In this document: positions 1 to 64,000 of the stretch, one piece after another
Numbering within the stretch: the stretch's first letter is position 1
How the letters are laid out: every line of letters begins with the position of its first letter
Virus genome (UHGV): UHGV-0242533
Source of the DNA: a virus
Direction: 5' to 3' (one strand)
Length of the DNA stretch: 64,000 nt
Made by a program: the position numbers and the translations under genes
The notes under the pieces: generated by a model
Seen by the model: the letters and a program-made list of their open reading frames with translations, nothing else
Databases searched by the model: none
Told to the model about the DNA's origin: nothing

Positions 1-976
1 CACAGACACGTTTCCACGTATCAGGAATTTCGAATGGTTCACATTTAATTGTGTCATCCGATACATCATAAATCAAACCACTTCCTAACAATGGCATACC
101 TTTTGAACGCATTTCTAATTGCCACGCTGGAATACCTTCAGTCATATCTTTTATATCTTGGTCAGTGATATGTCCACCTAGGTCTGCATGAGCATCCCAC
201 CAAGAAGCATTCTGGAAATATAGAGAACCTGTGTTCTCATCCCCTTCACCTTTCATAAATTTATCTACCAGTTCAGTTAAACCGTTCTCTGGTGTAGCCG
301 TAATTGTAACTAGACCTTTAGTTGTGAGTGTACGTGTGACACACTGTGCGAATATAGCCATAGACTCGTATGGATCTTCTTCGTCTAACCAAATGTAGTC
401 AACTGTTGCACCCATCAATGTGTGTTCACCCTGTTGGGTTGAACGGAATTCTAATGTACTTAAACCGTCAAACTCTCCTCTTTCATTTTGATGTTTGATT
501 TGTACGATTTGAAGTTTGTTACCATCTCGTTCTATCGTGTCAATGACGATAGCATCACGAGGAATGACACCTGTCCCTAATAAATTTGTATCCTTTCCGA
601 TAGGTGTACCAAACAATTCCTTTTGCAATACTTTCCTTGTGGAATCCCCTGTAATACCAACTGCCCATGCTAAGATAGGTCTTTTAAATTTATATCCTGT
701 CCACCAAGTTGGGTAGCGACCTGTGACATGACAAGCAAACTCGTATGCCTCGCTATAAGATTTACCAACACGGTTCGCTGCACACAAGAATCTAAAGCGA
801 TGCTTCAATCCTGCTGCATAAAATTTCTTTTGGAAGTCATACGCCTTGAAAGACAAAATCCTATTATACTTCCTCCATTGGTCACGCTCTTTCAACATAT
901 TCAATAGTGCTTTCTTTTCATCTACACTAAGGTTGTTACCAGTTAGAGCTTCATAAATTTGTTTATCTAATGACAT
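1..976 (-). CDS. terminase large subunit, N-terminal ATPase part (partial; 3' end beyond window start)
   Basis: Reverse-strand ORF open from ATG at 976-974 to position 1 (absent from the ORF track because it has no stop in the window); translation MSLDKQIYEAL...; Walker A-like AANRVGKS and Walker B-like IWLDEEDP; GGAGG RBS upstream. Confidence 0.7.
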   Translation of the reverse strand, partial: MSLDKQIYEALTGNNLSVDEKKALLNMLKERDQWRKYNRILSFKAYDFQKKFYAAGLKHRFRFLCAANRVGKSYSEAYEFACHVTGRYPTWWTGYKFKRPILAWAVGITGDSTRKVLQKELFGTPIGKDTNLLGTGVIPRDAIVIDTIERDGNKLQIVQIKHQNERGEFDGLSTLEFRSTQQGEHTLMGATVDYIWLDEEDPYESMAIFAQCVTRTLTTKGLVTITATPENGLTELVDKFMKGEGDENTGSLYFQNASWWDAHADLGGHITDQDIKDMTEGIPAWQLEMRSKGMPLLGSGLIYDVSDDTIKCEPFEIPDTWKRVC

Positions 977-1045
977 ACTTCCTCCAGTTTAAAAATAGAA
1001 AAGGGAAAGTCCCTTCGTCAAAGAACCTCCCCTTCTTTCCTTTAC

Positions 1046-1519
1046 TTAACTCTCGTCCGCTTCCTCCCCCTTTTCAGCGTCCTCAGAGTTGTCTTCTTCT
1101 GGAGGCATAACGTCAACACCAAGTGCTCCAGTCAAGAAGTCCTTGATTTGTGCATTCAATGATTCTTCGTTGATTACATTCTCTTCCTCAATCTTAACTT
1201 CAACAGAGGCCGCCTTAGGATATACCAGATCTGCAACTTTTGATGCAGCCTTGAATCTAAGATCAGGTGGAATATTAGGATCTTCGTAAATTTGAATTAA
1301 CACTTCATCAGGAGACAAATGACTTGCAGCAACACGGTCCAACATTAATTGTGTCAGTTTACCTCTACTACCTTTGGGTCGTCCGAATTTATTTCCCTTT
1401 TGAAACTTCCCATTGCTTGGGTTCATACCACGGCTTTCAAGTTCTTCCGTTACTCCGGGTAATCTTCCTGTAACCTCAGCTACCTGTGCAGGCGTGAGTT
1501 CTCCGTTTTCTCCAAACAT
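1046..1519 (-). CDS. putative terminase small subunit / DNA-binding protein
   Basis: 157-aa ORF immediately upstream of terminase large subunit; basic GRPKGSRGKLT segment, acidic C-terminus. Confidence 0.4.
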   Translation of the reverse strand: MFGENGELTPAQVAEVTGRLPGVTEELESRGMNPSNGKFQKGNKFGRPKGSRGKLTQLMLDRVAASHLSPDEVLIQIYEDPNIPPDLRFKAASKVADLVYPKAASVEVKIEEENVINEESLNAQIKDFLTGALGVDVMPPEEDNSEDAEKGEEADES

Positions 1520-1575
1520 TTTATACTCCTTCTACATTATCAACAACACAAAAAGCCTCCCAACGGAGGCAAATA

Positions 1576-2271
1576 TTACTTACAATCACCAACGGACAGG
1601 TTAAACATCTTACCTAGAGCAATCGTCTCACCTTCCCACGGAAGTTCTGCACCCTTCTCTTCCTCTAAAAGAATAGAGCCGTCGACCAAAAATTTTTCGT
1701 AGTCTCGCAGTGCGTCGTCTACTAACTCACTCTTGTGAATCCACGTAATTGTTTCTGTACCATCCTCTTCGATTCGAACATCACGATGCCATTCATCTTT
1801 GGAGGTAATGTAATCATGGAGCATTTCATATTCAGCTTCTTCAATCATCTCAATCATTGCACGAGCATAGTCAGGGAGGTGATCATGTTTAGTAGATTCG
1901 TATTCAACTACTTCCAGAGTAGAAGGCTTAGCCCGTGCAACTTCTTCAAGTACTTTTGATCGATCTTTGTAGTAGTTCTCATATTTATCACCAATAGTAC
2001 CGACTTGAAGTCCACGGTATTGTTCTACTAAACTCATCATATCTTTCTTCTCCGTAATAGTTGGTTTAAGAATACTTCCACTATATAAATCTTGTACAGC
2101 CAGTCCTGAAACATTTCCCATAGTTTCTAAATGTTGCAAGCTACAACCAGAACGACACAGCTGTGAATTGTAGTCAACCATGTCCATTGCTTTGATGTGG
2201 AAAGGAGAACCAGAAGGGAAACTACCTCCATAAACACCTTCCATGTTAACTGCGATTATTTTATTATTCAT
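1576..2271 (-). CDS. hypothetical protein (231 aa)
   Basis: Long ORF in late operon, overlaps neighbour by 8 nt (translational coupling). Confidence 0.6.
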   Translation of the reverse strand: MNNKIIAVNMEGVYGGSFPSGSPFHIKAMDMVDYNSQLCRSGCSLQHLETMGNVSGLAVQDLYSGSILKPTITEKKDMMSLVEQYRGLQVGTIGDKYENYYKDRSKVLEEVARAKPSTLEVVEYESTKHDHLPDYARAMIEMIEEAEYEMLHDYITSKDEWHRDVRIEEDGTETITWIHKSELVDDALRDYEKFLVDGSILLEEEKGAELPWEGETIALGKMFNLSVGDCK

Positions 2272-2518
2272 TTGTATCTCCCTTGCTGTAATCTTTGTAT
2301 GTTTCTACTTTGTAAGTGCGGAATGCTCTGAAGAAGAGCCAACCTAAGCTACTCACATCAATTGTGATATCGAAATCTGTATCATCATCTAAATCAACAA
2401 GACGACCTAAGCATGTAGCTTCCATCCCTTCTTCAGAGTCACTGTTGACTACGAAAGCGTATGTCTCAGTTCTGAACCGAGGCACCAACTCTGATAAAAA
2501 GTCTAATACTAAATTCAT
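2264..2518 (-). CDS. hypothetical acidic protein (84 aa), first gene of minus-strand operon
   Basis: ORF with AGGAGAAG RBS on minus strand upstream of ATG at 2518. Confidence 0.5.
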   Translation of the reverse strand: MNLVLDFLSELVPRFRTETYAFVVNSDSEEGMEATCLGRLVDLDDDTDFDITIDVSSLGWLFFRAFRTYKVETYKDYSKGDTNE

Positions 2519-2544
2519 AATTCTTCTCCTCTGAATAAAAGTAT

Positions 2545-2672
2545 AAAGGGCACATCATAAGATCAACCCGTAAAGGCCACGTCATACCAACAACCCGTGT
2601 ACGCTGAAGTAAAGGGCATGTCATAAAGGGGACTTCATGTTAAGGCACCCTCACATTAAGGCCATGTCATTA
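2545..2672. repeat. array of five direct repeats, consensus AARGGCMnnTCATA, spaced about 25-40 bp
   Basis: Copies at 2545, 2572, 2611, 2642, 2658 read directly from sequence. Confidence 0.6.
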
Positions 2673-3687
2673 GTCATACTTGATACACCTTGCTATAGAG
2701 AAGCAGATGAATAAACAGAAGACTATTACTAACCAGAATATCCATTCCATTAAGGTCTGTCCATCCATGTGCTGTGTTTAAGCTTACCACATTTACTACA
2801 TCTCCAAGTGGACTTATAAAGGGTGTGAACTCTTTCATCCCCGTAAGCTTTGTGTATCCGATAGTACTCATGATCACATTTGAATTGCTTAATGATTAAC
2901 TTAATTTTCCACATAAATTCTCTTTCAACCTTATATATAAGAGTTTAAAATTCTGATTTGACCGAATGGGGCTAGCCGCTCGCCGCGCGTTTCCTAAAAA
3001 GGGGGAGTCCTCATTTAAAAAAGGGTTATTGGCAATGCCTTTACCTTCCCTTTACATGTTCCACCTTTCCCCGTGCCTACTCCCCGTAGTTATTCCCCCG
3101 TGTATCCACACCACATAAATGGTGGGGCATACTTTTATGCCTCTGTATACTACCCAATACATTACCTACCCGTTTATTTAGTTCCCCTTTAAAGAGTGGA
3201 TGAGAGGCCAGCACTGTATAAAGGTCTGTATAATGATTAGATTAAGGCACTATGAATAAGCTAATAACACCCCCTAGTTACTACCCCATTCCCCCCATAG
3301 TTTGATTGTAAATAGTTTCAATAGTTGTTATTATGAGTGCAATATATGATGGGTGCATGGAATGCACAGCTACGAAGTAGCGTTGTATGTATGTATTAAT
3401 TAAGTGGAAAGATTGATACTTTCTTTTATGTTCTTTCTTTTTCAGCGTACCTGAGCGTAAGCGAAGGGTGAGTACGTAGTACGAACGGTCTTTGATGTTT
3501 GAGTAGATGATTTTGGTTAAGTGGTATATTACTACCGCACTATCTGGCTATCCTTCCCCGTGGTCTGTTCTGCGGTTGTGTGTTCCCCGTCCTATATAGA
3601 TAGTAGAATTAATTCACCCGTGGTCTTGCTTTCCTTATTAGGTAGTGGTAAATTGAATCTATCGATTGAGTGGTTGGAGTAGTAGAA

Positions 3688-3852
3688 ATGATTATCTTAG
3701 TAATGTTGGTGCTGGCTGTAGCGTTTCCTTTGCTTGCTCTGATTGTTTGTGAAGTGGTTGAGTTATTCACTGATAAAGGGTTAGAAGTTGTTGATAAACC
3801 AAGCAAATTTGATGGCGTGAAATTTAGTAAAAAAGTTGAAATTAGTTGTTGA
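3688..3852 (+). CDS. small hydrophobic membrane protein (54 aa)
   Basis: ATG at 3688 with GGAG 10 nt upstream; MIILVMLVLAVAFPLLALIV transmembrane segment. Confidence 0.4.
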   Translation: MIILVMLVLAVAFPLLALIVCEVVELFTDKGLEVVDKPSKFDGVKFSKKVEISC

Positions 3853-3877
3853 CATGTTAGGTAATAAGAAGTATAGT
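3849..3877 (+). promoter_or_regulatory. sigma70-type early promoter (TTGACA-17-TATAGT)
   Basis: AGTTGTTGACA box at 3844-3854, -10 TATAGT at 3872-3877; 41 nt upstream of gene at 3919. Confidence 0.5.
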
Positions 3878-3918
3878 TATCTCATTGAAACGAAGTATAC
3901 TAACTAAAGGGGTCAATC

Positions 3919-4395
3919 ATGAATAAGGCAAACTTTGTAATCGGTGCTCTGGTATTAACCTTCGGTAGTATGGCTATCGCTGACAAGATTGCTAGCGCTC
4001 CAGTTGCTCAAGCTGCTGTAGTTATGACTGATGCTGCTGATACATTCGTTAGCAACGCTCCTAAAGGTTGGATGGTTTGTAAAGGATTGGATTCAGATAA
4101 CGTCACTACGTTGATGAAAGTTAAATTATCTAACGTAACCAATCGTGGTATGATTTTGTCTACTCGTACACTTGACAATCAGAACAATGAGGATATTCTT
4201 CTTTCCCGTAAAGACAATGACCCTGAGTTGATTACCTTTGGCGATGTGCAGACTATCAAAGGTTCTAAAGTTGTGACTAATCTTGTAACGTATGGTACAA
4301 TGCAAGAAACCATGTTAGCCACTTCCGTTTATGCTGCTGATAACAGTATTTGGACGTTCCGCTTTCAGATGGGTGATTGTGTTAAAGCAAAATAG
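3919..4395 (+). CDS. secreted/periplasmic protein with N-terminal signal peptide
   Basis: 158-aa ORF, RBS AAGGGG; MNKANFVIGALVLTFGSMAIA signal-like N-terminus. Confidence 0.7.
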   Translation: MNKANFVIGALVLTFGSMAIADKIASAPVAQAAVVMTDAADTFVSNAPKGWMVCKGLDSDNVTTLMKVKLSNVTNRGMILSTRTLDNQNNEDILLSRKDNDPELITFGDVQTIKGSKVVTNLVTYGTMQETMLATSVYAADNSIWTFRFQMGDCVKAK

Positions 4396-4398
4396 TTG

Positions 4399-4427
4399 TT
4401 GACACGGTTATAGATTGGCAGTATTAT
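4399..4427 (+). promoter_or_regulatory. sigma70-type early promoter (TTGACA-17-TATTAT)
   Basis: Same AGTTGTTGACA box as 3849 promoter; -10 TATTAT at 4422-4427. Confidence 0.5.
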
Positions 4428-4462
4428 TACTTCATCAAGACAACATTAAAGGAATCAAGACA

Positions 4463-4792
4463 ATGAAAACCCTAATCGCATCTGCTCTTTTATCTGTAGC
4501 TGTTCTTTCAACTGTTGGATGTTCTTCTTCTCCGCGTCCTAACGGTTGGTGTGCTCTGGAAGTTGAAGGCACTTGTGTGATGCGTTGGAAAGATGGCGTT
4601 AAGGTTCCTGCTGGTGAGATTGACATGAAGTACGAAGGTGCTAGCTGTTCTAATGGTGGGTCTGTTGATGAAAAAGCCTATCGTGAGCGTGATATGAAAA
4701 CACAAGCCGATTGGAAGAAGTCAGATTTTATCTCCCGAGCAACTCATTGCGGTGGCAATACTTCCGTTAAGGGTAAAGAATGGGACATTTAA
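4463..4792 (+). CDS. lipoprotein (paralogue of 13380..13679)
   Basis: ATG 4463 with AAAGGA RBS; signal peptide ending in lipobox LSTVGC; shares W-C-A-[VL]-[AE]-V-E-G and VP-[AS]-GEIDM and C-G-G motifs with the second copy. Confidence 0.7.
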   Translation: MKTLIASALLSVAVLSTVGCSSSPRPNGWCALEVEGTCVMRWKDGVKVPAGEIDMKYEGASCSNGGSVDEKAYRERDMKTQADWKKSDFISRATHCGGNTSVKGKEWDI

Positions 4793-4896
4793 AAAGATTA
4801 GTTTGCAATACTAGTTCTAACGTACTATCTTTGATTTTCACCGTGATTGCTACTGCAATTGCTTACTATGTTCTTGTTGTTTTGGGAGTGTGACTT

Positions 4897-5160
4897 ATGA
4901 CTAAAGAGTACAGCTACACTATTCCCACCCGTAACTATGGCGATATTGACTTTTCTTACACTGACACATCTGACAAGTGTTTAATCTTGTTCGTTAGTGG
5001 TGATAATATTAATGCGGTGGAGTTTCCTGCTGTTGCTCTAATCATGGATGACGTTAAAGCTGGTCATTATCTAGCGCAACGTGGGGTTCTTCTGTCACTG
5101 GAAGAAATTAAATTGCTTAGAGTATCACTCTTTGAAGGTAAAGGCAACGATGAAGAATGA
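4897..5160 (+). CDS. hypothetical protein (87 aa)
   Basis: ORF in early operon. Confidence 0.55.
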   Translation: MTKEYSYTIPTRNYGDIDFSYTDTSDKCLILFVSGDNINAVEFPAVALIMDDVKAGHYLAQRGVLLSLEEIKLLRVSLFEGKGNDEE

Positions 5161-5446
5161 TTATTTTTGGCGGTGCTTGTTCATTGCTACAGTGGTGCTA
5201 TTCGTCGCTGATATGCTTTACTCTTACGTTCTTTAAGGCCTGAGTGTGCTGTTTTTGTTTGTGTTTGTCGTGGGCTTCATTTCTTTAAATTATTTACTGA
5301 TTGTTGCCGCTCTGGATATTCTTAATCTCAATACTAAAGGTTGATTGCTATGTGGTTTATTAAATTCTTAGGCTTAATCTTTCTTCTTTATTGTGCCGTA
5401 GTCATGCCTATGGTCATAATTTATCTGATTCTATAATCCTTCCTGT

Positions 5447-5470
5447 AAGCCTCCTAGTGAGGCTTTTCTC
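5447..5470 (+). terminator. rho-independent terminator
   Basis: AAGCCTC-loop-GAGGCTT hairpin followed by TTCTCG. Confidence 0.5.
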
Positions 5471-5731
5471 GTTTCTAAGGTGATTGTATGCCTTCCTCCC
5501 TTTTAGCTCGTTGTGATGCTTCTGAGAGCGTCAAATAGTGCTTTACAAGCCTGTTTTAGTGTGTTATTCGCGTGCGCGTTCCTTTATACCTCCCTTCCCT
5601 GAAAAAATAATCGAAATAGGTGTTGCTTTCCTCTATCACTTCCACTATCATCTATTCATCGGTTAAGCAGTACCAAGTAGACAACCTGATAAGTCGTACG
5701 AAAAACAGGTAATCGATAAGAAATAAAAAGA

Positions 5732-5759
5732 TTGACAAGGTATCCAAACGTAGTAAGAT
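5732..5759 (+). promoter_or_regulatory. strong sigma70-type promoter P1 (TTGACA-16-TAAGAT) with A-rich upstream element
   Basis: Exact TTGACA at 5732-5737; AAATAAAAAGA upstream. Confidence 0.55.
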
Positions 5760-5879
5760 GGGTATCAGAAACAAAGCAAGGAAACTTGCAAATGCTCTTT
5801 AAAAACTTATCATCTTGCCCTTTCGCAAAGATTCACGCGAGATAAGGGAAAGGAATTCAAAGAAGATGATAAAAAAGAG

Positions 5880-5907
5880 TTGACAAGGTAATCCAGTGAG
5901 TTATAAT
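5880..5907 (+). promoter_or_regulatory. strong sigma70-type promoter P2 (TTGACA-16-TATAAT)
   Basis: Exact -35 and exact -10 consensus; AAAAAAGAG upstream. Confidence 0.6.
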
Positions 5908-6055
5908 GGTTGCCAGTTAGCAGATACACAGCTAACATGTTCTTTAAAAATATGACCTGATTCACTAGCCTAGCCGCTTAGTAATCCTCAATCAAATATA
6001 GCTGATTGATATATCCTCCCAATAAAGGGAACGACGAAAAAGATTAAAAAGATGG

Positions 6056-6084
6056 TTGACAGGCACTGAGAGTTAGGGCATAAT
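6056..6084 (+). promoter_or_regulatory. strong sigma70-type promoter P3 (TTGACA-17-CATAAT)
   Basis: Exact -35; AAAAAGATTAAAAAGA upstream. Confidence 0.55.
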
Positions 6085-7005
6085 GAGCACATTAGCTAAG
6101 GGAAACATTCCGAAGCGAAGCGAGACAACGGCTAACAGTTGCATAGCGTGAGCAAACACGCTGATAGATTTACCGCTCTTTAACAATATAAACGTTCTTC
6201 TATATCGGTTGAATATGCTTGATGATAATAACCATCGGAAAGCATACCAGATAAAACGGTGTAAGACTCTCTAGACTATCAGAGGAAACAGTCTTGCAAT
6301 CCCTTACTGGAAACGTCACCACTGATAAATGGATTCACTGAGTGCACGCAAAGACTTAAGCTAATCGCCCACGGTTAAGGGTAGCGGCGGTCATCGCTAA
6401 CAAGGCGCTACAGTGAAAGAAGTTAATCAGGGTAGACAAGTCCGACAAATTAACGCCCAATTGAGGGCGGCGGGGAGCGGTTAAAAAGTGGCAAATTGCT
6501 ATTTAACAATAAGGTTTAGTGTGAACGTTTACGATGTGAACGGCTTGAGATTCGTCTTACGATGAAAGTACATAGTCGGTTTATGTAGTAAACTCGCTGA
6601 AAGATATCAAACGTCGGAATACTAGACGGTTAATGACTCTTTCGCAATAGTCTCCCGTAGTGGGCGATGGCTAGCGATTGAGAGTTAATACAAAAGGATA
6701 GGCGAGAGCGAAAGCAAAGTAGACGATATTGCCGACGGTTACAATAACGTAACTAATTAGAGTCGGACACACTGCCTTATTGTGATGATTGATCATCGCT
6801 ATCAGGTCGGCTTTGTTTATAGCGACTAATTAAAGATACCAGATGAAACATCACGGATAAGGAGGCGGCAAGGTTAACTCCTGATAAGACCGCCTCACTT
6901 ACCTGTAACTGCTCAATAATGAGTGGTTAGAGTTAAGTTAATAGTGACTTAAACAAGCTCATAGAGAGCGGGGCATAGTGCCCTAAACATTAAAAGGTAA
7001 ATATC

Positions 7006-7905
7006 ATGGCTAAGATCTTCACTCTGGTTAACGAATCTGGTTTTAACGCTCTGGCTAACAACATCCGCAGCAACAACGCAGCGATTAAGCAAGACGTTTC
7101 TAACTTCCTGTTAGGGCACTTGCAGCACTTCCGTAGCAACGGTAAAAAGCTGGACGTATTACAAGCGGCGGTTGACTTCCTGTTAACTGAACGCTTCCGC
7201 GATATGGATGTTATTGCTACCGCAATCACTTTCTTAACCCCTATCAAGTTTAACACTGATGCGGCGAATGGTCGTAAAAAGTGGATTAATCTGGAAGGCG
7301 AAGCGAAAGCGAAAGAAGATGCGAAAGAAGCGCAAATTAAAACCAAAATGGAACAAAACCGTGCCCGCTGGTCAAACGCTTTCGAAAACTTCGCGTTAGG
7401 TCGTGAAATTGAAGTTGATAACCCTAACTTCTACAAAGGTTGCAATGACAACGTAGCGGCACACCTGCAAATCCCGGCGAAAAACAAGGAAGACTTTAAC
7501 CAAGATATTTACGCTTTGGTTGAACGCTTGAATGCAATCCGTATTGAAGCCAAATTACTGGCTGATGAGCGCAACGGCGCAACTAGCGATAACACTATCG
7601 CCCTGAGTGAAGAAGTTGGGAAGGTTAAAAAGTCCTTTGATTCACTCATCAAGAAAGTCACGGCCTCAACGGTAGCGATCTCGGATGATTATCTGATGAA
7701 CGCATCAAGCAAGGAATTAGAATCACTCGATTCATACGCTGATGAAATGGAAAAGACTGTTGCAGCTATGCAGGAGAAGTTAGAAAGTCTGCGCGGTCGT
7801 ATCTCTTCAACGGTTGCTACCCGTACCGAACAAGCGGCGAAAGCAGAAGAGGAAGAAGTATTGCGTAAAGCGGCTGAAATTATGGCGGCACGTCAGGCGG
7901 CATAA
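7006..7905 (+). CDS. early protein (299 aa), helical/coiled-coil C-terminus, unknown function
   Basis: First ORF downstream of P1-P3 and a 0.9 kb leader; codon usage unlike neighbours (GCG/CGT/CTG rich); followed by strong terminator. Confidence 0.8.
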   Translation: MAKIFTLVNESGFNALANNIRSNNAAIKQDVSNFLLGHLQHFRSNGKKLDVLQAAVDFLLTERFRDMDVIATAITFLTPIKFNTDAANGRKKWINLEGEAKAKEDAKEAQIKTKMEQNRARWSNAFENFALGREIEVDNPNFYKGCNDNVAAHLQIPAKNKEDFNQDIYALVERLNAIRIEAKLLADERNGATSDNTIALSEEVGKVKKSFDSLIKKVTASTVAISDDYLMNASSKELESLDSYADEMEKTVAAMQEKLESLRGRISSTVATRTEQAAKAEEEEVLRKAAEIMAARQAA

Positions 7906-7928
7906 GTAAGACAATTTGAATAAACATA

Positions 7929-7963
7929 AGGCGCTATCTTAACGGGTAGCGCCTTTTCTTTTA
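7929..7963 (+). terminator. rho-independent terminator
   Basis: AGGCGCTA-loop-TAGCGCCT hairpin plus TTTTCTTTT. Confidence 0.65.
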
Positions 7964-8016
7964 TCAGTGCATTGATTCAGTGCATTAATCAAAGAATCTA
8001 ATCAAAGGTGACGATC

Positions 8017-8235
8017 ATGTTAATTACACATACCACGATTTATAGGAATCTTGTCAATGGTCAACATTACCGCCTATCTAAAAAGTATGGCGTTGAATGT
8101 AAATGTGTTATTACCGGTGAATGGTATCCGTCGCCAATGAAGATTGAAACGCTGGAACGTGAAGCGATCAGTTATATTATCACGCAAGAAACAACGTTAG
8201 GCCGTATCTTAAGAAAGCTGGGATTGAGAAAATGA
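8017..8235 (+). CDS. hypothetical protein (72 aa)
   Basis: ATG 8017 with AAAGGTGA RBS. Confidence 0.5.
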   Translation: MLITHTTIYRNLVNGQHYRLSKKYGVECKCVITGEWYPSPMKIETLEREAISYIITQETTLGRILRKLGLRK

Positions 8236-8456
8236 TATTCAGTAGTAATTTTGGCAAGTGTCCTATTTGTGAGAAACATCGCAGCACGGGAAACCATCGC
8301 AAATGTAGTAAGATATTACAGCGCCAACGTGATAACAAACATTGGGATACTGTACACACTAACCAGCGTAAAGAAGAAGTTAGGAAAATGGCTGTTAAAG
8401 CGTCATTTGCTCAATCAACCCGTATTGAACACATTCAAAGGTATCAAGCATCATGA
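8232..8456 (+). CDS. small Cys/His-containing protein (possible zinc finger)
   Basis: CPICEKH...H motif; ATGA overlap with upstream gene. Confidence 0.5.
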   Translation: MIFSSNFGKCPICEKHRSTGNHRKCSKILQRQRDNKHWDTVHTNQRKEEVRKMAVKASFAQSTRIEHIQRYQAS

Positions 8457-8662
8457 TCACTAACATTTCAGAGTTTAAGAAAGCTCCCTCTCGTCTGTTA
8501 GGCCGTCGTGTAGTGTATCTTTATAGCAATAAAGGTAAATGTACAACCGGACGAATTACAACGGTGAGTAGTGCCAATAAGAAACTACTAAAATTATGTG
8601 TAACTATGGATGACGGTACAATCCTTCTACGTAGTTGGAAATCGTTTAGTTTACTTGATTAA
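8453..8662 (+). CDS. hypothetical protein (69 aa)
   Basis: ORF overlapping upstream stop. Confidence 0.5.
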   Translation: MITNISEFKKAPSRLLGRRVVYLYSNKGKCTTGRITTVSSANKKLLKLCVTMDDGTILLRSWKSFSLLD

Positions 8663-8731
8663 GTTATTTGTTCAAGCCTATCGCCTTGATGGGCTTGCCC
8701 GATATAACTTATCACTGAAAGGAATAAGATT

Positions 8732-9175
8732 GTGGCTAAATCTAAAATCAGCATGAAGGGCGGGCGTTGTTTTGCTATCTCTGAACTAGAGAAAGAGAAA
8801 CCGAAGGCAACTAATCACGTTAGTAAGCGTAGTTTAAAACGTCGTGCTGCAAAGGCTGAGGCTGAATCCCATGTTCCTTCCAGTGTGGCAAAGCGTGTAG
8901 GCCATCGTGTCCATCGGGCTGATGCGTTGTTGTTGGCTGATCATAAACGTTCTTTGTTAAAGAGCGGGGGAGCTAAAACAGAAGAGGAGAAGAAGTTAGA
9001 AATCTTCTGTAATGGTCGCACCCGTGGTAAACAGAAGTTTAAAGGTAGCACGAAAGACCCGCAGGCTTTCCCTAAGACAAGCCAGTGTGCACCTGATGTT
9101 TTCTACGCAGATAGTAAACACAAGTGGGGCGTTGAAAAATACATTGACCCCATCAAAGAGGCAAGGGTTAAGTAG
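8732..9175 (+). CDS. basic K/R-rich protein (147 aa)
   Basis: ORF with RBS AAAGGAATAAG. Confidence 0.55.
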   Translation: MAKSKISMKGGRCFAISELEKEKPKATNHVSKRSLKRRAAKAEAESHVPSSVAKRVGHRVHRADALLLADHKRSLLKSGGAKTEEEKKLEIFCNGRTRGKQKFKGSTKDPQAFPKTSQCAPDVFYADSKHKWGVEKYIDPIKEARVK

Positions 9176-9184
9176 TAGGAATAT

Positions 9185-9221
9185 AGCCCCCTCTTTTAGT
9201 ACTATGACGCTCTTTCTGTAG
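9185..9221 (+). repeat. conserved intergenic motif CTCTTTTAGTACTATGACGC (copy 1)
   Basis: Near-identical copy at 16012-16052. Confidence 0.5.
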
Positions 9222-9255
9222 CGTCGTGCCCTCTCCCCATTTGAAGCTTCCGCAT

Positions 9256-9309
9256 AGCCGCCTTTGAGCGGCTTTTTGCGTTACCGCCTCCTTAATTGGA
9301 GGCTTTTTT
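9256..9309 (+). terminator. two tandem rho-independent terminators
   Basis: AGCCGC-loop-GCGGCT+TTTTT and GCCTCC-TTAATT-GGAGGC+TTTTTT. Confidence 0.6.
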
Positions 9310-9335
9310 GTATCTATTATATAGGAAACCATGAA

Positions 9336-17332: not shown

Positions 17333-18529
17333 ATGTTTCCAGTAACATTAGAAGATACTGAAGGTAATGTTTTAACGGTCAACCCTCCTTGTTATGGGTT
17401 CCTTCAACTTCGCAACTATAATGGTGGCGTTGATGAAGACGACGAAGATGATGACTACTTCGACCCTAACATGTATGAGGCAACTCATGGATGGAATATG
17501 CACGTTCGAGTGTGGCATGAAGAAGCTAACGTTCGTAGTGCTGATGGGGAAGAGTTCCTGTTAAGCCGAGAGATGGATATGTGTAAAATCAAGCATATCT
17601 GGAACTCTGGAACTCATATGAAGATGTTAGGTTTTAGACGTTGGCGTGATGAAAAGCATGTAGCTGAAGCTTTAAGTTGGTGTTCGTATGAAGATGAAGA
17701 CACGCCCCCTAAGAATAACATTGAACGTTGGAACGACAAAAATCCTGAACATCAAACCACACCTCGTGCTGTACTGGAAGCTATGGAAGCATTTGTGGAC
17801 AAAGATCGTCCCTCCTGTTTACGCTGGCACGATAAAGGTTTTATGGGGGTAGCAACTGAAAATGTTCCTGCTGATCGTTGTCTATTCTATTTGATGTTAG
17901 ATCGAACCTTCTATTGTGAAGATGAAGAGAGTCAAGTTGAAACCTTCCTCCACAAATGGTTGGTTGAAGGCTGGACAATCCTTCAGGCTTATGTTTACTC
18001 ACGAATGGTTAGCACTTACACTAACCTCTTAGGGGAAACGAAAGCAACTCTGGTTGGTAATGATTGGGATGCTTGTATCTTCCCAGCGTCGCTGTTTACA
18101 GTCGGCATGGCTGATAAATACGCTGAAGCATTTCAAGTGCCTTGGCGTCAACAGTCATACAGAGATGGATGCGGTCACTTTCGTGATGAAGACTTTAAGT
18201 GGATTCATTATGAGAACGACGAAACAGCAGAATTGCGAGTTAACAACTCAATGTTCTTGCCAGTGATGCACCCCGATCTAGTAAAAGATGGGTCAGAGAT
18301 ACTTAAAGGTGATAATCTTTTGGTTAACTTTACCCGTCGCGTGTCTAAAAATGAGAGAACAGCTAACAGGTTAATCTACGGCATTCGTGCCGAGGCTAAA
18401 GACCTGTTCAACATCTACAACATTGTTCAGCGATTTAGTAGTGGAACTCTGGACCAAAGTTCGGAGTATTCAGTGATTCCGTCCTCTGAGTGGGATGGTA
18501 TTATGAGCGGATTATATTTAGGAAAATAA
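17333..18529 (+). CDS. hypothetical protein (398 aa) with acidic DEDDEDDDY patch
   Basis: Long ORF at head of the amidoligase cluster. Confidence 0.75.
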   Translation: MFPVTLEDTEGNVLTVNPPCYGFLQLRNYNGGVDEDDEDDDYFDPNMYEATHGWNMHVRVWHEEANVRSADGEEFLLSREMDMCKIKHIWNSGTHMKMLGFRRWRDEKHVAEALSWCSYEDEDTPPKNNIERWNDKNPEHQTTPRAVLEAMEAFVDKDRPSCLRWHDKGFMGVATENVPADRCLFYLMLDRTFYCEDEESQVETFLHKWLVEGWTILQAYVYSRMVSTYTNLLGETKATLVGNDWDACIFPASLFTVGMADKYAEAFQVPWRQQSYRDGCGHFRDEDFKWIHYENDETAELRVNNSMFLPVMHPDLVKDGSEILKGDNLLVNFTRRVSKNERTANRLIYGIRAEAKDLFNIYNIVQRFSSGTLDQSSEYSVIPSSEWDGIMSGLYLGK

Positions 18530-18539
18530 AAGGTTAGTT

Positions 18540-19511
18540 ATGTCAATCTCCACAACGATCGTACCTCTTAATCTTCAACAAGATTTAGGGGAACAGAAGT
18601 TCTTAGGTCGTGGGTGCTTCGGTATCCACAACTACATGCAAGGCCAGTGTGTAAATGACATTAATGGTGAAGTTATCACGGAAGAAGGGCGCTATCGTCG
18701 CTTCAACCGCGATATCAACTTGCAACTGGAGATGTTGAATTACTGGACTCACTCTTTTCATGGTCATGTTACATCTGATATTGAAAAGAATTTGGTTGAA
18801 ACAGCAGACATTATGAACTCCATGTCTTGCTATCGTGACGTATTTACGATCACTTCAGCGAATAGTGTTGCTGTCAACCTTCGTGAGCATCCAGCAGATC
18901 AGATCTTCACAGGACTTATGCTTTTCCGTAGCATTCTGGAAGGGCAGTATCGTGGAATGGATTTCCTATCAGAAGGAATTGAAGACAGGGAAGAGTGGCT
19001 GAAGCGTAAACGCATCGGCATCGCTCTAGTGTTAGCTGGGTTGGGTCGTGACTTCTTCGGTGGATGGTCTCAACGAGGAAGAGCCAATGGGAGTAGCGAG
19101 AGCACCTCTATTGTTATTAACAACAATATGTCAGCAGCAGCATTCCTTCCTTTGGTTGTAGACTCTGATGAATACACGAAGCAAGTATGGGTTCAAAACC
19201 CCTTCGGTGTTGGCGACAACGAGAATGGTTATGTTCGTAACCATAACCAAGATGCCTTACGAAGATTTGCTCGTGCTAAAGATCAAGACCCGGACGAGTA
19301 TGAAACAATGTCAGAGTGGTTAAGACTCTGGTCCAACTGTTATGGTCACAAACGTGAAGCAATAGACGACAAGTTGGGAAACATTACAGTACAAAACTTT
19401 ACAGCCCGACTGATTCAAAGAACTGGAGCAGATTCCGGTCTTACTCTTGAAGAAGTTGGTAACACAATCTCATCTCTCTTTTCTGAACTAGTGGAGTATT
19501 ACAATGACTAA
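18540..19511 (+). CDS. hypothetical protein (323 aa)
   Basis: Long ORF. Confidence 0.75.
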   Translation: MSISTTIVPLNLQQDLGEQKFLGRGCFGIHNYMQGQCVNDINGEVITEEGRYRRFNRDINLQLEMLNYWTHSFHGHVTSDIEKNLVETADIMNSMSCYRDVFTITSANSVAVNLREHPADQIFTGLMLFRSILEGQYRGMDFLSEGIEDREEWLKRKRIGIALVLAGLGRDFFGGWSQRGRANGSSESTSIVINNNMSAAAFLPLVVDSDEYTKQVWVQNPFGVGDNENGYVRNHNQDALRRFARAKDQDPDEYETMSEWLRLWSNCYGHKREAIDDKLGNITVQNFTARLIQRTGADSGLTLEEVGNTISSLFSELVEYYND

Positions 19512-20310
19512 GCGCAAATTCCTTATCGGCTCTGACCCTGAAATGTTTGTTCGTACTAGCAATGGTATCATCACTTCTGTAGCCGGTTTATTAGGCTGCT
19601 CTAAGGACGATAAGATCGCTCTGGCTAAGGATGTTCGTCTCCAAGAGGACAACGTACTGGCTGAGTTTGATATTGACCCACAGAGCGGTTTTGAAGCGTT
19701 TAACGATAACATGCAACGTGGTATTGATCTCACCAATAATGTCCTGAACAAACTGGACATGGAAACAGCTCCGGGTGTTAGCTCTCACATCTTCACTGAA
19801 GAAGAGATGAAGACCTTTAATGAATCAGCGTTCATCTTCGGGTGCACTCCTGATTTCAACGCCTTCACTGGTCAGAAAAACCCATCCCCGACTTCTCAGA
19901 ATAAGGGACTTCGTACTGCCGGTGGTCACGTACATCTTGGCGTAGTTGGTGCTTTGGATATCACTCTGCAAACTCAGATGATGCTGGGTGTGTTGTGTGA
20001 CTACTTCCTGTCTCTCCCAGCAGTAATTATGGACAAAGATACTCGCCGTAAAGAACTCTACGGTAAAGCATCTGCAATCCGTTATAAAGACTATGGTATT
20101 GAATACCGTTCTCTGTCTAACTTCTGGATTAGTGATCGTGAAAACCGTAAGTTTGTTTACGATCAGGTTGACAAGGTTGTTCAGCAGTGTGATATGTCCA
20201 CCCTGATGGCATTGCACTCTCGCCTTCCGATTGAGAAGCTTCATGAAATCATTAACGGGAACAACGTTAAAGAAGCTGACCAGCAGATCAAACTCCTTCA
20301 GGTAGCATAA
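19504..20310 (+). CDS. amidoligase (carboxylate-amine ligase, glutamine-synthetase-like superfamily), copy 1
   Basis: GSDPEMF (G-x-acidic-x-E), AGGHVHLGV (H-x-H) and GIEYRS (E-x-R) motifs shared with paralogue 20934..22037. Confidence 0.6.
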   Translation: MTKRKFLIGSDPEMFVRTSNGIITSVAGLLGCSKDDKIALAKDVRLQEDNVLAEFDIDPQSGFEAFNDNMQRGIDLTNNVLNKLDMETAPGVSSHIFTEEEMKTFNESAFIFGCTPDFNAFTGQKNPSPTSQNKGLRTAGGHVHLGVVGALDITLQTQMMLGVLCDYFLSLPAVIMDKDTRRKELYGKASAIRYKDYGIEYRSLSNFWISDRENRKFVYDQVDKVVQQCDMSTLMALHSRLPIEKLHEIINGNNVKEADQQIKLLQVA

Positions 20311-20319
20311 GAGGTTATC

Positions 20320-20937
20320 GTGAGCTTAGTAGCTGATTTTTCTCATTACTATAATGGTACATGGATTGCTAAACGAGCAGGCAATATCAACCTTCCGTGT
20401 TTTGTGATTGGTGTTGAGCAGAGCGGTAACTTCCGCAGCGATGACTTCTCGCATGAAGCAGAACAGGCTCTGTATTTTGTTGTAGAGCAGTGGTACAAGA
20501 ACGAGCATGGGAATCTCCGAAACACTACGATGAATATTCCAGTGTTCGACCCAACCTTGATTCTCGAATCACCTGATGTTGGTTATCTGTTCCATAACGG
20601 TAACACTGTAAGCTGGACTCATATCAATCCTGTTCGTCAGAGAGCGAAGGGTTTGATGGGTAACAAGATTCGAAACGCTCCGGGGATTGGTCGTTCGATC
20701 TCTGGTGAAATGGTTTACAGTCTGTTCAATCCTGAATTTGATGGATTGGTTACTCGTTATATTTACATCAATCCTACAGATGGTAAAGTGCATTATAAAG
20801 GTGCACTGGTAGGTCAGGTAGATCTGGAAGCGCCTCGTGACTCTTACGGTCAACAACCGATGCGACTTCTGGAACATTTTCATCACATCTCTGAAAACCT
20901 TAGCAATTATAATATTACGTTGGTGGATTCGTTATGA
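20320..20937 (+). CDS. hypothetical protein (205 aa)
   Basis: ORF. Confidence 0.65.
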   Translation: MSLVADFSHYYNGTWIAKRAGNINLPCFVIGVEQSGNFRSDDFSHEAEQALYFVVEQWYKNEHGNLRNTTMNIPVFDPTLILESPDVGYLFHNGNTVSWTHINPVRQRAKGLMGNKIRNAPGIGRSISGEMVYSLFNPEFDGLVTRYIYINPTDGKVHYKGALVGQVDLEAPRDSYGQQPMRLLEHFHHISENLSNYNITLVDSL

Positions 20938-22037
20938 CAACTGTAGCGCAAACTTTTGGATATCGAGAAGGTCGTTTAACTGAGGCGCATAGTTCAATTG
21001 CACTTCAGTGCGGTGTCGGTATTGAACTTGAACTCGAAGGTTCTGAACATATCGAAGCAGATATGTGGGATTGCACAGAGGATGGTTCCCTGCGTAACGG
21101 TTGTGAAATGGTATGTTCACGACCTTACAACGGACAGGAGTTGTTAGACGCTATCAACAACCTGAGTGAAGCAGTAGCTGAATCGCACGCCGAGGGGACT
21201 TGGCGTTGCTCTACTCACGTTCATATGGATATGAGGGATGCTGATAGTAATATCCTCAAGAAGACCATCCTTGCTTGGACCTTCTATGAAAAGATGCTGT
21301 TCAAGTGTTCAGGCTACCATCGTTACCGTAGCAATTTCTGCCCTGCGTTTGCAGTGGTACAAGCACAGGTAATGAATGCCTCTGACGCATTTAACTACGA
21401 TGGTGAAGAATTCTTCAACCGTCTGGTTCGTTCATGGGATAAATATACATCTCTGAACCTTCTGCCACTTGCCCAATACGGTTCAATTGAGTTCCGTATC
21501 AGTGAGCCTAAGTGGAAACGTGGTCAACTTCTCAATCTGGTTAACCGCTTCTTGATGTTGAAGAAGCTGGCTTTAGATAACGCAGATATGAGCAATGATC
21601 AGTTTATTGAGCACTTAAATACTGTACGATTTGCCCCAATGCTTCCCTACCTTCCTCTGGATTACAATCTGGATGAATCTGATTTGCATTCAGGATATTG
21701 TATGGCCCGTGATGTTTTGTATTGCCGTTCTCATGAAGTAGAACAGTCTGGTCGTATTCGTTTACGTAGAACTAACTCCAACGGAGATGTTCTTGTTGAC
21801 TTACGTCATATGTCAGACTTCTACGGATTCCTTGGATATGTCCGAGGGAACGCTAACAATTTGTACCAAGAGATTCTGGTTATGCTTCGTACAGCAGACC
21901 TATCTCAAGTAAGACACGCTCCAGAACAGCGTATCCGTGCTATTTTTGACTTACTGCGTGAGTCAGGTCACAGTGATAGCAATATCACAGGGTACATTCC
22001 AGACCATCTGGAAAATCAGTTAGAGCAAGCGCTGTAA
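20934..22037 (+). CDS. amidoligase (carboxylate-amine ligase family), copy 2
   Basis: VGIELELEG, STHVHMD, GSIEFRISE motifs. Confidence 0.65.
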   Translation: MTTVAQTFGYREGRLTEAHSSIALQCGVGIELELEGSEHIEADMWDCTEDGSLRNGCEMVCSRPYNGQELLDAINNLSEAVAESHAEGTWRCSTHVHMDMRDADSNILKKTILAWTFYEKMLFKCSGYHRYRSNFCPAFAVVQAQVMNASDAFNYDGEEFFNRLVRSWDKYTSLNLLPLAQYGSIEFRISEPKWKRGQLLNLVNRFLMLKKLALDNADMSNDQFIEHLNTVRFAPMLPYLPLDYNLDESDLHSGYCMARDVLYCRSHEVEQSGRIRLRRTNSNGDVLVDLRHMSDFYGFLGYVRGNANNLYQEILVMLRTADLSQVRHAPEQRIRAIFDLLRESGHSDSNITGYIPDHLENQLEQAL

Positions 22038-22116
22038 TCAATGGGTGCCTCTGACAAAGGGGCACAATTTAAAGGTTAATTAGATGAAAGGGTTTACCCT
22101 TCAGGTGGATTAGAAA

Positions 22117-24147
22117 ATTTGTGGCATCGTATTAGCTGGCGGTAATCTGTCAAGCACTGATTTAGACGTATTCAACCAACTCTTTTATGCTGGAGTATTC
22201 CGAGGACAACATTCCTCCGGCATCTTTGGTCAGCGTAAAAGCACTAAGGAAGTCTTCACTTATAAAGAAGCTCTTCCTTCTTTCGCATTCATCCTACAAG
22301 ATGAGTACAAGAAGCATACCACTGGTGAAACAGCTTACACTGTAGCACCTTCATGGATTGTTGGTCACAGTCGTCATGCAACGAAAGGTGCAGTTAACGC
22401 CAAGAACGCCCATCCTTTCCAACATGGTAACATCACTCTGGTTCATAATGGAACCTTGATGGACCAAGACCTGTTACCTGACAGTAAAAACTTCGAGGTA
22501 GACAGTGAGAACATCTGCCACTCTATTAACACTATTGGTGCAGCAGAGACTATTCAAAAGCTGGATGGTGCTTTCACCTTAATCTGGCATGATGCTTCTG
22601 ATAACCGTCTTCATATCATCCGTAACGAAGAGCGTCCATTCCATCTCGCACGTTGTAACAGAGATTGGTTTGGTGCTTCTGAAGAAGACATGTTGATGTG
22701 GATTCTGAAGCGTTCTAGATCTCACAAGAACCGTATTGATGAGCATTTTGAATGTAAAGTTGGTACAGAATATATCTTTGATATGTCAAACAACAGCATG
22801 ACTCTGGTTGAAGAGGTCGCCCACGAGCTTCCGGTTTTTACGGTAATCAATCGTTGGGGCAATTACTACTCGAACAACTACAGCCAAAGCAACTATCAAA
22901 GTTCCTCAAAAAGCAATACAAGCAATCCTTACGACACGAAGCCGGGAGTGACAGCGGCAGACGTTCGTCGAAGAAACGCAGTGGTAAGTCAAAACAAAAT
23001 CGCAAGCGATCGAAACATTGATATTCGCCGTGATATGACTGTGGAAATCACACCACATGAGTTTGTTCCTTATGCAGCTGCTGGTGCTGTTCCTTCTCGT
23101 GGTAAGATGATCGGTTATATCTACGATGAGAAGTCTCAAGAGTATATCGAAGGTGATGTTCATAATGTAGACATTAAGGCTTATCAGGATGCACTGAAAG
23201 ACCCTAAAATTGTTTACCGTGGAACAGTATCCTGCATCTCCGAAGTTAATGCTATGGTTCGTTTAGTGATCACAGCAGGTCGTTTTGTTGACCCATCTCT
23301 GGAGAAAAAGGAGCCTGAGTCTACTACTGCTGACTTTGATGATGATATCCCTTTTGACATGAATGATAGTTTCGTCAACAAGAATGGCGTTACTATCACT
23401 CGTAAATTCTGGGAAGCACACTCTCATGGTGACTGTGGTGGTTGTGACAAACACATTGATTGGAAGGACGCACCTAAAGCAGTCTTCGCATATCAGTGCT
23501 ACTGGCATCCTGAATGTCTGGAAGGTTTGACTAAACCTAAAGAGGAAGAAGAGGAGGAAACTCCTATTGGTGTTTGTGAAATCTGCGGTGAAGTTAAAAC
23601 AGAGAATGAGTTCGATGATGAACTTAGTCGTCTTCGTGGTGAAGATATCTGTAAAGTCTGCGCTGTAGAAGTAAAGAAGAAAGTATCTAATGCTACGATC
23701 AAAGATGGTTATGTATGGATTAAAGCAACAGATACAACAAACGCCCGTCGTCCTGAATTTGCTTTACGTGTAACTGAAGATATGATTGGTCGTATGACTG
23801 TATTACCTTCCTCAGCGAAACAGACAGGCATCACTCTGGAGGATGTTGTTGATGCTTATGTTGAGAAACGTAGCAACAGTATTTTTGCAATCTCAACTAA
23901 GCCAAAAAAGGAGGAACCTGCTGAGAAAGCAGGTGTGTTTCCTGAATCACGAACAGCTCTCCGAAAAACTGTTGTCAGCTTCGACGGAAACCGAAGCACT
24001 GACTTCACCAAAGCCATGTGGTCAACCCTCGGATACTGCTCAGAGTGTTTTAAGCAGATTCCGTGGCGCGATGCTGAAAGTTGTACGCTTGGTTCTATGA
24101 ATCAAGTTTATTGTAATTCTCCTAAATGTTCATTGAATAGAGGTTAA
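22117..24147 (+). CDS. class-II (Ntn-type) glutamine amidotransferase domain fused to Cys-rich zinc-ribbon-like C-terminal region
   Basis: C-G-I-V at 22120 then FRGQHSSGIFG, HSRHATKG...NAHPF, HNGTL motifs; frame open only from 22114; the codon before Cys is ATT (22117), preceded by in-frame TAG and a 9-codon ATG ORF (22084); the ORF track shows only the 22456..24147 portion. Confidence 0.75.
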   Translation: MCGIVLAGGNLSSTDLDVFNQLFYAGVFRGQHSSGIFGQRKSTKEVFTYKEALPSFAFILQDEYKKHTTGETAYTVAPSWIVGHSRHATKGAVNAKNAHPFQHGNITLVHNGTLMDQDLLPDSKNFEVDSENICHSINTIGAAETIQKLDGAFTLIWHDASDNRLHIIRNEERPFHLARCNRDWFGASEEDMLMWILKRSRSHKNRIDEHFECKVGTEYIFDMSNNSMTLVEEVAHELPVFTVINRWGNYYSNNYSQSNYQSSSKSNTSNPYDTKPGVTAADVRRRNAVVSQNKIASDRNIDIRRDMTVEITPHEFVPYAAAGAVPSRGKMIGYIYDEKSQEYIEGDVHNVDIKAYQDALKDPKIVYRGTVSCISEVNAMVRLVITAGRFVDPSLEKKEPESTTADFDDDIPFDMNDSFVNKNGVTITRKFWEAHSHGDCGGCDKHIDWKDAPKAVFAYQCYWHPECLEGLTKPKEEEEEETPIGVCEICGEVKTENEFDDELSRLRGEDICKVCAVEVKKKVSNATIKDGYVWIKATDTTNARRPEFALRVTEDMIGRMTVLPSSAKQTGITLEDVVDAYVEKRSNSIFAISTKPKKEEPAEKAGVFPESRTALRKTVVSFDGNRSTDFTKAMWSTLGYCSECFKQIPWRDAESCTLGSMNQVYCNSPKCSLNRG

Positions 24148-24149
24148 GT

Positions 24150-24383
24150 ATGGAAATTCGTAAGATGATGCTGGATAATGTTGTAACTACTCGACGTATC
24201 CCGATGACGAGCACAGGATGTGACAACCTTCGTGCAATCCAGAAGTGGATGCAAGCTGGTATTGGTCAAGTACTTGAAACACAGGTTGAGGTTCCTTTCC
24301 CAACGGTGATCAACAACGTGCTTGCTGATTATGTAAAAATCAAAGGCATTAAGGTAGAACCTCATGTCAAATCTGGTTCCTAA
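24150..24383 (+). CDS. hypothetical protein (77 aa)
   Basis: ORF. Confidence 0.5.
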   Translation: MEIRKMMLDNVVTTRRIPMTSTGCDNLRAIQKWMQAGIGQVLETQVEVPFPTVINNVLADYVKIKGIKVEPHVKSGS

Positions 24384-24588
24384 GAAACCAAAGATCACTC
24401 TCCTACAGTATTACATGGGAGTTCATATCGAATTAGTAACGGAGCAGCGAAAGCTGTATCCGTTCGCTTTCGGTCTGATTGATGCACCATCCGATGAAGT
24501 AGAGAACGATGCGTTCAACGACTACTTCGAAATTGAAGCTCAGATTCAAAAAACTCGTAACGAAATTCTTAAACTTAAAGGTATCTAA
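24364..24588 (+). CDS. hypothetical protein (74 aa)
   Basis: ORF. Confidence 0.5.
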   Translation: MSNLVPKKPKITLLQYYMGVHIELVTEQRKLYPFAFGLIDAPSDEVENDAFNDYFEIEAQIQKTRNEILKLKGI

Positions 24589-24590
24589 CA

Positions 24591-25784
24591 ATGACTACTC
24601 GTATCCGTGTTCTTCCTTATGGTCCTTCTGATTCAGTTCGTGAACTTACTTCTGCAATTAACACTAAGATTCAGGAACTTCGCTTAAACGCTAACGTAAT
24701 GTCTCTGGTATCAGAAGGCTCTCGTTATCGTTCTCGAGTTGGTGATATTGTTGTCAACTATGGAAACCGTCGATACAATGATTCTTTCTTTGGTGGGGCA
24801 ACTGTATTGAACTCTGTGGTTGCCTTGAACCGAGCAGCTAATAAGATTGCAGCATTTAACGCATTGCGTTTAGCTGAAGTTAAAACTGTTGAATACACCA
24901 CTGATCGTGAATTAGCTCTGAACTGGAACCAGAACGAAATTGTTTACGAACGTGCAACATTAACTGGTCACTCTGGTGAAGGTATCACTGTTCGTCTTCC
25001 GACAGAAGGTGTTGCAGATGCCCCTCTATACACCAAAGGTATTCAAGGCCCACGTCGTGAATGGCGTGTTCATGTATTTGAAGGTGTTATCACTTACGTT
25101 CAGAAGAAGATTCGTCGTAATGGATACCGTGATCTGTCAACCTATCGTGAAGACATTCGCAATCACCATACTGGTTGGGTTTATTCCTCAAACTTCCAAG
25201 ATGCACCACCTCCTCAAGTATTGATTCAAGCTCACAAAGCTGTAGAAGCTCTTGGATTGAACTTTGGTGCTGTTGATCTAATAAGCAAAGTTTCTAACGC
25301 TTGGGTTCTGGAAGTAAATACTGCTCCTGGGCTGACTGGTACAACTCTGGAAACTTACACTCATAATATTGTTGAGTTTGTTAAGAGCTTCTCTGGAGTT
25401 GATCCTGATTATCGTGTTGCTTACGAACTGCCTGTTGAAGAAGTGGAAGAGTTTGCTGAATCAGCAGATGACGAGAACTTTGCATTGACAGCTGAACCAG
25501 TTGTTGAAGAGTCTTCGGAGCCTGTTCCTGAAACAATGCAAGTGGAAGAACAAGGGTTAGAGATCAACCCTGTCACCCGTCGTACTTTACGTCGTGGTTA
25601 TTACATCGCTAATATCAAGCACCCTGAGAATGGTTCAACTGTAGCAAGTAATGTGATCTTGTTCTTCTGTGGTCGTAACTTCTACCGCTCTGGGTGGAAC
25701 GCACCGATTAGTGATCGCCAGCTTGGTCGTGTGTTGCAGATTAACAGTCTTACTCTGAATGATGGCACTGTTGTAAACTACTAA
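24591..25784 (+). CDS. ATP-grasp ligase (RimK/glutathione-synthetase-like) with acidic C-terminal extension
   Basis: EWRVHVF and AVDLI...VLEVNTAPGL motifs. Confidence 0.7.
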   Translation: MTTRIRVLPYGPSDSVRELTSAINTKIQELRLNANVMSLVSEGSRYRSRVGDIVVNYGNRRYNDSFFGGATVLNSVVALNRAANKIAAFNALRLAEVKTVEYTTDRELALNWNQNEIVYERATLTGHSGEGITVRLPTEGVADAPLYTKGIQGPRREWRVHVFEGVITYVQKKIRRNGYRDLSTYREDIRNHHTGWVYSSNFQDAPPPQVLIQAHKAVEALGLNFGAVDLISKVSNAWVLEVNTAPGLTGTTLETYTHNIVEFVKSFSGVDPDYRVAYELPVEEVEEFAESADDENFALTAEPVVEESSEPVPETMQVEEQGLEINPVTRRTLRRGYYIANIKHPENGSTVASNVILFFCGRNFYRSGWNAPISDRQLGRVLQINSLTLNDGTVVNY

Positions 25785-25790
25785 GGATAT

Positions 25791-26039
25791 ATGGATATGT
25801 TTTCATTGGAAGATCTAGTACAAAATGGAATGATGGAACAAAAAGAGCCTCTTATTGTAGGCTCTCGTAAAGAGTTGCGTAAATTGTGCGAGGAGTGGGG
25901 TATTACTAATCAGCGAATGGTTGGTAATCAATTCTCTGCAATTGTAACTTTCCTAAAACGTGGTGATAAATACTCTATGGAATGTGTAGAACGTATCATC
26001 ACTGAAGCACAACAAGACAAAGGAGTAACATATCTATGA
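25791..26039 (+). CDS. hypothetical protein (82 aa)
   Basis: ORF. Confidence 0.5.
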   Translation: MDMFSLEDLVQNGMMEQKEPLIVGSRKELRKLCEEWGITNQRMVGNQFSAIVTFLKRGDKYSMECVERIITEAQQDKGVTYL

Positions 26040-26221
26040 ATAAGTATAAAGTTCTGTTTAAAGATACCAATGCCGCTGGTGAAATGCGAGCTATGGACCT
26101 AGATGCTGACATGTTTAACTTCTCTGATGGCAAAGTGGCCTTCTTTCAAGGAAGTGAAGCCGTTGCAGTGTTTGAGAGTGCAGCAATCTGTGGTGTAATC
26201 AAAATCTTTATTACAGAGTAA
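26036..26221 (+). CDS. hypothetical protein (61 aa)
   Basis: ORF. Confidence 0.45.
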   Translation: MNKYKVLFKDTNAAGEMRAMDLDADMFNFSDGKVAFFQGSEAVAVFESAAICGVIKIFITE

Positions 26222-26274
26222 TCTGCTTTAGCCTCTTCGAAAGAGGGGGCTAGTTTGGATAAACTGGAGAATAT

Positions 26275-26454
26275 ATGAAACTTTTTGATGAAAAACACAA
26301 AAAGCAAATGGAAGACAACTCTAAGAAGTTGGAATCCAATCTTCGTAAACGTGTAGCCCAAGGCTCGGATGGTTCTCTGTTCGGAAATATCGGATACTCT
26401 TTTGCCAAGAATCTTTTACATAGTATGGAAACCAGAAAAGTGATAAAGAAATAA
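26275..26454 (+). CDS. hypothetical protein (59 aa)
   Basis: Not in ORF track; ATG 26275 with GGAG RBS. Confidence 0.4.
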   Translation: MKLFDEKHKKQMEDNSKKLESNLRKRVAQGSDGSLFGNIGYSFAKNLLHSMETRKVIKK

Positions 26455-26513
26455 AACAGTTTTCTTTATCTACAACTCATGAACAAATTATTTAACATAG
26501 AAAGGTATTTAAA

Positions 26514-26933
26514 ATGTCAGAAGTAATTTACGTAGCAACTTATGGTTCTCTTCGTCGTGGTCAAGCTAACTATTTAGTTAATGATCGAGCTGGTGCTAAG
26601 TCTATTGGCGAGGGTTGGACTGAAGATAACTTCGATCTGTTCCGTTACGGTGGTTCCTACTTCCCGAGCATCTCTCTCGCACACAGCAATAGCAATAAGC
26701 CTGTTCGTGTAGAAGTGTTTGCTACTGACAAAGCAGGTCTGGAAGGTCCATATGACCGACTGGAAGGTTACAACAAACGTAGCCCTGAAGACAGCTTCTA
26801 TCAGCGTACTCAGATTGCTGTTAAGATGGACTCAGGTGAAACTGTTATCGCTTGGATTTATCACATTGACGAAGAACAAGATGTTCTGGTCGAATCTGGC
26901 GACTGGTCAGAGTATCTGAAAAGTGAATCTTGA
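26514..26933 (+). CDS. gamma-glutamyl cyclotransferase-like (AIG2/GGCT fold) protein
   Basis: N-terminal VATYGSLRRG motif. Confidence 0.65.
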   Translation: MSEVIYVATYGSLRRGQANYLVNDRAGAKSIGEGWTEDNFDLFRYGGSYFPSISLAHSNSNKPVRVEVFATDKAGLEGPYDRLEGYNKRSPEDSFYQRTQIAVKMDSGETVIAWIYHIDEEQDVLVESGDWSEYLKSES

Positions 26934-27126
26934 GAAAAGACAGGCTCTTCGGAGACTTGAAGCCAAGTATTTAATGCTACGGTGCAAAATCAACCGACAT
27001 GAACGTTTCGTTGAAGCTGCACAATCTAAAAACTTTGAATCATCAGTGGAGATGTTCAAGACCCAACTTTCTTTTTATAGGAAAGAACAGGAACAAGTGT
27101 GGGATGAAATTCGTTCGTTCTACTAA
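26923..27126 (+). CDS. hypothetical protein (67 aa)
   Basis: ORF. Confidence 0.45.
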   Translation: MNLEKRQALRRLEAKYLMLRCKINRHERFVEAAQSKNFESSVEMFKTQLSFYRKEQEQVWDEIRSFY

Positions 27127-27152
27127 GCTCAAGGATTCCAAGGAGGAAGAGC

Positions 27153-28640
27153 ATGTCAAAGATCATTTTGGGAGACACAGGTTGTAAGGAATGTATCTCT
27201 CATGGTCGTGATAAAACCCACAACCACATGATTCTCTTCCGTAACGAAGAGACAGGTGAGGAGTGGGGGAGTTGTAACCGTTGTGGGAATTACGAAGTGT
27301 TCGAAAAGGGCACTACACCTACTCCAAACGAGAAGAAAGAGCTATCCCCTGAAGAGTTAAGAGAAGTCTTAGACGATTGCTTAGAGCTTCCTCAGGGTGA
27401 ACTTACTCGACGTTTAATCCCTAAAGCCGTATCAGAGCGTTTTGAGTGTCGAATTGGTCTAAGTCAGACTGATGGTCAGACTCCAGACAGCTACTTCTTT
27501 CCTCGTGAACGTGATGGAAACATTGTCGGTTATGAGGTTAAGCTGCTTGACAGTAAGAAGTTCTATTACGTTGGCAGTGTGAAAGAAGCAGATTTATTTG
27601 GTATGGCACAGGCTCAGCGTGGAGATGTGTACAACAAGAAGCTGTTCATTTTTGAAGACCCGCTATCCTGTATGTCAGGTTTCCATGTCCTTACAGCTTT
27701 TACAAATGCAACAAACATTAAACCAGCATGTGTTTCTTTACCGTTCGGTGCAGGTTCAATCTCTTCTGTGTTGTCTCGTAATCGAGACTTCGTAAATGGT
27801 TTTGAGGAGGTTGTGCTCTGCATGGACAATGACGATGCAGGTGAGATAGCTTTAACAAAAGGTCGTTCTTTATTCCCTCATGTCAAGTTTGCTCGTATTC
27901 CTAAAGGAACCTTCCCATACAACGGTGTGGAGAAAGAGATTAAGGATGCGAATGACATGCTTCTGTCTGGTCGTGGTCAGGAGTTATTCAACATTCTCAA
28001 GTATTCAGCAAAGCGAGAATCTCCTGCTGGCGCTGTAACAATCTTTGATTGCCTTGATGATGCTCTGAAGAAAGCGGAGTGGGGTATTCCATATCCGTGG
28101 AAGACTCTGAATGAGATGACCTTTGGTATTCGATGGGGAGAGGTGGTAGCAATCGGTGGTGGTGTAGGTAGTGGTAAGACACTAATTGCTCACGAGCTGG
28201 TTGCTCATCTGTGCTTAGAGCATGGTTTTAATGGGGGTGGCTTCTTCTTGGAAGAGAAGGTAGGCATGTCTGTTAAGAACATCGCTGGTAAGTCAGCATC
28301 AATTCCTTTCCACCGACCTGATGTTGAATATGATGAGGAGGATTTGCGTAATGAAGCACTTCGTTATGCAGACAAATTCTTCTTGTATGACAACTTCGGA
28401 CAGAATGAATGGGAAGACATTAAACAGTGTATCCGTTTCTGGGTAGTTGAAAACCAGTGTAAGTTCATCATCCTTGATAACATTACCGCTCTGGTATCTC
28501 ATTTAACACCTTCAGAGATTAACACTGAAATCAGTAAGATTGCTTCAGAGCTTGCTGGTATGTGTAAAGAGTTAGACTTTACCGCTTTCGTTCTATCTCA
28601 CCTTAATGCTCCGGCAGGTGGTGCTCCTCATGAAGAGGGT
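27153..28640 (+). CDS. DNA primase-helicase (T7 gp4-like), exon 1
   Basis: Zn finger C-x2-C...C-x2-C, primase region, Walker A GGGVGSGKT, SHLN...HEEG motif; the ORF hits a stop (28644-28646) inside the conserved helicase domain. Confidence 0.8.
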
Positions 28641-29436
28641 AAGTAACAAGCCCTCTATAAATTCTGTGAACTCAGGGGAACTCTAGAACAGACAATCCTG
28701 AGCTAAGCCTAGTAATAACCCTCCTATAAGGAGGTAATATGAAACAGTATCTTGGAAAATATACGGTTCATAAAGATGGACGAATAATCAGTCACTATAA
28801 CGGGAAGCCTTTAACCATCTCTCTTTACAAACCAAATAAACAGGGTAAGAAGATTGTTTATCCTAGAGTTAGGCTCTGTATTGACGGGAAAGGTAAATGG
28901 TTTGCACTACACAGGATTATAGCTGAATGCTATATCCCAAATCCAGAAAATCTTCCACATATAAACCATAAAGATGGAAACAGATTGAATAACTCTGTTG
29001 AAAATCTTGAATGGTGCAGTCATCTACAGAATATACGGCATGCCCAAGAACACAACCTCAACCCTAAAGGAGAGAGGCAAGGTATTGCAGTTGCAACTGA
29101 AGAGATTGTAAGGAGAATTAGAAGTTTAAGAAGGGGTGGTATGTCTTATAAAGATATCGCTGAGCTTGTTAAACTTAAGAGAAGAACAGTCGAAGCTATT
29201 GGTTCTTATCAAAACTGGAAACACATAGAGTGAGTGGTTATTACTAGGAAAGTGCAACGACTAGGGTGGGCGTAAGCCCGAAGTACAGCCAAGCGGTGTC
29301 ATTAACATTGACTTAAATGGAAGCGCAGAACCTTCAAATTGAAGTGAAGATATAGTCTGGTCTACATGGGGACATGTAGCAGTTCAGAGATAGAACCTGA
29401 ACGGGGTGTGATTAGCGATCACATCTGAACACAACG
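28641..29436 (+). mobile_element. group I self-splicing intron (about 0.8 kb) carrying an HNH homing-endonuclease ORF
   Basis: Host gene frame shifts by +1 across the insert; 3' region has AAGATATAGTC (near-canonical group I S element), GACTA/TAGTC P7 candidates and three stable hairpins; exon 1 ends in T, insert ends in G; boundaries approximate (+/- 6 nt). Confidence 0.6.
28739..29233 (+). CDS. HNH homing endonuclease (intron-encoded)
   Basis: H-x-H...N...N-x-x-x-N-L-x-W...H-x-x-N pattern (INHKDGNRLNNSVENLEWCSHLQN); strong RBS AAGGAGG. Confidence 0.8.
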   Translation: MKQYLGKYTVHKDGRIISHYNGKPLTISLYKPNKQGKKIVYPRVRLCIDGKGKWFALHRIIAECYIPNPENLPHINHKDGNRLNNSVENLEWCSHLQNIRHAQEHNLNPKGERQGIAVATEEIVRRIRSLRRGGMSYKDIAELVKLKRRTVEAIGSYQNWKHIE

Positions 29437-29739
29437 GGACAGGTACGTGAAGTACAGTTCACTGGCTCTCGTTCTCTTATGCGTTGGTGTCAGTGTATCA
29501 TTGGCTTTGAGCGTGACAAGCAAGCTGACGGCTTAGCTAAGAACCTCTCAGTCATTCGATTACTGAAAGAACGTAACTACGGTCAGACAGGTGTTTGTTA
29601 TACTAAGTATATCAGTGAAACCGGTAGACTTGTAGAAAGGGAAGACTTTGAAGTTGATGAAGATAATCCATTCGTTTTAACTAACGGAGAGGATGCAGCT
29701 TCTCTCGTCAACCAAGCAGATGGAGCTTCACCGTGGTAA
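29437..29739 (+). CDS. DNA primase-helicase, exon 2 (helicase C-terminal motifs)
   Basis: VQFTGSRS...[10 protein letters not shown] resumes the helicase motifs as recalled from T7 gp4; no in-frame start codon before these residues. Confidence 0.6.
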
Positions 29740-30290
29740 AGAAAAAGAAGAAAGTGTTTGCATTCGATATCGAGAGTAATGCACTGTACGATGACATAAC
29801 TAAAGTATGGTGTATTTATATCTTTGATGTTGAAACTGGTGAAAGGTGGGGCTATCGGCCTCACCAAATTGAAGATGGGATTCATAAACTTACAGAAGCA
29901 GATGTGCTCGTGGGTCACAATATTATTGACTTCGACCTTTGTGCTCTGAAGAAAATGTATCCCAATCTAATTGAATATCGTTTTAACGTCTTTGACACTT
30001 TATGTCTTAGTCGATATCTTAAACCTGACCGTATTGGTGACAGTCCTGAGTATCCGAAAGGCGACCCTAGACATGGCCCAAGAGGTCATGGCTTGAAGCA
30101 ATGGGGTGAGTTCTTAGGGGAACTTAAAGGTGATTACGGTGAGCAAGAGGAAGCATGGGATGCTTTCACTGAAGATATGTTTACTTATTGTGAACAGGAC
30201 GTTAACTTAACTGTTAAGGTTTATCTTTTCTTGTGTGAACTCACGGGATTTGACCCTTACGACCCACCTTCATTATATTGGAAAATGTAA
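29733..30290 (+). CDS. DNA polymerase I family, 3'-5' exonuclease domain as a separate gene
   Basis: FDIESNAL (Exo I), HNIIDFD (Exo II), YCEQDV (Exo III); own GTG start and stop. Confidence 0.8.
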
Positions 30291-30291
30291 A

Positions 30292-31662
30292 ATGATTGTT
30301 ATCCCGATTAACCGAATTGAAGATAAGGTTGCTCAACAACCTGATATTGCTGTTGGTCGTCACTTCATTGAACAGTTGATTAACAACAACTTGGTTCCAG
30401 ACGGTATCTGTCCCATCATTACTGGTGGGGCTGTTCGAGATGCTGTGCTTAATAACACAGCTCCACATGACATTGATATCTTTATTGTCAGAGGACAAAC
30501 ACCAAGAACTCAAAACACATTCATCCCAACTGATCGTTGGCAAGCTCTTGGAAGAGAGATTGAAAGTAATGTGAAGGAATGGCTAGAGTCACAAGATATC
30601 GAATATGCATCCCTTCTTGCTGAAGCTACAAACGAATCCTATGCTGGGGGTTCTCAATTAACATTCACTGATATTATTGAGTTTCAGTGGAATGGAACCC
30701 GCATTCAATTCATGTTTAATTATCCTACTTCTATTGAAGAGGTATTGGATAATTTTCCTATGATGTGCCGTGGTGCGATAACTCTTGACAGCTTATTCAT
30801 GACCCCTCATGGATATTTAGCTATGACCGCTCCTTGCCCTGTGGTTGTTTCTAGTCGTGAAATCAGATACGTTCACAAGAAGTGGCCTAATTCACAGGTA
30901 TTAAGATTCTCCGCTCCATCTGTTGCATATCAATATATGGCACAAACTCGATACCTTCCTACACCTCAACCAGTTAGTCATCTGGTCAACGAACGAGGTC
31001 AGGTTGCTCCTGTTGAGGATACAACAAGTGCTCAATATTGTGTTAACCGAGACATGAGTCGATTCTTTGGAATCCCTTACGAAGAAATTCAGTTAATGTC
31101 AAGTGTTCATGGCTCTGGTCAGATTCGTGCGTATTGGTCTGAAGGGTTGACGAATTTAACAACTAATACAGGAGGGGATCTCCTTGGTCGAGAAGAGGAA
31201 CCTAACCGACACAATGCAATTGAAGGGGTGTTTGTAGCCCCTGCAATGCGTCGAGCACAAGAGTCACGAAGAGTAAGCCCTACTCGTAGAACATCTTTTG
31301 AAGAGGCTCTTGGTGTTACTAGCGATTCATTTGAGCAGTGGTTGTCTAGACGTTCTAATGGTCTGTCAAATGGTTTGACTGCTAGCCGTCACCAGTTCTC
31401 TGGTCAGGGTTTTGCTGTTGGTGATATTGACCAAGCTGCTCGTGTTATATGGACTGATGAAGCATCTGCTCAAGATGTGGTTAATAATCTCGCCGATCTT
31501 GATATTCCTTCTCATGGCGAGCTAGCTGAGACTGTCAGTCGTAGTCTCGCTGATCGCTTTGTTGCTGATAACCCTGAAGTATTAGAGCCTCAAACCAATA
31601 CAATTAGTGTTGCTGACGTAGTTGGTGATGGATTCTCTTTTTACGCACGAACAAATAACTAA
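30292..31662 (+). CDS. Pol-beta-superfamily nucleotidyltransferase with CCA-adding-enzyme/poly(A)-polymerase-like head motif
   Basis: GGAVRDAVLNNTAPHDIDIF matches the GG-x-VRD...P-x-D-x-D signature; downstream 400 aa unrecognised. Confidence 0.6.
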   Translation: MIVIPINRIEDKVAQQPDIAVGRHFIEQLINNNLVPDGICPIITGGAVRDAVLNNTAPHDIDIFIVRGQTPRTQNTFIPTDRWQALGREIESNVKEWLESQDIEYASLLAEATNESYAGGSQLTFTDIIEFQWNGTRIQFMFNYPTSIEEVLDNFPMMCRGAITLDSLFMTPHGYLAMTAPCPVVVSSREIRYVHKKWPNSQVLRFSAPSVAYQYMAQTRYLPTPQPVSHLVNERGQVAPVEDTTSAQYCVNRDMSRFFGIPYEEIQLMSSVHGSGQIRAYWSEGLTNLTTNTGGDLLGREEEPNRHNAIEGVFVAPAMRRAQESRRVSPTRRTSFEEALGVTSDSFEQWLSRRSNGLSNGLTASRHQFSGQGFAVGDIDQAARVIWTDEASAQDVVNNLADLDIPSHGELAETVSRSLADRFVADNPEVLEPQTNTISVADVVGDGFSFYARTNN

Positions 31663-31671
31663 GGAATAAGA

Positions 31672-32205
31672 ATGAGTTTACTAGGAAGTGTTGAACTGCA
31701 TGATGTAATTGACAATGGCTATCTGGATGCGGAGCATAAGTATGTTAACGCTGCTAGTGTGGATATCCGTATTGGTGATACTATCCTTGTTGAAGAACAG
31801 GCTGATGGCATCGTTGATATTGATGCGAAAGAGAATCTTCAGTGGAAGGAAGTAAAGATTCCTGAAGAGGGTTTGGTTATCACTCCGGGTCAGTTCTTCT
31901 TGGCTCACTCTATGGAAGAGTTTAATCTTCCAGATAACATCTCAAGTCTGTTTGTCCTGCGTTCGTCTATGGCTCGTTGTGGTTTGAACCACCTTCACGC
32001 CGGTTGGGCAGATGCAGGATTTAATAGCAGTAAGCTGACATTTGAATTCCATAACGTAACCAAGCACCACAGTTTACGAGTTCGTGCTGGTATGCGTGTA
32101 GGTCAGATGGTAATGTTTGAGCACTCTCATGCAGGGGAACACTCCTATGCAGTGAAGGGTCGTTATAATAACTCTGAAGGTGTAGTTGCATCTAAAGGTG
32201 TGTAA
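31672..32205 (+). CDS. dCTP deaminase / dUTPase-superfamily protein
   Basis: LRSSMARCGL and ADAGFNS motifs. Confidence 0.65.
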   Translation: MSLLGSVELHDVIDNGYLDAEHKYVNAASVDIRIGDTILVEEQADGIVDIDAKENLQWKEVKIPEEGLVITPGQFFLAHSMEEFNLPDNISSLFVLRSSMARCGLNHLHAGWADAGFNSSKLTFEFHNVTKHHSLRVRAGMRVGQMVMFEHSHAGEHSYAVKGRYNNSEGVVASKGV

Positions 32206-32403
32206 ATGAAAAAATGGATTGTTCGTGTACATGATAACACGACTGGAGAGTTAGTAGCTGTAGATTTTGTTAAGACTCGAGAGCACGCACGTAGAGTCAA
32301 AAATCAATACAAGTCTACTTTTAGACTTAACAAGGTTACATTAGGAAGGGCTATTGTGAATAGCGAAGGTGCTTTTATTGCCAACAGTAAGGTTTATTAT
32401 TAA
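32206..32403 (+). CDS. small tandem-paralogue protein (copy 1 of 3)
   Basis: About 65 aa, basic, ends VYY. Confidence 0.5.
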   Translation: MKKWIVRVHDNTTGELVAVDFVKTREHARRVKNQYKSTFRLNKVTLGRAIVNSEGAFIANSKVYY

Positions 32404-32612
32404 TGAGACCGATCACTATGAGACAATTTTGGTTAGCAAAGATCAAGTGGGCATCAGGTGGCATGACTATGACTGCACTACCCACTCGCCAACAAGCTCG
32501 AGATTTTAAAAAGACTATGCTTACTGGTGACGTGGTCAATAGTATCAGTATCCATAAGGCCAAGGAGTATTCTTCTGGTCGTATTTATATCAGCGGAAAG
32601 GTGCATTACTAA
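32403..32612 (+). CDS. small tandem-paralogue protein (copy 2 of 3)
   Basis: Ends VHY; start-stop overlap. Confidence 0.5.
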   Translation: MRPITMRQFWLAKIKWASGGMTMTALPTRQQARDFKKTMLTGDVVNSISIHKAKEYSSGRIYISGKVHY

Positions 32613-32821
32613 TGAAAAAGATGTGGGCTATTCGTGTTGTCTGGGAACAGAAACAACACTTAGGTAAAGATAATATCAAACTGTTTAACACTCGCAAAGA
32701 GGCTCGTGTCGCTAAAAAGAATATGAAAGCTCTAATAGGAACTGTTAAAAGTGCTGACATTCATCGCTGGTATGAAGACCCTAGCTCGGGTTCTTTTATG
32801 TCTAAAGTAATTTATTACTGA
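32612..32821 (+). CDS. small tandem-paralogue protein (copy 3 of 3)
   Basis: Ends IYY; start-stop overlap. Confidence 0.5.
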   Translation: MKKMWAIRVVWEQKQHLGKDNIKLFNTRKEARVAKKNMKALIGTVKSADIHRWYEDPSSGSFMSKVIYY

Positions 32822-32845
32822 TTGGTAGTAGATATGGTAACTCTC

Positions 32846-32854
32846 AAATGTATA
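32846..32854 (+). promoter_or_regulatory. phage-type promoter-like element AAATGTATA
   Basis: One mismatch to TAATGTATA; 40 nt upstream of gene 32894. Confidence 0.3.
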
Positions 32855-32893
32855 TAGAGTACAATAAGAATTTGTATTTTACAGGAGAGAGTT

Positions 32894-33223
32894 ATGTTAG
32901 ATTTGAGTAAAGTGGCCCCGCCCACTGAAGAGATTACAAAATCCAAGGTGATGCAACAGTTTTATCATCGTGATATGCTTGGTCGCTTTATCAAGAATCG
33001 TGATGTTGTTGCTTGGTCTATTGGTAATCAGGGATATCTGTTGAAGGTTCTTCAGGTTACAGGTTCAACTGCTAAGCGAGTTAAGGTGTATGACCCTGAA
33101 ATGGGGCGTTCTAAGTCAGTAGACCCACAGAACTGCATCGTAATTACCCAGCAGGTAATGGATAATATTGCACGTAACGTTGCTAACTCAGTTGAACTTG
33201 ATGGAGAAAACCCAAATGCATAA
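32894..33223 (+). CDS. hypothetical protein (109 aa)
   Basis: ORF. Confidence 0.6.
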   Translation: MLDLSKVAPPTEEITKSKVMQQFYHRDMLGRFIKNRDVVAWSIGNQGYLLKVLQVTGSTAKRVKVYDPEMGRSKSVDPQNCIVITQQVMDNIARNVANSVELDGENPNA

Positions 33224-33779
33224 GAATGTTTTTGATTTACCTGATATTGGTCGTTCAGAATATAACATGTTAGACCGGTCTGAGCTTTCAATCTCTCGCC
33301 TTGAAACAATGCAGGGTATGATTAGTGGAAACAGCCTAGAACACATCCTGAGCTGCTTGCAAGCTAACATGGAACTCTTGCATATCAAAGCTAAAAACTA
33401 CCACTGGAACGTCTCTGGTGCAGGATTTCAGGGTGTTCATGGTATGTTTGACGAGCTGGAAGATTACGCACGACAGGTAGGAGATCGTATTGCTGAACGT
33501 ATGCGTTACCACTGTGTTAAAGTGGACGCTACAGCAGCTAACTACCTCTCTCATGCTTGGTTCTCAGAGGGTAACGCTGATCTAGACATGGACGGTATGC
33601 TCTCTGATATGTGCATGACCTTGATGTGTATTATTGAGAAGATGGATGAGTTTGATGGCGATTTAGCCACTTACCCTGTCGATCAGAGTATGCTTCAAGA
33701 AATTAATGAAGGTCTTGGCAAGTATTGCTACTTCGTCAAGAGCAACATGTCCCATTCAAGTGGTGACGTGTCTTACTAA
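33216..33779 (+). CDS. Dps-like ferritin-superfamily protein
   Basis: KAKNYHWNVSGAGFQGVHGMFDE...DRIAER signature; ATG 33216 with GGAG RBS. Confidence 0.65.
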   Translation: MHKNVFDLPDIGRSEYNMLDRSELSISRLETMQGMISGNSLEHILSCLQANMELLHIKAKNYHWNVSGAGFQGVHGMFDELEDYARQVGDRIAERMRYHCVKVDATAANYLSHAWFSEGNADLDMDGMLSDMCMTLMCIIEKMDEFDGDLATYPVDQSMLQEINEGLGKYCYFVKSNMSHSSGDVSY

Positions 33780-33839
33780 AACCTCCGCCCTGTCTCCTAA
33801 CCCGAGGTGGGGCGAACTTATTTATAAGGATATAGATAT

Positions 33840-34019
33840 ATGTTATCAGCAATCGTATGGGGTATTTGGGCTATCTTTATCGGTGGTGGTATTTATTGGG
33901 CTTCTGGTAAGCTTATTGAAGAAACTCCTGATAAGAAAGGTGAGATTCAAACAGCATCAACCATCATGGTTATCGTAGCTGTTGTTATCCCGTTCCTGCT
34001 TCACCTCCTGACTGCATAA
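33840..34019 (+). CDS. small two-TM membrane protein (59 aa)
   Basis: Not in ORF track; hydrophobic segments. Confidence 0.4.
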   Translation: MLSAIVWGIWAIFIGGGIYWASGKLIEETPDKKGEIQTASTIMVIVAVVIPFLLHLLTA

Positions 34020-34027
34020 GGATTTAC

Positions 34028-34303
34028 ATGTCTAAAGTAATTAAGTTTTATAGTGATCAGTGTGCTCCATGTAAAGCAATGGCTCCTACCTTTGAGAAGG
34101 TTGTTAAGGAGTTTGATGTAGAAGTGGAAGAGATTAACATCCTTGAAGGTGATGGTCGTGAACAAGCTGTTAAGTATGGTGTACGAAGCATCCCTGCTTT
34201 CGTTGTGCCTGACCGTAACAGTGGTGCACACTACAGCCTCTCTGGTATGCAGACTGAAGCAAACCTGAAAGCATTTTTGGACACAGCCCTGAGCAATAAG
34301 TAA
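34028..34303 (+). CDS. thioredoxin-like protein (CAPC active site)
   Basis: FYSDQCAPCK, SIPAFVV motifs; 91 aa. Confidence 0.7.
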   Translation: MSKVIKFYSDQCAPCKAMAPTFEKVVKEFDVEVEEINILEGDGREQAVKYGVRSIPAFVVPDRNSGAHYSLSGMQTEANLKAFLDTALSNK

Positions 34304-34318
34304 TAAGGATATTCACGG

Positions 34319-34975
34319 ATGAATGAACAACTACAAGCAACATTAATCGAAGCTATGGGAAGCGATCGTAGCGTAGTAAACGCAGCTCGAGTTTCCTTTG
34401 GCGTAACCCGTGAAGGTGATTTAAATGAACGTGATGAACGTCTCATCAACTTCCTCGCAAGAGAGAAGCATGTTACCCCATTCCGACATCCGCAAGTCAG
34501 TTTCCGATGCAAAGCACCTATCGCAATTGCGAGACAGTTGGGCAAGCATCAGGTTGGATTCTCGTGGAACGAAATGTCCCGGCGGTATAAAGATGGAGAA
34601 GTTGAAGTCTTCATCCCTAAAGAGATTTTTGCGAGACCTTCGGACCTCCATGCAGGTTCAGGGACACAGCTCATCGACGGAGAACGAGCTGAAGCATTAA
34701 TGTTGATTAACGATGCATATGAAGCTTCTCTAGCAGCATATGACAAGTTGATTGAGTTTATTGCACCAGAGCAAGCTCGATTTGTTCTTCCTCAGGGAAT
34801 GATTACTGAGTGGGTGTGGACTGGTTCTTTGTATGGATGGTTTGAGTTGTGCCGTCAACGACTCTCCTCTCATGCTCAGTATGAAGTTCGAGTGTTTGCT
34901 AAATCCTTAGATGAAGAAATGGCTAAACTCTACCCAATCTCATGGGCAGCTCTGAAGAAAACCTTGGAGAATTAA
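34319..34975 (+). CDS. thyX: flavin-dependent thymidylate synthase ThyX-like protein (variant signature KHQ-x7-S-x-RY)
   Basis: FRHP...QLGKHQVGFSWNEMSRRY and RFVLPQG...YEVR regions. Confidence 0.65.
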   Translation: MNEQLQATLIEAMGSDRSVVNAARVSFGVTREGDLNERDERLINFLAREKHVTPFRHPQVSFRCKAPIAIARQLGKHQVGFSWNEMSRRYKDGEVEVFIPKEIFARPSDLHAGSGTQLIDGERAEALMLINDAYEASLAAYDKLIEFIAPEQARFVLPQGMITEWVWTGSLYGWFELCRQRLSSHAQYEVRVFAKSLDEEMAKLYPISWAALKKTLEN

Positions 34976-35120
34976 TATTGGAAGAAGATGATGATGTGTT
35001 CTGCACTAAATGTGGGATGACAGTTGAGGATGCATATGACCCAAGTGTAGAAATTTGTCCATGTTGCGGAGTATGTGAATATTGCTGTTCCAACAACTCA
35101 GAGGATTAGCAGGAGAAAGA

Positions 35121-35306
35121 ATGGATAAGAAAGTGTGCAGCTTCTGTAAGAAAGAGAAGCCTATCGCCAACTTTAAGTTTAATCCTGTAACCGGTTTGAC
35201 TCATGTCATGTGTCACTCTTGCAGGATATACCTTGAAACAAAGCACACCATTAACAGGTTGCACTATTATCACCCAACAACATTCAAATTTAAGGTTGTG
35301 AAATGA
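35121..35306 (+). CDS. small zinc-finger protein
   Basis: CSFC...CHSC; start ambiguous (track 35082). Confidence 0.45.
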   Translation: MDKKVCSFCKKEKPIANFKFNPVTGLTHVMCHSCRIYLETKHTINRLHYYHPTTFKFKVVK

Positions 35307-35632
35307 TTGACAGTAATACATTTAGGACTTCAAATGGAAGTGAGATAAGTCCCGCTGAAGTAATTAATCGGCACAGAAGGCAATTGATCATCCATTCCTA
35401 TTTGTATTACTGGTTGGATGACCCTATCTGGTCTGACGATAAATGGCAACAAGTTGCTAATGACCTAGTGGAGCTGCAAGCCCTGTATCCAGAGCCTACT
35501 GGAGTCTTTGACAATGAATTCAAAGATTGGGATGGTTCTACAGGGATGCACTTCCCACACAATGAGGCTGTTGCTTGTATGGCGACAGCTGTTTACAGGA
35601 TTCATAAAGATATGAACCATGAAGTGCTCTAG
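35303..35632 (+). CDS. small protein resembling the N-terminal (Ia) domain of NAD-dependent DNA ligase
   Basis: HSYLYYWLDDPIWSDDKWQQVANDLVELQALYPEP resembles the LigA N-terminus as recalled. Confidence 0.4.
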   Translation: MIDSNTFRTSNGSEISPAEVINRHRRQLIIHSYLYYWLDDPIWSDDKWQQVANDLVELQALYPEPTGVFDNEFKDWDGSTGMHFPHNEAVACMATAVYRIHKDMNHEVL

Positions 35633-35804
35633 ATGTGAAGGAACAAACCTTCATTTAAGTAACAAGGTTATCAGAGAGCTTGCCAAAGGCTCTCCAACCA
35701 AAGGGAAGAACAAACGATTTACTAACGTCAGGGTTTATACAGCAATCTGTAAAGACTGCTTAACCACTGAGTGTCATTACGAAGAAATTGGAGAGCGTAA
35801 ATGA
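35619..35804 (+). CDS. small zinc-ribbon protein
   Basis: CSRC...CKDC. Confidence 0.45.
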   Translation: MKCSRCEGTNLHLSNKVIRELAKGSPTKGKNKRFTNVRVYTAICKDCLTTECHYEEIGERK

Positions 35805-36538
35805 GTCGTCGTCAATCACGGAAAGAATCACGGAAAGACCTTCGTCGGGAAGCACTTGTTACTCGTAAGGGTAAGCGAGAGTATGAAGAGGTGGTTTTAG
35901 CAAAGCCTGTAGTCCCTCAGAACCAGTTTCAGTCTGAGCTACTCAATGCTATTAAGACTAAACAAGTTGTGTTCACAGACGCTCCTGCGGGCTGTGGTAA
36001 GACCTTTGTAATCACTTCCACGGTTATCGATGCACTGAAGAGTGGTAAGATTCAGAAGATCATCCTGAGTCGACCTTCAGTTGGCATGGGTAACTCTCTT
36101 GGGTTACTTCCGGGAGGAATGCGTGAGAAGTTTGAACCATACCTGATGCCTATCATTGATGTTATTACTCAGCGATACGGTAAGGGATTCTATGAATGCC
36201 AAATCGGAAATGGTAACATTGAATTTGTACCTCTGGAATATCTCCGTGGTCGCTCTTTCAATGATGCCATTGTTATCGTAGATGAGTTCCAGAACACAAC
36301 TAAGGATGAAGCCTTCTCCATCATGACTCGATTGGGAGAAACCTCTCAATTGTTCTGTATGGGTGATACAAACCAGCATGATATGCGTGGTCGCGAGAGT
36401 GGTCTAACTTGGGCTACTAACTTTATTGATGAACACGATCTGTATGAGTTTGCTGAGATTGTAGATGGTGAATCAGATGATATTGTTCGTTCTGGTTTCT
36501 GTAAGGCGATTGTTAAAGCAATGGAAAAGAAAGCTTAA
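35801..36538 (+). CDS. phoH: PhoH-like ATPase
   Basis: Walker A APAGCGKTF, Walker B IVIVDEFQN, GDTNQHD. Confidence 0.75.
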   Translation: MSRRQSRKESRKDLRREALVTRKGKREYEEVVLAKPVVPQNQFQSELLNAIKTKQVVFTDAPAGCGKTFVITSTVIDALKSGKIQKIILSRPSVGMGNSLGLLPGGMREKFEPYLMPIIDVITQRYGKGFYECQIGNGNIEFVPLEYLRGRSFNDAIVIVDEFQNTTKDEAFSIMTRLGETSQLFCMGDTNQHDMRGRESGLTWATNFIDEHDLYEFAEIVDGESDDIVRSGFCKAIVKAMEKKA

Positions 36539-36549
36539 ACAGTAACTTA

Positions 36550-36558
36550 TAATGTATA
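36550..36558 (+). promoter_or_regulatory. phage-type promoter element TAATGTATA
   Basis: Exact 9-mer 37 nt upstream of ATG 36595; same 9-mer at 41307 and on the minus strand at 50680. Confidence 0.45.
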
Positions 36559-36594
36559 CTCCTTAGTGTACACTGATATATTAAGGAGTTCTAA

Positions 36595-36912
36595 ATGGCA
36601 GACCATGTAGGAAAGAGAGATTATGCACAAGAAAGACGTACCGCAATTGCCCGTGGTGAAACAGGCGTTGGGAGCAAGAGCGGAGATGCTCAGCGCCACC
36701 GTGCACGTCGCATCGTTGAAAAGCGCGATGGAAAAGCTGCTGTCAGAGGTAAAGACGTTGGACACAAACGAGCTGTCAAGTCTGGAGGCTCTAATGCGTC
36801 AAGCAACTTACGTGTTGAATCAGTCAGCTCAAACCGTTCAAACGGCGGCAAAAGTGGTGATCGAGCTGGAAAAGCAGCTGGAGCACGCAAAGGGGCTTTA
36901 AGCTCATCGTAA
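36595..36912 (+). CDS. basic Gly/Ser/Arg/Lys-rich low-complexity protein (105 aa)
   Basis: ATG with AAGGAG RBS directly after promoter element; an overlapping ORF in another frame (36623..36901) also looks protein-like. Confidence 0.45.
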   Translation: MADHVGKRDYAQERRTAIARGETGVGSKSGDAQRHRARRIVEKRDGKAAVRGKDVGHKRAVKSGGSNASSNLRVESVSSNRSNGGKSGDRAGKAAGARKGALSSS

Positions 36913-36917
36913 TATGA

Positions 36918-36950
36918 GGCTACCCAAATGGGTGGCCTTTTCTTTTATAT
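36918..36950 (+). terminator. rho-independent terminator
   Basis: GGCTACCC-AAAT-GGGTGGCC + TTTTCTTTT. Confidence 0.6.
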
Positions 36951-36980
36951 AAACCAAAATAAACTTCTTAGGTAATAAAT

Positions 36981-37235
36981 ATGTCTATTGTAAAAATCGT
37001 AAATATTTTTGATGTAACCAGAGATGGCAAGATTGTTAAGTGGACTTTCACTAACCACCACAACAAATCAAACAAGATCATCGAACGGATGATTGAGATT
37101 AACCCAAAAACAGCTCGCACTAACGTACTCCTTCGCGGAGCTGATGGAAAATTTATCTCTTATAAGAATAAGAACGTAGAAAAATCTTTCCGTGTTGCAG
37201 TAGAAAATCTCATCCCATTCCCTAAAGGAGTTTAA
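36981..37235 (+). CDS. tandem-paralogue protein (copy 1 of 2)
   Basis: KTARTNVLLRGADGKFISY...AVENLIPFPKG. Confidence 0.6.
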   Translation: MSIVKIVNIFDVTRDGKIVKWTFTNHHNKSNKIIERMIEINPKTARTNVLLRGADGKFISYKNKNVEKSFRVAVENLIPFPKGV

Positions 37236-37236
37236 T

Positions 37237-37521
37237 ATGAATAAGTTAGCTATGGTTCAAATTCGGGACACATACACTAACCGCCCGGAGCAGAAACCGC
37301 GTACTTGGTCTTATCTGTTGGCTGAAAGTAAGACTATTGACAAATACGCTGTAGGGATTGATACTATTCCAACTAGTGTCACATTACTCCCTCACAAAAC
37401 AGCCAGAACTAATGTGATGTTACGTGATAGCAAAGGTAAGTTTATCTCTTATCGTGATTCAAGAATCAATAATGAAATTAAATCTGCTGTGGAATTTTTG
37501 ATGCCATTCCCAAGAGGTTGA
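37237..37521 (+). CDS. tandem-paralogue protein (copy 2 of 2)
   Basis: KTARTNVMLRDSKGKFISY...AVEFLMPFPRG. Confidence 0.6.
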   Translation: MNKLAMVQIRDTYTNRPEQKPRTWSYLLAESKTIDKYAVGIDTIPTSVTLLPHKTARTNVMLRDSKGKFISYRDSRINNEIKSAVEFLMPFPRG

Positions 37522-37524
37522 GTT

Positions 37525-37938
37525 ATGCCATTACCAGCTAGACACCAAAACCGTTTCCTAGTTCTAAAGTGGGATGATATTGAAATGAATCTCACTGAGC
37601 ACGAACTAGATTTGTTCCATGAATTATTATCAGAGATTCGCTCTGGTATTCCTGAACGTCAGTATGTTGTTATCAGTGATAAACACCCTCAAGAGTTTGA
37701 AGAAGCTTGGGGCATGAAGCTGGCCTACATTCAGAGAGCTATTAGAGAAAGAGAAGAAGTTGCTAATCAGAGGGTTGTGGCCCATCTGGTACGAGAGCAG
37801 CCTCGTGGGGTTAGGTCTTCTTATTCTCCATCTACTTGGGCACAAACAAATGCAGCAATGAGATCATATGCTGTTGATTCCACATCATTGGATGTAGTAG
37901 AAGATAACCAAGCATTTACAGATTTACTTTACCAATAA
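37525..37938 (+). CDS. hypothetical protein (137 aa)
   Basis: ORF. Confidence 0.6.
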   Translation: MPLPARHQNRFLVLKWDDIEMNLTEHELDLFHELLSEIRSGIPERQYVVISDKHPQEFEEAWGMKLAYIQRAIREREEVANQRVVAHLVREQPRGVRSSYSPSTWAQTNAAMRSYAVDSTSLDVVEDNQAFTDLLYQ

Positions 37939-37954
37939 TTTAAAGGAGTATAAA

Positions 37955-39799
37955 GTGAGCAACCCGGACGCTCTTCCATTTTTGACAGAGATGACTGTCG
38001 CTGATATAATCTCTAAGCAAGCAAAGCACGGAGTGAGTTTCAACCGAAGAAATGCTCGGTGGTATGTTCACCTCCTTAAAGAGATTATTGTTAATATTGA
38101 CAGAGAGTTGATTCCTCTCTTACCTAAGATGAGATTAGATGGCTCTACTTACATGAAGCCGTTTAAGAAGTCTGGAGCTTTACAGAAGTGGCCTCAAGCC
38201 TATTGTGATAGGGTTGGGCTGAAGAGAGAAGATATTGGTGGAGCTTTCACCTGTGTCGAATACGTAGACTTTGACCCATCGAAAGATGCACGAGTTAAAG
38301 AAGCTCTTATGGATGAGGGCTTTCTTCCTCCAGAGTTTAACGTATCTAAGAAGCCTTGGAATACTTTCGAAATTAAGAAAGATATGAGAAAGTATGGAAC
38401 ATACCAAGCATGGTATACTGCTTGGATGCGAGGTAATGCTAAGCAAAAACAGACAGCCGAGATGGTTGACGCTGATATTAAGAAGTTCTTAGAAAAGCAT
38501 TTCAGGTTTAAGACTAAGAATTACATGAAGGCTTACGTATTTGGTTTGGGGTTGAACCCTAATCGCCGTAATCCTGTAACGTTTGATGAGATTAAGAAAG
38601 CACTAGCCACATCAAACAAGTGGCCTACAGCTCCTACAAACCTCGAGGAGACTCTTGAAGAAGGGTTAGGGGGTGAGCTAGGGAGTGTCGGAAGTTTGCT
38701 TAAGAAACGCGTTGTAGCGGCTCACAGGCTAGGTCTTATCAGTGGACTCATAGCAAAGGAGCGCGAAGATGGTAAACTTTCGGCAGAAGCTAACAGCTGC
38801 GCTACGCCGACTTTTCGATTCAAACATCGTATCGTGGTTAATATTCCCTCCCGTGGTCTGTTTGGTCACGAGTGTCGCAGTTTGTTTGAGTCTGACTATA
38901 ACTCAGACAGTGATCACTCTCGTCCTTTCGTTATTACTAACGTTGTTCCTGATGGTTGTTATATACGAAAGGGTACTAACGTAATTTACGAGAAAGGTAA
39001 GCCGGGGAAGAAAGACAAACCTGTAGGTGCTTACAAATATTACATACCCGCTGGTAAAGAAGTATTCTTAGGGTATGATGGTTCTGGACTTGAACTTCGT
39101 ATGCTCGCTCACTACCTCATCAAAGAGTGTAGAGATATGCTTGCTGAAGCAATCGAAGAGAACAATCCAGCTAAGAAAGCTCTGGCAGAACGCGGTCTAG
39201 CTTCTGCTATTATGTATCGTGATATTCTCCTTGAAGGTGATATCCACTCCCACAACCAGAAACTTGCTGGTCTTCCTACTCGTGACAATGCTAAGACATT
39301 TATCTATGCATTCAACTACGGTGCTGGTGATGCTAAGCTTGGTTCAATTGTAGGTGGTGGGGCTGACGAAGGTTCAGTGATGCGAGCACGTTTCTTAGCA
39401 GAGAACCCATGTATTGCAATCCTCATTGATCGCATGACAGAGAAAGCTGCTCAAGGATACTTGATTGGTGTTGATGGTCGTAAGATTACAATGAGACGAG
39501 ATGCCACTGGTAAAGTTATGGTTCATAAAGCCCTTAATACACTCCTGCAATGTGCTGGTGCTGTTGTTATGAAATATGCTATGATGTTCCTTAACAAGTG
39601 GATTGAGAAGGATGGGGTTCGTTGTGCTAAGGTAATTGATATGCACGATGAAGGCCAGTTCTCAGTGAATCGTAATGATGTACAGAAACTCAAAGAGCAC
39701 ACTGAGCTTTGTGTTAAGAAGGCTGGTGAGTACTTGAACATGGAATGTCCTCTGGCTTCTGATTGTCAGATTGGATTAAATTGGATGCATACGCACTAA
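37955..39799 (+). CDS. DNA polymerase I family, polymerase domain as a separate gene
   Basis: Motif A DGSGLELR, motif B RDNAKTFIYAFNYGAG, motif C HDEGQF; GTG start with AAAGGAG RBS. Confidence 0.85.
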   Translation: MSNPDALPFLTEMTVADIISKQAKHGVSFNRRNARWYVHLLKEIIVNIDRELIPLLPKMRLDGSTYMKPFKKSGALQKWPQAYCDRVGLKREDIGGAFTCVEYVDFDPSKDARVKEALMDEGFLPPEFNVSKKPWNTFEIKKDMRKYGTYQAWYTAWMRGNAKQKQTAEMVDADIKKFLEKHFRFKTKNYMKAYVFGLGLNPNRRNPVTFDEIKKALATSNKWPTAPTNLEETLEEGLGGELGSVGSLLKKRVVAAHRLGLISGLIAKEREDGKLSAEANSCATPTFRFKHRIVVNIPSRGLFGHECRSLFESDYNSDSDHSRPFVITNVVPDGCYIRKGTNVIYEKGKPGKKDKPVGAYKYYIPAGKEVFLGYDGSGLELRMLAHYLIKECRDMLAEAIEENNPAKKALAERGLASAIMYRDILLEGDIHSHNQKLAGLPTRDNAKTFIYAFNYGAGDAKLGSIVGGGADEGSVMRARFLAENPCIAILIDRMTEKAAQGYLIGVDGRKITMRRDATGKVMVHKALNTLLQCAGAVVMKYAMMFLNKWIEKDGVRCAKVIDMHDEGQFSVNRNDVQKLKEHTELCVKKAGEYLNMECPLASDCQIGLNWMHTH

Positions 39800-39992
39800 A
39801 TTCAGAACTGAAAGACCGGAACACAAATGAACTAGTCTTATTGAGTAGTTCATCATAAGGAGATTGAAGTGGAAGAGATGCCATCGGATTGGTGTTATCG
39901 TCAAAGCGCCATCTGTAGTGAACAAGGACGTGCTGATGAAGCACAATACTATTTAGAATTAGCTGAATTATGGAAAGAGAGAGAGGAAAAGA

Positions 39993-40169
39993 ATGACTGC
40001 AACTGAACTAAAAGAAACCCTATCAACTGAAGAAGGTAAAGCTTTCTTCTTATCTCAAGTACACTCTATGGGTAAAGATGCCCTTCGCCAAGCAGTCGTT
40101 GAGTTAACTGGTGTAGTGATTGATTTGAGTATTGAAAATGAGACACTTGAAGCTAAAGTGAATAATTAA
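39993..40169 (+). CDS. hypothetical small protein (58 aa)
   Basis: Not in ORF track; ATG with GAGGAAAAG upstream. Confidence 0.35.
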   Translation: MTATELKETLSTEEGKAFFLSQVHSMGKDALRQAVVELTGVVIDLSIENETLEAKVNN

Positions 40170-40215
40170 ATAAGAAGCTGCCTTAGGGCGGCTTTTCTTG
40201 TCTAAAGGATTTGAC

Positions 40216-40608
40216 ATGAATATTGGTTTAGATTATGATGACACTTACACAGCAGATAGACGTCTGTGGAGAGATGTGATAGGCTTGATGAAAGAGTACG
40301 GACATGATGTAAGATTCGTGACTTTCCGTTTCTCAGAGCCTAATGGTTATGATAATGTAGATATCCTCTACGATGCAGAAACCCTGCAAATTCCTGTCAT
40401 CTTTTGTAATGGTGTGCAGAAGGATGAGGTATGTCGACAGTTAGGTTTCTTTGTAGATATCTGGATTGACGACTTCCCTGTTGGAATCCCCAAAAAGGAC
40501 CACCTAGATGGGATGCTGAAGGGAGTAAGACTTAACGACCTTAGGGCAGCACCTCCTGTAGAAATACCCGCCCCTGTGTACTCTGAAGAGCCGTTGGTGA
40601 TACGTTAA
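40216..40608 (+). CDS. HAD-superfamily phosphatase (5'(3')-deoxyribonucleotidase-like)
   Basis: Motif I IGLDYDDT near N-terminus, IWIDD later. Confidence 0.5.
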   Translation: MNIGLDYDDTYTADRRLWRDVIGLMKEYGHDVRFVTFRFSEPNGYDNVDILYDAETLQIPVIFCNGVQKDEVCRQLGFFVDIWIDDFPVGIPKKDHLDGMLKGVRLNDLRAAPPVEIPAPVYSEEPLVIR

Positions 40609-40757
40609 TAAGGAAGAAGAATGATTTGGGTTCACACATATAAGATTGGAAAGAAAGAGATGACCGTTGTACATCACTCCGAAGAAAGCGCTAATGCTTC
40701 CAAGGTAATCCTTAAGGGAGAAGTTAAAGTATACGCTGAAGTAAAAGGAACAGAAAA

Positions 40758-40946
40758 ATGATCAATAAAATTAAAGATAATGAATACATACTTAATTCTT
40801 CTATTTTAGATAATGGAAATATTATTGATTTCATTACTCTTTCAGAGCTAAAAGAGTTAGTAGATTCTTTATACTCAGAGGAACAAAATCGCTTGTTACA
40901 AGAGTCTCTCAGTGGGGACTATGTTTGTGATGGTTGTTTAATTTAA
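40758..40946 (+). CDS. hypothetical protein (62 aa)
   Basis: ORF. Confidence 0.45.
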   Translation: MINKIKDNEYILNSSILDNGNIIDFITLSELKELVDSLYSEEQNRLLQESLSGDYVCDGCLI

Positions 40947-41306
40947 CTTTCTTTATATTAGGTAATAAGTAATGAGTATTTATAAGAAGTTTCTTATCTT
41001 TGTTTCAGTCTGTTTAGTGTTAGATATAATAATTATTTATTCTTTTAAATAGAGAATCAAAGTCCCTAGGAGTCCCTACAACCTAAATCAAGGATTCCTT
41101 AATTCTCTATTTTTATCTCGCAGGTGGCTCCTGCCCTTCCGGTAGTCTCTCAATTTCTTACAAACTTATGAGAGGTTGTCGTCTGCGCCTTATCGTCGTC
41201 AGTCCCGTGCAATAACTTTATCAGCTATACAATATATACATTACTAGTGTGTTATATCTACTACCAAAGATACTTATATTATATAGTACTCTTATCGGTA
41301 TAAGCA

Positions 41307-41315
41307 TAATGTATA
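41307..41315 (+). promoter_or_regulatory. phage-type promoter element TAATGTATA
   Basis: Exact 9-mer 59 nt upstream of ATG 41374. Confidence 0.45.
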
Positions 41316-41373
41316 CTATACATAACCGCTCAAAGAGAGCAACAATCTTTCAAATTAAATAAGGAAATTAGTA

Positions 41374-42120
41374 ATGAGCATGATTCCAACTATCGCAACT
41401 TCTTCCCGTAAGTCCAACTACGATGTAATCCCTGATGGTGAGTACGAAGCACGTATTGTTCGTGTAGTAGGTTTGGGTGTTCACAATCGTGACCCTTGGA
41501 TTGACCCGAAGACCAAAGCAGTAACTCCTAAGAATCCAGCTTTCCGTATGGATTTAGCTTTCGAGCTGATTGGTGTTGATGCTACTGGTAAAGATTCCGA
41601 TGGTAAGGCATTAGAACCACGTCCGGCTTGCCAGTTCAAGAGCTATGATGTAAACCCACGAGCTAAGAACTCTGGTATTCTTGATCTTTGCAAGATGATT
41701 GACCCAAGTATTCAAGCACTGAAAGGTGATCTGTCTTGGTTCAAGGATGTTCTGTTAGGACAGCCTGTTAACATTCTGGTTAACTCTTACACTAACAAAG
41801 CTGGTGAAGTTAAAAACTCCATCAAAACCATTTCTCCAATCCCAACCAAATATCGTGCAGCAGTTGGTGAAGCTCGTAGTCCTCTGGTATTCTTCGAACC
41901 GTATGCTGAAACCGATGAGAACGTAGCATCCTATCAACTGATGTTCCCGTTCCAGCGCAACCTGCTTACCCAAGCTAATGACGCTAAGAACATGCCTCTG
42001 GCTGGTCGTGAAATTACTCGTGCTTCTGAGACAGAACAGAAAGAAGCTACTCCTTCAATCCCTACGATTGATAAAGAGCCTGCTTCTACTTATGAAGACG
42101 ACAACGATTCGCCTTTTTGA
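41374..42120 (+). CDS. putative single-stranded DNA-binding protein
   Basis: Acidic C-terminal tail ending EDDNDSPF (compare SSB DDDIPF); position in replication module. Confidence 0.5.
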   Translation: MSMIPTIATSSRKSNYDVIPDGEYEARIVRVVGLGVHNRDPWIDPKTKAVTPKNPAFRMDLAFELIGVDATGKDSDGKALEPRPACQFKSYDVNPRAKNSGILDLCKMIDPSIQALKGDLSWFKDVLLGQPVNILVNSYTNKAGEVKNSIKTISPIPTKYRAAVGEARSPLVFFEPYAETDENVASYQLMFPFQRNLLTQANDAKNMPLAGREITRASETEQKEATPSIPTIDKEPASTYEDDNDSPF

Positions 42121-42129
42121 GGATAAATA

Positions 42130-42543
42130 ATGGAAGAAATCTGGAAAGATCACCCCCATCACGATTTCCTTTCCGTATCATCTTTTGGTAGAGTTAAGAT
42201 TAAGCCTTTCACAGCCATAACAAATAATGGTGGAGTCAGGCTTTTCGTAGGAAAACCATACAGCGGATACAGAGAGAAAGATGGAAGGATGGTATTTATA
42301 AACAGGAAAAGGAAGTTTAGGAAAAGGGTTCATATCTTAGTGTGTGAAACTTTTCATGGTGAGAAACCTTTCCCTAGAGCTGTTGTGATGCATCTGGATG
42401 ATAATCCGAGCAACAATAGAGCAGATAATCTTCAGTGGGGTTCCCAAAAAGATAACCTCAATACTGAATCTTTTATCGCCTACTGCAAATCGAGAGTTGG
42501 TGATGATAACCCTCGTATCAAAGGTATGCAGAAATTCATATAA
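42130..42543 (+). CDS. free-standing HNH endonuclease
   Basis: MHLDDNPSNNRADNLQWGSQKDN. Confidence 0.7.
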   Translation: MEEIWKDHPHHDFLSVSSFGRVKIKPFTAITNNGGVRLFVGKPYSGYREKDGRMVFINRKRKFRKRVHILVCETFHGEKPFPRAVVMHLDDNPSNNRADNLQWGSQKDNLNTESFIAYCKSRVGDDNPRIKGMQKFI

Positions 42544-42565
42544 ATAACTCTCCTTGTTATAACTT

Positions 42566-42589
42566 AGCCACCTCCGGGTGGCTTTTTTC
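42566..42589 (+). terminator. rho-independent terminator
   Basis: AGCCACC-TCCG-GGTGGCT + TTTTTT. Confidence 0.6.
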
Positions 42590-42836
42590 GTTGGAGACAA
42601 CATGCAAAACACATTAAGTGATAACTTAGGGTTTATCATTTTCTCAGCTCTTGTATTCTTTGGTGGTATGAAGTTTAACGAATATCAAACAGACAGCAGT
42701 AATCTGGACAAAGAGAAGCACCAGCAAGAGTTAGAGATTGAAAGAAATAGAGCAGCTGATGAAGTTGCTCAGAGGGTTCTTACTGGTTTATCTAACTGGA
42801 AGAAGAACACGGAAACTGTTTATAAAGAGATGCACT

Positions 42837-43741
<905 letters not shown>

Positions 43742-43811
43742 GAAGTCAGAATAAACCAGCAATACTCCTTACTAAGAAAGTAGATAAAGCAGATATGGAA
43801 ATCACTGGAGA

Positions 43812-44426
43812 GTGAAAATGATTAGTGAGTCTAAACCTTTAGTAGTAATTCTCAATGGACCTCCGGGTTGTGGTAAAGATACGATAGCCGAAGAATGGTT
43901 ACTAAAATCCCACATTGCATCTTATTCTCGTTATGTTAAATCCTTTAAAGAACCTATGTACAAAGTAGCCTCCGCAGCATTAGGTTTGCAGTTGGAGGAT
44001 TTTCTGGAATTATATAAAGACCGAGACTGGAAAGAAAAGGCTAGACCTGAATGGGGAGGTAGATCTGTTAGGGATTTAATGATTTCCACAAGTGAGGATT
44101 ACTTAAAACCTATGTTTGGTGAGAACTACATGGGAACCCAAGCAGTAAATAGTATCAAGTCAGAAGGAAGGAATCACAATGATGTTATCCTGTTTACAGA
44201 TGGTGGGTTTGAAGCAGAGATAAGAGAATTAGAGAAGTCTTTCAATGTAGTAGTAGTTCAAGTCAGTAGAGATGGATGTGATTTTTCTGGAGATTCTAGG
44301 AATTATATAGAAGGAAATCAGTTAGAAACTTGCAGATTGTCAAATAACCGGACTATTTCGGAAGCTCGATATTACTTGGATTGGATTATTGCTCAAGTTA
44401 GGGATGATATTTATGGAAGAAGTTAA
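43812..44426 (+). CDS. P-loop kinase (deoxynucleoside monophosphate kinase-like)
   Basis: VVILNGPPGCGKDTIAE Walker A. Confidence 0.6.
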   Translation: MKMISESKPLVVILNGPPGCGKDTIAEEWLLKSHIASYSRYVKSFKEPMYKVASAALGLQLEDFLELYKDRDWKEKARPEWGGRSVRDLMISTSEDYLKPMFGENYMGTQAVNSIKSEGRNHNDVILFTDGGFEAEIRELEKSFNVVVVQVSRDGCDFSGDSRNYIEGNQLETCRLSNNRTISEARYYLDWIIAQVRDDIYGRS

Positions 44427-45231
44427 GCTCCCTGAAGTTGCTCTAGTGGATGCTGACGTTCTTCGATACGAGGTAGGTGCTCTTACTCAGGAGCATCCCT
44501 TCCTTGACACAGGACGTGTTCCAGTTGATTATAATTTCATGATTGAACGACTTCAGTATAAGATTGATACAATCATAGCTCGCTCAGGTTGTAGTAATGT
44601 TGTGTTCTACTTCAGCGAAGGTGGTAACTTCCGTTTCGATATTGCTAAGCAACAAGATTATAAAGGTAATCGGGCGATATATGAGAAACCCTTCCACTGG
44701 AAAGCGGTCGGAGATTACATCAAAGAGCACTATGAGTATGTTGACGTCTTTGGTAGAGAAGCGGATGACGCTCTAGCTGAGAGGCAGCGTAGAGACAAGA
44801 ACACTATCATTTGTACTAGAGACAAAGATTTATTAATAACCCCCGGATGGCACTATCGCTGGGCTTGTGGAGAAAGGCAGAAAGAGGTTCCCCCTCACTA
44901 TGTATCTGATTTAGTCTCATGGCAAAACTTCTTCTATCAAATGTTGATTGGAGATGGTACGGATAATATCCCCGGATGTGGGGAACGTAAAGAAGTTATG
45001 TGGGGCGGTAAGCTTCAGCTTCGACGTCAAGGCATAGGGAAGAAGGCAGCAGCTAAGTTACTGGCTGATGTTACAGATAAGTGGACCATGTATCATATAG
45101 TACGAATGGAATATTATAAGAAGTTCGATACTGAAGATGAAGAGAAAATGCTTGAGAATGCTCGGCTGCTCTTTGTTGGTCAGACTCCTGAAGACCTGTT
45201 CGACTGGACATGGTTAGATAAATCTTGGTAA
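44404..45231 (+). CDS. 5'-3' exonuclease / flap endonuclease (FEN family)
   Basis: VALVDADVL, READDALA, TRDKDLL, LIGDGTDNIPGCG motifs. Confidence 0.75.
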   Translation: MIFMEEVKLPEVALVDADVLRYEVGALTQEHPFLDTGRVPVDYNFMIERLQYKIDTIIARSGCSNVVFYFSEGGNFRFDIAKQQDYKGNRAIYEKPFHWKAVGDYIKEHYEYVDVFGREADDALAERQRRDKNTIICTRDKDLLITPGWHYRWACGERQKEVPPHYVSDLVSWQNFFYQMLIGDGTDNIPGCGERKEVMWGGKLQLRRQGIGKKAAAKLLADVTDKWTMYHIVRMEYYKKFDTEDEEKMLENARLLFVGQTPEDLFDWTWLDKSW

Positions 45232-45244
45232 TAAGGATATTATA

Positions 45245-45424
45245 ATGGGTAAATTTGATTATCGTTCATATGATGAAAACTCCTCCAATCGTGAATCTCG
45301 TAAAGACCAAAAGATCAAACATCAACTGTTTGATCAGCGGACTGGTCGTATTCCTCGTGAGGGAAAAGTGAGCCATCGTGTAAACAAACGAGTTTGGGAA
45401 GAAGCTGATTATGGCGAAGTCTGA
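45245..45424 (+). CDS. hypothetical small protein (59 aa)
   Basis: Not in ORF track; ATG 45245. Confidence 0.35.
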   Translation: MGKFDYRSYDENSSNRESRKDQKIKHQLFDQRTGRIPREGKVSHRVNKRVWEEADYGEV

Positions 45425-45812
45425 GAAGACACGCTGTAGTGGAACGTGGACTGAAGCTCGTTATAACTCTTTCATCAAGTCAGGGATTCGTTCTCTGACT
45501 AGAAAGTGGAAGCCCATGTTCGATGCACTAGCAGACGCCAAGACAGAGCAGAAGATTAATCCAAAGACAGGTAGACTGGCAATGCACTTTAAGTGTGCCA
45601 TGTGTGGTTCTGACCACCCTGTAAAGGACATGGCTATCGACCATATAAATCCTATCGTACCTCTTGACCATGAAGCAACTTGGGATGAAATAATCTCTCG
45701 TGCTCTGTGTGAGAAAGAGGGTTTTCAGGTTCTGTGTAAAGACCCTTGTCATAAACTAAAAACTAAGACGGAAAATGATGCAAGAAAACAATTCAAAAAA
45801 GGAAAAGAGTGA
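45411..45812 (+). CDS. His-Me finger (HNH-like) endonuclease, possibly endonuclease VII-like resolvase
   Basis: C-x2-C...DH...H...LC...C pattern (CAMCGSDHP...IDHINP...LCEKE...CKDPCH). Confidence 0.5.
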   Translation: MAKSEKTRCSGTWTEARYNSFIKSGIRSLTRKWKPMFDALADAKTEQKINPKTGRLAMHFKCAMCGSDHPVKDMAIDHINPIVPLDHEATWDEIISRALCEKEGFQVLCKDPCHKLKTKTENDARKQFKKGKE

Positions 45813-46032
45813 TGATCAAAAATATACGCAACAAGTGCTTCGCTTTCGCTATCGTAATTGGAGAGGCGAGGTTGCTGACCGGTCCGTTATTCCACTCCGA
45901 ACCTCCGTTGCTAGCTCCCGTTTTCATAACGGTGGCAAACCTTGTTGGATTATGACAGCGATTGATGTAGATAAAGATGAGATTCGAGAGTTCAAGCTCT
46001 CAGATATTATTCAATACTACGATTTGATTTAG
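45775..46032 (+). CDS. hypothetical protein (85 aa)
   Basis: ORF; start uncertain. Confidence 0.45.
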   Translation: MMQENNSKKEKSDDQKYTQQVLRFRYRNWRGEVADRSVIPLRTSVASSRFHNGGKPCWIMTAIDVDKDEIREFKLSDIIQYYDLI

Positions 46033-46040
46033 GAGGAAAT

Positions 46041-46166
46041 ATGATCTATAATCAAGATATTCTAGACGAATTGCTTAAAATGGCAAATCGCCTTACAGCT
46101 ATTATTGAAGAAATAAAAGCCAGAGAAGAGTCTTACTTGGCAGCCGAGGAAAATTGGGATGTATGA
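46041..46166 (+). CDS. hypothetical small protein (41 aa)
   Basis: Not in ORF track; AGGAGG RBS 5 nt upstream of ATG. Confidence 0.4.
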   Translation: MIYNQDILDELLKMANRLTAIIEEIKAREESYLAAEENWDV

Positions 46167-46287
46167 GGATGAATTTGATGGATTTTGAAAAGATAAAACA
46201 GAGCAAAATTGATATGATGAAAAAGTTCAAAGCGGCTTATGATAAAGCTGTTAAAGAAGGAACTATCACTTACAAGAAAATCTAGAA

Positions 46288-46330
46288 ATAAATAAAGCCC
46301 TCTTGGATTGCTCCTTGAGGGCTTTTTCTT
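46288..46330. terminator. bidirectional rho-independent terminator between convergent plus and minus blocks
   Basis: AAAGCCCTC-loop-GAGGGCTTT flanked by A-tract and T-tract. Confidence 0.65.
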
Positions 46331-46333
46331 TTA

Positions 46334-49300
46334 TCACTCCTTAGGTCGAACTCTTACACGGAGTCTTGATTGACGCTTACTGCGTTCAAGCTTCTCTGAC
46401 AATGAGCCACGTTTAATCTTCGGCTTCCCTTCGTCATTAAACTTCTCCAAGAACTGCAAGTACTCAGTACGATTCGTTGTCTTGTAAGAAGGAATCTTAA
46501 TATCAGGGTTCTCTTCAATCACACGTCTCATCTTCGCTACATCATCCCTACCAAGCAACTTACTCTTAGCCTGTTCAGCTGTAGAACCAAAGATCTTCTC
46601 CAGTGCTCTGGATTTGTTACCACCTGCGGAAGAAGCACCAAGTTTAGCAATGGCAGAATAATCATCAGCACTAAACCAAGCTACTGGATTATCACCATAC
46701 TTCTTCTTGTTTTCAGCAGCAGTCTGCAATGCACGTACAAAGCGACGGTTGTTACCAGCCTTATCTGCACCATGAACTCTGTCTAAAACTTCAGCCACAC
46801 TGACTAACTCATCCAAGCTTTTCCCACTCAAGAAAGCTTTCTCTACTTTATCAGCAAAGACCTCTTCCTGTTGTTTAATGCTTTCCAAGATATCAGAACT
46901 TGCTTGAGATCTTTCATCATCAGGCAGAGCAGAACGAATCTTCTCCATCTCCAATTCTTCCTCTTGCAGTTTCTTAATATCAGAGTCAACCTTCTGAGCT
47001 TCCTCAATAGCCTTCCTAGTATCCGCATCCAAGTTATCAAGCCTGCCTTCAGTATCTCCAGTAACTTTAACAATCTCTTTCTCGATAGGAGTCATTGATT
47101 CATACTTCTTAGCGAATTTCTCAACATCAGCTTCGATACGAGAGCGAGCATTCTGATGTTCAGTCGGAGTCATAGGCTTCTCAAGAAGTGCATAACGGTT
47201 ATCCATATAGGAACCAGCAAATGCTTCAGCATCCTCTCTAGATATGCCCTTATCTTCCATAGTACGCATCAGGCGGCGATGAATGTCATCACGTTGACGT
47301 TGTACTGCCATAAGGTCATTCTCACGCTCTTGGGCTGCTTTAAGCTCTTCACTGCGCTTAACTCTCTTGTCCACATCAAACTTACGATTCATCTCTTCCG
47401 CTTGCTCATACATCTTGTTCCACTTAGCCTGACGAGCATCTTCCTCTGCATCAGTTAAACGACGCTGACGATCAAGGTAATCTGACTCGGCGTTATGGAT
47501 ACGTTCAATGTAACTACGGAACTTCTCTGGAGGAACTGGAGAGTTCTTATCATGGTGAGCAGCCAACTGTTTCAATGTACGAGATTCCTGAGCCTCACGA
47601 ACAGGTTTAGGTAAACCTTCCATCATCTTCTCAATCTCACTCTTCTGAGCTGCAATAGCCTCGAGAGTTTTACGTTCATTCTCAACAGCAGCCTTAGCAT
47701 CTGAACGAGCCTGAGCTTTATTTTTCAGAGTAGCAAGACGTTCTTCACGAGCCTGTATGTGTTTAGCAAAAGCTTCGTACTGAGAATTCTTGTTAGCTCT
47801 GTTGAAGGCATTCACTTCTCTGTTATAGGTATTAATAAACCCATCCCAAATATCCTTCATCTGACCAACTTCCAAAGCCTCTTCCCTACCAGCCTTCTCT
47901 GAAGATTTAAACTTCCCATCTACAAAGTCATTCATCAGCTTACGCATAGCATCTTTCTGAGCAGGACGTAAAGGTTCTGAATCAATCAAAGCATCAATCT
48001 CAGACTGAAGTTCTTTCTTCTGGTCAACCAGTTTAGGAGCATCTTTCTTATCAAAAGCTTTGTTCTCTTCTAGAGCTTGTTGATACAGCCTATCAAACTC
48101 ATCCTCACGCTGCTTCTGATACAACCTTTCTGCACGACGTTTCAGACTATCCAAGTTAGTTACGTTCCCACCTAAACCTTTCTCTTCAGCACGTAATGCC
48201 TTAGTAGCAATGTCTTCTGGTAGGCCACGTGCCTTAACCCATTCAGCAAAATTAGTTCGTACAGTATTATTCTTAGCAGTAGCAATGCCTTGCTGAGAAG
48301 CTAGCTGATTACGAGCCATTTCTTCATGACGTTCAGTGTTGATAGCATTGTCTTCCTGACGAATACGACGCATCAATTCCTTAGGGTCACCTTTATAAGC
48401 CAAGAAGTTTTCAGCAGTAGCTTTAGCCTTAGCAGCCTTAGAGTACAGAGAACGAGCAAAGCGTTCTGCACGATCTTTAGTAGCCTGACGAGCAGCACTA
48501 GACATAGCAGCTAAACGTTCTACACCACTTGCCGGTTTAACGTCCTGTACAGCTTCCTTAGGAGCTTTAGGAGCACGGGCAGGTAATGGCTCAGCTTTGA
48601 TTGTTGGTTCCTCTACGGTCGATTCTGGAGCTTGTGCGGCCTCTTCTTGAGCACGACGCTGTTCCACCTGTTTAACTGCACGTCTTTGAGCAACTAAATC
48701 ACGAGCCGTAAGAGGGGCTTCTTGAGGAGCAGAAGAAGGAAGATTTTCTTCCGTCACAGTACTAGAAGAAGGCTCCCGAACCGGTTCGGTTTCTACGTCA
48801 TTTTGCGTCTTAAATTTAATGTCATCAACAACTGGTTCTTCTTCCATCTTAGCACGAGCTTCATCAGCAGCAGATTTAGCACGAGCAACTTCCAAATCAC
48901 CACGAGCAAGAGAGCGGATAGCTTCACTGTTAGATTCTTGTTGCTTAACACGTTGGGAACGAGCACGCTGGGAAGAGAAGCGATTCAGAGCATATTTAGC
49001 AGCACCCAGTGTGTTCATGACCAGACTAGGTGAAGAAGCCTCACGGAAGCCATCATCAGTCAGGGAAGTCCAGCCACGATCTTGGTTGCTCATGAACTTA
49101 GCTGTATTGTTCAGAGTGTAAGCATCTTGGATAGGATTAAAACCTTCAGGCATACCTTTCAGTTTCTTCAACCCACCGATAGCTTTCTTCATCTCTGGAG
49201 AAACATTATCAGCCATCTTCTGTAGTTCAGCAGCTTTCTCTACAAAGTTATTAAAGTCTTCACCATCACGAGCTTTGAATCGATTTGCTTCATTGTAGAA

Positions 49301-50641
49301 AGTCTTGTAGGCATCAATGAAGTCACGGTCAGCTTGTGTACGATTCTTAATATCGATCGGACTACCAGTAAAATCACCAGAAGCTCGGAGAGAAGTTAAT
49401 TCACGATCTAGGTTATCCAGAACATCTGTAAGAGCTTTCGTGTTGTCTTTGGTGTAGTCAGCCATTGCATCCTTCATAGCAACAGCCTGCTTCTGGTTGT
49501 GCTCATTATCAGCGAAGGCTTTACCACGAGTCTTAGCCGGAGAAGCTAAAGGGTTAAGGCCCGGAATGTTGGAATGTTCTTTCTGAACAGAAGCAGCTTT
49601 CTCAGCACGAGCTTGGTCAGTATTAAGAATACGCTGAGCAGCAGGAGAATCTACAGCAACAGCATCTGTGATACGGAATCCGTTCTCGTCGAGAAGGTTC
49701 AGAGCAGAAGCAGCATTAGCAGTTTCAGCTTTAGAGTAAGCCTCTTTCAATTCATCAATATTTTTAGCACTACGAATCAGTTCGTCATCAGCAGCAATAT
49801 CAGTCTTCGCATACTCTGGAGTGTTCTTGAAGACAGCAGAATTCGGACGGCTAATCAAACCATGAACACCACCAACTGCACCACCAAATGCAGCACCCAT
49901 AGCCCCTTCTTCGATAACACCTTCCAATGTCTTAGCTAGATCATTGTCATCACCATACTTGTTCTGAACTTCAGCAGCACCAACAAGAGCACCGCCTTTA
50001 GCACCAGCAACTGCGTTACTAGCAACGTTCTGACCAATACGACCAAGAGCTGATTCAGCTGTCCCAACAGCACCCGGAAGGATTCTTTGAGCTGCATAGT
50101 TAGCACCACCAACTAAGGCTGCATCTAGAACAGACTTACCTTCTCCCTCTTCAGGGGTTTGGTCTGCATACGCACGACCGGTCTCACGACCTGCGATGAT
50201 AGCAGCGGCAGCTAATGGGTTAGCAACTGTCAGACCAATGTCGGCAACCACCCCAGCATACTGACCAGCAGATTTACCAATCCCATCCTCAATCTTATCC
50301 ATACGTTCTTTCAAGAGATTTTGAGCGTTCTCTTGCATACGCTTCCCGTAACCGGTTTGTGCTCCAGTTAGATCTTCACCAATCTCAACTAAGCCTCCAA
50401 TACCCCTAGCAAGATTAGCAGAGATGTTAGCACTGCCGGACTGAAGAGCATTTGACACACCTTGAGCAAACTCACCTATAGCACCACGTTCTTCTTGTTG
50501 TGGTTGTGCTACTGGCTGTTCCTCAGGAATAGAGCCACCTGCTGCCTTATATTGTTCTCTCATTCGAGCTTGTTGCTCCGGAGAGGCATTCAGATACGCA
50601 GGAGCTTTGGAAGCTTCTTCCCACGGTTTAATGTTAGCCAT
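46334..50641 (-). CDS. large virion protein (1436 aa), internal core/ejection-protein-like
   Basis: True start ATG at 50641 (MANIKPW) with AAGGAG RBS; the track start at 50686 lies inside the promoter element; long helical A/K/E-rich regions. Confidence 0.8.
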   Translation of the reverse strand: MANIKPWEEASKAPAYLNASPEQQARMREQYKAAGGSIPEEQPVAQPQQEERGAIGEFAQGVSNALQSGSANISANLARGIGGLVEIGEDLTGAQTGYGKRMQENAQNLLKERMDKIEDGIGKSAGQYAGVVADIGLTVANPLAAAAIIAGRETGRAYADQTPEEGEGKSVLDAALVGGANYAAQRILPGAVGTAESALGRIGQNVASNAVAGAKGGALVGAAEVQNKYGDDNDLAKTLEGVIEEGAMGAAFGGAVGGVHGLISRPNSAVFKNTPEYAKTDIAADDELIRSAKNIDELKEAYSKAETANAASALNLLDENGFRITDAVAVDSPAAQRILNTDQARAEKAASVQKEHSNIPGLNPLASPAKTRGKAFADNEHNQKQAVAMKDAMADYTKDNTKALTDVLDNLDRELTSLRASGDFTGSPIDIKNRTQADRDFIDAYKTFYNEANRFKARDGEDFNNFVEKAAELQKMADNVSPEMKKAIGGLKKLKGMPEGFNPIQDAYTLNNTAKFMSNQDRGWTSLTDDGFREASSPSLVMNTLGAAKYALNRFSSQRARSQRVKQQESNSEAIRSLARGDLEVARAKSAADEARAKMEEEPVVDDIKFKTQNDVETEPVREPSSSTVTEENLPSSAPQEAPLTARDLVAQRRAVKQVEQRRAQEEAAQAPESTVEEPTIKAEPLPARAPKAPKEAVQDVKPASGVERLAAMSSAARQATKDRAERFARSLYSKAAKAKATAENFLAYKGDPKELMRRIRQEDNAINTERHEEMARNQLASQQGIATAKNNTVRTNFAEWVKARGLPEDIATKALRAEEKGLGGNVTNLDSLKRRAERLYQKQREDEFDRLYQQALEENKAFDKKDAPKLVDQKKELQSEIDALIDSEPLRPAQKDAMRKLMNDFVDGKFKSSEKAGREEALEVGQMKDIWDGFINTYNREVNAFNRANKNSQYEAFAKHIQAREERLATLKNKAQARSDAKAAVENERKTLEAIAAQKSEIEKMMEGLPKPVREAQESRTLKQLAAHHDKNSPVPPEKFRSYIERIHNAESDYLDRQRRLTDAEEDARQAKWNKMYEQAEEMNRKFDVDKRVKRSEELKAAQERENDLMAVQRQRDDIHRRLMRTMEDKGISREDAEAFAGSYMDNRYALLEKPMTPTEHQNARSRIEADVEKFAKKYESMTPIEKEIVKVTGDTEGRLDNLDADTRKAIEEAQKVDSDIKKLQEEELEMEKIRSALPDDERSQASSDILESIKQQEEVFADKVEKAFLSGKSLDELVSVAEVLDRVHGADKAGNNRRFVRALQTAAENKKKYGDNPVAWFSADDYSAIAKLGASSAGGNKSRALEKIFGSTAEQAKSKLLGRDDVAKMRRVIEENPDIKIPSYKTTNRTEYLQFLEKFNDEGKPKIKRGSLSEKLERSKRQSRLRVRVRPKE

Positions 50642-50679
50642 AACGTCTCCTTTTATAAATAAAAATGTCCTACCCCCTA

Positions 50680-50688
50680 TATACATTA
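50680..50688 (-). promoter_or_regulatory. phage-type promoter element TAATGTATA
   Basis: Exact 9-mer on minus strand 38 nt upstream of ATG 50641. Confidence 0.45.
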
Positions 50689-50708
50689 TAGAAGGCAGGA
50701 CTTAGGTC

Positions 50709-52364
50709 TTATTGAGTGAACCAGCTAGTGTCTTCGACAGCCGATAAAGCACCATTAAGCTTAGGATTGGTTGCTGCACCACCAACAGATTCTTCTGCTT
50801 GTTCAGAGAAAACACCGAGTGGGTCATAGAAACCGCCAGAAGGGATTGCACGGTTGACCAATGCAGTAGCCCTCTTCTTATCCATACCAGAACCGATGTA
50901 CGCTTCGATAGTAGCTTTCTTAGCATCAGCAACACCTTTCATTGCAGAGGTGTGACCAACGTTAGCCTGCTTACGAGCATAAGAAAGAGCAGCATCAGTA
51001 GGACGCCATCCTGACTTCAGCGCAAACTTGTTACCAACACGAACAAAGATTGATGGGTCTTCTGCAAAATGTCCCAAGTCTTCTTCAGTAAGAGAACGAG
51101 TAGCACCGATTTCAGCCCTTGCGGAGTTCATGATAGCCTGCATGTAAGCAGAGCGAGCTGTCTGATAGTCTTTCTCTTTAACTGCTTTGTCAGCCAAATC
51201 CAAGTCTTTGTTGGACTGGTTAAACAGACCACCTTTCTCTGCCCACTGCTTAGCAACTGTGCCTTCAGCTGTGTTCTGAGCAAGACGAACTTCTTTCGGG
51301 TTAAAGTTAAAACTCTGAGCAGCTTGTTCAGCACGTTCAGCCTTAACCTTATCACGATAACTAATCAACTCTTTCTGACGTTCAAAGTTCATGTCAGCCC
51401 TCTTTTCAGCGGCACGACGAGTTTCATCAGCACGCTCACGCATAGTTTGCTCTTGAATCTGTTGACGTCTATCCCATTCAGCATTTTGTCGTTCTTCACG
51501 AGCAGCATACAGCGCTTCTTTCTGAGCAGGGTCTACAGCTCTCATCTTCAGTAGAGATGGGTCTCCGTTAGCAATAGCAGCTGCAATTGAGTCTTGAGAG
51601 AAGCCTTGTTCAATCAAAGCATCACGGTTAGCTTCCAGTTGCTTCTTAGTCTCATCTTGATTAGCCATTCCCTGACCGATCTGGAAAGCTTCGATAGGAG
51701 ACTTACCTGACATGATTGAAAGACCTACACCCATCAAACCTGTATAGAAGCTAGAGTTCTGATAGAAAGGCTCTTTCTGTAGTTTATTCCAAGCTTCTGA
51801 AGGGTCTTTAGCTTTCGCAACTTGCAAGATATCGTTGTTAACACGTTCCTGATCTTTAGCACGAGTAGCAGCAGCCATCCCATCACCAGTGTCTTGTCCT
51901 TGAGCAAGAGTGTTAATCACACCCTGTGCCTGTTCCACCTGAGAAGGAGTAAACTCCATAGGACCAGCTTCTAACGGTTTAGTAGGAGGTGTTACCGGAA
52001 GAGGGTCACTAGGCATAAGCCCAGCATCCTGTAAACCTTGATCAGTGGATAGGTTAGGGTTAGACGCTACAGGGGCCGGTGCTCCAATATCAATACCCTG
52101 AAGACTGGTAGAAGTTCCTTGATTCTGCTGTTCCATAAGACGTTGCTGAAATCCCGGATTAACCATAGCATTCTGATCTTCTTCTGCCTGAGAGACAAGA
52201 CCCGCAAGAGATGAAGGTACAGCAGGACGTTGATACATAGAAATATCTGCTGTCTGAGTTGGTCTAGCCATATAAGGAGAGGCCGAAGCCGCTCCCGGAT
52301 TAACACCATAGAAAGTATTTCTCGGGTCACGACTTCTGACCTGAGCGTAAGTTGTCTGTTGCAT
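50709..52364 (-). CDS. virion structural protein (551 aa)
   Basis: Long ORF in late block. Confidence 0.75.
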   Translation of the reverse strand: MQQTTYAQVRSRDPRNTFYGVNPGAASASPYMARPTQTADISMYQRPAVPSSLAGLVSQAEEDQNAMVNPGFQQRLMEQQNQGTSTSLQGIDIGAPAPVASNPNLSTDQGLQDAGLMPSDPLPVTPPTKPLEAGPMEFTPSQVEQAQGVINTLAQGQDTGDGMAAATRAKDQERVNNDILQVAKAKDPSEAWNKLQKEPFYQNSSFYTGLMGVGLSIMSGKSPIEAFQIGQGMANQDETKKQLEANRDALIEQGFSQDSIAAAIANGDPSLLKMRAVDPAQKEALYAAREERQNAEWDRRQQIQEQTMRERADETRRAAEKRADMNFERQKELISYRDKVKAERAEQAAQSFNFNPKEVRLAQNTAEGTVAKQWAEKGGLFNQSNKDLDLADKAVKEKDYQTARSAYMQAIMNSARAEIGATRSLTEEDLGHFAEDPSIFVRVGNKFALKSGWRPTDAALSYARKQANVGHTSAMKGVADAKKATIEAYIGSGMDKKRATALVNRAIPSGGFYDPLGVFSEQAEESVGGAATNPKLNGALSAVEDTSWFTQ

Positions 52365-52377
52365 ATTTATCTCCTAA

Positions 52378-53346
52378 TTAAGTACTAGCCAACCCACCGA
52401 TTACACCCCCAGCTAATGCACCCCAAGGCCCAAAGGAAGAGCCAGCTGCTGCACCACTCATAGCTCCACCAAGGAAACCACCTTTGCCACCAGATGTTTT
52501 AGTAGTTGTAGTTTGTCCGAGAGCACCATTAAGTACACCTGCTGCACCGAGTTGGTTATTGATATCTTGCCATCCCCAGTTAGCTGCGTTCTGAGCATTC
52601 TGGTAGGCATTATCATATTCATTCTGTTGTTGCTGTTGTTGCTGCAACCCTGCATTCCATTGATTCATCATTTGTTGTTGAGACAAATTAGCACCCTGCT
52701 GACCTAGGTTAGAAAGGTTAGAACCAATATTGGAAAGACCAGAGAGAGCAGCTGCCTGATTCTGTCTATTACCAGAGAGAATGCTTTCAGCTTGGCTGAT
52801 AGCCGAGTTGTAGGCACTGTTGGTAATGTCTGTTGCTTGACCTTGCATCTGATTCAGAGCATCACCTTGGGCAAAAGACTTAGCCATACGAGCACCTGAG
52901 CCTTGTTGACCAGCAAACTGTTGAGCTAATTGAGGAAGAGCATTACGTGCCAAGTTCTGTTGAACCTGCTCGTTATTAGCTGTAATAGCTGCTTGCACAG
53001 CGTCATCATCATACAGCTGACCAGCGAGAGCACCAATTTGTTCTCCAGTAATCCCACCTTGTCCAGAGAGGCTCTGATAGCCTTTATAGGCATTATCTAG
53101 ATAACCCAAGCCTTGACCTGCTGCATCCATATATTGCTGTGAGAGAGTACCTAGGGCGCCAGATTGTGCTAAGTTGCTAAGTGCCTCTGTCTGGTTGTTA
53201 TTAAACCCTACATTATCTCGATAAACATAATCCCCTGAACTGGTATTACCAATCTGCTTATTGAGTTGGTCAATATACTGTTGAATGTATTCAGGGCGAA
53301 TCATTTGGGAAGTAGTTTTACTTCCGCCTCCACCAAAAAGTGACAT
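52378..53346 (-). CDS. Q/N/G-rich virion protein (paralogue A)
   Basis: Begins MSLFGGGGSKTT; shares start and composition with neighbour. Confidence 0.7.
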   Translation of the reverse strand: MSLFGGGGSKTTSQMIRPEYIQQYIDQLNKQIGNTSSGDYVYRDNVGFNNNQTEALSNLAQSGALGTLSQQYMDAAGQGLGYLDNAYKGYQSLSGQGGITGEQIGALAGQLYDDDAVQAAITANNEQVQQNLARNALPQLAQQFAGQQGSGARMAKSFAQGDALNQMQGQATDITNSAYNSAISQAESILSGNRQNQAAALSGLSNIGSNLSNLGQQGANLSQQQMMNQWNAGLQQQQQQQNEYDNAYQNAQNAANWGWQDINNQLGAAGVLNGALGQTTTTKTSGGKGGFLGGAMSGAAAGSSFGPWGALAGGVIGGLAST

Positions 53347-53358
53347 AGATATTCTCCT

Positions 53359-54411
53359 TTAGTTTGCTCCAAATGCCCCTAAGACACCACCTAAGATATT
53401 ACTACCTGCTGTGGATAACCAGTTAGACTGACCTCTCTGTTGAGAAAGATTAGAACCTCCAATCATAGGACCAGCCATGCCAGATTGCCCACCTGAGTTG
53501 TTATAGGAACTCCAAGCATTCTGAGTCTGTTGGTTAGGAGAGAAAGCGCCCATACGACCTGCAATACCTAAACCAGTGATACCAGCACCTAGGAGCTGTT
53601 GTCCTACGTTAACGCCCGGAGCGGCATTCTTAATTGTATATCCAGCCATTGGACTTACACTATTTAATACATTAAGTTGGTTGTTAAGCTGATTCCATCC
53701 ATACTGCTGAGAGCCAATAGCGTTCTGCCAATTGATATCAGCTTGTGCTTGAGCCTGTTGCTGTTGTAGATTGCCAGCCATAAGTTGATTCTGAATAGCT
53801 TGTTGAGTTGCCTGAACACCTTGAGCACCAAGATTGAGATTCTGTCCAGCTAGACCAGACTGAGCACCAAGCAAACCTCTCTGGAAGTTCTGGTCTTGTT
53901 GCAGGGCACTGATTCCCATATTCTTGCCACTGATAGTACGAGCTAAGTTTGTATTAGCACCGTTCAGAGCAGCACCTTGAGCAGCAGCCCTACGGAGAGA
54001 ACCTGAGTCAGAACCATTTCCGAGAGATACATTAGAAGCTGCTTTACTAGTTGCTTGAGCAAGAGCAGAATTATTTAACCCTTTACTGAAGTTATTAACA
54101 CCCTCGGCTGTCACTCCACCACCATTGACAATATTCTGATACTGCTGGGCAAGGGAATTCAGTTGGTCCAAACCTTGCTGCGTGCGAGGTGTGTACATGT
54201 CAGCCAATTGCTTTTGAGTTGTAGAAGAAGCTAGGTTATTCAGAGCACCCTGTTGGTTACTGTTAAACCCAGCCAGTTGTTGGGAAATAAATCCCTGATC
54301 ATTGTTCTGCATCTTCTGAGCATTAGCAACAATCTGCTTCAGCAATGCATCAACCTGAGAGGAAGGAGCCACTGTGGTTTTGCTAGAAGCTGATTTTCCA
54401 AATAAAGACAT
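53359..54411 (-). CDS. Q/N/G-rich virion protein (paralogue B)
   Basis: Begins MSLFGKSASSKTT. Confidence 0.7.
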   Translation of the reverse strand: MSLFGKSASSKTTVAPSSQVDALLKQIVANAQKMQNNDQGFISQQLAGFNSNQQGALNNLASSTTQKQLADMYTPRTQQGLDQLNSLAQQYQNIVNGGGVTAEGVNNFSKGLNNSALAQATSKAASNVSLGNGSDSGSLRRAAAQGAALNGANTNLARTISGKNMGISALQQDQNFQRGLLGAQSGLAGQNLNLGAQGVQATQQAIQNQLMAGNLQQQQAQAQADINWQNAIGSQQYGWNQLNNQLNVLNSVSPMAGYTIKNAAPGVNVGQQLLGAGITGLGIAGRMGAFSPNQQTQNAWSSYNNSGGQSGMAGPMIGGSNLSQQRGQSNWLSTAGSNILGGVLGAFGAN

Positions 54412-54430
54412 AAGTCCTCCTTAAAGATTA

Positions 54431-55213
54431 TTACTTTACACCAATGCTAGCCAAACGTCTGAGCACTGCTTGTGTTTGTGGACTGTACTGAGAACCTGCT
54501 GCATGTGGTGCACTTGCCCTCTGAACTGTTTGAGAAGTAGGGGGCTTACCAGCAAGCATAGCAGCTACTCCTAATACTGCATTACCAAAGTTCTGTTGAG
54601 GCTTCTGGTCTTCTCCTTCCTGCACTTCATCAGAGTAGAACTCTACCGGATTACCTCCTAAAGCTCCCGTCTTAGAAGCAGTAATCTCCGCCTGAGTTGA
54701 AGCTTGTGCAGCTTTCTCTCTGTCTAGTAAGTCAGGACTAAACTGATTGACTGGTTGGACAGCTTGTAAAGCTCCAATAGGGTTAGCAATCTGAGAAGCT
54801 GCATCACCATAGAAAGGAAGGAAGTGTTTGTTGTTCATAGAGTCAAGGGCCTGAGGAGTAAACCCCCTTTTACCAGCGAACATCTGCTTAGCTCCACCAA
54901 TACCTTCTGAATAACCAACCATTGCTTTCTTAACATCACCATTAAAAGCTTTAAGGTTGTCTCTGATATAGCGAGCACCCATGTCGATATTCTTGGCTGG
55001 GTCAAGCCTGTCTTCTAGTTTATAACCATAATCTTTAGCTAACCCTTTACTGATCTGCATCAAACCAACAGGACCAGTTCCGGAAGCCACCTTAGGACGA
55101 CCACTAGACTCTCTTTGAATTACAGCATGAATCAAAGCAGCTGGGATTCCATACTTCTTTGAAGCCTGTTGAACCATCGGGTCTAGTTCTTCTATACCCA
55201 TTCTAATTGTCAT
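54431..55213 (-). CDS. virion-associated lytic transglycosylase (SLT domain)
   Basis: QRESSGRP...GPVGLMQI...Y motif pattern. Confidence 0.7.
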   Translation of the reverse strand: MTIRMGIEELDPMVQQASKKYGIPAALIHAVIQRESSGRPKVASGTGPVGLMQISKGLAKDYGYKLEDRLDPAKNIDMGARYIRDNLKAFNGDVKKAMVGYSEGIGGAKQMFAGKRGFTPQALDSMNNKHFLPFYGDAASQIANPIGALQAVQPVNQFSPDLLDREKAAQASTQAEITASKTGALGGNPVEFYSDEVQEGEDQKPQQNFGNAVLGVAAMLAGKPPTSQTVQRASAPHAAGSQYSPQTQAVLRRLASIGVK

Positions 55214-55222
55214 AAGTTCTCC

Positions 55223-56257
55223 TTATTGTATGCTTCTAAAAATCTTCCTAGCATCTAGGACTGGAATTTGAAGGGAGATAGCCCCACCACCACCCATATC
55301 GTAGTTCCTATCCCACTGGAACATATATCGACCATACCCTGTACTAAAAGAAGACCCATTCATTATATGAGACCTTGCGTGTTGGAAATACCAACTACCA
55401 GCTTGACCTCTAATTGAACCAGCCCCACTAGTCAGAGGAATCATGGGGTACGTAAGCGTGGTGTTTCCACCGCTCATAGGCATAAATCGGTCAACCATAA
55501 AAGGTGTTCTGTAAGTAGAGAATACACACTGAGACCCGTTAGGTGAGTAAATATTCAATCCACCATTGTGAGTAGGAACTCCAGCTCCATTACAAAACAC
55601 GGCAATCCTTACGTTATTGATTGTTCCTGTCTGGTTATTGTTTCCGTTATCATATGTTCTATTTTGGTAAACACTAATAGTACGACTTCCTGAGTCATAT
55701 AGAAGTCCCTGACCTCCAGACCAGTTAGCAAACACAGAAGCTCTTGACATATCAAAACCACTGATTGCTGGAATTTGCATAGAACCATTAATGTTTCCTT
55801 CCCAAGCCCAAATACATTGACCAACAACTCCAGCATCTGATATAGAGAAGTAATCAGCTGTGTTTGAAAAGGTTATCCCGTAGTTCCTATTAGCTCTAGG
55901 CCATATTTGATATACGTTGAAAGCTACATCAAACAGTGGATTACTTCCGGGATCCATGTTTATACTAACCCTGAAAGTGGTATTGTTCACAACACTGATG
56001 TTACTTACAACATACACATCAGGGACAAGGTTAGGAGGGACTTCCCATTGCCAACACAAAGACCCGGTTGGGACTATAATGATTTGGCCTGAGCCATCCC
56101 ATCCAGAAATAGGGAAATCTCTACTACCTCCATTAAAGTTATAATTGCCACTAACCCTGTTTTTAAATTGAGGGAAAGTAGAATCACTGTCAATAAAAAG
56201 CTCAGCCGGAGAAGCTGGTCCCGGTCCGACTGGCGTTGTCCATATTCCATATGCCAT
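55223..56257 (-). CDS. virion/tail protein (344 aa)
   Basis: ORF in late block. Confidence 0.7.
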   Translation of the reverse strand: MAYGIWTTPVGPGPASPAELFIDSDSTFPQFKNRVSGNYNFNGGSRDFPISGWDGSGQIIIVPTGSLCWQWEVPPNLVPDVYVVSNISVVNNTTFRVSINMDPGSNPLFDVAFNVYQIWPRANRNYGITFSNTADYFSISDAGVVGQCIWAWEGNINGSMQIPAISGFDMSRASVFANWSGGQGLLYDSGSRTISVYQNRTYDNGNNNQTGTINNVRIAVFCNGAGVPTHNGGLNIYSPNGSQCVFSTYRTPFMVDRFMPMSGGNTTLTYPMIPLTSGAGSIRGQAGSWYFQHARSHIMNGSSFSTGYGRYMFQWDRNYDMGGGGAISLQIPVLDARKIFRSIQ

Positions 56258-56258
56258 A

Positions 56259-57227
56259 TTACCAACTCCCTATTCTAATACGGAGTGTACCACTTGCATC
56301 ATAGAAATCGATACGACTACCGTTCATCCAAAGCTGAGAGCTAGAAGTACTACCCAAAACAAAATCACCACCAACCGTAAGACGCCAATTAGTCCCTGAC
56401 ATTGACCCAGCTGTTATCTTATCAGCGGACAAACTTGTAATCTGTGCGCTTGTTATGCTAACGTTATCAATTTGTGCCCACTGAATCCTTGCCGTTGCTA
56501 TCTGAGCCGTTGTGATGACAACGTTAGTAATATCAGCAAACTCCATAACTGCCCTTCCGCCAACTACCTTAAAAGGAGTACTCCCTTCTGTTCCATTGGA
56601 AACAAGGAATTTATCAGCAGTGACTTGGAACTGGCTTACAGAGCCATTGTTTGTTAGTTTTACCCCTGCTGTCTTGCCGTTCACTGTGGAGTTAACGCCC
56701 CAAGTAGCTTCGTATTCAGTAAGCTTCATATACTGAGATGCACTACCTGTTCCGTTTGTCAGATCAGATTGAATAAGAGCTATCTCTTGTCCTTGGTCAT
56801 TAACAATGCCTTCAACAGTCTGTATAGATGCTGTGTTACCTTCTATAGAAGTTTTAATACCAGACATAGTTGAATCTAATTTGACAGGGGGGCTAACTGA
56901 ATTATCCCAAATATCATCGGTGGATAGGTTACCCATTTGTGTTATGATATCTGCAATGGCAGTCTCAATCTCTGTCGTAACACGGTTCTCTAGTTCATCA
57001 AATTGCAAATTCATAGCATGAAGAGCTTTAATACGAACATCAATCTCCTCATGGATTTCATCTATAGCTTGGAACATTTGATTGGTTGCAGTACTGATAT
57101 TCTGGAGTTCATCATATATCGCAACGTTGTTAGTTTCTACACTCTCAGAGGTGTTTAGAAATCCCACACTATAAGGTTGTGTTGTGTTGTTTCTTCCGGT
57201 ATTCTTACGAAAGCCACCAGCACCCAT
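56259..57227 (-). CDS. virion/tail protein (322 aa)
   Basis: ORF in late block. Confidence 0.7.
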   Translation of the reverse strand: MGAGGFRKNTGRNNTTQPYSVGFLNTSESVETNNVAIYDELQNISTATNQMFQAIDEIHEEIDVRIKALHAMNLQFDELENRVTTEIETAIADIITQMGNLSTDDIWDNSVSPPVKLDSTMSGIKTSIEGNTASIQTVEGIVNDQGQEIALIQSDLTNGTGSASQYMKLTEYEATWGVNSTVNGKTAGVKLTNNGSVSQFQVTADKFLVSNGTEGSTPFKVVGGRAVMEFADITNVVITTAQIATARIQWAQIDNVSITSAQITSLSADKITAGSMSGTNWRLTVGGDFVLGSTSSSQLWMNGSRIDFYDASGTLRIRIGSW

Positions 57228-57237
57228 AGACCCTCCT

Positions 57238-57275
57238 TATAATAAACAAGAAAAGGGAGCACGAAGCTCCCTTGT
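57238..57275 (-). terminator. rho-independent terminator
   Basis: Minus-strand AACAAGGGAGC-TTCG-TGCTCCCTTTTCTTGTT. Confidence 0.55.
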
Positions 57276-57277
57276 TA

Positions 57278-60235
57278 TTATCTTCGCCCGCCAACAGCAA
57301 ACTCAATAGTTAATCCATTGATAGCTGCATTACTGTTAACATCATTATCTATAACATTATAGAATAGATACGGATGGTTCAGTCGGACACCTACATGTCT
57401 GTCAACACCAATTGTATAAGACTTTTCACTGTGAATATGCCTATCCTCCTGATCAGAATACTGACTACCACCAGCTTGGAATATGTATGTACCTGACCCT
57501 GTTACTTGTGGACGGAACCTGTTTATGTGCTTCTGATTCCATTCATTAGTTACATTGTCAAAGTCTATACCAGTTCTCTCCAATCTCATCTCTAAGGGCT
57601 TCTTGACAACAACATCATTCAACCTATCATAAGAATAATCATAAGGGCCTATATCCACTTGGTAAAAACCTTTCATCCAAGAACCTACTACAGTAACTCT
57701 CTGACGGAAGTTAGTAGAATCCTTTCTCCACACAAGTTCATTGATTGATGGATCATCCCAAGTATACTCTTGGAAGTCAACCCAAGTGGGACCTTTCTCT
57801 AGAGTTGGAGGATCAACTAAACCAATACAATGAGAGAATGGGATTGTACGGAAAGACCATGTATCAAACTCGTAATTCCATACAGCTGCTTTAGTACAAG
57901 CAAAACTACCAGCAGGCTCTCCGGGTCCAACATAGAGAATCCAAACCTCTTTCTTATCTTGATGTAGATGAACCTTAGTGGCTAAAGGGTTTACTAAACA
58001 CACTTCGTTGATAAGCATATTCTTGACCCTGTTAGATGCAATAGACTTCTTGGTTGCACCATTGTGCAGAATAACGTCATTCTGAGTAACAACAAAATGA
58101 CCACTCTCAACTTCAACTACACACTCAGGTGCTAAGATTCCAGAATCATTGAAAAGCTTCTTGAACATTAGAGGTTGATATGTGTTGTTAGTTGGGGATC
58201 CGATGTAAGTCTCAAACTCTGTGTAGATAAATAGATAATCCTTAAGGGGGAGAATCTCAACTAAGCTGCCGTTTGAGTCAGCTAAATCTATATACCCGGC
58301 ATATCCATTTTCTAAAGCCTCAGTCTGGCCTACAACGTTTGCTGCTAAGTCTGAAGTCACATATCTATCATAAGCAAAGTCATCCCATAAAGTAGGTGCC
58401 TTGTTCTCATTAGCATAGTTAGACCAGCGAAGACGAAGTGGATAATGAGTAGTAACCCCTGATGCATTAGATTCTCGCATATTAAGAGCAAATAGTCGAT
58501 TATTAAATGCACGAATCCTTTCGCACTTCCAGTTATATTTTACAACAGAAGGGTTCCCATTAGCATCAACTATCGTCTGCTCTCCCCACCCCGGAAGATC
58601 TGTGAAGTATTCAGAGGCAAACTCTTTTACTTGAGGTGTTTCGTAGTGAGTGGTGAATACTGCGCAGTTAGAGATAATCGTATTATACCAAGGATATTCT
58701 TCAAATGCTTCATAATCTCTACGAGCTACCTGACTAGCAGTACAGGTTATCTTTACTTTGCCAGTCTTAATAGCAGTTAAGGTAAAGGTAGGCTCGGTAG
58801 TGGAAGTAGAGGATATGTACCCCGGCTGATCTACCACCCAACTGTAAAGATACTCTCCCTCAGGGAATGCAGTTGCAGTTATTACTAATTCATCTCCAAC
58901 ATCAATTTCAGTATCCACAATGTCCAGAGTTAAGGTTTCAAGCTGAGTTGACCTTGACATGGCTGCATTTATAGAATAAGCTTCAACGCCATCAACCATA
59001 GAGTAATCATAAAAAGGGTTTCCCTCTGACATTGCTGAGGTGTCGATATCTGAATCCGCAGAACTGGATTCTTCAGAAGGAGCTGATGCAGCGGCAAAAA
59101 GAGTCCTACTTGATAGCTCAACCCTGACATTACAAGTGGCTGTTCTCTCACCTTCTTCTGAAGTTGCTGTTATAACTGTAAATCCAGCTGTAAGCCCAGA
59201 GATAGTACCTTGAAGACCTGTTCCTGAAACAGTTGCAACATTTGGATTAGAAGAAGTCCAAGTTATTCTCTGATTTGCAGCGTTTGATGGGATTAAACTA
59301 GCATATAAAACATAGGAAGTCCCCCGGTTAATTTGTAAATCTGTTTGACTTAAAGATATGCTGTCAATCTGATTAATAACAGTAACAGAACATTCCGAGG
59401 TCTTAGACCCATTGCTTACAGTAATTAGTGCATTGCCTACCCCTTGAGCGGTTAGTACTGCTGTAGTAGTGTCACCGTTCGGCGCTACAGAGATAATTGA
59501 TGGATTAGAAGAAGTCCAAGTTAGTGGGGTCTTACTTGTTGTGGCTGTGAGCGTAGTTGTTCCACCTTTTCGAAGTTGAACAGAATCTCGGTTAAGAAAA
59601 ATACCAGAATCTGAATCGACAACCCTTACGGAAATACTGGCAGTAACAGACTCATCTTCATTAGAGATTGTAACAGTGAAGCTCCCCTCATTAGATAAGA
59701 CGCTCAATGTAGCTTTCTTACTGTCGTCAGGGTCAACTAATATTGAACCATAAGAAGGGTTACTAACCTCCCATACAAGAGATGGAGCAGTAACACCCTC
59801 CGGAAGAAGAGATACCTCGAGAGTCTTGCTTTCATTAAAACTCATAATAACAGATGTTTCTTTGGGGACAATCTCTGTTAGAACAGGGTTTATCTTAATA
59901 TAAGACACAGCTTTTTTGGTGACTGTAGCCACTCTTCGACTTACATCAACCATAGATTCATTATTTAGTCTAAAAATACTCTTATCTGTACCTACCAATA
60001 AGAAGCTATTATTAGCACTGAAGTAGTCAAAAGGCATTGAAGTGAATGATAGGGGTTTTATCTCTTTATCACTCTCAACGTAGGAAAGAGGGGCAGAGCC
60101 CCCCGTTTTAAATACACGCTGTTCTACAAACCGAGCGTTTATTGCATTGGTGAATGCATTAGGAGCCAGATCTGTAGGAGATTGGTCAGCAATAACACCA
60201 ACCGCACCCAAAGATTTTATTGGGTAGAGAGCCAT
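57278..60235 (-). CDS. large virion protein (985 aa) with three tandem bacterial Ig-like (BIG2-type) domains
   Basis: Three repeats ending SFTVTISNE...SISVRVV, ALITVSNGSKTSECSVTVI, FTVITATSEEGERTATCNVRVEL. Confidence 0.75.
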   Translation of the reverse strand: MALYPIKSLGAVGVIADQSPTDLAPNAFTNAINARFVEQRVFKTGGSAPLSYVESDKEIKPLSFTSMPFDYFSANNSFLLVGTDKSIFRLNNESMVDVSRRVATVTKKAVSYIKINPVLTEIVPKETSVIMSFNESKTLEVSLLPEGVTAPSLVWEVSNPSYGSILVDPDDSKKATLSVLSNEGSFTVTISNEDESVTASISVRVVDSDSGIFLNRDSVQLRKGGTTTLTATTSKTPLTWTSSNPSIISVAPNGDTTTAVLTAQGVGNALITVSNGSKTSECSVTVINQIDSISLSQTDLQINRGTSYVLYASLIPSNAANQRITWTSSNPNVATVSGTGLQGTISGLTAGFTVITATSEEGERTATCNVRVELSSRTLFAAASAPSEESSSADSDIDTSAMSEGNPFYDYSMVDGVEAYSINAAMSRSTQLETLTLDIVDTEIDVGDELVITATAFPEGEYLYSWVVDQPGYISSTSTTEPTFTLTAIKTGKVKITCTASQVARRDYEAFEEYPWYNTIISNCAVFTTHYETPQVKEFASEYFTDLPGWGEQTIVDANGNPSVVKYNWKCERIRAFNNRLFALNMRESNASGVTTHYPLRLRWSNYANENKAPTLWDDFAYDRYVTSDLAANVVGQTEALENGYAGYIDLADSNGSLVEILPLKDYLFIYTEFETYIGSPTNNTYQPLMFKKLFNDSGILAPECVVEVESGHFVVTQNDVILHNGATKKSIASNRVKNMLINEVCLVNPLATKVHLHQDKKEVWILYVGPGEPAGSFACTKAAVWNYEFDTWSFRTIPFSHCIGLVDPPTLEKGPTWVDFQEYTWDDPSINELVWRKDSTNFRQRVTVVGSWMKGFYQVDIGPYDYSYDRLNDVVVKKPLEMRLERTGIDFDNVTNEWNQKHINRFRPQVTGSGTYIFQAGGSQYSDQEDRHIHSEKSYTIGVDRHVGVRLNHPYLFYNVIDNDVNSNAAINGLTIEFAVGGRR

Positions 60236-60244
60236 ACTTCCTCC

Positions 60245-61048
60245 TTAACTGATACGTCTCCAGATATAAGCTGCACGGAATGGTGGTAACGTATTTATAG
60301 GTTGACGAGATACATCATCATAGCCAAATGTTGCACTACCCGTGATAGAGTGGGTGTGAGTATCAGAGCTTGTTACAGCAGAGTACCCACTACCGGGGCT
60401 GTACCAGTTAGGGGAGCTGTTATGACCACTAGCATCCCCTCGTCCAAATGTTGTAGTATGAGCGTGTGTATAATTAGAAAGAGAGAAACTAGAACCAGAG
60501 ATTGTAGTCAATGGCAAATTCTCAGTCTTAACAGTATTATAAACACGACCGCCAGTAGCACCCGCAGTAAACTCCACACGCTGAGCATTAGGGACTGTCC
60601 CATCAGGATTCACAATCCCAGCACCCATGATAACACCAGTAACAGCTGTCCAGATACCGAACCCTAAAGATGTAGAATCTCCCGGGTTAATATCTTCCTC
60701 AGTGATGTAATAAGACCCAACCCTGTAAATCTTATTTTGCATCCAGTTAAGCATAAAAGCTTCCATTTGAGCTTTGGTGGTAAAGTCATTATTACCAGTG
60801 CCTGCTGTGCCATTTTTAATCATTAGGCCACCAACATCCATATAATCTCCAGCAAAAGAAATTTTGTCAGAGATAGCGGCTAGTGTGTCAGAATCTACAG
60901 TCATAGGTTCTGTCAGATTGGGGAATGTGTTCTGTAATACCTGTTTAACTAGGCGCAGCTGGGCCGCACCCTCATAGATATAATCTCTATCACGAGGATA
61001 GAGAGGGTTTAAGTCGGTAACTACTACCGCATTAGTTTCAATAGCCAA
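60245..61048 (-). CDS. tail fibre-like protein with His-rich (H-x-H) motifs
   Basis: LSNYTHAHT and SSDTHTHSITG motifs near C-terminus. Confidence 0.55.
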   Translation of the reverse strand: MAIETNAVVVTDLNPLYPRDRDYIYEGAAQLRLVKQVLQNTFPNLTEPMTVDSDTLAAISDKISFAGDYMDVGGLMIKNGTAGTGNNDFTTKAQMEAFMLNWMQNKIYRVGSYYITEEDINPGDSTSLGFGIWTAVTGVIMGAGIVNPDGTVPNAQRVEFTAGATGGRVYNTVKTENLPLTTISGSSFSLSNYTHAHTTTFGRGDASGHNSSPNWYSPGSGYSAVTSSDTHTHSITGSATFGYDDVSRQPINTLPPFRAAYIWRRIS

Positions 61049-61060
61049 AAGGCACCTCCA

Positions 61061-61552
61061 TTAATATTTACCTTCGGTATAAAGATCAGCTTCTGCAACC
61101 CTTCTGTTATGAAGACCCTGACTTCTCCGCTTCTCTCCCTTGACCGTTATCTTATCCCAACGAAGAAACTCCGAGTATACATCACCTTTGACCTCTCCAT
61201 TGATAACCTTCCTTAACTTAGATGTGCTCAGTGCCCCACTGCCAACGTTGAAGTTGAAAGAGGTGAGTGCATCGAACTCATGAACGAGCAAAGGAACCTT
61301 TATGTTTTTTTGAGTAGCACGAACAGAGTCTTGTGTGTCTCTATCTAGCAGAGCTAGACAATCCTCTATAGAATATGTTAATCCTTGCCTAACCGGATAA
61401 CCATTCATATCGCGCGTAGCCCCTACACATATTGTCCAGATACCTGCGGAATCTTTATAAGCCTTAGTTCTCATACCCTCATGCTTCATGATGAATTCCA
61501 TTCCAGCTGGGCTTAAGTTTAAATGTACAGGTGGCAATGCGACGTTATCCAT
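61061..61552 (-). CDS. endolysin, GH24 lysozyme family
   Basis: FIMKHEGMRTKAYKDSAGIWTICVGAT signature. Confidence 0.75.
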   Translation of the reverse strand: MDNVALPPVHLNLSPAGMEFIMKHEGMRTKAYKDSAGIWTICVGATRDMNGYPVRQGLTYSIEDCLALLDRDTQDSVRATQKNIKVPLLVHEFDALTSFNFNVGSGALSTSKLRKVINGEVKGDVYSEFLRWDKITVKGEKRRSQGLHNRRVAEADLYTEGKY

Positions 61553-61581
61553 TTCTAACCTCCTTTTATGTTCCCTTTAAA

Positions 61582-61800
61582 TTAAGGTAGTATCTTTCTC
61601 AGAGCGTTAGATTCAGCATCAGGACAAATAACAACCAAGTTATTTTGAATAGTTCGCTGCTTGCATTGAGAGCTAAGTTTCTCAACAGGAGCTGGTGCTG
61701 TGACTAATGGATGGACTGCGTTAACAGGAACTGCTGTAGAGACTACAACCCCTGCACCTAAACAGGCTAAACCATAAACAGCTTGTTTCATCATTTTCAT
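61582..61800 (-). CDS. small secreted/membrane-anchored Cys-containing protein (possible lysis accessory)
   Basis: Signal-like N-terminus; adjacent to endolysin; GGAG RBS. Confidence 0.45.
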   Translation of the reverse strand: MKMMKQAVYGLACLGAGVVVSTAVPVNAVHPLVTAPAPVEKLSSQCKQRTIQNNLVVICPDAESNALRKILP

Positions 61801-61812
61801 TTATATGTCTCC

Positions 61813-61821
61813 TATACATCA
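61813..61821 (-). promoter_or_regulatory. phage-type promoter-like element TGATGTATA
   Basis: One mismatch to TAATGTATA on minus strand upstream of gene 61582..61800. Confidence 0.3.
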
Positions 61822-61901
61822 ACCTCTTTGGATATATTAGTTTCATTATCTATTAACCCTGTTTACTACTAACCCCCCTTTTTTCAGAGGGGTTATTTTC
61901 C

Positions 61902-63989
61902 TTAGCAGTATGAAAGTATAAACATTGACAGTTCATCATATCGGATACCATATCGATCACCCGCAGTGATTGTAACATTTCCTTCAGCATCTCTTTCGTC
62001 ATCCCACGTATCGTGACACCAGAAAGCGTAATCTTCAGGTCTCAACCCGTGTTTAGTGAGTATTGCAGCCACAGTCTGTGCGCCGACACCGAAATGTATA
62101 CGCGCGTCACGTTCACCTTTAATCGACACGCTATCTGCGAATTTAAATCTATAAATACTTGACTTAATCTCGCGAGCGGCCAGGGCTTCGGCTTCGGTAT
62201 TATCGTCAACGTGAACAATCTTGAGTCTCTCATCAGATGTATTAATCGTACCGGTACCTGCGTACACAGTCCCCCATCGCGTACTCGCCGCTCCAAGGTT
62301 GATATTGTTATCAGAACGAGGTTGAAAGTTAGTTCTATTCATACGAAGCTTTTCGTAACCACCTATCGCAAACGAATGATAGCCTGCTGAACTTACGGCG
62401 TTATACCACAGTTGTACATTAGGTTTAATACCACATTCAGAGATTAACTCCGAACCGCGATACACATGTTCAAGGTATGTACCAAGGTTGTTAGTATCAC
62501 TCACTCGGAAGTTTTTGATAACACGAGATTTGCCCGGGTAGCACTGGTTCCCTCCGCCGAAAACGAAGGCTGGCACGTCGCTATCTGTATCGGTGAATCC
62601 TGATGCTATAATTTTGTCCGTAGCGGCATTGATGTTTTTGAAATAAAATCCTGCCGCCAGTATCGCTGGCATTGATGCGTACGCACCACTGAAGCGGATA
62701 TGAGCGAGTGACTCACCACCTACAGGATATATGCCCACAGTGTCAAAATACAAACCTTGTACATTCTGACTGATTTGAACGCCTATGTTTCCTGCACGAA
62801 CGCCTATATGAGATGACACTAGTGAACAATCTCGGACAATGCCGTCGTTGCCGCCGAACTGAATATCAGCGTATACACCATTGGCATTCAGACTGTTTGA
62901 CTCGGCGTAAACCCCAATGAGAGAAACTACTGAAGATTCAATGTTCATGAAACCAGTTGGAATTGTTGCAGTCGCCGTTATGATAGCACCTTGTTCGCCG
63001 TTGTTTTCGATAGAGCCTTTCACCGTTACAGCAGCGGCGTTACGAATGTACAACCCTATCCCAGTGTTGTGTGACCACATACCTTCCCAGTGAGTGTTAT
63101 TGTTGTCACCTTCGAGACGTAAACCACCGCCACCGTTGTTGCGACAAACCAGTCCGCGAGCGAAAGTAGACCAACCGCGAGTGTGCACCATACCATGGCT
63201 AATTGCACCTGTCACAACAACATCATTGATGAAATCTGGTGACTGTGATGCGCAGGTAATGAAGGTGTTGGTTACTTTATTATTACCGTCCAATGTCAAA
63301 CTTTGCACAGATATGCGTTCGCGAACTGTTGCCAGATTGGTGAGACTTCCGCCAATCTTCAACAAGTAAGCACCTGTTTTATTCGCTCGAATCTTAGTTG
63401 CGGAGCTACCCTGACCTATAAGATAAATATCGTCGACAGAGGTTGTAATCTGCTGAACGTCATAGGTTTTCCCCATCAACTGGACTCGGCCGTTCACAGC
63501 AAGTGCTCGTTCAAATGCTCCCGTCCAGTCAGCTTCACCTGCTATGAAATGTTTCTCTGGTGTTTCGAAATCGATATAGTTGTTGAATATTTCGGCACGA
63601 AGTGTCAATGATGTACGGTCGGTCCATTGGGGGTCAGTAGGTGCACTTCCCGGTGCTACAACTTTAGGGTATGTACCTGCCCACGAGTAGGCACGCTGGT
63701 TAGTGACGTCGAGCAGAACATCAGTATATGAATTGAGGGTACCACCTTCTTCAAAACTACCAGTGACTAGGTTCATACCTACTTCGGCTAAGGAGTGTCT
63801 CCAAAGCGCTTTATCATAAGTGTTCATTGAGGTTTTAACTGCATTCAACTGACCTACTGTCACAGCATTACCCTCTTCTATACCATCTGGGATATTAATT
63901 GGTTGGGTAAAAGTTATGCTGTTGGTGAACGAGGTTATATCGGAATTCTCTCCACTCTTCGCAGCTACAAGGGCTAATCTAGCATTCAT
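61902..63989 (-). CDS. tailspike / tail fibre with beta-helix region and C-terminal intramolecular chaperone (peptidase S74-like) domain
   Basis: C-terminal ...NINLGAASTRW...SDERLK...GIRYDELSMFILSY chaperone-like region; N-terminus may extend past the window. Confidence 0.65.
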   Translation of the reverse strand: MNARLALVAAKSGENSDITSFTNSITFTQPINIPDGIEEGNAVTVGQLNAVKTSMNTYDKALWRHSLAEVGMNLVTGSFEEGGTLNSYTDVLLDVTNQRAYSWAGTYPKVVAPGSAPTDPQWTDRTSLTLRAEIFNNYIDFETPEKHFIAGEADWTGAFERALAVNGRVQLMGKTYDVQQITTSVDDIYLIGQGSSATKIRANKTGAYLLKIGGSLTNLATVRERISVQSLTLDGNNKVTNTFITCASQSPDFINDVVVTGAISHGMVHTRGWSTFARGLVCRNNGGGGLRLEGDNNNTHWEGMWSHNTGIGLYIRNAAAVTVKGSIENNGEQGAIITATATIPTGFMNIESSVVSLIGVYAESNSLNANGVYADIQFGGNDGIVRDCSLVSSHIGVRAGNIGVQISQNVQGLYFDTVGIYPVGGESLAHIRFSGAYASMPAILAAGFYFKNINAATDKIIASGFTDTDSDVPAFVFGGGNQCYPGKSRVIKNFRVSDTNNLGTYLEHVYRGSELISECGIKPNVQLWYNAVSSAGYHSFAIGGYEKLRMNRTNFQPRSDNNINLGAASTRWGTVYAGTGTINTSDERLKIVHVDDNTEAEALAAREIKSSIYRFKFADSVSIKGERDARIHFGVGAQTVAAILTKHGLRPEDYAFWCHDTWDDERDAEGNVTITAGDRYGIRYDELSMFILSYC

Positions 63990-64000
63990 AGCAGAAGTTG

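What the first reader, a model, noticed from the sequence alone, without database searches (positions are those of the whole stretch)
22084..22125. Amidotransferase catalytic Cys has no canonical start codon: ATT start or in-frame amber codon
Class-II amidotransferases need Cys as residue 1 of the mature enzyme. Here CGIV begins at 22120, the codon before it is ATT (22117), then an in-frame TAG (22111-22113), and upstream a 9-codon ORF ATG-AAA-GGG-TTT-ACC-CTT-CAG-GTG-GAT (22084) with its own RBS. Either translation starts at AUU (SD-like AGGTGG about 10 nt upstream), or the TAG is read through or suppressed to give a 12-residue propeptide that is cleaved off, or the gene carries an amber mutation.
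Basis: seen in the sequence. Interest (0 to 1): 0.6.

Follow-up and report, generated by a model that had tools for sequence, protein, structure and literature searches.

The report
AUU start codon with conserved hairpin
A phage glutamine amidotransferase gene really does lack a normal start codon and almost certainly starts at AUU; the same unusual "hairpin, strong ribosome-binding site, AUU" arrangement recurs in many unrelated phages that carry this enzyme.

Summary
In this phiEco32-like Kuravirus the catalytic Cys codon (22120) is preceded by ATT (22117), AAA, an in-frame TAG (22111-13) and a 9-codon ATG mini-ORF (22084).

It is not an error or a mutation. The 56-nt block is identical in all 97 Gordonclarkvirinae records and 6 metagenome contigs. 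Codons 1-112 evolve as coding sequence.

Among relatives of the enzyme, 65 of 78 loci have ATG-TGT. Fourteen distinct leaders, scattered over the tree, have ATT-TGT. All 14 have a strong Shine-Dalgarno about 7 nt upstream, and in 11 of them no in-frame canonical start is available. All 14 also have a 5-bp hairpin abutting the SD, against 3 of 52 ATG leaders, and all five pairs covary. The in-frame stop and upstream ORF are not conserved, which argues against readthrough and a propeptide.

The stop-3 nt-AUU layout mirrors thrS-infC. An HNH homing endonuclease or its remnant lies just upstream in 4 ATT lineages and in 0 of 52 ATG ones.

GenBank already annotates the ATT start for phiEco32 and SU10. 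I found no description of the recurrent hairpin-SD-AUU module or of the endonuclease link.

The parts
20934..22037 (+). Upstream gene (phiEco32 gp84 homologue, Amidoligase_2), stop TAA at 22035-37
22045..22065 (+). Intergenic hairpin after gp84 (GUGCCUCU / AGGGGCAC). The stem changes in a compensatory way between genera. No U-tract follows.
22068..22124 (+). Invariant leader block: 57 nt identical to SU7, and 56 nt identical in all 97 Gordonclarkvirinae records, while the flanks are 70-78% identical
22071..22075 (+). AAAGG, a possible SD for the mini-ORF (8-nt spacer). It is absent in Aeromonas phage BUCT695.
22084..22113 (+). 9-codon mini-ORF MKGFTLQVD* in the same frame as the amidotransferase. 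Its TAG ends 3 nt before the ATT.
22088..22101 (+). 5-bp hairpin AAGGG-UUUA-CCCUU that abuts the SD. An equivalent hairpin with a different stem sequence is present in all 14 ATT-type leaders, and all five pairs covary.
22103..22109 (+). Shine-Dalgarno AGGUGGA for the AUU start, 7-8 nt upstream
22111..22113 (+). In-frame TAG, the stop of the mini-ORF. Stop, 3 nt, then AUU is the layout of thrS-infC.
   Evidence: PMC3592434
22117..22119 (+). ATT, the inferred initiation codon. The phiEco32 and SU10 GenBank CDS start here.
22120..22122 (+). TGT, the catalytic N-terminal Cys of the class-II (Ntn) amidotransferase domain
22117..24147 (+). Amidotransferase gene (phiEco32 gp83 homologue): 675-aa mature protein, GATase_6/7 domain, and a C-terminal Cys-rich extension with no Pfam hit

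Best explanation
Translation of the amidotransferase starts at the AUU codon 22117-19, directed by the SD AGGUGGA 7-8 nt upstream. Removal of the initiator Met then exposes Cys as residue 1. The small hairpin 22088-22101 directly 5' of the SD is a functional part of this start site. The 9-codon mini-ORF that ends 3 nt before the AUU may add ribosomes by termination-reinitiation, as at thrS-infC.

What is shown: the sequence, its invariance, that the N-terminal domain is translated, and that hairpin-SD-AUU recurs and covaries in 14 distinct leaders.

What is inferred: that AUU is the codon actually used (about 0.85), that the hairpin aids or gates initiation (about 0.6), and that the mini-ORF contributes by coupling (about 0.35-0.4). 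It is also inferred that AUU serves to keep expression low or dependent on IF3 or on coupling.
For: (1) No canonical start lies between the in-frame TAG and the Cys. The next one is 112 codons downstream.
(2) Codons 1-112 differ from four other-genus phages mainly at third positions (13-21 / 13-15 / 58-66 by codon position), so they are translated in this frame.
(3) Cys1, R28-G29, G82-H83-x-R85, N96-AHPF, H109-N110-G111 and D128-S129 are invariant in 11 relatives. The profile matches GlmS, PurF and AsnB, and position 1 aligns with Cys1 of GFAT1.
(4) In 65 of 78 IMG/VR relatives ATG directly precedes the Cys codon, TTG in 2 and ATT in 10. A scan that did not select for a hairpin added 6 more ATT genes.
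(5) All 14 distinct ATT leaders have an SD about 7 nt upstream. SD pairing energy for the first 8 had a median of -7.35 against -5.8 kcal/mol for ATG leaders, p=0.003. Eleven of the 14 have no in-frame canonical start after the nearest upstream stop.
(6) A hairpin of 5 bp or more ends 11-18 nt before the start in 14 of 14 ATT leaders and in 3 of 52 ATG leaders (Fisher 9e-12, not corrected for phylogeny).
(7) In a model-based alignment of 11 leaders all 5 pairs covary, 54 of 54 cells pair, and 0 of 500 shuffles reach this.
(8) ATT lineages are scattered over the protein tree.
(9) GenBank and RefSeq CDS of phiEco32 and SU10 start at this ATT.
(10) The protein was detected by mass spectrometry in SU10 with 9 peptides (PMC4281155).
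(11) infC uses AUU 3 nt after the thrS stop, and reinitiation and de novo initiation contribute about equally there (PMC3592434).
Against: There is no N-terminal protein sequence and no ribosome profiling. The SU10 proteomics used the truncated 63.8-kDa model, so it says nothing about the N-terminus.

AUU is a weak start: it was 6-8 times lower than AUG in one reporter (PMC3592434). UUG and GUG triplets overlap it out of frame.

The SD here (AGGUGG, -7.0 kcal/mol) is weaker than in most other ATT leaders, and weaker still in BUCT695 (AGGCGG).

Hairpins just upstream of an SD were mildly inhibitory in reporters (PMC3592434), so the direction of the hairpin's effect is unknown.

The mini-ORF AUG has no SD in BUCT695, and upstream ORFs ending next to the ATT are seen in only about half of the ATT lineages. 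This weakens the coupling part.

The covariation alignment was fitted to the structure, and the Fisher tests ignore relatedness.

Complete invariance of all 56 nt goes beyond what SD, hairpin and AUU require, and remains unexplained.
Confidence: 0.82

Rival explanations
1. Amber readthrough or suppression. Ribosomes start at the mini-ORF ATG 22084 and read through TAG 22111. They make a precursor with a 12-residue propeptide, which is cleaved to expose Cys1 as in B. subtilis PurF.
For: The mini-ORF is in frame with the enzyme, has an ATG and a weak SD, and is invariant. One distant relative (L121) has an in-frame ATG 8 codons upstream with no stop. Propeptide-bearing Ntn amidotransferases exist (own knowledge: B. 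subtilis PurF).
Against: The in-frame stop lies 1-27 codons upstream in different ATT lineages, and 11 of 14 have no in-frame canonical start. The SD is placed for the ATT, not for any upstream codon. Both changes in the BUCT695 mini-ORF alter the amino acid (F to L, V to A), while TAG-AAA-ATT is kept. The only tRNA in the window is Arg(TCT). The L121 ATG has no SD and lies inside the hairpin. UAG readthrough in sup0 E. coli is very low (own knowledge).
Confidence: 0.04
2. The gene is broken by an amber mutation or a sequencing error, or it starts at a downstream canonical codon (TTG 22456 or similar). The result would be a protein without the amidotransferase nucleophile, as many GenBank records annotate.
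For: Gene callers produce this model (WFI101126, Paul, KBNP1711, EP335, SU7). The 63.8-kDa mass in the SU10 proteomics table matches the truncated model.
Against: The junction is identical in 97 genomes and 6 metagenome contigs. Codons 1-112 show a strong third-position bias in substitutions, and all catalytic motifs are invariant. The internal ATG used in SU7 and ECBP2 is absent from the window.
Confidence: 0.03
3. The leader is mainly a scar of a mobile HNH homing-endonuclease cassette that inserts at the 5' end of amidotransferase genes. On this view ATT, the hairpin and the nearby stop were brought in or selected by that element (for example as cleavage immunity or as coupling to the endonuclease ORF) rather than for regulating the enzyme. 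This concerns origin and is compatible with AUU initiation.
For: Homologous HNH_3 + HTH endonuclease genes lie immediately upstream of ATT-type genes in L124, L148 and L143, and a decayed copy lies in BUCT695. None is found upstream of 52 ATG-type genes (Fisher 0.0014). In L124 the endonuclease ORF runs through the hairpin and SD and stops 4 nt before the ATT. The leader is about 95% identical between E. coli and Aeromonas phages whose enzymes are 35% identical overall and 53% in the N-domain. L122 shares 18 identical nt with the window at 34% protein identity.
Against: No Gordonclarkvirinae record has an endonuclease at this site. In BUCT695 the remnant lies upstream of the whole leader, whose 5' half is homologous to ATG-type leaders. 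Ten of 14 ATT lineages show no endonuclease within the DNA held. No cleavage site is known. Only 600 nt upstream were examined for the ATG-type loci.
Confidence: 0.3

Closest known systems
E. coli infC (IF3) start site: AUU codon 3 nt after the thrS stop
   Same: AUU initiator, an SD upstream, and a stop codon of an upstream ORF 3 nt before the AUU (UAA GGU AUU against UAG AAA AUU here). Expression there is a mix of reinitiation and de novo initiation (PMC3592434).
   Different: In infC the AUU serves autoregulation by IF3. Here the product is a metabolic enzyme, the upstream ORF has only 9 codons, and a covarying hairpin abuts the SD. No dependence on IF3 has been tested.
E. coli pcnB and E. 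faecalis ebpA: AUU/ATT starts that limit expression
   Same: A rare non-canonical ATT start kept by selection, apparently to hold expression low (10.1101/063800; PMC4447247).
   Different: Those are single genes in single lineages. Here ATT recurs in 14 distinct leaders of one phage enzyme family, always with a hairpin and a strong SD.
B. subtilis PurF-type propeptide amidotransferases
   Same: A class-II amidotransferase whose catalytic Cys is not encoded directly after an ATG.
   Different: PurF has an uninterrupted in-frame propeptide that starts at ATG and is cleaved (own knowledge). Here an in-frame TAG intervenes, and most ATT relatives have no upstream in-frame ORF.
phiEco32-type amidoligase / GAT-II / ATP-grasp gene cluster
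   Same: Same genes and order: COOH-NH2 ligase (PF14395), Amidoligase_2, class-II amidotransferase, DUF7195, ATP-grasp. The window is a close relative of phiEco32 (98% nt identity).
   Different: Nothing differs in gene content. The point here is the start site, which records annotate inconsistently.
Free-standing HNH homing endonucleases of phages inserted next to conserved genes
   Same: HNH_3 + HTH genes sit directly upstream of the conserved active-site-coding 5' end of the amidotransferase gene in several relatives.
   Different: None is present at this site in the window. A link between such an element and a start-codon change has not been described, to my knowledge.

Membership tests
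Class-II (Ntn) glutamine amidotransferase | Cys as the first residue of the mature enzyme | tested here: met
   Cys1 is invariant in 11 relatives. Profile position 1 aligns with Cys1 of GFAT1. In 65 of 78 relatives ATG directly precedes the Cys codon.
Class-II (Ntn) glutamine amidotransferase | Conserved glutamine-site residues (Arg, Asn-Gly, Asp) and a family profile match | tested here: met
   GH-x-R-x-AT-G, HNG and DS motifs are invariant. GATase_6 scores 55 bits and GATase_7 27.4 bits, both above the cut-off. The profile hits GlmS, PurF and AsnB.
Class-II (Ntn) glutamine amidotransferase | Four-layer alpha-beta-beta-alpha Ntn fold | not tested
   No structure prediction was run.
AUU-initiated genes (infC / pcnB type) | AUU at the correct distance from an SD, with no canonical alternative | tested here: met
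   AGGUGGA lies 7-8 nt upstream and no in-frame ATG/GTG/TTG lies between the TAG and the Cys. The same holds in 11 of 14 ATT leaders.
AUU-initiated genes (infC / pcnB type) | AUU conserved among relatives | tested here: met
   97 of 97 Gordonclarkvirinae records, BUCT695, and 12 further distinct leaders.
AUU-initiated genes (infC / pcnB type) | Experimental proof of initiation at AUU, and dependence on IF3 | not testable with these tools
   Needs N-terminal sequencing, toeprinting or reporters.
Termination-reinitiation coupling | The upstream ORF stop lies within a few nt of the restart codon, with the SD inside the upstream ORF | tested here: met
   The mini-ORF TAG ends 3 nt before the ATT and the SD lies inside the mini-ORF. 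Real upstream genes end 1-4 nt before the ATT in L124, L134, L137 and L141.
Termination-reinitiation coupling | The arrangement is conserved wherever ATT is used, and the upstream ORF is translatable | tested here: inconclusive
   It is absent or unclear in L099, L115, L121, L139, L140 and L148. The BUCT695 mini-ORF has no SD.
Propeptide-type amidotransferase (B. subtilis PurF) | An uninterrupted in-frame ORF from a canonical start to the Cys | tested here: not met
   In-frame TAG at 22111-13. Most ATT relatives lack any in-frame start.
Programmed stop-codon readthrough | A conserved stop, with upstream coding sequence under protein-level selection | tested here: not met
   The stop position varies from 1 to 27 codons upstream. 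Both substitutions in the BUCT695 mini-ORF are non-synonymous. No suppressor tRNA is present.
Known RNA families (riboswitches, frameshift elements) | An Rfam match at gathering score | tested here: not met
   Only sub-threshold chance hits in 21950-22250. The whole window gives only the tRNA.
phiEco32 gp36 (phage sigma) promoter | tAATGTAtA motif at a mapped promoter | tested here: not met
   Mapped promoters lie upstream of genes 6, 13, 26, 40, 58 and 68 only (PMC4331800). The leader reads TTTAAAGGTTAAT. No sigma-70 match on the + strand.

The most novel reading that the evidence does not exclude
Hairpin-SD-stop-AUU is a portable initiation module tied to a family of HNH homing endonucleases that home to the 5' end of phage class-II amidotransferase genes. 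The start codon is the only position next to the invariant Cys-Gly codons that can change without altering the mature enzyme. Changing ATG to ATT, with a compensating strong SD and hairpin, would then be selected as immunity to cleavage and/or to couple the enzyme's translation to the endonuclease ORF. The invariant Gordonclarkvirinae leader would be the endonuclease-free remnant of such an event.
Probability: 0.2. Interest if true: 0.8.

Novelty: new variant of a known kind. Interest (0 to 1): 0.55.

Why it matters
Confirmed AUU starts are very rare. Only infC and pcnB are confirmed in E. coli (10.1101/063800). Here a single phage enzyme family shows AUU in 14 distinct leaders, always with a covarying hairpin that abuts a strong SD. 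That is a natural series of variants for studying how bacterial ribosomes use a weak start codon: the role of IF3, reinitiation, and mRNA structure at the edge of the SD.

There is also a practical consequence. Many of the deposited records I inspected annotate a truncated, catalytically dead protein or no gene at this position. Gene callers limited to ATG/GTG/TTG will make the same error throughout this family.

The association with homing endonucleases raises a testable idea: that mobile endonucleases can drive start-codon change.

Tried and rejected
Rfam scan of the leader at E up to 10 and of the whole window at gathering score: nothing relevant.

Known phage-sigma or sigma-70 promoter in the leader: not supported.

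Long-range helix 22074-86 with 22125-37, and an SD-masking alternative hairpin 22091-22111, both from the MFE fold. The z-score is only -1.8, both are broken in BUCT695, and no common enclosing structure appears in other ATT leaders.

More leader variants. Two IMG/VR pattern scans and one metagenome scan returned only identical copies plus chance matches.

Nucleotide search with the BUCT695 endonuclease remnant: no match elsewhere apart from the leader itself.

MAFFT could not put the short hairpins in register, so a covariance model was used instead. That model missed L124, L141 and L148, whose hairpins were checked by a simple stem search.

The original phiEco32 papers (PMC2587145, PMC3275717) are not held. 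The SU10 supplements hold no peptide data.

Bypassing or hopping and frameshifting were considered and dropped. The mini-ORF and the gene share a frame, and no matched take-off and landing codons exist.
Full report
**1.

The window is a phiEco32-like Kuravirus (Gordonclarkvirinae). The region 21900-22700 is 98% identical to phiEco32, SU10 and many others.

- ATG at 22084, followed by AAA GGG TTT ACC CTT CAG GTG GAT.
- TAG at 22111-13, AAA, then ATT at 22117-19.
- TGT at 22120-22, followed by GGC ATC GTA (CGIV).

AGGTGG lies at 22103-08, 8 nt before the ATT. The only in-frame canonical start downstream is TTG at 22456.

The GenBank and RefSeq CDS of phiEco32 (phi32_83) and of SU10 (SU10_085) begin exactly at this ATT. 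Other records start at an internal ATG or TTG, or leave the region unannotated.

**2. It is not an error, and the N-terminus is translated**

- The 56-nt block 22070-22125 is 100% identical in all 97 Gordonclarkvirinae records, which span three genera.
- It is also identical in six metagenome contigs.
- Against four phages of other genera, codons 1-112 differ at 13-21 first positions, 13-15 second positions and 58-66 third positions. This is the signature of a translated frame.
- The roughly 50 nt upstream of the Cys codon show no change at all.
- Cys1, R28-G29, G-H-x-R-x-A-T-x-G, NAHPF, H-N-G and D-S are invariant in 11 relatives.
- A profile of these relatives hits GlmS, PurF and AsnB. Its position 1 aligns with Cys1 of human GFAT1.
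- Pfam gives GATase_6 and GATase_7 above threshold.

A start at 22456 would delete the nucleophile and the glutamine site.

**3. Which of the three readings is right**

I fetched DNA around relatives of the N-terminal domain. Of 78 usable IMG/VR loci:
- 65 have ATG directly before the Cys codon.
- 2 have TTG.
- 10 have ATT. L099 was added to the ATT set after re-registering its Cys codon.

One Aeromonas phage (APT65) has GTG. A pattern scan for GGAGGA-N7-ATTTGTGG did not select for any hairpin. It added six more distinct ATT-type genes.

In total there are 14 distinct ATT leaders. On a neighbour-joining tree of the N-domains, built from the loci, the ATT leaders known at that point were scattered among ATG lineages.

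| Feature of the 14 ATT leaders | Result |
|---|---|
| SD (mostly GGAGGA) about 7 nt before the ATT | all 14 |
| No in-frame ATG/GTG/TTG between the nearest in-frame upstream stop and the ATT | 11 of 14 |
| Position of that in-frame stop | 1 to 27 codons upstream |

So the in-frame amber codon and the mini-ORF are not the conserved features. The ATT and its SD are.

Other points against readthrough:
- The only tRNA in the window is Arg(TCT).
- In Aeromonas phage BUCT695 the two changes in the mini-ORF are both non-synonymous. One falls in the hairpin loop and one in the SD. TAG-AAA-ATT is kept.

Readthrough with a propeptide, and mutation or error, are therefore poorly supported. AUU initiation is the reading that fits all lineages.

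**4. A second conserved element: a hairpin abutting the SD**

- A stem of at least 5 bp with a loop of 3-6 nt ends 11-18 nt before the start codon in 14 of 14 ATT leaders.
- The same is true of only 3 of 52 distinct ATG leaders. Fisher p = 9e-12, uncorrected for relatedness.
- The stem sequences all differ: AAGGG/CCCUU here, then AAGCU/AGCUU, GACUC/GAGUC, CCGGC/GCCGG, GUCGG/CCGAC and others.
- In a covariance-model alignment of 11 leaders all five pairs show double changes, 54 of 54 cells pair, and 0 of 500 shuffles reach this. Sliding the partner by one column drops pairing to 38-44%. The alignment is fitted to the model, so these counts lean towards the structure.
- ATT leaders also have stronger SDs. 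For the first 8 the median was -7.35 against -5.8 kcal/mol, p = 0.003. Most of the added ones are near -9.5 to -10.
- The model finds only one copy in the 64-kb window.

**5. The mini-ORF and coupling**

Stop, 3 nt, AUU is the layout of thrS-infC (UAA GGU AUU). There, reinitiation and de novo initiation were found to contribute about equally (PMC3592434).

- Real upstream genes end 1-4 nt before the ATT in L124, L134, L137 and L141.
- Other ATT leaders have no such ORF.
- The BUCT695 mini-ORF AUG lacks an SD.

I rate coupling as a plausible contributor (about 0.35-0.4), not as the core mechanism.

The 5' half of the leader (TTTAAAnGT...TAGATGAAAGG) is homologous to the ATG-type leaders of the nearest relatives (A24, L062, L064). 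In those, GAAAGGA or AGAGGA is the SD. The ATT type carries about 17-28 extra nt, and the old SD has become the 5' arm of the hairpin.

**6. A link to homing endonucleases**

- In L124 an intact HNH_3 / zf-His_Me_endon + HTH gene runs through the hairpin and SD and stops 4 nt before the ATT.
- Homologues (43-55% identical) lie directly upstream of the ATT-type genes in L148 and L143.
- BUCT695 has a decayed copy between the amidoligase and the leader.
- None is detected in the 600 nt upstream of 52 ATG-type genes (Fisher p = 0.0014).
- The BUCT695 leader is about 95% identical to the window's, while the enzymes are 35% identical overall and 53% in the N-domain.
- L122 shares GGATTAGAAAATTTGTGG with the window at 34% protein identity.

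This suggests that part of the module's spread is horizontal and linked to the endonuclease. It remains an inference. No Gordonclarkvirinae record has an endonuclease at this site.

**7. What remains unexplained**

All 56 nt are invariant, including the loop, the spacer and the wobble positions of the mini-ORF. This exceeds what SD, hairpin and AUU require.

As a control, the 57-nt exact run shared with SU7 is the 14th longest in 45.5 kb aligned at 76% identity. It is unusual but not unique. Predicted long-range pairings are not conserved. No Rfam family or known promoter explains it.

**8. Comparison with what is known, and novelty**

- It works like the AUU starts of infC and pcnB (10.1101/063800; PMC3592434) and the ATT start of ebpA (PMC4447247).
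- The ATT start at this locus is already in GenBank for phiEco32 and SU10, so the bare finding is not new. It is unverified experimentally and is annotated inconsistently.
- I found no paper in the held library that links an ATT start to phage amidotransferases.
- I therefore treat three things as a new variant of a known kind: the recurrence of ATT in this family, the covarying hairpin next to the SD, and the endonuclease association.

**9. Verdict**

- Observation: confirmed.
- Interpretation: partly supported (option 1 of the three).
- Best explanation: AUU initiation with an SD-adjacent hairpin, confidence about 0.82.
- Interest: 0.55.

Noticed in passing
window 6200-6862: Long exact-identity runs to the other-genus phage SU7 (107, 63, 62, 48, 44 nt) in a stretch with no ORF of 90 aa or more and no Rfam hit. 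It may be a conserved non-coding or small-ORF region, perhaps the early promoter region.
   Followed up: partly
window 28739-29233 (+): A 164-aa HNH_3 + HTH homing endonuclease gene. It has the same architecture as the endonucleases found upstream of ATT-type amidotransferase genes in other phages, and its HTH part gives a weak tblastn match to the L124 endonuclease.
   Followed up: partly
window 35180-36744: The NAD-ligase-like (Nlig-Ia) and PhoH genes are nearly identical to SU7 (exact runs up to 156 nt), although the genomes average 76% identity. This points to strong constraint or recent exchange.
   Followed up: partly
window 22860-24147: The C-terminal ~430 residues of the amidotransferase protein carry several CxxC pairs (zinc-ribbon-like) and match no Pfam family. 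Their function is unknown.
   Followed up: no
window 22045-22065: The hairpin after the amidoligase gene keeps its structure through compensatory changes between genera (GUGCC/GGCAC against GCGC/GCGC) but has no U-tract. It may act in RNA stability or processing rather than as a terminator.
   Followed up: partly
L022 (Aeromonas phage BUCT695) 6395-6600: A decayed HNH homing endonuclease lies between the amidoligase and amidotransferase genes, unannotated in the record. It consists of an N-terminal GDCWLWTGCINSDGYP fragment and a C-terminal HTH_3 separated by stops.
   Followed up: yes
GenBank/RefSeq records of Gordonclarkvirinae (e.g. NC_070991, MN045231, NC_023593, NC_070979, NC_070980): The amidotransferase CDS is annotated from an internal TTG or ATG, or not at all. 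This removes the catalytic Cys, and one record even marks a 'terminator' inside the true coding region (L002 1797-1818).
   Followed up: yes
L122 / L149 upstream of the ATT-type gene: The gene immediately upstream is a Peptidase_C26 / class-I amidotransferase-like protein whose stop codon lies in the loop of the SD-adjacent hairpin.
   Followed up: partly

Follow-up and report, generated by a model that had tools for sequence, protein, structure and literature searches.

Separate genes for the exonuclease and polymerase domains of a T7-like family A DNA polymerase in a Kuravirus of Escherichia coli

The window analysed here, the whole stretch of 64,000 nucleotides from the virus genome UHGV-0242533, is that of an E. 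coli phage of the phiEco32/SU10 type (Kuravirus). It carries the exonuclease (exo) and polymerase (pol) parts of a T7-like family A DNA polymerase as two genes, both on the + strand, with 7,664 bp and some 19 ORFs in between. We consider it probable that this arrangement stems from an old fission of a T7-like polymerase that left both halves functional, most likely rejoined non-covalently; the physical complex and a difference in the timing of expression are the parts that we infer. The separation is an old and conserved trait of this phage group, already annotated and published, and the arrangement is for that reason ordinary for the group. The additions made here are small: a 63-100 aa insertion in the polymerase, two middle-promoter motifs between the genes, and a candidate intron with an HNH gene in the primase-helicase gene.

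The two genes and the position of the cut

The two halves are the following.

29733-30290, + strand: predicted stand-alone 3'-5' proofreading exonuclease, 185 aa, GTG start (Pfam, PHROG, AF2 fold)
37955-39799, + strand: predicted polymerase subunit, 614 aa, comprising thumb, palm and fingers of the T7-like family A type but no exonuclease domain (Pfam, T7 gp5 alignment, AF2 fold)

By comparison with T7 gp5, whose residues 3-178 were aligned with the exonuclease ORF, the catalytic residues are in place: D12 and E14 in Exo I (DxE), H62, N63 and D68 in Exo II (Nx2-3[FY]D), and Y152 and D156 in Exo III (Yx3D). Among 46 stand-alone exonuclease homologues, D12, E14, H62, N63, D68 and D156 were invariant and Y152 was present in at least 90%. 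These motifs are those of a DEDDy (DnaQ-like) 3'-5' proofreading exonuclease. The ORF matched Pfam DNA_pol_A_exo1 (3.3e-8) and a PHROG named 'DNA polymerase exonuclease subunit', and its AF2 model (pLDDT 94) had the T7 gp5 exonuclease domain as best PDB match, with TMq up to 0.75. The start, identical to that in the SU10 annotation, overlaps the primase-helicase stop codon by 7 nt, and the gene ends with its own stop codon. A frameshift fusion of helicase and exonuclease was considered and rejected: no slippery sequence precedes the helicase stop, and the exonuclease has its own GTG.

The polymerase ORF also starts with GTG, with the ribosome-binding site AAAGGAG 8 nt upstream; it matched Pfam DNA_pol_A (3.5e-23) and aligned with T7 gp5 through to the C-terminal His of the T7 protein. 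Motif A (DxxxLE) is formed by D375 and E380, motif B (RxxxKxxxFxxxYG) by R443, K447, Y451, Y455 and G456, and motif C (HDE) by H564, D565 and E566, all of them invariant in 80 polymerase homologues. Y451 occupies the position of T7 Y526, the motif B Tyr that governs ddNTP discrimination, which is a further likeness to T7 gp5. Judged by these motifs the protein is a T7-like family A polymerase. The fold predicted by AF2 (pLDDT 93) is, overall, nearest to that of T7 gp5: each of the first 27 PDB matches is a T7 DNA polymerase, with E values down to 1e-25 and TMq of 0.55-0.59.

With respect to T7 gp5, the polymerase half has two extra insertions, both clade-specific (residues about 133-232 and 312-369). 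One, mostly helical and of 63-100 aa, follows the region of the thioredoxin-binding loop and was found in all the exo-less polymerases sampled; the second, rich in beta structure and located before motif A, was found in most of them, and neither was present in any of the seven fused relatives sampled. The loop itself, of about 76 aa in the T7 thumb, corresponds to a homologous stretch of only ~48 aa in the window polymerase, where a 19-residue T7 block is unmatched; this stretch is just as short in the fused relatives as in the split ones.

In the alignment with T7 gp5 and the fused relatives, the last exonuclease residue lies at about T7 residue 201 and the first conserved polymerase helix comes directly after it, which places the cut in the inter-domain linker. 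The C-terminal tail of the exonuclease, GFDxxNPP, is conserved and spans this former linker. In sequence and in predicted fold, each half most resembles T7 gp5; this is the closest solved structure for both of them, and shares the DEDDy exonuclease residues, motifs A-C and a neighbouring primase-helicase as partner, although it is one chain of 704 aa and not the product of two genes. The sequence-only reading had described each half as a complete gene and the cut as lying at the domain boundary, and we confirmed both statements, its coordinates being exact and the Pfam matches, own starts and catalytic motifs all in place.

The genes between and beside the two halves

The neighbouring primase-helicase gene, the recognizable genes located between the two halves and the putative transcription signals are listed below.

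27153-29739, + strand: primase-helicase gene, predicted exon 1 27153-28640 and predicted exon 2 29437-29739 (Pfam DnaB_C, Toprim_2)
30292-31662, + strand: nucleotidyltransferase with a CCA-adding/poly(A) polymerase head domain (phrog_12715 3.6e-250; SU10 gp074; Pfam PolyA_pol at 6.5e-4, which misses the curated cut-off)
31672-32205, + strand: dCTP deaminase-like gene (Pfam DCD 3.5e-34)
32206-32821, + strand: three tandem small paralogues of 65, 69 and 69 aa (~25% identity)
32846-32854, + strand: AAATGTATA, which differs by one mismatch from the phiEco32/SU10 middle-promoter motif tAATGTATA and lies within the 72-nt gap that precedes the SU10 CDS68 homologue
32894-33223, + strand: conserved hypothetical gene (phrog_10984), homologue of SU10 CDS68, the first 'middle' gene
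33216-33779, + strand: ferritin/Dps-like 'DNA-binding protein' (Pfam Ferritin 2.9e-7; phrog_3636)
34028-34303, + strand: phage thioredoxin, 91 aa, CAPC active site (Pfam Thioredoxin 2.1e-13)
34319-34975, + strand: ThyX flavin-dependent thymidylate synthase (Pfam Thy1 1.3e-43)
35303-35632, + strand: stand-alone Nlig-Ia domain, the NAD+-binding domain of NAD-dependent ligase (Pfam Nlig-Ia 9e-35)
35801-36538, + strand: PhoH-like ATPase (Pfam PhoH 1.7e-56)
36550-36558, + strand: TAATGTATA, exact match to the middle-promoter motif, in the 56-nt gap from PhoH to the next gene
36916-36939, + strand: terminator-like hairpin, 6 of its 10 pairs being G-C, with TTCTTTTATA after it (intergenic)
36981-37521, + strand: two tandem paralogues of 84 and 94 aa (phrog_6814)

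The ORFs between the halves are tightly packed on the + strand, no intergenic gap exceeding 72 nt. The sequence-only reading had counted 15 or more genes here, in agreement with the number of ORFs, and the functions it named (nucleotidyltransferase, dCTP deaminase-like, Dps-like, thioredoxin, ThyX, PhoH and sets of paralogues) were all recovered by Pfam, PHROG or comparison. The first member of the trio of small paralogues, the only one scanned against PHROGs, is phrog_4939, and the pair at 36981-37521 shows 56% identity over 41 aa (E 3e-16). Copies of the Nlig-Ia gene in relatives are annotated 'DNA ligase'. The phage thioredoxin aligns with TrxA residues 24-107, its N-terminus being shorter than that of E. 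coli TrxA. Taken as a whole, the region is a conserved but plastic nucleotide-metabolism block and not a recent island.

Upstream of the exonuclease, the primase-helicase gene holds a clean insertion of 796 bp, preceded by T at base 28640 and ending in G at base 29436; joined in frame, the predicted exons encode 596 aa, as many as SU10 gp076 has. An ORF inside the insertion matched HNH_3 (1.3e-8). Rfam RF00028 was matched at 34.6 bits (E 7e-7), under its gathering score of 50, and the scan of the whole window at the curated Rfam thresholds returned only a tRNA. We regard the insertion as a candidate for a mobile group I intron that carries an HNH gene, and its splicing is predicted.

The same genes, order and split point are found in the split polymerases of phiEco32, SU10 and YF01 (Kuravirus) and of the LUZ24-like phages (Bruynoghevirus), from which the window shows no essential difference. 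The SU10 region is 94.7% identical; the window differs from it in having three copies of the small paralogue instead of four, in lacking a few SU10 ORFs and in the candidate intron of the primase-helicase gene.

Distribution of the split and its origin

Sixty-three phage records are colinear with positions 29000-41000 of the window over at least 80%. The order primase-helicase, exonuclease, variable genes, polymerase is common to Suseptimavirus, Grimontviridae, LUZ24-like Pseudomonas phages and metagenomic contigs, as the locus comparison proposed in the sequence-only reading revealed when it was run. The gap between the two genes ranges from 1.6 kb in a LUZ24-like phage through 6.4 kb in PKM.Lu.22.1, 6.5 kb in the metagenomic contig L011, 8.5 kb in Suseptimavirus, 8.6 kb in SU10 and more than 10 kb in L010 to about 19.5 kb in Vp_R1, and the two genes co-occur in every lineage examined. 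The novelty implied by the sequence-only reading fails because the split is already annotated and published: RefSeq lists SU10 gp075 as 'DNA polymerase exonuclease subunit' and gp051 as 'DNA polymerase', PHROGs names the same exonuclease subunit, and the separation was described in 2012 for the LUZ24 group (PMC3517423) and again in 2023 (PMC9965538). In its passage on the split, PMC3517423 cites the 2008 phiEco32 paper.

It is extremely improbable that the separation is an assembly artefact, or that the halves are rejoined by trans-splicing, a split intein or frameshifting. No support for this was found, although a candidate intron does lie in the adjoining primase-helicase gene. Considering that the 63 records come from independently sequenced genomes and are colinear, mis-assembly, the alternative left by the sequence-only reading, is excluded. 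Moreover, the exonuclease has its own stop and the polymerase its own ribosome-binding site and start, the ORFs between them have their own starts, and no Rfam family reached threshold in the region. Mass spectrometry detected the SU10 polymerase and thioredoxin proteins, the former at 69.2 kDa against 69.1 kDa predicted, which is the size of the polymerase alone (PMC4281155).

The four exonuclease relatives at E <= 1e-30 are all short; among the 150 best relatives, 80 correspond to the N-terminal domain of a fused polymerase at least 550 aa long. In 49 of 50 NJ bootstraps the exo-less polymerases formed one clade that left the fused forms outside, and this single clade indicates a single old gene fission. 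An ancestral T7-like family A replicative polymerase gene would have been cut once, long ago, in the linker between proofreading and polymerase domains and inherited by this Kuravirus; changeable nucleotide-metabolism and small accessory genes would then have filled the space between the halves.

That a mobile island entered an intact polymerase gene in recent times, either in this phage or in ancestors close to it, is very improbable and already contradicted by the comparative data. Close relatives do differ in paralogue copy number and in the presence of small ORFs, and homing endonucleases do invade replication genes of the phage group. However, the genera and families that share the split have polymerases only 39-50% identical, the exo-less clade arose once, the G+C of the region is about equal to that of the flanks, the ORFs between the genes are syntenic across Gordonclarkvirinae, and DCD, ThyX, PhoH, NTase and Trx recur in Grimontviridae and metagenomic contigs. 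The choice offered by the sequence-only reading, assembly in trans or mosaic insertion, thus misfits the evidence: the separation is old, inherited and clade-wide, and the insertion is contradicted by the single clade, the spread over families and the conserved block of genes.

Assembly of the two products and timing of expression

Both products of the proposed fission would be functional. The exonuclease would bind the polymerase non-covalently via the former inter-domain interface and so restore a proofreading replicase of the T7 gp5 kind, which would work with the neighbouring primase-helicase. Taking into account the co-occurrence of the genes and the precedent of the S-SBP1-like cyanopodoviruses, assembly in trans is likely; a demonstration of the complex in this phage clade was not found in the literature. 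The S-SBP1-like PolA is also T7-like family A, split at the domain boundary, and in the AF2 model its two parts are predicted to re-form the fused architecture, the model superposing on that of a relative with the fused gene; according to the same paper, the exonuclease domain is required for the stability of family A polymerases (PMC10201439). Its genes are adjacent and overlapping as a result of a recent 1-nt frameshift, and close relatives with the gene intact exist (Czernecki et al. 2023, PMC10201439), whereas those of the window clade lie 1.6 to about 19.5 kb apart (7,664 bp in the window), the split is old and in several families, the polymerase has clade-specific insertions, and no fused member occurs inside the exo-less clade. 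The two splits are independent events.

In E. coli Pol III, alpha and the proofreader epsilon (DnaQ) are likewise a polymerase and a DEDD exonuclease on separate polypeptides in one complex. Alpha is of family C and not homologous to the window polymerase, and the likeness is in organisation only. T7 gp5 uses E. coli thioredoxin, whereas the window phage encodes its own shortened thioredoxin, whose binding to the polymerase is putative; between or beside the two genes of the LUZ24-like phage clash no thioredoxin gene is annotated.

The exonuclease may be translationally coupled to the primase-helicase gene and lies in a block classed 'early' in SU10, while the polymerase lies in the 'middle' block, downstream of the two middle-promoter motifs; these classes are those of SU10, assigned by homology to phiEco32. 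SU10 has a promoter upstream of CDS68 and a middle promoter between CDS56 and CDS57, and its authors noted that early transcription may read through into middle genes (PMC4281155). By analogy, the two genes are probably expressed at different times. The hairpin at 36916-36939 intervenes between the second motif and the polymerase gene, so that transcription of the polymerase from these motifs is putative. A perfect sigma-70 consensus, TTGACA-17-TATAAT with TG, was also seen at 37982-38010, within the first 56 nt of the polymerase ORF; its -10 element coincides with conserved D-I-I codons and its -35 element is missing in Suseptimavirus, so that it may be either functional or a chance match.

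The overlap with the primase-helicase stop codon and the early placement would suit an exonuclease without a stable polymerase complex, that is, a free nuclease engaged in brief proofreading in trans or in an early job with the primase-helicase (processing of primers or host DNA), the polymerase acting alone. In addition, the exonuclease of contig L011 is not an immediate neighbour of the helicase gene, and its position is thus flexible. This reading seems unlikely to us, considering that the two genes are together in every lineage, that the conserved tail across the former linker is retained, and that both the stability argument and the model of the independent split (PMC10201439) go against it.

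Within the preferred reading of fission and non-covalent rejoining, a specific adaptation and not a neutral cut is conceivable, if doubtful: the polymerase insertions and the GFDxxNPP tail would form a new docking surface for the exonuclease, the phage thioredoxin or the helicase, and the early and middle placement would let the phage time or dose proofreading apart from synthesis.

For annotation, the short gene after the primase-helicase should be read as the proofreading subunit and the 'polymerase' gene as not truncated, neither being a sign of assembly error. Family A polymerases are usually single chains whose exonuclease domain is thought necessary for stability. This makes a two-subunit version that is natural, old and widespread useful for studying how proofreading is coupled to synthesis, and such a version could help to engineer separable polymerase modules.

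Two genes for one polymerase

The family A DNA polymerase of this phage is encoded by two separate genes, one for each T7-like half:

29733-30290, + strand: exo, 3'-5' exonuclease, 185 aa, Pfam DNA_pol_A_exo1, aligning with T7 gp5 residues 3-178
37955-39799, + strand: pol, polymerase, 614 aa, Pfam DNA_pol_A, aligning with T7 gp5 through the C-terminal His

The sequence-only reading had proposed two genes divided at the domain boundary; the open reading frames, the Pfam matches and the T7 gp5 alignments bear this out, and the split polymerase is real and was described correctly. To place the split point, T7 gp5 and seven fused relatives, which carry both domains in one chain, were aligned with exo and pol from the window, a LUZ24-like phage and PKM.Lu.22.1. 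Exo ends at T7 residues 200-204, directly before the first conserved helix of pol; by this alignment, the cut lies in the inter-domain linker. Residues D12, E14, H62, N63, D68, and D156 of exo were invariant in 46 stand-alone exo homologues, Y152 was kept in at least 90% of them, and the residues of motifs A, B, and C were invariant in 80 pol homologues. Both are intact genes under purifying selection. The AlphaFold2 models had a pLDDT of 94 for exo and 93 for pol, and T7 DNA polymerase was the best solved-structure match for each.

The 12 kb at 29000-41000 matched 99 phage records, the best of them with 94-95% identity. Nearly all belonged to phiEco32/SU10-type phages of Escherichia or Shigella (Gordonclarkvirinae, Kuravirus), and from these matches we take the window to be a Kuravirus genome read in the early/middle-gene direction. 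The sole Rfam match in the window at the curated threshold was a tRNA-Arg with anticodon TCT (13283-13359, + strand).

For this phage group the split is ordinary, and publications as well as annotation already record it. RefSeq names SU10 gp075 "DNA polymerase exonuclease subunit," PHROGs holds families of the same name, and the split was described in 2012 for the LUZ24 group (PMC3517423, where a 2008 phiEco32 paper is cited) and again in 2023 (PMC9965538). An independent split is known in S-SBP1-like cyanophages (PMC10201439, 2023); there the genes are adjacent and of frameshift origin, whereas here exo and pol lie 7,664 bp apart. The AlphaFold2 complex of that cyanophage split superposes on a fused relative (PMC10201439).

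The intervening region and the origin of the split

The spacing holds about 19 open reading frames, all on the + strand, with intergenic gaps of at most 72 nt. The nucleotidyltransferase, dCTP deaminase-like, ferritin/Dps-like, thioredoxin, ThyX, and PhoH genes that the earlier reading had placed here were confirmed, and its paralogue arrays correspond to two small paralogue sets. Of one tandem family of small genes the window has three copies (32206-32821) and SU10 four (L001 5770-6588), and the SU10 small ORFs gp063, gp061, gp055, gp050, and gp049 are without counterpart in the window. The kinds of intervening gene recur across lineages (dCTP deaminase, ThyX, PhoH, nucleotidyltransferase, thioredoxin, and ribonucleotide reductases); the sets vary in detail, even between the window and SU10.

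Two of these products have unusual forms. A 109-aa protein (35303-35632, + strand) consists of Nlig-Ia only (Pfam, 9e-35), the domain with which NAD-dependent ligases bind NAD+; it lacks the adenylation and OB domains and is named "DNA ligase" in related records. The thioredoxin (34028-34303, + strand; 91 aa) is N-terminally shortened, aligning with E. coli TrxA residues 24-107, and its active site is CAPC, not CGPC. The phage thioredoxin has already been suggested as a processivity factor (PMC7881722).

The order primase-helicase, exo, intervening genes, pol is common to many relatives, over a wide range of spacings.

Spacing between exo and pol in the window and its relatives
clash, LUZ24-like Pseudomonas phage: 1.6 kb
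PKM.Lu.22.1, Grimontviridae: 6.4 kb
L011, metagenomic contig: 6.5 kb
window, Kuravirus: 7.66 kb
vB_EcoP-101114UKE3, Suseptimavirus: 8.5 kb
SU10, Kuravirus: 8.6 kb
L010, metagenomic contig: >10 kb
Vp_R1, Vibrio phage, Grimontviridae: ~19.5 kb, spanning the ends of the linear record

In a neighbour-joining tree of polymerases (410 shared columns, 50 bootstraps), the 25 sampled exo-less polymerases all grouped into a single clade in 49 of the replicates, with the fused polymerases outside. An exhaustive search for exo relatives gave four with E ≤ 1e-30, every one short; among the best 150, 80 were the N-terminal part of a fused polymerase 550 aa or more in length. The mosaic insertion offered earlier as an explanation is excluded, if recent, by the layout shared among many relatives and by the single exo-less clade. 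Mis-assembly is excluded too, as the split layout recurs in many relatives and 63 of the 99 records run colinear with 80% or more of 29000-41000. The comparison of polymerase loci that had been proposed shows an inherited split and not a local accident. The simplest reading of these sequences is a single old fission of a T7-like polymerase gene, after which genes accumulated and turned over in the space between its two parts.

In some relatives an HNH or homing endonuclease gene lies within pol, and the polymerase then comes in three pieces (exo and the N- and C-terminal parts of pol):

L009 1537-3952: interrupted pol of phage PE006
L007 8726-12044: interrupted pol of Vp_R1
L011 16980-19561: interrupted pol of the metagenomic contig

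Database clusters of about 450 aa, covering 72-74% of the query, agree with this pattern. The pol gene of the window is uninterrupted.

The primase-helicase gene and expression

The primase-helicase gene (27153-29739) contains, by comparison with SU10, a clean insertion of 796 bp (28641-29436) with an HNH endonuclease ORF inside (28739-29233). A group I intron core, RF00028, was detected at 29097-29379 below the Rfam threshold (34.6 bits, E 7e-7). The last base of the 5' exon is T, that of the insertion is G, and joining the exons keeps the reading frame and yields a protein as long as SU10 gp076, 596 aa. Of 71 phage records that matched, those with the insertion were the two of Escherichia phage O18-011 alone, at 85% identity. 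By these sequence features the insertion is likely to be a mobile group I intron. The C-terminus of the protein (29650-29739) is acidic and its last residue aromatic, and it may resemble the Phe-ended, gp5-contacting acidic tail of T7 gp4.

The stop codon of this gene and the start of exo overlap by 7 nt, which suggests coupled translation. In the SU10 paper, exo (CDS75) and primase-helicase (CDS76) belong to the early class (CDS69-125) and pol (CDS51) to the middle class (CDS25-68), classes assigned by homology with those measured in phiEco32. The middle-promoter motif tAATGTATA occurs in two exo-pol intergenic gaps of the window, at 32846 (one mismatch) and 36550 (exact), matching in position the middle promoters that the SU10 paper describes, and a terminator-like hairpin lies at 36916-36939. 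By analogy with these relatives, exo and pol may follow different expression schedules; the SU10 authors considered that early transcription possibly reads through into the middle genes.

Within the first 56 nt of pol there is a candidate promoter with a perfect sigma-70 consensus (37982-38010, + strand; TTGACA, 17 nt with TG, TATAAT; 12/12). SU10 and PE006 have it unchanged; Suseptimavirus keeps the -10 element alone, which coincides with the D-I-I codons.

Features that accompany the split

An insertion of 63-100 aa, at residues 133-232 of the window pol and mostly helical in the predicted model, was present in 72/72 aligned exo-less polymerases; fused relatives have 7-14 aa at this site (n = 7). 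Most exo-less polymerases carry a second insertion, of 23-62 aa, before motif A, and in the clade's stand-alone exo proteins a common GFDxxNPP tail at the C-terminus spans the former linker. No description of the insertions or the tail was found in the literature consulted. Exo and pol co-occur in every lineage examined, and most likely their products would come together at the ancestral interface as an enzyme like T7 gp5. The insertions and the tail accompany the split and may represent adaptations to it.

What the first reader, a model, noticed from the sequence alone, without database searches (positions are those of the whole stretch)
30292..31662. CCA-adding-enzyme-like nucleotidyltransferase in a tRNA-carrying phage
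The head motif GGAVRD...P-x-D-x-D is nearly identical to class-II tRNA nucleotidyltransferase/poly(A) polymerase, but the remaining 400 residues are unrecognisable. Together with the phage tRNA-Arg(UCU) this suggests tRNA 3'-end repair or maturation, possibly against host tRNA-targeting nucleases, or another NTase role (tailing RNA, nucleotidylating a protein).
Basis: partly seen in the sequence, partly recalled or inferred. Interest (0 to 1): 0.6.

Follow-up and report, generated by a model that had tools for sequence, protein, structure and literature searches.

The report
Gad2-like phage nucleotidyltransferase, not CCA-adding
The gene is a real, already annotated core gene of phiEco32-like coliphages whose enzyme domain only distantly resembles tRNA CCA-adding enzymes and is closer to Gad2, a phage enzyme that disarms the bacterial Gabija defence, so a tRNA-repair role is unlikely and its true job is still untested.

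The parts
30292..31662 (+). NTase gene (456 aa plus stop), the homolog of phiEco32 gp73 / SU10 CDS74 and a member of phrog_12715
   Evidence: (E 3.6e-250, full length)
30292..31011 (+). Residues 1-240: conserved Pol-beta-type NTase domain, a class II head-like fold with Gad2-like sequence motifs
30424..30477 (+). Motif A: G45-G46-A-V-R49-D50 ... P58-H-D60-I-D62-I-F64, with the two metal-binding aspartates. G45, G46, R49, D50, D60, D62 and F64 are invariant in 25 diverse family members
30670..30675 (+). D127-I128 on the strand at residues 125-133. Position 127 is acidic in 25/25 members, which makes it the best candidate for the third catalytic carboxylate. E104, which aligns with the CCA-enzyme glutamate, is acidic in only 16/25
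   Evidence: the assignment is an inference
30754..30774 (+). F155-P156-M-M-C159-R-G161. This aligns with Gad2 FDFTVCMG and, through Gad2, with CCA motif B (RRDxTINA). The RRD is absent and P156 is invariant
30838..30888 (+). P183-VVV-S187-S-R189-E190-IR-Y193-VH-K196-K197-W-P199. This aligns with Gad2 PIVSLLRVQKYTDKEY and, through Gad2, with the CCA motif D region. No EDxxR is present. Position 190 is acidic in 25/25 members, and Y193 and K197 are invariant
31051..31161 (+). Residues 254-290: two short conserved motifs beyond the domain, h-x-x-x-F259-[NG]-[IL]-P and [LI]-x-x-x-[WYF]282-[STR]-x-G-[LR]. They may be an interaction motif
   Evidence: F/L at 259 in 23/25; aromatic at 282 in 21/25
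31162..31659 (+). Residues 291-456: variable tail rich in indels and predicted disordered. It is not shared with other subgroups of the family
   Evidence: (pLDDT <50)
29733..30290 (+). Upstream neighbour: family A DNA polymerase 3'-5' exonuclease subunit. Its stop codon lies 1 nt before the NTase ATG
   Evidence: PF01612, E 3e-8
31672..32205 (+). Downstream neighbour: dCTP deaminase-like protein (DCD)
   Evidence: PF22769, E 3.5e-34
27153..29739 (+). DnaB-type primase/helicase gene, here split by an intron. It is the first gene of the conserved block helicase - exo - NTase - DCD

Best explanation
The gene encodes an active Pol-beta-superfamily nucleotidyltransferase. It belongs to a small subfamily confined to phiEco32-like phages, and that subfamily lies within the Gad2-like group of phage 'mini class II head-domain' NTases. 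It is not a CCA-adding enzyme.

Shown here:
- It keeps the GG/DxD metal-binding centre and a universally acidic residue on the neighbouring strand.
- It has lost the ribose- and base-templating motifs (RRD, EDxxR) and the tRNA-binding domains of CCA enzymes.
- It carries a lineage-specific disordered tail with short conserved motifs.
- It sits, tightly packed, between the DNA polymerase exonuclease subunit and dCTP deaminase in every relative examined.

Inferred:
- It is made together with the replication proteins.
- It transfers a nucleotide from an NTP or dNTP to an acceptor, most probably a nucleic-acid 3'-OH, as every characterised class II-type enzyme does.
- Like its only functionally tested relative Gad2, which neutralises the Gabija DNA-targeting defence, it protects replicating phage DNA from host nuclease-based immunity.
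- The tail probably tethers it to a partner protein.
For: Identity and distribution:
- Full-length match to phrog_12715, and a homolog of phiEco32 gp73.
- Only 40 proteins with E<=1e-3 among 1.84 billion representatives.
- Every context examined, down to 24-33% identity, reads DnaB helicase - exo - NTase - DCD.

Likely activity:
- G45, G46, R49, D50, D60, D62, Y117, Q139, P156, Y193 and K197 are invariant, and positions 127 and 190 are always acidic, across 25 diverse members.
- The SU10 ortholog was detected by mass spectrometry among early gene products (PMC4281155).

Link to Gad2:
- A precomputed Pfam PF26128 'Gad2' hit (weak) is on record for the Kuravirus orthologs, and an unmarked one for the bridging protein P0077.
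- hhalign of the target family against a Gad2 alignment gives 98.2%, E 4e-14, 113 columns.
- Against validated-type Gad2 sequences alone it gives 73.7%, E 2.9e-5, collinear over 124 columns including the strand and helix motifs.
- The bridging proteins P0078, P0081 and P0076 score 49-69 bits to the Gad2-proper HMM and 22-44 bits to the target HMM.
- Against a CCA profile the result is only 94.5%, E 8e-8, 77 columns, and the CCA HMM gives <=15.6 bits.

Gad2 function: knockout sensitises phage SPbetaL7 to Gabija, and a homolog expressed in trans blocks Gabija (preprint 10.1101/2023.05.01.538930). This was reproduced in S. aureus.

Recurrent placement: Gad2-like mini-NTases lie beside primase/helicase and DNA polymerase genes in unrelated phages, namely Bordetella BB8, Klebsiella FKP3 and Pseudomonas Emajogi.

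Phenotype: Gordonclarkvirinae are unusually resistant to host immunity with no known mechanism (PMC11990801).
Against: - No experiment addresses this protein or any member of its subfamily.
- The mechanism and substrate of Gad2 are unknown (PMC12904381), so 'works like Gad2' transfers a phenotype, not a chemistry.
- The link to experimentally validated Gad2 is remote: 73.7% by hhalign, and <=20.7 bits by HMM when bridging sequences are left out.
- The 98% figure uses an alignment that contains proteins picked because they hit the target profile.
- Gad2's invariant F-D is F-P here, and Gad2's folded C-terminal domain is absent.
- Strict core-gene status and fixed synteny over deep divergence are atypical of anti-defence genes, which tend to be patchy. 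They fit a housekeeping role in replication or nucleotide metabolism at least as well.
- Synteny in a conserved genome backbone is weak evidence for a functional link.
Confidence: 0.5

Rival explanations
1. tRNA CCA-adding or tRNA 3'-end repair enzyme. It would rebuild the CCA of the phage tRNA-Arg or of host tRNAs damaged by defence nucleases that cut tRNA tails.
For: - Motif A is of the class II type (GGAVRD...DID), and the best solved-structure matches are CCA/A-adding/poly(A) enzymes.
- Defences that cut tRNA 3' tails exist, for example Cas12a3 (PMC12851939).
- Jumbo phages do carry CCA enzymes (PMC7824862).
Against: - RRD and EDxxR are absent.
- There is no body or tail domain, and the C-terminal half is disordered.
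- Pfam PF01743 scores below threshold, and NCBIfam gives no match.
- hhalign covers only motif A to the third-carboxylate region.
- The phage tRNA encodes its own CCA, and kuraviruses have 0-1 tRNAs.
- Real phage CCA enzymes are 33-54% identical to E. coli Cca, and none of those listed is a Kuravirus.
Confidence: 0.08
2. Part of a covalent DNA-modification pathway together with the adjacent dCTP deaminase, as suggested in the BASEL-II paper. The NTase would make or attach a modified nucleotide, or add non-templated nucleotides to DNA, and so explain the RM resistance of Gordonclarkvirinae.
For: - This is published speculation (PMC11990801).
- The NTase-DCD adjacency is invariant down to 24% identity.
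- RM resistance is not explained by site avoidance for the systems tested: the 64-kb window holds 12 EcoRI, 27 EcoRV, 9 EcoKI and 101 EcoP1I sites.
- Loss of RRD, the ribose-2'-OH-reading motif of class II enzymes (established knowledge), would be compatible with dNTP use.
- TdT and Pol beta/mu are among the structural hits.
Against: - No known DNA-modification pathway uses a class II-type NTase.
- The phage also encodes ThyX (34319..34975). DCD + ThyX is an ordinary dTTP-supply route, and that argues against dU-DNA.
- Many kuravirus genomes have been sequenced with standard methods without any report of modification. This rests on my own knowledge and was not tested.
- Synteny may reflect only a conserved backbone.
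Confidence: 0.15
3. An RNA 3'-tailing enzyme, a poly(A)-polymerase-like activity as in E. coli PcnB. It would mark host or phage transcripts, or RNA primers, for decay or processing during the switch to replication.
Confidence: 0.12
4. A catalytically dead scaffold of the replisome. The NTase fold would be kept only as a structural module, and the tail would be the functional part.
For: The canonical third carboxylate position that aligns with CCA enzymes (E104) is acidic in only 16/25 members. The conserved short motifs and aromatic C-termini in the tail suggest protein-protein contacts.
Against: G45, G46, R49, D50, D60 and D62 are invariant, and positions 127 and 190 are always acidic, over sequences as low as 24% identical. 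That pattern is typical of a working active site.
Confidence: 0.04

Closest known systems
Gad2 (Gabija anti-defence 2; Pfam PF26128), Bacillus phage SPbetaL7 ORF_159 and its Brevibacillus laterosporus prophage homolog
   Same: Both are phage-encoded NTases with an N-terminal class II-like head. They share a collinear set of motifs: (I/V)AGG...(N/H)D(I/V)D(I/V)(Y/F)F; the h-Q-h-(M/I) strand; F-(D/P)-x-x-x-C-x-G-A; and P-h-h-S-x-x-R-x-x-x-Y-x-x-K. hhalign gives 98.2%, or 73.7% against Gad2-proper sequences alone. A weak precomputed Pfam Gad2 hit is on record for the orthologs.
   Different: Gad2 has GGAITS where this protein has GGAVRD, and an invariant F-D where this family has F-P. Gad2 has a folded C-terminal domain of ~170 aa, and this protein has a disordered tail. 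Gad2 lies in a variable anti-defence locus of temperate SPbeta phages, and this gene is a fixed core gene of the replication block of virulent podophages. Anti-Gabija activity has been shown only for Gad2.
Class II tRNA nucleotidyltransferases (CCA-, CC- and A-adding enzymes; Pfam PF01743 head)
   Different: There is no RRD (motif B), no EDxxR (motif D), no motif E, and no body or tail domain. Pfam scores below the gathering threshold (20.5 against 23 bits). The CCA HMM gives <=15.6 bits.
E. coli poly(A) polymerase I (PcnB, PDB 3aql)
Stand-alone 'PolyA polymerase head' mini-NTases of podophages and other phages (phrog_1614; for example Pseudomonas phage LKD16 Q0E649, Caulobacter phage Cd1, Bordetella phage BB8 p30, Klebsiella phage FKP3, Pseudomonas phage Emajogi gp22)
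   Same: The single-domain fold is the same (Foldseek E 1e-8..1e-4; phrog_1614 E 7e-8). They are usually placed beside primase/helicase and DNA polymerase genes. Some are annotated as Gad2 family.
   Different: They are 167-254 aa with no tail. This subfamily carries a 60-270 aa lineage-specific extension and has its own invariant residues (Y117, Q139, P156, Y193, K197). None has a demonstrated function.
Streptococcus pneumoniae NP_344798.1 (PDB 2la3), a bacterial protein consisting only of a CCA-enzyme head domain
   Different: It is bacterial and of unknown function, and its similarity is much lower than that of the full class II enzymes.

Membership tests
Class II CCA-adding enzyme (tRNA nucleotidyltransferase) | Motif A: GGxVRD followed by DxD (metal-binding carboxylates) | tested here: met
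   G45-GAVRD50 and D60-I-D62 are present, and all are invariant in 25 family members.
Class II CCA-adding enzyme (tRNA nucleotidyltransferase) | Third catalytic carboxylate on the strand that follows (E in hEhxxxR) | tested here: inconclusive
   hhalign aligns E104 with the CCA glutamate, but E104 is acidic in only 16/25 members. Position 127 on the next strand is acidic in 25/25. No coordinates were available to check the geometry.
Class II CCA-adding enzyme (tRNA nucleotidyltransferase) | Motif B: RRD (ribose and triphosphate recognition) | tested here: not met
   RRD is invariant in the CCA alignment A8. The corresponding segment here is N-F-P-M-M-C with P156 invariant. There is no RRD anywhere in residues 1-240.
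Class II CCA-adding enzyme (tRNA nucleotidyltransferase) | Motif D: EDxxR (protein template for C and A) | tested here: not met
   EDPLR is invariant in A8. The corresponding segment here is P-VVV-SS-R-E-IR-Y with no ED and no templating Arg.
Class II CCA-adding enzyme (tRNA nucleotidyltransferase) | Alpha-helical body and tail domains that hold the tRNA | tested here: not met
   Residues 242-420 and 431-456 have pLDDT <50. There is no Pfam, NCBIfam or PDB sequence match. The region is not conserved between subgroups.
Class II CCA-adding enzyme (tRNA nucleotidyltransferase) | Score above the curated threshold of Pfam PF01743 | tested here: not met
   20.5 bits against a gathering score of 23. 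Orthologs score 18.8-21.9 bits.
Class II CCA-adding enzyme (tRNA nucleotidyltransferase) | CCA addition to tRNA 3' ends | not testable with these tools
   This needs an in vitro assay.
Gad2 family (Pfam PF26128) | Profile-level sequence match to the family over the NTase domain | tested here: met
   hhalign gives 98.2%, E 4e-14, 113 columns, and 73.7%, E 2.9e-5, 124 columns against Gad2-proper sequences alone. The Gad2+bridging HMM gives 50.9 bits to the window protein. A precomputed Pfam 'Gad2 (weak)' hit is on record for ortholog P0004. Caveats: the local Pfam copy does not report PF26128, so the curated threshold could not be checked, and the window protein itself has no precomputed hit on record.
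Gad2 family (Pfam PF26128) | Family-invariant residues of the Gad2 alignment (A-G-G, D-x-D, F-D) | tested here: inconclusive
   AGG/GG and DxD are kept. Gad2's invariant F105-D106 corresponds to F155-P156 here, with Pro invariant.
Gad2 family (Pfam PF26128) | Folded C-terminal domain of the ~400 aa Gad2 proteins | tested here: not met
   Alignments stop at about Gad2 residue 163, and the tail here is predicted disordered. Many proteins that hit PF26128 also lack that domain (for example P0077, 222 aa).
Gad2 family (Pfam PF26128) | Inhibition of Gabija defence | not testable with these tools
   Shown only for SPbetaL7 Gad2 and a Brevibacillus homolog and in S. aureus.
Pol beta superfamily nucleotidyltransferase fold | Minimal NTase fold with hG[GS] and [DE]h[DE]h on adjacent elements | tested here: met

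The most novel reading that the evidence does not exclude
The enzyme is a replisome-tethered nucleotidyltransferase that chemically alters the phage's own DNA during replication. It could do this by non-templated 3'-end tailing or capping of the linear genome and its replication intermediates, or by a step in a base or nucleotide modification made with the neighbouring dCTP deaminase. That would be the unexplained cause of the broad resistance of Gordonclarkvirinae to restriction-modification and to DNA-end-sensing defences such as Gabija. It would also reveal the still unknown mechanism of Gad2-type anti-defence enzymes.
Probability: 0.12. Interest if true: 0.8.

Novelty: new member of a known kind. 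Interest (0 to 1): 0.4.

Why it matters
Phages of this group (Kuravirus and relatives) are common, are used in therapy studies, and are strikingly insensitive to restriction systems for no known reason (PMC11990801). Their one conserved NTase has until now carried a misleading 'CCA-adding enzyme' label. Tying it to the Gad2 family does two things. It removes a wrong functional expectation (tRNA repair). It also points to a tractable E. coli model, the BASEL phages Bas86-91 on K-12, for working out how Gad2-type nucleotidyltransferases defeat DNA-targeting immunity, which a 2026 review still lists as unknown (PMC12904381). The gene itself is already annotated and the link is remote, so the gain is a better hypothesis, not a discovery.

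Tried and rejected
- Direct sequence search against PDB gave only chance hits.
- NCBIfam and PADLOC gave nothing.
- The word-indexed homolog search with a profile returned only 7 proteins and missed the known Suseptimavirus homologs. I used the exhaustive search in its place.
- hhalign of the family against single sequences (E. coli Cca; SPbetaL7 Gad2) aligned only motif A. Family profiles were needed.
- The first structure prediction, full length with a 7-sequence alignment, was poor (pLDDT 52.8). A domain-only model with 29 sequences was good.
- I tested whether the tail is a basic RNA-binding tail. In the window protein it is net acidic (20 K/R against 32 D/E), and the charge is not consistent across members, so I rejected this.
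- I tested whether restriction-site avoidance explains the RM resistance. EcoRI, EcoRV, EcoKI and EcoP1I sites are present in normal numbers, so I rejected this for those systems.
- Literature searches for in vitro restriction digests of kuravirus DNA found nothing usable. The phiEco32 genome paper (PMC2587145) and the Nature version of the Gad2 paper are not held.
- No model coordinates were accessible, so I could not measure the active-site geometry (D60/D62/D127) or make a residue-level superposition on CCA enzymes.
- Minus-strand ORFs inside the gene (100, 44 and 49 aa) have no support and were set aside.

Full report
**What is there.** The window is a phiEco32-like podophage (Kuravirus, Gordonclarkvirinae). 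A 4-kb stretch around the finding is 90-95% identical at the DNA level to Shigella phage SGF2, Escherichia phage Paul and about 70 other records. The ORF listed as 30235..31662 almost certainly starts at the ATG at 30292. That ATG lies one base after the TAA of the upstream gene, and more than 40 homologs begin MI(V/K)IP. The product has 456 residues. It matches phrog_12715 'nucleotidyltransferase' end to end (E 3.6e-250) and is the homolog of phiEco32 gp73. [quoted passage not shown] The SU10 paper lists the ortholog under that name among early gene products detected by mass spectrometry (PMC4281155).

**Anatomy.**
- Within Kuravirus the first ~300 residues are nearly invariant, and the rest varies and has indels.
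- Against the Suseptimavirus- and Bas89-type homologs (29-31% identity), only residues 1-~205 align well.
- A full-length AlphaFold model was poor. A model of residues 1-245 built on 29 diverse sequences was confident (pLDDT 88.2, pTM 0.82).
- Residues 242-420 and 431-456 have pLDDT below 50 and no Pfam, NCBIfam or PDB match.
- Across 25 members as divergent as 24% identity, G45, G46, R49, D50, D60, D62, F64, Y117, I128, Q139, P156, Y193 and K197 are invariant, and positions 127 and 190 are always Asp or Glu. This is the signature of a working active site.
- Just beyond the domain there are two short conserved motifs (residues 254-262 and 278-286), and many members end in aromatic residues. 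I read this as a tethering tail. That is an inference.

**How far the family reaches.** HMMER read all 1.84 billion representative proteins and found only 40 with E<=1e-3. About 30 of these are true family members of 274-482 aa. Every genomic context I fetched, from Kuravirus to metagenomic relatives at 24-33% identity, has the same order: DnaB-type primase/helicase, family A polymerase 3'-5' exonuclease subunit, this NTase, dCTP deaminase-like protein. It is usually followed by a Dps/ferritin-like protein, thioredoxin and ThyX. The window's own neighbours were confirmed with Pfam. So this is a lineage-specific core gene in the replication and nucleotide-metabolism block.

- In an alignment of E. 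coli Cca with five viral CCA enzymes, RRD (motif B) and EDPLR (motif D) are invariant. The target has neither.
- Chained profile alignments place F155-P156-MMC opposite RRDxTIN, and P183...R189-E-IR-Y193 opposite EDPLRxLRxxRF.
- hhalign against the CCA profile covers only motif A to the third-carboxylate region (94.5%, E 8e-8, 77 columns).
- A CCA HMM gives at most 15.6 bits, and Pfam PolyA_pol is below its threshold (20.5 against 23 bits).
- There is no body or tail domain.
- The tRNA-Arg(UCU) gene at 13283..13359 ends ...ACGGTGC-G-CCA, so its CCA is encoded.
- Kuraviruses carry 0-1 tRNAs (PMC6563267).
- Genuine phage CCA enzymes are plentiful and easy to find (423 records at 33-54% identity to E. 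coli Cca), and none of those listed is a Kuravirus.

The tRNA-repair reading is therefore unlikely. I give it about 0.08.

**The closer relative is Gad2.** The precomputed Pfam column of the homolog table showed PF26128 for most Kuravirus orthologs. The context tool names it 'Gad2'. The mark is '(weak)' for ortholog P0004 and for P0082, and unmarked (E<=1e-5) for P0077, a 222-aa protein that also hits the target profile. The local Pfam copy never reports this model, so I tested the link independently.

I took the sequences of SPbetaL7 Gad2, the experimentally active Brevibacillus homolog and other Gad2 homologs from the supplementary tables of the Gad2 preprint.
- A Gad2 alignment that included the bridging proteins gave hhalign 98.2%, E 4e-14 over 113 columns.
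- That alignment is biased, because the bridging proteins were found with the target profile. I therefore repeated the comparison with Gad2-proper sequences only. The result was 73.7%, E 2.9e-5, collinear over 124 columns and including the h-Q-h-M strand, the F-x-x-x-x-C segment and the P-h-h-S-x-x-R-x-x-x-Y-x-x-K helix.
- The bridging proteins P0081, P0078 and P0076 score 49-69 bits with the Gad2-proper HMM and 22-44 bits with the target HMM, so transitive homology is sound.
- Gad2 and CCA enzymes are themselves related (95.4%, 142 columns).

The picture is a Gad2-like clade of phage mini-NTases derived from the class II head, with the phiEco32-lineage proteins as a distinct subfamily. The differences from Gad2 are GGAVRD in place of GGAITS, F-P in place of the invariant F-D, and a disordered tail in place of Gad2's folded C-terminal domain.

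**What Gad2 tells us and what it does not.** Deleting gad2 makes SPbetaL7 sensitive to Gabija. A homolog expressed in trans abolishes Gabija defence. AlphaFold predicted an NTase domain (preprint 10.1101/2023.05.01.538930). Inhibition of a staphylococcal Gabija by Gad2 was reported independently. A February 2026 review still lists Gad2's mechanism as unknown (PMC12904381). The homology therefore transfers a phenotype class (enzymatic counter-defence against a DNA-targeting system), not a substrate.

**Context in other phages.** The structural neighbours in BFVD are 167-254 aa stand-alone 'PolyA polymerase head' NTases of many podophages. In Bordetella phage BB8 such a gene lies between primase/helicase and DNA polymerase. 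In Klebsiella phage FKP3 it follows primase/helicase and DNA polymerase. In Pseudomonas phage Emajogi gp22, which is annotated in some of its homologs' phages as Gad2 family and is toxic when overexpressed, lies next to the primase/helicase gp23. The repeated placement beside replication genes in unrelated lineages suggests action during DNA replication. This is an inference.

**The published rival.** The BASEL-II paper notes that Gordonclarkvirinae resist RM systems without any known modification or inhibitor. It points to the dCTP deaminase + NTase pair as a possible DNA-modification route, 'most simply' dU for T (PMC11990801). I find that sites for the tested enzymes are not avoided in the window (EcoRI 12, EcoRV 27, EcoKI 9, EcoP1I 101), so the resistance does need an explanation. 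The presence of ThyX argues against dU-DNA, and no known modification pathway uses this kind of NTase. I keep this reading at about 0.15. The more radical version (DNA-end tailing or modification by a replisome-tethered NTase, which would also explain Gad2) is my 'novel case' at about 0.12.

**Verdict.** The CCA/tRNA interpretation is not supported. The gene is a known, annotated, lineage-specific core gene. What is new here is the evidence-based reassignment from 'CCA-adding-like' to 'Gad2-like', together with the list of residues that define the subfamily. The best explanation is an active Gad2-like nucleotidyltransferase made with the replication proteins and acting on a nucleic-acid end or another acceptor to protect the replicating phage from host nuclease-based immunity. 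I hold the classification with fair confidence (about 0.85) and the function with modest confidence (about 0.45). Core-gene behaviour and fixed synteny fit a housekeeping role about as well. The novelty class is a new member of a known kind, and I score interest at 0.4.

Noticed in passing
window 28641..29436 (HNH ORF 28739..29233), inside the primase/helicase gene 27153..29739: The DnaB-type primase/helicase gene is interrupted. Exon 1 (to ~28640) is 100% identical in protein to phiEco32 gp75 residues 1-496, and exon 2 resumes at ~29437. The ~795-nt insert carries an HNH_3 endonuclease ORF and gives Rfam group I intron hits (29097-29379, 34.6 bits, E 9e-7, below the gathering score of 50; and 28672-28748, 16.6 bits). 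It is absent from the closest relatives, because the megablast match starts only at 29437. It is likely a mobile group I intron with a homing endonuclease. Splice sites were not mapped.
   Followed up: partly
window 13283..13359 (+): The tRNA-Arg(UCU) gene has its 3' CCA encoded in the genome (...ACGGTGC G CCA aat) and one G-U pair in the acceptor stem. It therefore does not need CCA synthesis to mature.
   Followed up: yes
whole window: Some short palindromes are strongly avoided while others occur at normal frequency. CCWGG (Dcm) occurs 3 times. GATC occurs 133 times against 237-287 expected. CTGCAG and GAGCTC occur 0 times against 10-16 expected. 6-mer palindromes total 687 against 810 (Markov) or 1077 (mononucleotide) expected. 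EcoRI (12), EcoRV (27), HindIII (29) and EcoKI (9) sites are not depleted.
   Followed up: partly
window 29733..30290 and 37955..39799 (+): The family A DNA polymerase is split into a separate 185-aa 3'-5' exonuclease subunit (PF01612) and a 614-aa polymerase subunit (PF00476) encoded about 7.7 kb apart. The NTase, DCD, Dps-like and ThyX genes lie between them.
   Followed up: partly
window 22456..26933 (+); also L004, L006, L009: Upstream of the replication block, all relatives down to ~25% identity conserve a set of metabolic genes of unclear purpose: an AsnB-like glutamine amidotransferase (GATase_6/7), DUF7195, an 'ATP-grasp' protein of ~400 aa (no Pfam hit in the window copy) and a gamma-glutamyl cyclotransferase-like GGACT protein. 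It could be a small-molecule or modification pathway. I did not study it.
   Followed up: no
window 31051..31161 and the C-terminus 31630..31659; family alignment A5: The otherwise variable tail of the NTase family keeps two short linear motifs (h-x-x-x-F-[NG]-[IL]-P and [LI]-x-x-x-[WYF]-[STR]-x-G-[LR]). It often ends in aromatic residues (FSF, WQW, WTF, WDW, YDF). This is reminiscent of the C-terminal aromatic tails that dock replisome proteins in T7, which is a recollection and not a test.
   Followed up: partly
L002 (Bas89) 184..675 and 4834..5343; L015 6998..7365: Free-standing HNH endonuclease genes are inserted at different places in the same replication block in other Gordonclarkvirinae. 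This matches the BASEL remark that the locus is syntenic 'besides homing endonuclease insertions'.
   Followed up: no

What the first reader, a model, noticed from the sequence alone, without database searches (positions are those of the whole stretch)
32206..32821. Triple tandem array of 65-69-aa basic paralogues ending in aromatic YY/HY
Three consecutive start-stop-overlapping genes of similar size and charge, all ending V/I-Y/H-Y, indicate recent tandem duplication and co-translation.
Basis: seen in the sequence. Interest (0 to 1): 0.4.

Follow-up and report, generated by a model that had tools for sequence, protein, structure and literature searches.

The report
Old triplet of small phage genes
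Three back-to-back genes for tiny, strongly basic proteins in a phiEco32-like E. coli phage are true but ancient copies of one another (phiEco32 genes 71, 70 and 69); their function is unknown, so this is an ordinary feature with modest follow-up value.

Summary
Window 32206-32821 carries three same-strand ORFs of 65, 69 and 69 aa, with pI 10.1-10.6. They are joined by TAATG stop/start overlaps and end in VYY, VHY and IYY.

They are genuine paralogues. Clade-specific HMMs recover the other two copies at E 2e-7 to 3e-3, and hhalign gives 96-98% probability. AlphaFold2 predicts the same beta-beta-alpha-beta-beta fold for copies 1 and 3 (pLDDT 91.5 and 88).

The window is a Kuravirus (phiEco32-like). 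The genes are orthologues of phiEco32 gp71, gp70 and gp69, and all fall in PHROG 4939 (unknown function).

"Recent duplication" is wrong. The copies share 23-30% identity and almost no DNA similarity. Each forms its own clade across two or three genera.

Related phages carry 2-4 copies, always between dCTP deaminase and middle promoter P68, at the end of the early operon. The genes are under purifying selection (dN/dS 0.06-0.30). They diverge much faster than their flanks, and alleles reassort between genomes.

No Pfam, PDB or defence-system relative was found. My best guess is early accessory proteins that bind an acidic target through an invariant T-R-x-x-A-R-x-x-K helix.

Interest is low to moderate.

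The parts
32206..32403 (+). Copy 1 (c1), 65 aa, pI 10.3; orthologue of phiEco32 gp71. This is the most dispensable copy: it is absent or replaced in EcoN5, L026 and Suseptimavirus.
   Evidence: ORF and sequence. Hits phrog_4939 at E=7.8e-27. AlphaFold2 pLDDT 91.5 with strand-strand-helix-strand-strand topology. Orthology and absence.
32403..32612 (+). Copy 2 (c2), 69 aa from the ATG at 32403, or 64 aa from the ATG at 32418, which is the position homologous to the starts of c1 and c3. pI 10.6; orthologue of phiEco32 gp70.
   Evidence: ORF. Hits phrog_4939 at E=9.2e-28 with residues 6-69 matched. 64-aa orthologues begin at MKKFW.
32612..32821 (+). Copy 3 (c3), 69 aa, pI 10.1; orthologue of phiEco32 gp69. 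It is the last ORF of the early transcription unit and the most allele-rich copy.
   Evidence: ORF. Hits phrog_4939 at E=8.2e-27. AlphaFold2 pLDDT 88. Alleles and divergence.
32195..32199 (+). Shine-Dalgarno-like AAGGT for c1, lying inside the last codons of dCTP deaminase.
   Evidence: Sequence read.
32389..32393 (+). Shine-Dalgarno-like AAGGT for c2, formed by the Lys-Val codons of the c1 tail (dual coding).
   Evidence: Copies followed by a coupled copy end in AAG/GAG GTN in 11 of 13 cases; last copies do so in 3 of 9.
32598..32602 (+). Shine-Dalgarno-like AAGGT for c3, formed by the Lys-Val codons of the c2 tail.
32823..32856 (+). Middle promoter P68. It has a conserved upstream box TGGTAGTAGATA (32823-32834) and the gp36-type -10 motif AATGTATATA (32847-32856). 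It marks the 3' boundary of the array and of the early unit.
   Evidence: Motif found and invariant across genera. Motif and temporal classes taken from PMC4281155 and PMC12276001.
32837..32895 (+). RNA hairpin in read-through early mRNA. Its outer 9-bp stem pairs 32837-32845 with 32887-32895, which covers the SD and start codon of the next gene, g68.
   Evidence: MFE -19.4 kcal/mol, z -4.4. Seven of 9 pairs covary and 0 of 500 shuffles reach the observed score.
31672..32205 (+). dCTP deaminase, the conserved 5' neighbour of the array (context only).
   Evidence: Annotation. PF22769:DCD is found in related contigs.

Best explanation
SHOWN. The three ORFs are real protein-coding genes. They are diverged paralogues of one small family, PHROG 4939, found by sequence only in Gordonclarkvirinae isolates and syntenic metagenomic contigs. 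They are orthologous to phiEco32 gp71, gp70 and gp69.

Each protein is predicted to be a single 7.5-8.2 kDa beta-beta-alpha-beta-beta domain (AlphaFold2, copies 1 and 3 only). The array always sits between dCTP deaminase and middle promoter P68. It is therefore the last translated block of the sigma70-dependent early operon.

The duplications are old. The genes are under purifying selection, but they evolve much faster than their neighbours, and alleles are swapped gene by gene between otherwise near-identical genomes.

INFERRED.
- The copies are made together early in infection, in roughly fixed ratio, through stop/start-overlap coupling.
- They act as stoichiometric binders, not enzymes.
- The one surface invariant in all paralogues is the N-terminal half of the single helix (T-R-x-x-A-R-x-x-K-[KR]). 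With net charge +8 to +9, this suggests a shared acidic ligand: nucleic acid or an acidic protein surface.
- The variable hairpins (beta1-beta2 loop, beta3-beta4 region) give each paralogue and allele its own specificity.
- Fast turnover, allele shuffling, variable copy number (2-4) and dispensability of c1 fit accessory host-interaction or host-takeover proteins better than core replication parts.
For: - Homology.
- Orthology and synteny.
- Family size: only 21 clusters at 50% identity among 1.84 billion proteins, all 65-79 aa.
- Ancient duplication.
- Fold.
- Invariant W5, R28, A31, R32, K35 and near-invariant T27 and Y69.
- Charge.
- Purifying selection with excess divergence: dN/dS is 0.06-0.30. 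c3 dS is 0.66 against 0-0.17 for the flanks (window versus Bas91). c2 and c3 are 48-58% identical between genera, against 81-100% for dcd, g68 and Dps.
- Free reassortment of c1, c2 and c3 alleles.
- Early class and P68: PMC4281155 and PMC12276001; promoter conservation.
- Coupling signals.
Against: - There is no direct evidence for any ligand or phenotype.
- The invariant Arg/Lys residues could be structural, for example helix capping or salt bridges to the sheet. I could not inspect the model coordinates.
- The proteins were not detected in the SU10 proteome. Small Lys/Arg-rich proteins give few usable tryptic peptides (my own reasoning), so this is weak negative evidence.
- Position among replication and nucleotide-metabolism genes would also suit a replication accessory role.
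- Stop/start overlaps are common in this genome, so coupling need not imply a complex.
Confidence: 0.45

Rival explanations
1. The three paralogues are subunits of one hetero-oligomer, made in equimolar amounts by translational coupling. The complex binds phage DNA or RNA as an accessory factor of the neighbouring replication and nucleotide-metabolism machinery (dCTP deaminase, CCA-type nucleotidyltransferase, Dps-like protein).
For: - 1-nt overlaps and embedded SD sequences are conserved across genera.
- The c2-c3 pair is present in every array examined.
- The predicted fold has a single helix and four strands. If the helix packs on one face of the sheet, the other face would be open, as in many dimerising small domains. 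This is inference; I did not inspect the coordinates.
- Strongly basic charge.
- Fixed position in the replication and nucleotide module.
- A weak local match of the strand-helix motif to ribosomal protein uL22 (E=0.5).
Against: - Alleles of c1, c2 and c3 reassort freely among Kuravirus genomes, so there is no sign of co-adapted interfaces.
- c1 is absent or replaced in several phages, and copy number varies from 2 to 4.
- The genes evolve far faster than the supposed partners.
Confidence: 0.2
2. The array encodes anti-restriction or anti-defence factors. These would be small early basic proteins that shield phage DNA or block host nucleases, explaining the unexplained resistance of Gordonclarkvirinae to restriction-modification systems.
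For: [quoted passage not shown] It points to the dCTP deaminase and nucleotidyltransferase locus (PMC11990801). The array lies directly next to that locus.
- Early expression.
- Allele shuffling and copy-number variation, as expected for arms-race genes.
Against: - dN/dS is well below 1, so there is no sign of positive selection at the whole-gene level.
- To my knowledge the known anti-restriction DNA mimics (Ocr, ArdA, Ugi, p56) are acidic. These proteins have pI above 10.
- The fold matches are at noise level.
- Adjacency is the only link.
Confidence: 0.08
3. One reading: a recent tandem triplication giving redundant, near-equivalent copies.
For: Same size, charge, fold and tail.
Against: - 23-30% identity between copies and no DNA similarity beyond a 37-nt relic.
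- Three separate orthologue clades across genera.
Confidence: 0.02

Closest known systems
phiEco32 gp71, gp70 and gp69 (ABY52872, ABY52871, ABY52870) and their orthologues in SU10, Bas91, Paul and others; PHROG family phrog_4939
   Same: Same genes. Full-length HMM matches at E about 1e-27. Same order and position between dCTP deaminase and gene 68/P68. Identity to phiEco32 is 95%, 86% and 77%.
   Different: Only allelic differences. The window's c3 allele is the rarer one, shared with phages Paul, 1-6bf and Ptacy1532 at 98.6%. All are annotated as hypothetical. I found no paper that mentions their paralogy.
Small alpha+beta phage-encoded inhibitor proteins (T4 Dmd antitoxin, AcrIIC3, Bacillus phage p56 Ung inhibitor)
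   Different: No sequence similarity, and the scores are at background level for a 69-residue domain. To my knowledge p56, Ugi and Ocr-type inhibitors are acidic DNA mimics, whereas these proteins are strongly basic.
[not shown]
   Same: Sheet plus one helix over 64 aligned residues. To my knowledge PsaD is also a basic protein that docks an acidic partner.
Ribosomal protein uL22 (N-terminal strand-helix element)
   Same: A local motif, strand then N-T-R-E-x-A-x-x-x-K helix, aligns to family profile positions 13-52.
   Different: E=0.5 is not significant. To my knowledge the overall uL22 fold is different.

Membership tests
PHROG 4939 / phiEco32 gp69-71 family | Significant full-length match to the family profile | tested here: met
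   All three copies match at E 8e-27 to 9e-28 over the whole 67-position profile.
PHROG 4939 / phiEco32 gp69-71 family | Syntenic position between dCTP deaminase and gene 68 / promoter P68 | tested here: met
   Same order in phiEco32, SU10, Bas91, EP335, SU7, ECBP2 and metagenomic relatives. P68 is conserved.
PHROG 4939 / phiEco32 gp69-71 family | Family signature: W near the N-terminus, T-R-x-x-A-R-x-x-K helix, C-terminal Tyr | tested here: met
   W, R, A, R and K are invariant; T and the terminal Y are at least 90% conserved across 30 diverse members, including the three window copies.
Recent tandem duplicates | High nucleotide similarity between copies; copies cluster by genome rather than by position | tested here: not met
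   The only DNA similarity is a 37-nt stretch at 76%. Copies cluster by position across genera with bootstrap 84-99.
Translationally coupled gene set | Stop/start overlap with a Shine-Dalgarno sequence inside the upstream ORF | tested here: met
   TAATG at 32403 and 32612, with AAGGT 10 nt upstream of each ATG. The pattern is conserved in 11 of 13 internal junctions across loci.
Translationally coupled gene set | Downstream translation depends on upstream translation | not testable with these tools
   This needs reporter fusions or ribosome profiling. Overlaps are common genome-wide, at 11 of 79 junctions.
Curated protein domain families, including the DNA- and RNA-binding domains in Pfam and PDB | Profile or fold match to a described family | tested here: not met
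   [not shown]
DNA-mimic anti-restriction and Ung inhibitors (Ocr, ArdA, Ugi, p56) | Strongly acidic surface that mimics DNA (defining feature taken from my own knowledge) | tested here: not met
   pI is 10.1-10.6, with 12-15 Lys+Arg against 3-6 Asp+Glu. The p56 fold match is E about 1.
Known anti-phage defence system proteins (PADLOC) | Match to a defence-system HMM | tested here: not met
   0 of 30 members match.

The most novel reading that the evidence does not exclude
The array is the missing restriction-evasion or anti-defence determinant of Gordonclarkvirinae. On this reading, the three small basic early proteins have a fold with no solved relative. They would bind phage DNA or an acidic host nuclease surface and so account for the group's unexplained resistance to RM systems. 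Paralogues and shuffled alleles would widen the range of defences countered.
Probability: 0.07. Interest if true: 0.7.

Novelty: new member of a known kind. Interest (0 to 1): 0.3.

Why it matters
As it stands, this is a tidy description of a lineage-restricted orphan family. It corrects "recent duplication" to an old, maintained paralogue set, links the window genes to phiEco32 gp69-71, and shows that they are real genes that evolve fast and exchange alleles.

It would matter more if the proteins prove to be host-interaction factors. Gordonclarkvirinae are common, have a broad host range, and are relevant to phage therapy. Their strong resistance to restriction systems has no known basis (PMC11990801).

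A conserved, early, fast-evolving module next to the dCTP deaminase locus is a reasonable candidate to test. Relatives that plate on E. coli K-12 with restored O16 O-antigen now exist (Bas86-93).

Tried and rejected
- Pfam, PADLOC and PDB-sequence searches with single proteins and with 30 members gave nothing.
- The family HMM found nothing near the dcd/g68 homologues of GAP52, SE131 or LAh_8, nor in the first 45 kb of SE131.
- The afdb50 library was unavailable.
- Gene conversion between the c2 and c3 tails, which are similar in phage O18-011, was rejected because the tails share no DNA similarity.
- Rfam found no RNA family in 31500-33500.
- The sigma70 promoter and terminator scan found fewer promoter-like sites and about as many terminator-like sites as in shuffled sequence.
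- The original phiEco32 papers (Savalia 2008, Pavlova 2012) are not held. Temporal classes are therefore cited second-hand from PMC4281155 and PMC12276001.
- A uL22 relationship was rejected at E=0.5.

Full report
WHAT IS THERE

The window region 32206-32821 holds three consecutive + strand ORFs: 32206-32403 (65 aa), 32403-32612 (69 aa) and 32612-32821 (69 aa). I call them c1, c2 and c3.

- The c1/c2 and c2/c3 junctions are TAATG, so the last base of the stop codon is the first base of the next ATG.
- c1 starts immediately after the stop of a dCTP deaminase gene at 31672-32205.
- The proteins are 7.5-8.2 kDa with pI 10.1-10.6.
- They end in KVYY, KVHY and VIYY.

One caveat concerns c2. The ATG homologous to the c1 and c3 starts (M-[KR]-x-F-W) is the second one, at 32418. 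Where c1 is missing, c2 starts at that position. The c1/c2 overlap is therefore less certain than the c2/c3 overlap.

ARE THEY PARALOGUES?

Yes, on several independent lines:
- Pairwise BLASTP is significant for c2-c3 (E 3e-6, 30% identity) and c1-c2 (E 1e-4, 23%), but not for c1-c3 (E 0.23).
- All three match one PHROG, phrog_4939 (unknown function), end to end at E about 1e-27.
- As an independent test, I built HMMs from the orthologues of one copy at a time. Each ranked the other two copies as the best non-self hits among all 1317 six-frame ORFs of the window, at E 2e-7 to 3e-3. Profile-profile comparison gave 95.8-98.3% probability.
- No further copy exists elsewhere in the window.
- AlphaFold2 predicts the same topology for c3 (pLDDT 88) and c1 (pLDDT 91.5). 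The order is a long strand, a second strand, a 12-14-residue helix, a long third strand, a short fourth strand, then a confidently placed tail.

WHERE DOES IT COME FROM?

The region is 94-96% identical in DNA to many Kuravirus phages. These are phiEco32-like prolate podophages of E. coli in the subfamily Gordonclarkvirinae. The genes are the orthologues of phiEco32 gp71, gp70 and gp69, all annotated as hypothetical.

The family is tiny. An exhaustive profile search of 1.84 billion representative proteins found 21 clusters, all 65-79 aa, with none embedded in a larger protein. The members I could place lie in Gordonclarkvirinae genomes or in metagenomic contigs with the same gene order.

In the related Grimontviridae (GAP52, SE131) and in Aeromonas phage LAh_8, the homologue of the downstream gene g68 is present. 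In GAP52 and SE131 dCTP deaminase lies close by as well. The family HMM found no copy in any of these loci.

AGE AND DYNAMICS

The copies share essentially no DNA similarity. The only trace is a 37-nt stretch at 76% in the conserved helix motif of c2 and c3.

In a neighbour-joining tree, each copy groups with its positional counterparts from other genera:
- the c1 clade has bootstrap 84-99;
- the c2 clade has 86 and includes Suseptimavirus;
- the c3 clade has 93.5 and includes Suseptimavirus.

The duplications therefore predate the split of Kuravirus, Nieuwekanaalvirus and Suseptimavirus. "Recent duplication" is wrong.

Copy number differs between relatives:
- three in Kuravirus and in EP335;
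- two (c2-like and c3-like) in SU7, ECBP2 and E20-1;
- two in EcoN5 and L026, where c1 is replaced by, or lost next to, an HNH endonuclease;
- two plus a second pair between thioredoxin and ThyX in contigs L007 and L008;
- three in L005;
- at least four in L019.

The c2-c3 pair is the constant core.

SELECTION

The genes are under purifying selection, with Nei-Gojobori dN/dS of 0.06-0.30. They are therefore real genes. They nevertheless diverge far faster than their neighbours:
- Between genera, dCTP deaminase, g68 and the Dps-like protein keep 81-100% identity, while c2 and c3 keep 48-58%.
- Within Kuravirus, the window and Bas91 have identical dCTP deaminase and g68 proteins but only 77% identical c3. 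Synonymous divergence in c3 is 0.66, against 0-0.17 in the flanks.

Such high dS in a single gene indicates import of a diverged allele by recombination rather than local positive selection.

The alleles of the three genes combine freely among genomes. For example, the window-type c2 allele occurs with three different c3 alleles (window, Bas91 and O18-011). The phiEco32-type c2 allele occurs with two (the phiEco32/SU10 type and the EcoN5 type).

EXPRESSION CONTEXT

Directly after c3 lies AATGTATATA (32847-32856), preceded by TGGTAGTAGATA (32823-32834). Both are invariant, or nearly so, in all genera examined.

This is the phiEco32 middle promoter P68, recognised by the phage sigma factor gp36 with gp79. 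The published motif is tAATGTATAtA, lying 6-8 nt upstream of the start sites (PMC4281155; PMC12276001). The SU10 paper, following phiEco32, places CDS 69-125 in the early class and CDS 25-68 in the middle class.

The array is therefore the last set of ORFs on the sigma70-dependent early operon.

Each ATG in the array is preceded at about 10 nt by AAGGT. For c2 and c3 this lies in the Lys-Val codons of the preceding paralogue's tail. Across loci, copies followed by an overlapping copy end in AAG or GAG GTN in 11 of 13 cases, against 3 of 9 for last copies.

The K/E-V part of the tail is thus partly dual-coded as a ribosome-binding site. The Val and the terminal Tyr are conserved at the protein level even in last copies.

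Coupled translation is therefore plausible. However, 11 of 79 + strand junctions in this window have the same kind of overlap, so the feature is not distinctive.

WHAT DOES IT DO?

Nothing of known function is related:
- No Pfam, PADLOC or PDB-sequence match was found.
- The best Foldseek PDB match has E 0.3.
- BFVD returns only the family itself and a few uncharacterised proteins of related phages.

The conserved positions are W5, T27, R28, A31, R32, K35 and the terminal Tyr, in c3 numbering. R28, A31, R32 and K35 fall at i, i+3, i+4 and i+7. By helical periodicity they should lie on one side of the helix; I could not check this on the model coordinates. The variable parts are the beta1-beta2 loop, the end of the helix and the beta3-beta4 region.

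My best-supported reading, at about 0.45, is this. The proteins are early accessory factors that act by binding rather than catalysis. They would bind an acidic ligand (nucleic acid or an acidic protein surface) through the shared basic helix, and the variable hairpins would set specificity. Fast turnover, allele exchange, variable copy number and the dispensability of c1 point to host interaction rather than a core replication role.

The main rival, at about 0.2, is a hetero-oligomeric nucleic-acid-binding accessory of the neighbouring replication and nucleotide-metabolism genes. Conserved coupling and the constant c2-c3 pair favour it. Free reassortment of alleles argues against it.

A more speculative reading, at about 0.08, links the array to the unexplained resistance of Gordonclarkvirinae to restriction systems. 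The BASEL authors tentatively tie that resistance to the adjacent dCTP deaminase and nucleotidyltransferase locus (PMC11990801). Only adjacency, timing and evolutionary pattern support this reading. To my knowledge the known anti-restriction DNA mimics are acidic, unlike these proteins.

COMPARISON AND NOVELTY

The genes have been annotated since the phiEco32 genome was deposited, and they are already clustered as a PHROG. I found no paper that mentions their paralogy or any function, and the SU10 proteome did not detect them.

Tandem families of small early proteins are a familiar feature of phage genomes. I rate this as a new member of a known kind, with interest 0.3. It is a well-defined orphan family with a fold that has no solved relative, in a phage group with an open anti-restriction question. 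There is no evidence yet of anything unusual.

SIDE OBSERVATION

The 72-nt spacer after c3 folds into a hairpin (32837-32895, -19.4 kcal/mol, z -4.4). Its outer 9-bp stem pairs the bases just 5' of the P68 -10 motif with the Shine-Dalgarno sequence and start codon of g68.

Seven of the nine pairs show compensatory changes across seven distinct sequences, and 0 of 500 shuffles reach the observed score. Transcripts that start at P68 would lack the 5' arm.

This suggests that g68 is translationally silent on read-through early mRNA and is translated only from the middle promoter. That would make c3 the true end of early translation.

Noticed in passing
window 32837-32895 (spacer between c3 and g68): An RNA hairpin (-19.4 kcal/mol, z -4.4) whose outer 9-bp stem pairs the bases just upstream of the P68 -10 motif with the SD and start codon of g68. 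Seven of 9 pairs covary across genera. It probably silences g68 translation on early read-through transcripts, while P68-initiated transcripts lack the 5' arm.
   Followed up: partly
window 32823-32834 and 32847-32856: Promoter P68 is almost base-for-base invariant (TGGTAGTA[G/C]ATA ... AATGTATATA) across Kuravirus, Nieuwekanaalvirus, Suseptimavirus and distant metagenomic relatives, even though the coding sequence just upstream is among the most variable in the region.
   Followed up: partly
L014 415-924 (EcoN5), L025 1-291 (O18-011), L026 991-1500: HNH homing endonuclease genes are inserted between dCTP deaminase and the array in several relatives. In EcoN5 and L026 copy 1 is missing, and in EcoN5 two unrelated small ORFs take its place. 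Homing-associated co-conversion could contribute to allele exchange here.
   Followed up: no
L013 992-1198 (SU10 gp072), L004 1892-2098 (myPSH2311), L025 292-498 (O18-011): An extra, unrelated 68-aa ORF sits between dCTP deaminase and copy 1 in some Kuravirus genomes, joined to copy 1 by a 4-nt overlap. In SU10 it reads MNKEEFQELKYL... and is acidic and Cys-containing. It is absent from the window.
   Followed up: no
L007 4771-5213 and L008 3838-4280: A second pair of family members lies between the thioredoxin and ThyX genes in Suseptimavirus-like metagenomic contigs, so the family has dispersed within the module. This pair is not overlapped (14-nt gap).
   Followed up: partly
proteins P0060 and P0089 (79 aa); window frame 32369-32509: Some metagenomic copy-1 sequences run on into the +1 frame (…PTVRFIINETDH…). 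That frame is the overlapping ORF at 32369-32509 in the window. These are frameshifts near the c1 tail, from sequencing error or natural variants.
   Followed up: no
window 30235-31662: The CCA-adding-enzyme-like nucleotidyltransferase upstream of dCTP deaminase is also highly divergent: 71-87% identity within Kuravirus and about 30% between genera. This contrasts with 93-100% identity for dCTP deaminase in the phages where it is intact (87% in the distant contig L005).
   Followed up: no
window 33216-33779: The Dps/ferritin-like gene downstream is variously annotated in GenBank as DNA-binding protein, integrase or ferric iron binding protein. Pfam supports only a ferritin-like domain (E 2.5e-7), so the "integrase" label in several records looks like an annotation error.
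   Followed up: partly

What the first reader, a model, noticed from the sequence alone, without database searches (positions are those of the whole stretch)
34028..34303. Phage thioredoxin-like protein with no ribonucleotide reductase in the window
A CAPC thioredoxin-fold protein is encoded between the two halves of a T7-like DNA polymerase. T7 polymerase uses host thioredoxin as a processivity factor, so this protein may be the phage's own polymerase cofactor rather than a reductant.
Basis: inference. Interest (0 to 1): 0.45.

Follow-up and report, generated by a model that had tools for sequence, protein, structure and literature searches.

The report
Known phiEco32-type phage thioredoxin gene
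This is the already-annotated small thioredoxin (gp65) of phiEco32-like coliphages, which truly lack any ribonucleotide reductase; the idea that it serves the phage's T7-like DNA polymerase is published and untested, and the evidence here leans slightly against it.

Summary
ORF 34028..34303(+) encodes a 91-aa thioredoxin-fold protein with a C12-A-P-C15 motif, 100% identical to phiEco32 gp65. It lies in a 7.6-kb gene island between a separate 3'-5' exonuclease subunit (matching T7 gp5 residues 1-196) and a polymerase subunit whose best match is T7 gp5. No RNR exists in the window or in the complete phiEco32 genome. The part of the genome the window lacks encodes only virion genes.

The Privateer paper (PMC7881722, 2021) already proposed that this thioredoxin couples to the T7-like polymerase.

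In favour: the polymerase has an ordered ~52-residue insert at the site of T7's 76-residue thioredoxin-binding domain, and a short thioredoxin accompanies this polymerase clade whatever the RNR content.

Against: the insert is present in all 93 aligned homologues, LUZ24-like sequences included, and a complete LUZ24-like genome has no thioredoxin-fold gene. Both cysteines, the cis-proline and the Arg73-equivalent are invariant. The gene's neighbours are always nucleotide-metabolism or Dps-like genes, and in Aeromonas phage LAh_9 the homologue sits in the NrdAB cluster.

My best guess is a redox-active reductant (about 0.4). A polymerase cofactor role is about 0.25. Co-folding could not be run.

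The parts
34028..34303 (+). Short thioredoxin (phiEco32 gp65 orthologue), 91 aa. Active site C12-A-P-C15, cis-Pro P56, no N-terminal beta1-alpha1.
34018..34022 (+). Shine-Dalgarno AAGGA, five nucleotides upstream of the ATG; it overlaps the stop codon of the upstream small ORF.
   Evidence: Read directly from the sequence.
29733..30290 (+). DNA polymerase 3'-5' exonuclease subunit (gp74 orthologue). Matches T7 gp5 residues 1-196, and the Exo I, II and III motifs (DIESN, NIIDFD, YCEQD) are present.
37955..39799 (+). DNA polymerase subunit (gp53 orthologue), 614 aa, T7 gp5-like thumb, palm and fingers without an exonuclease domain.
38111..38269 (+). Codons for polymerase residues ~53-105: an ordered beta-sheet plus helix insert between thumb helices H and H1, at the site of the T7 thioredoxin-binding domain (T7 residues 258-333).
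   Evidence: Alignment; AF2 secondary structure and pLDDT of about 90; present in 93 of 93 homologues at 48-55 aa.
33216..33779 (+). Dps-like ferritin (gp67 orthologue) with all four ferroxidase-site residues (H, H, D, E) conserved. It is a conserved neighbour of the Trx gene in Kuravirus and Grimontviridae.
   Evidence: synteny.
33840..34019 (+). 59-aa hydrophobic small ORF (gp66 orthologue, phrog_9296) between the Dps-like gene and Trx.
32894..33223 (+). 109-aa protein of unknown function (gp68 orthologue, phrog_10984) whose 3' end overlaps the Dps-like start. ORFs of 89-118 aa precede the Dps-like gene in relatives; homology to gp68 was not tested.
34319..34975 (+). FAD-dependent thymidylate synthase ThyX, starting 15 nt downstream of the Trx stop.
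31672..32205 (+). dCTP deaminase. In Grimontviridae it lies immediately upstream of the Trx orthologue.

Best explanation
The ORF encodes a redox-active, minimal (N-terminally truncated) thioredoxin expressed with the phage's middle replication and nucleotide-metabolism genes. The most likely mechanism is as follows. Host thioredoxin reductase (TrxB) and NADPH reduce its C12/C15 dithiol. The reduced protein then passes electrons to host thiol-dependent enzymes, above all the host class Ia ribonucleotide reductase NrdAB on which this RNR-less phage must rely for de novo dNTPs. In relatives that carry NrdAB, it would serve the phage's own RNR. It works alongside the neighbouring dCTP deaminase and ThyX to sustain dNTP supply, and probably also keeps the infected cell reduced. 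What is shown: the fold, the motif, conservation, gene context, expression of the orthologue, and the absence of a phage RNR. What is inferred: redox activity, recycling by TrxB, and the identity of the electron acceptor.
For: The fold and the closest structures are bacterial thioredoxin-1, including TrxA as seen in complex with TrxR and PAPS reductase. C12, P14, C15, the cis-Pro P56, G73 and R53 (equivalent to TrxA R73) are invariant in the aligned lineages down to ~39% identity, and the CxxC and cis-Pro also persist in the more distant LAh_9 and L011 proteins. Purely structural thioredoxin-like domains usually lose the CxxC (general knowledge). The gene sits in a nucleotide-metabolism island with dCTP deaminase, ThyX and PhoH, and with NrdD/NrdG in L007, GAP52 and L012. 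In LAh_9 the short thioredoxin lies in the cluster NrdB-NrdA-HNH-Dam-Trx-NrdA.1. Privateer has NrdAB plus this Trx. The only experimentally studied phage thioredoxin (Syn5) is redox active and promotes genome replication, and its authors favour RNR reduction.
Against: The genome encodes no thioredoxin-dependent enzyme, and E. coli already has abundant TrxA and Grx1 for NrdAB, so the benefit of another reductant is unclear. GAP52 and L007 show only T4-like class III RNR genes in the stretches fetched (their genomes were not read in full); that type uses formate, not thioredoxin (established knowledge), yet they keep the Trx. The active-site neighbourhood is non-canonical: Gln replaces Trp31 and Lys replaces buried Asp26. 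The protein also scores below every NCBIfam thioredoxin cutoff, so its catalytic efficiency is unknown. The SU10 paper lists Trx among only eight middle CDSs shared by all five sequenced C3 phages, which seems a lot of conservation for a redundant reductant.
Confidence: 0.4

Rival explanations
1. Polymerase processivity subunit. gp65 binds the ~52-residue insert at the tip of the thumb of the gp53 polymerase subunit, as E. coli TrxA binds the T7 TBD. This would give a three-piece replicase (exonuclease subunit, polymerase subunit and phage Trx) that does not depend on host trxA.
For: The polymerase is T7-like. It has an insert at the TBD site that aligns with the C-terminal part of the T7 TBD (T7 R318-E319...VEHVVFNPSS against R91-E92...VEYVDFDPSK). 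A short Trx-fold gene is found in every sampled lineage of this polymerase clade except the LUZ24-likes, whether the phage has no RNR, only class III RNR genes in the stretch read, or class Ia. Trx and the polymerase are among the few middle genes shared by all C3 phages. Kuravirus has no phage-encoded redox client. The model superposes on TrxA from the T7 complex 1t7p_B (TM 0.79).
Against: The insert lacks T7 residues 258-282. It is predicted to be an ordered subdomain on its own (pLDDT about 90). It is present at 48-55 aa in all 93 aligned homologues, LUZ24-like sequences included, and a complete LUZ24-like genome has no Trx-fold gene, so the insert does not track a phage Trx. TBD-Trx recognition is highly specific (Kd about 5 nM; a divergent thioredoxin, LPBCA, is not readily recruited). 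gp65 also differs at positions that, from memory, lie at the interface (W31Q, G74S). The Trx gene is never adjacent to either polymerase gene, and in LAh_9 it sits with NrdAB. In other split T7-like PolAs with a halved TBD, AF2 failed to dock thioredoxin. Syn5 Trx is not predicted to bind its polymerase.
Confidence: 0.25
2. Partner of the neighbouring Dps-like ferritin, possibly with the gp68-like protein. On this view the thioredoxin forms an iron and peroxide management module that protects replicating phage DNA, or delivers or mobilises iron, for example for Fe-dependent RNR cofactors in relatives.
For: Trx and the Dps-like gene are adjacent, separated by at most one small ORF, in both Kuravirus (Dps-x-Trx) and Grimontviridae (Trx-x-Dps) even though the order is inverted. 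Trx, Dps and gp68 are listed together among the eight middle CDSs common to all C3 phages. The Dps-like protein keeps the full ferroxidase site. The LUZ24-like genome lacks both genes.
Against: LAh_9 and L010 have the Dps-like gene without an adjacent Trx, and L011 has a mini-Trx with no Dps-like gene in the ±10 kb read. No cysteine pair is conserved in the phage Dps-like proteins for a thioredoxin to reduce. To my knowledge canonical Dps needs no thiol reductant.
Confidence: 0.12
3. Another thiol-dependent or scaffold role. Examples: it replaces or titrates host TrxA for a host process the phage needs, it counters a TrxA-dependent host toxin or defence, or it acts as a folding or assembly factor for virion proteins, as host Trx does for filamentous phage assembly.
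For: The SU10 orthologue was recovered by MS from phage preparations. Foldseek hits include TrxA bound to Rhs toxins, a reminder that TrxA is a cofactor for unrelated proteins. A 2026 PPI predictor paired a phage thioredoxin with host MsrA.
Against: Nothing in this locus points specifically to any of these roles. Other non-structural middle proteins (polymerase, PhoH) were found in the same MS sample, which suggests carry-over rather than packaging.
Confidence: 0.1

Closest known systems
phiEco32 gp65 'thiol-disulfide isomerase and thioredoxin' (YP_001671810) and its orthologues in Kuravirus, and in Grimontviridae (GAP52 gp050, Privateer gp070)
   Same: 100% identical in sequence to phiEco32 gp65. 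The neighbours are the same (Dps-like, small TM ORF, ThyX), and so is the position between the exonuclease and polymerase subunits.
   Different: Nothing of substance; this is the same gene in another isolate.
E. coli thioredoxin 1 (TrxA), the processivity factor of T7 DNA polymerase
   Same: Best structural match (TM about 0.8, rmsd 1.6-2.0 A, ~30% identity). It shares the CxPC motif, the cis-Pro loop (R-x-I-P), Gly92 and Phe27.
   Different: It lacks beta1-alpha1 (it aligns only to TrxA 24-107). The motif is QCAPC rather than WCGPC. Lys replaces Asp26, Ser replaces Gly74 and Tyr replaces Trp28. It scores 38 bits against the 138-bit TrxA cutoff. No binding to any polymerase has been shown.
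Cyanophage Syn5 thioredoxin (preprint 10.1101/2025.10.05.680603)
   Same: A phage-encoded thioredoxin in a phage with a T7-like family A polymerase, for which the same two hypotheses (RNR reductant or processivity factor) were weighed.
   Different: Syn5 encodes its own RNR; this phage does not. For Syn5 there are experimental data (redox activity, a replication defect in the mutant) and AF3 models. There are none for Kuravirus.
T4 NrdC and other RNR-coupled phage thioredoxins or glutaredoxins
   Same: A small (~87-91 aa) phage-encoded CxxC protein of the minimal thioredoxin fold, associated with nucleotide metabolism. The LAh_9 homologue lies in an NrdAB cluster beside an NrdA.1-like gene.
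   Different: There is no cognate RNR in this genome.

Membership tests
Thioredoxin family (Pfam PF00085) | Thioredoxin fold: a central beta-sheet flanked by helices, with the active site at the N-terminus of the first long helix | tested here: met
   AF2 model with pLDDT 92 and strand/helix order b-a-b-a-b-b-a. Foldseek TM of about 0.8 to 2TRX and other TrxA chains. Pfam E=2e-13, above the gathering score.
Thioredoxin family (Pfam PF00085) | CxxC redox motif and cis-proline loop | tested here: met
   C12-A-P-C15 and P56 align with TrxA C32-G-P-C35 and P76, and are invariant in all phage homologues.
Bona fide thioredoxin-1 (TrxA, TIGR01068, NF006898 equivalogs) | Canonical WCGPC motif, buried Asp26, and five-stranded sheet with N-terminal beta1-alpha1 | tested here: not met
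   The motif is QCAPC, Lys6 occupies the Asp26 position, and the protein starts at TrxA residue ~22-24.
Bona fide thioredoxin-1 (TrxA, TIGR01068, NF006898 equivalogs) | Score above NCBIfam curated cutoffs | tested here: not met
   TIGR01068: 49.2 bits against a cutoff of 96.8. TrxA NF006898: 37.8 against 138. TrxC: 40.9 against 125. MJ0307 family: 33.6 against 92.75.
Bona fide thioredoxin-1 (TrxA, TIGR01068, NF006898 equivalogs) | Disulfide reductase activity recycled by thioredoxin reductase and NADPH | not testable with these tools
   Only indirect evidence: invariant CxxC, and R53, G51 and P56 equivalent to the TrxA R73 loop.
T7-type polymerase-thioredoxin processivity complex | T7-like family A DNA polymerase | tested here: met
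   T7 gp5 is the best PDB sequence hit (E=3e-33) and the best fold hit (E=2e-26, against about 1e-15 for Bst, Klenow and Taq). The exonuclease subunit matches gp5 residues 1-196.
T7-type polymerase-thioredoxin processivity complex | 76-residue thioredoxin-binding domain inserted between thumb helices H and H1 | tested here: inconclusive
   There is an insert at the same site, but it is ~52 residues. It lacks T7 258-282, aligns only in the C-terminal part, and is predicted to be ordered. The same insert is in all 93 aligned homologues, LUZ24-like sequences included, and a complete LUZ24-like genome has no Trx-fold gene.
T7-type polymerase-thioredoxin processivity complex | Tight 1:1 binding of thioredoxin to the polymerase and a large increase in processivity | not testable with these tools
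No biochemical data were found in the literature.
RNR-coupled phage thioredoxin or glutaredoxin (T4 NrdC type) | A cognate ribonucleotide reductase encoded by the same phage | tested here: not met
   No NrdA, NrdB, NrdD or NrdG homologue in the window or in complete phiEco32 (best E=0.065), and none annotated. The feature is met in relatives: Privateer, LAh_9, GAP52, L007.
RNR-coupled phage thioredoxin or glutaredoxin (T4 NrdC type) | Sequence membership in the NrdC, Grx or NrdH families | tested here: not met
Pfam Glrx-like scores below its cutoff.

The most novel reading that the evidence does not exclude
The short thioredoxin is a dedicated, virus-encoded third subunit of a split replicase made of a separate exonuclease subunit, a polymerase subunit and Trx. 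It would clamp onto the shortened TBD-like thumb insert and free these phages from dependence on host trxA. That would be the first viral thioredoxin shown to act as a polymerase processivity factor.
Probability: 0.22. Interest if true: 0.6.

Novelty: already known. Interest (0 to 1): 0.3.

Why it matters
What phage-encoded thioredoxins do is still open. The 2025/26 Syn5 preprint states that their function had never been investigated. Kuraviruses offer an unusually clean test case. They infect E. coli K-12 (BASEL phages Bas87-94 are in public collections). They have a T7-like polymerase with a TBD-site insert. They encode no RNR and no other recognisable thioredoxin client. Simple genetics could therefore separate a structural role from a redox role: a gp65 deletion compared with a C12S/C15S mutant, plated on trxA, trxB and grxA hosts. 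If the cofactor idea were right, it would show that a virus can internalise a host factor that T7 borrows. If the redox idea is right, it is one more auxiliary metabolic gene. The sequence feature itself is ordinary and already annotated.

Tried and rejected
No interface prediction was possible.

2. The original phiEco32 paper (Savalia 2008) could not be read by DOI or by PMC id.

3. I could not find an open paper listing the gp5-Trx interface residues or the E319 suppressor genetics. Statements about E319, G74 and G92 rest on memory and carry little weight.

4. No literature was found on trxA dependence of Kuravirus or phiEco32.

5. I looked for a hidden thioredoxin in the LUZ24-like phage among the small ORFs in and next to the polymerase-split region (Pfam) and genome-wide (HMM and a CxxC...cis-Pro regex). 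None was found.

6. I considered a 'thioferritin' idea, in which a conserved cysteine pair in the Dps-like protein would be reduced by Trx. It was rejected because no cysteine is conserved across the phage Dps-like proteins.

7. I looked for the gp36-sigma promoter motif TAATGTAT near the Trx gene. The nearest plus-strand copy is at 36550, downstream of PhoH, and the motif count is barely above chance, so it says nothing about co-regulation.

8. I did not use the representative-library search or the third homologue search. Thioredoxin is a huge superfamily, and hits from the representative library could not have been placed in genomic context.

Full report
**What is there.** The ORF at 34028..34303 on the plus strand is real. 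It has an ATG start preceded by AAGGA five nucleotides upstream, encodes 91 residues and ends in TAA. It matches Pfam Thioredoxin PF00085 at E=2.1e-13, above the gathering score, and PHROG 22 'thioredoxin domain'. The motif is C12-A-P-C15. By sequence it aligns to E. coli TrxA residues 24-107 only. An AF2 model (pLDDT 92) shows the minimal beta-alpha-beta-alpha-beta-beta-alpha fold without the N-terminal beta1-alpha1 of classical thioredoxins. Its best structural neighbours are nevertheless E. coli TrxA chains (TM about 0.8, rmsd about 1.7 A, ~30% identity), including TrxA bound to T7 polymerase, to thioredoxin reductase and to PAPS reductase. It falls well below every curated NCBIfam thioredoxin cutoff (49 bits against 96.8 for TIGR01068). 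It is therefore a divergent thioredoxin-fold protein and not an equivalog of TrxA.

**Where the window comes from.** The window is a phiEco32-like coliphage of genus Kuravirus, 94-95% identical in nucleotides to SU10, Bas91 and others over the replication region. The protein is 100% identical to phiEco32 gp65, annotated since 2008 as 'thiol-disulfide isomerase and thioredoxin', and tblastn finds it in 117 phage records. The SU10 orthologue was detected by mass spectrometry at 52.8% coverage (PMC4281155).

**The polymerase claim.**
- ORF 29733..30290 aligns to T7 gp5 residues 1-196 (E=2e-17) with the three exonuclease motifs. phiEco32 annotates it as the 'DNA polymerase exonuclease subunit'.
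- ORF 37955..39799 (614 aa) has T7 gp5 as its best PDB sequence hit (E=3e-33). As a confident AF2 model (pLDDT 92), it also has T7 gp5 as its best fold hit (E=2e-26, against about 1e-15 for Bst, Klenow and Taq).
- 'Between the two halves of a T7-like polymerase' is therefore correct. The interval is a 7.6-kb island of more than 20 genes, and the Trx gene is about 3.7 kb from either half.

**The RNR claim.**
- tblastn with NrdA, NrdB, NrdD and NrdG from related phages finds nothing better than E=0.065 in the window or in the complete phiEco32 genome. The same queries hit their controls.
- The phiEco32 annotation has no RNR.
- The window maps in reverse onto phiEco32 and lacks only about 3.2-12.7 kb of it, which encodes terminase, portal, scaffold, capsid and a tail fibre.
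- A Pfam sweep of the remaining non-structural ORFs of 120 aa or more found no PAPS reductase, methionine sulfoxide reductase, peroxiredoxin or arsenate reductase.

**Prior art.** The Privateer paper (PMC7881722, 2021) notes that the thioredoxin is conserved in all C3-morphotype phages it examined. It hypothesises that the thioredoxin couples with the T7-like polymerase to improve processivity. I found no experimental test. A 2025/26 preprint on cyanophage Syn5 says the function of phage thioredoxins had never been investigated. It shows that the Syn5 protein is redox active and promotes genome replication. It reports that AF3 docks host thioredoxins, but not the phage one, on the polymerase TBD. 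A 2023 NAR survey of family A polymerases describes other split T7-like PolAs whose TBD is shortened by half and which AF2 could not dock to host thioredoxins.

**Does the polymerase have a thioredoxin-binding domain?** T7's TBD is residues 258-333 (76 aa) between thumb helices H and H1. In this polymerase, helix H is residues 31-55 and H1 is 111-120. Between them lies a ~52-residue segment predicted as strands 59-66 and 98-104 plus helix 78-87, with pLDDT of about 90. The segment lacks the first third of the TBD (T7 258-282). It aligns through the C-terminal part (T7 R318-E319...VEHVVFNPSS against R91-E92...VEYVDFDPSK). So a shortened, probably homologous insert sits at the right place. However, it is present in all 93 aligned homologues at 48-55 residues, with conservation equal to the protein average. 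These include LUZ24-like Pseudomonas phage sequences. A complete LUZ24-like genome (fHoPae04) contains no thioredoxin-fold gene by annotation, Pfam, a family HMM or a CxxC...cis-Pro pattern. The insert therefore does not track a phage-encoded thioredoxin. It either binds a host thioredoxin in some lineages or does something else. T7's TBD-Trx recognition is very specific (Kd about 5 nM; PMC8010470), so fold similarity alone says nothing about binding.

**Comparative genomics of the thioredoxin.**

| Lineage | Local gene order around Trx | RNR genes seen |
|---|---|---|
| Kuravirus (window, phiEco32) | gp68-like, Dps-like, small TM ORF, Trx, ThyX | none in the genome |
| Kuravirus-like contig L007 | Dps-Trx-ThyX | NrdD and NrdG |
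| Kuravirus-like contig L009 | Dps-x-Trx-ThyX | none in the ±10 kb read |
| Grimontviridae (GAP52, Privateer, contig L012) | primase/helicase, exo subunit, dCTP deaminase, Trx, small ORF, Dps-like, then NrdD or an NrdD-like fragment | NrdD/NrdG; Privateer also has NrdAB |
| Aeromonas phage LAh_9 | Dps-like near NrdD/NrdG; a 76-aa short thioredoxin (WCVNC) lies ~20 kb away in NrdB-NrdA-HNH-Dam-Trx-NrdA.1 | NrdAB and NrdD/NrdG |
| Contig L011 | 70-aa CGPC mini-thioredoxin two ORFs after the dUTPase/DCD gene | none in the ±10 kb read |
| LUZ24-like fHoPae04 | no Trx-fold gene in the whole genome | none annotated |

The LAh_9 protein is ~39% identical both to the Grimontviridae proteins and to EcTrxA. 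Across the aligned homologues (down to ~39% identity) plus EcTrxA, both cysteines, P14, the cis-Pro, G73, G51 and R53 (equivalent to TrxA R73) are invariant; the CxxC and cis-Pro also persist in the more distant LAh_9 and L011 proteins. The TrxA Trp31 and Asp26 positions are replaced in the aligned homologues by Q/S/T/N and K respectively.

**Weighing.** Persistence of the Trx across phages with no RNR, with only class III genes in the stretch read, or with class Ia RNR, together with the TBD-site insert, keeps the polymerase-cofactor model alive. Several points favour a catalytic thioredoxin belonging to the nucleotide-supply module:
- the CxxC and reductase-facing loop are strictly conserved;
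- the gene is consistently embedded among nucleotide-metabolism genes;
- it is linked to NrdAB in LAh_9;
- it is never adjacent to either polymerase gene;
- the thumb insert occurs independently of a phage Trx;
- the Syn5 precedent points the same way.

In Kuravirus such an enzyme would have to act on host enzymes, most plausibly NrdAB. The conserved pairing with a Dps-like ferroxidase suggests a third possibility, an iron and peroxide module. That pairing breaks in LAh_9 and L010 (Dps without adjacent Trx) and in L011 (Trx without Dps), and no cysteine pair is conserved in the Dps-like protein. My weights are: redox reductant 0.40, polymerase cofactor 0.25, Dps partner 0.12, other roles 0.10, with the rest unassigned.

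**Verdict.** The gene is already known and annotated. The proposed role is a published, untested hypothesis that these data neither establish nor exclude, and they lean modestly against it. The main value of the locus is as a clean experimental system in E. coli for asking what phage thioredoxins do.

Noticed in passing
window 28641-29436 (HNH ORF 28739..29233; Rfam hit 29097-29379): An ~800-bp insertion relative to phiEco32 splits the primase/helicase gene. The pieces are a 497-aa N-terminal ORF (27153..28646) and an ORF ending at 29739 (listed as 29479..29739) in the stretch that matches the 3' end of the phiEco32 gene. The insertion carries an HNH_3 endonuclease ORF and gives a sub-gathering but significant group I intron match (34.6 bits, E=9e-7). 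It is probably a mobile group I intron.
   Followed up: partly
window 9264..10058 (+): A 264-aa protein with collagen triple-helix repeats and a YadA-like membrane-anchor domain (Pfam E=2e-19) is encoded among the plus-strand non-structural genes. phiEco32 annotates the matching region as a 'tail protein'. A trimeric-autotransporter anchor is an odd domain for a phage.
   Followed up: no
window ~2600-5800: About 3.2 kb has no blastn match of over 400 bp to phiEco32. It includes a 'Phage_lipoprotein' family ORF at 4415..4792. This looks like a variable accessory region.
   Followed up: no
window 32894..33223 and 33216..33779; L005:14264-14982; L004:20275-21023; L012:1675-2393; L013:9424-10247: In the window, a 109-aa protein of unknown function (gp68-like) overlaps the start of the Dps-like gene. 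ORFs of 89-118 aa of unknown function precede the Dps-like gene in the same way across Kuravirus, Grimontviridae and Lahexavirus, which suggests a translationally coupled pair. Homology between these small proteins was not tested. In Privateer the Dps-like gene is followed by a short NrdD-like fragment, and in LAh_9 and L010 by a stand-alone ATP-cone protein.
   Followed up: partly
L011:7523-7735: A 70-aa mini-thioredoxin (MKTLYTSPTCGPCK...AIPTL...) lies two ORFs downstream of the dUTPase/DCD gene in an 85-kb metagenomic phage contig. It carries no precomputed Pfam label and was found only with a local profile and pattern search.
   Followed up: partly
window 17333-26933; also L006:10419-14815, L004:1746-8854, L014:38120-47461: A cluster of amidoligase, glutamine amidotransferase, COOH-NH2 ligase, ATP-grasp and gamma-glutamyl cyclotransferase genes is conserved from Kuravirus through the LUZ24-like phages. 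LAh_9 additionally encodes a glutathionylspermidine-synthase-domain protein. This may be a peptide or thiol-metabolite pathway. A link to the thioredoxin is conceivable but was not examined.
   Followed up: no
window 32206-32821 (+): Three tandem, back-to-back ORFs of 65-69 aa with similar sequences (all ending ...VxYY; the first matches phrog_4939) look like a small paralogous gene array of unknown function.
   Followed up: no
phage record LR745709.1 (hit H159): A 40.2-kb 'Escherichia phage T7' record carries an annotated trxA gene. From memory, it is presumably an engineered T7 with the host cofactor gene inserted, not a natural precedent for a phage-encoded polymerase thioredoxin.
   Followed up: no
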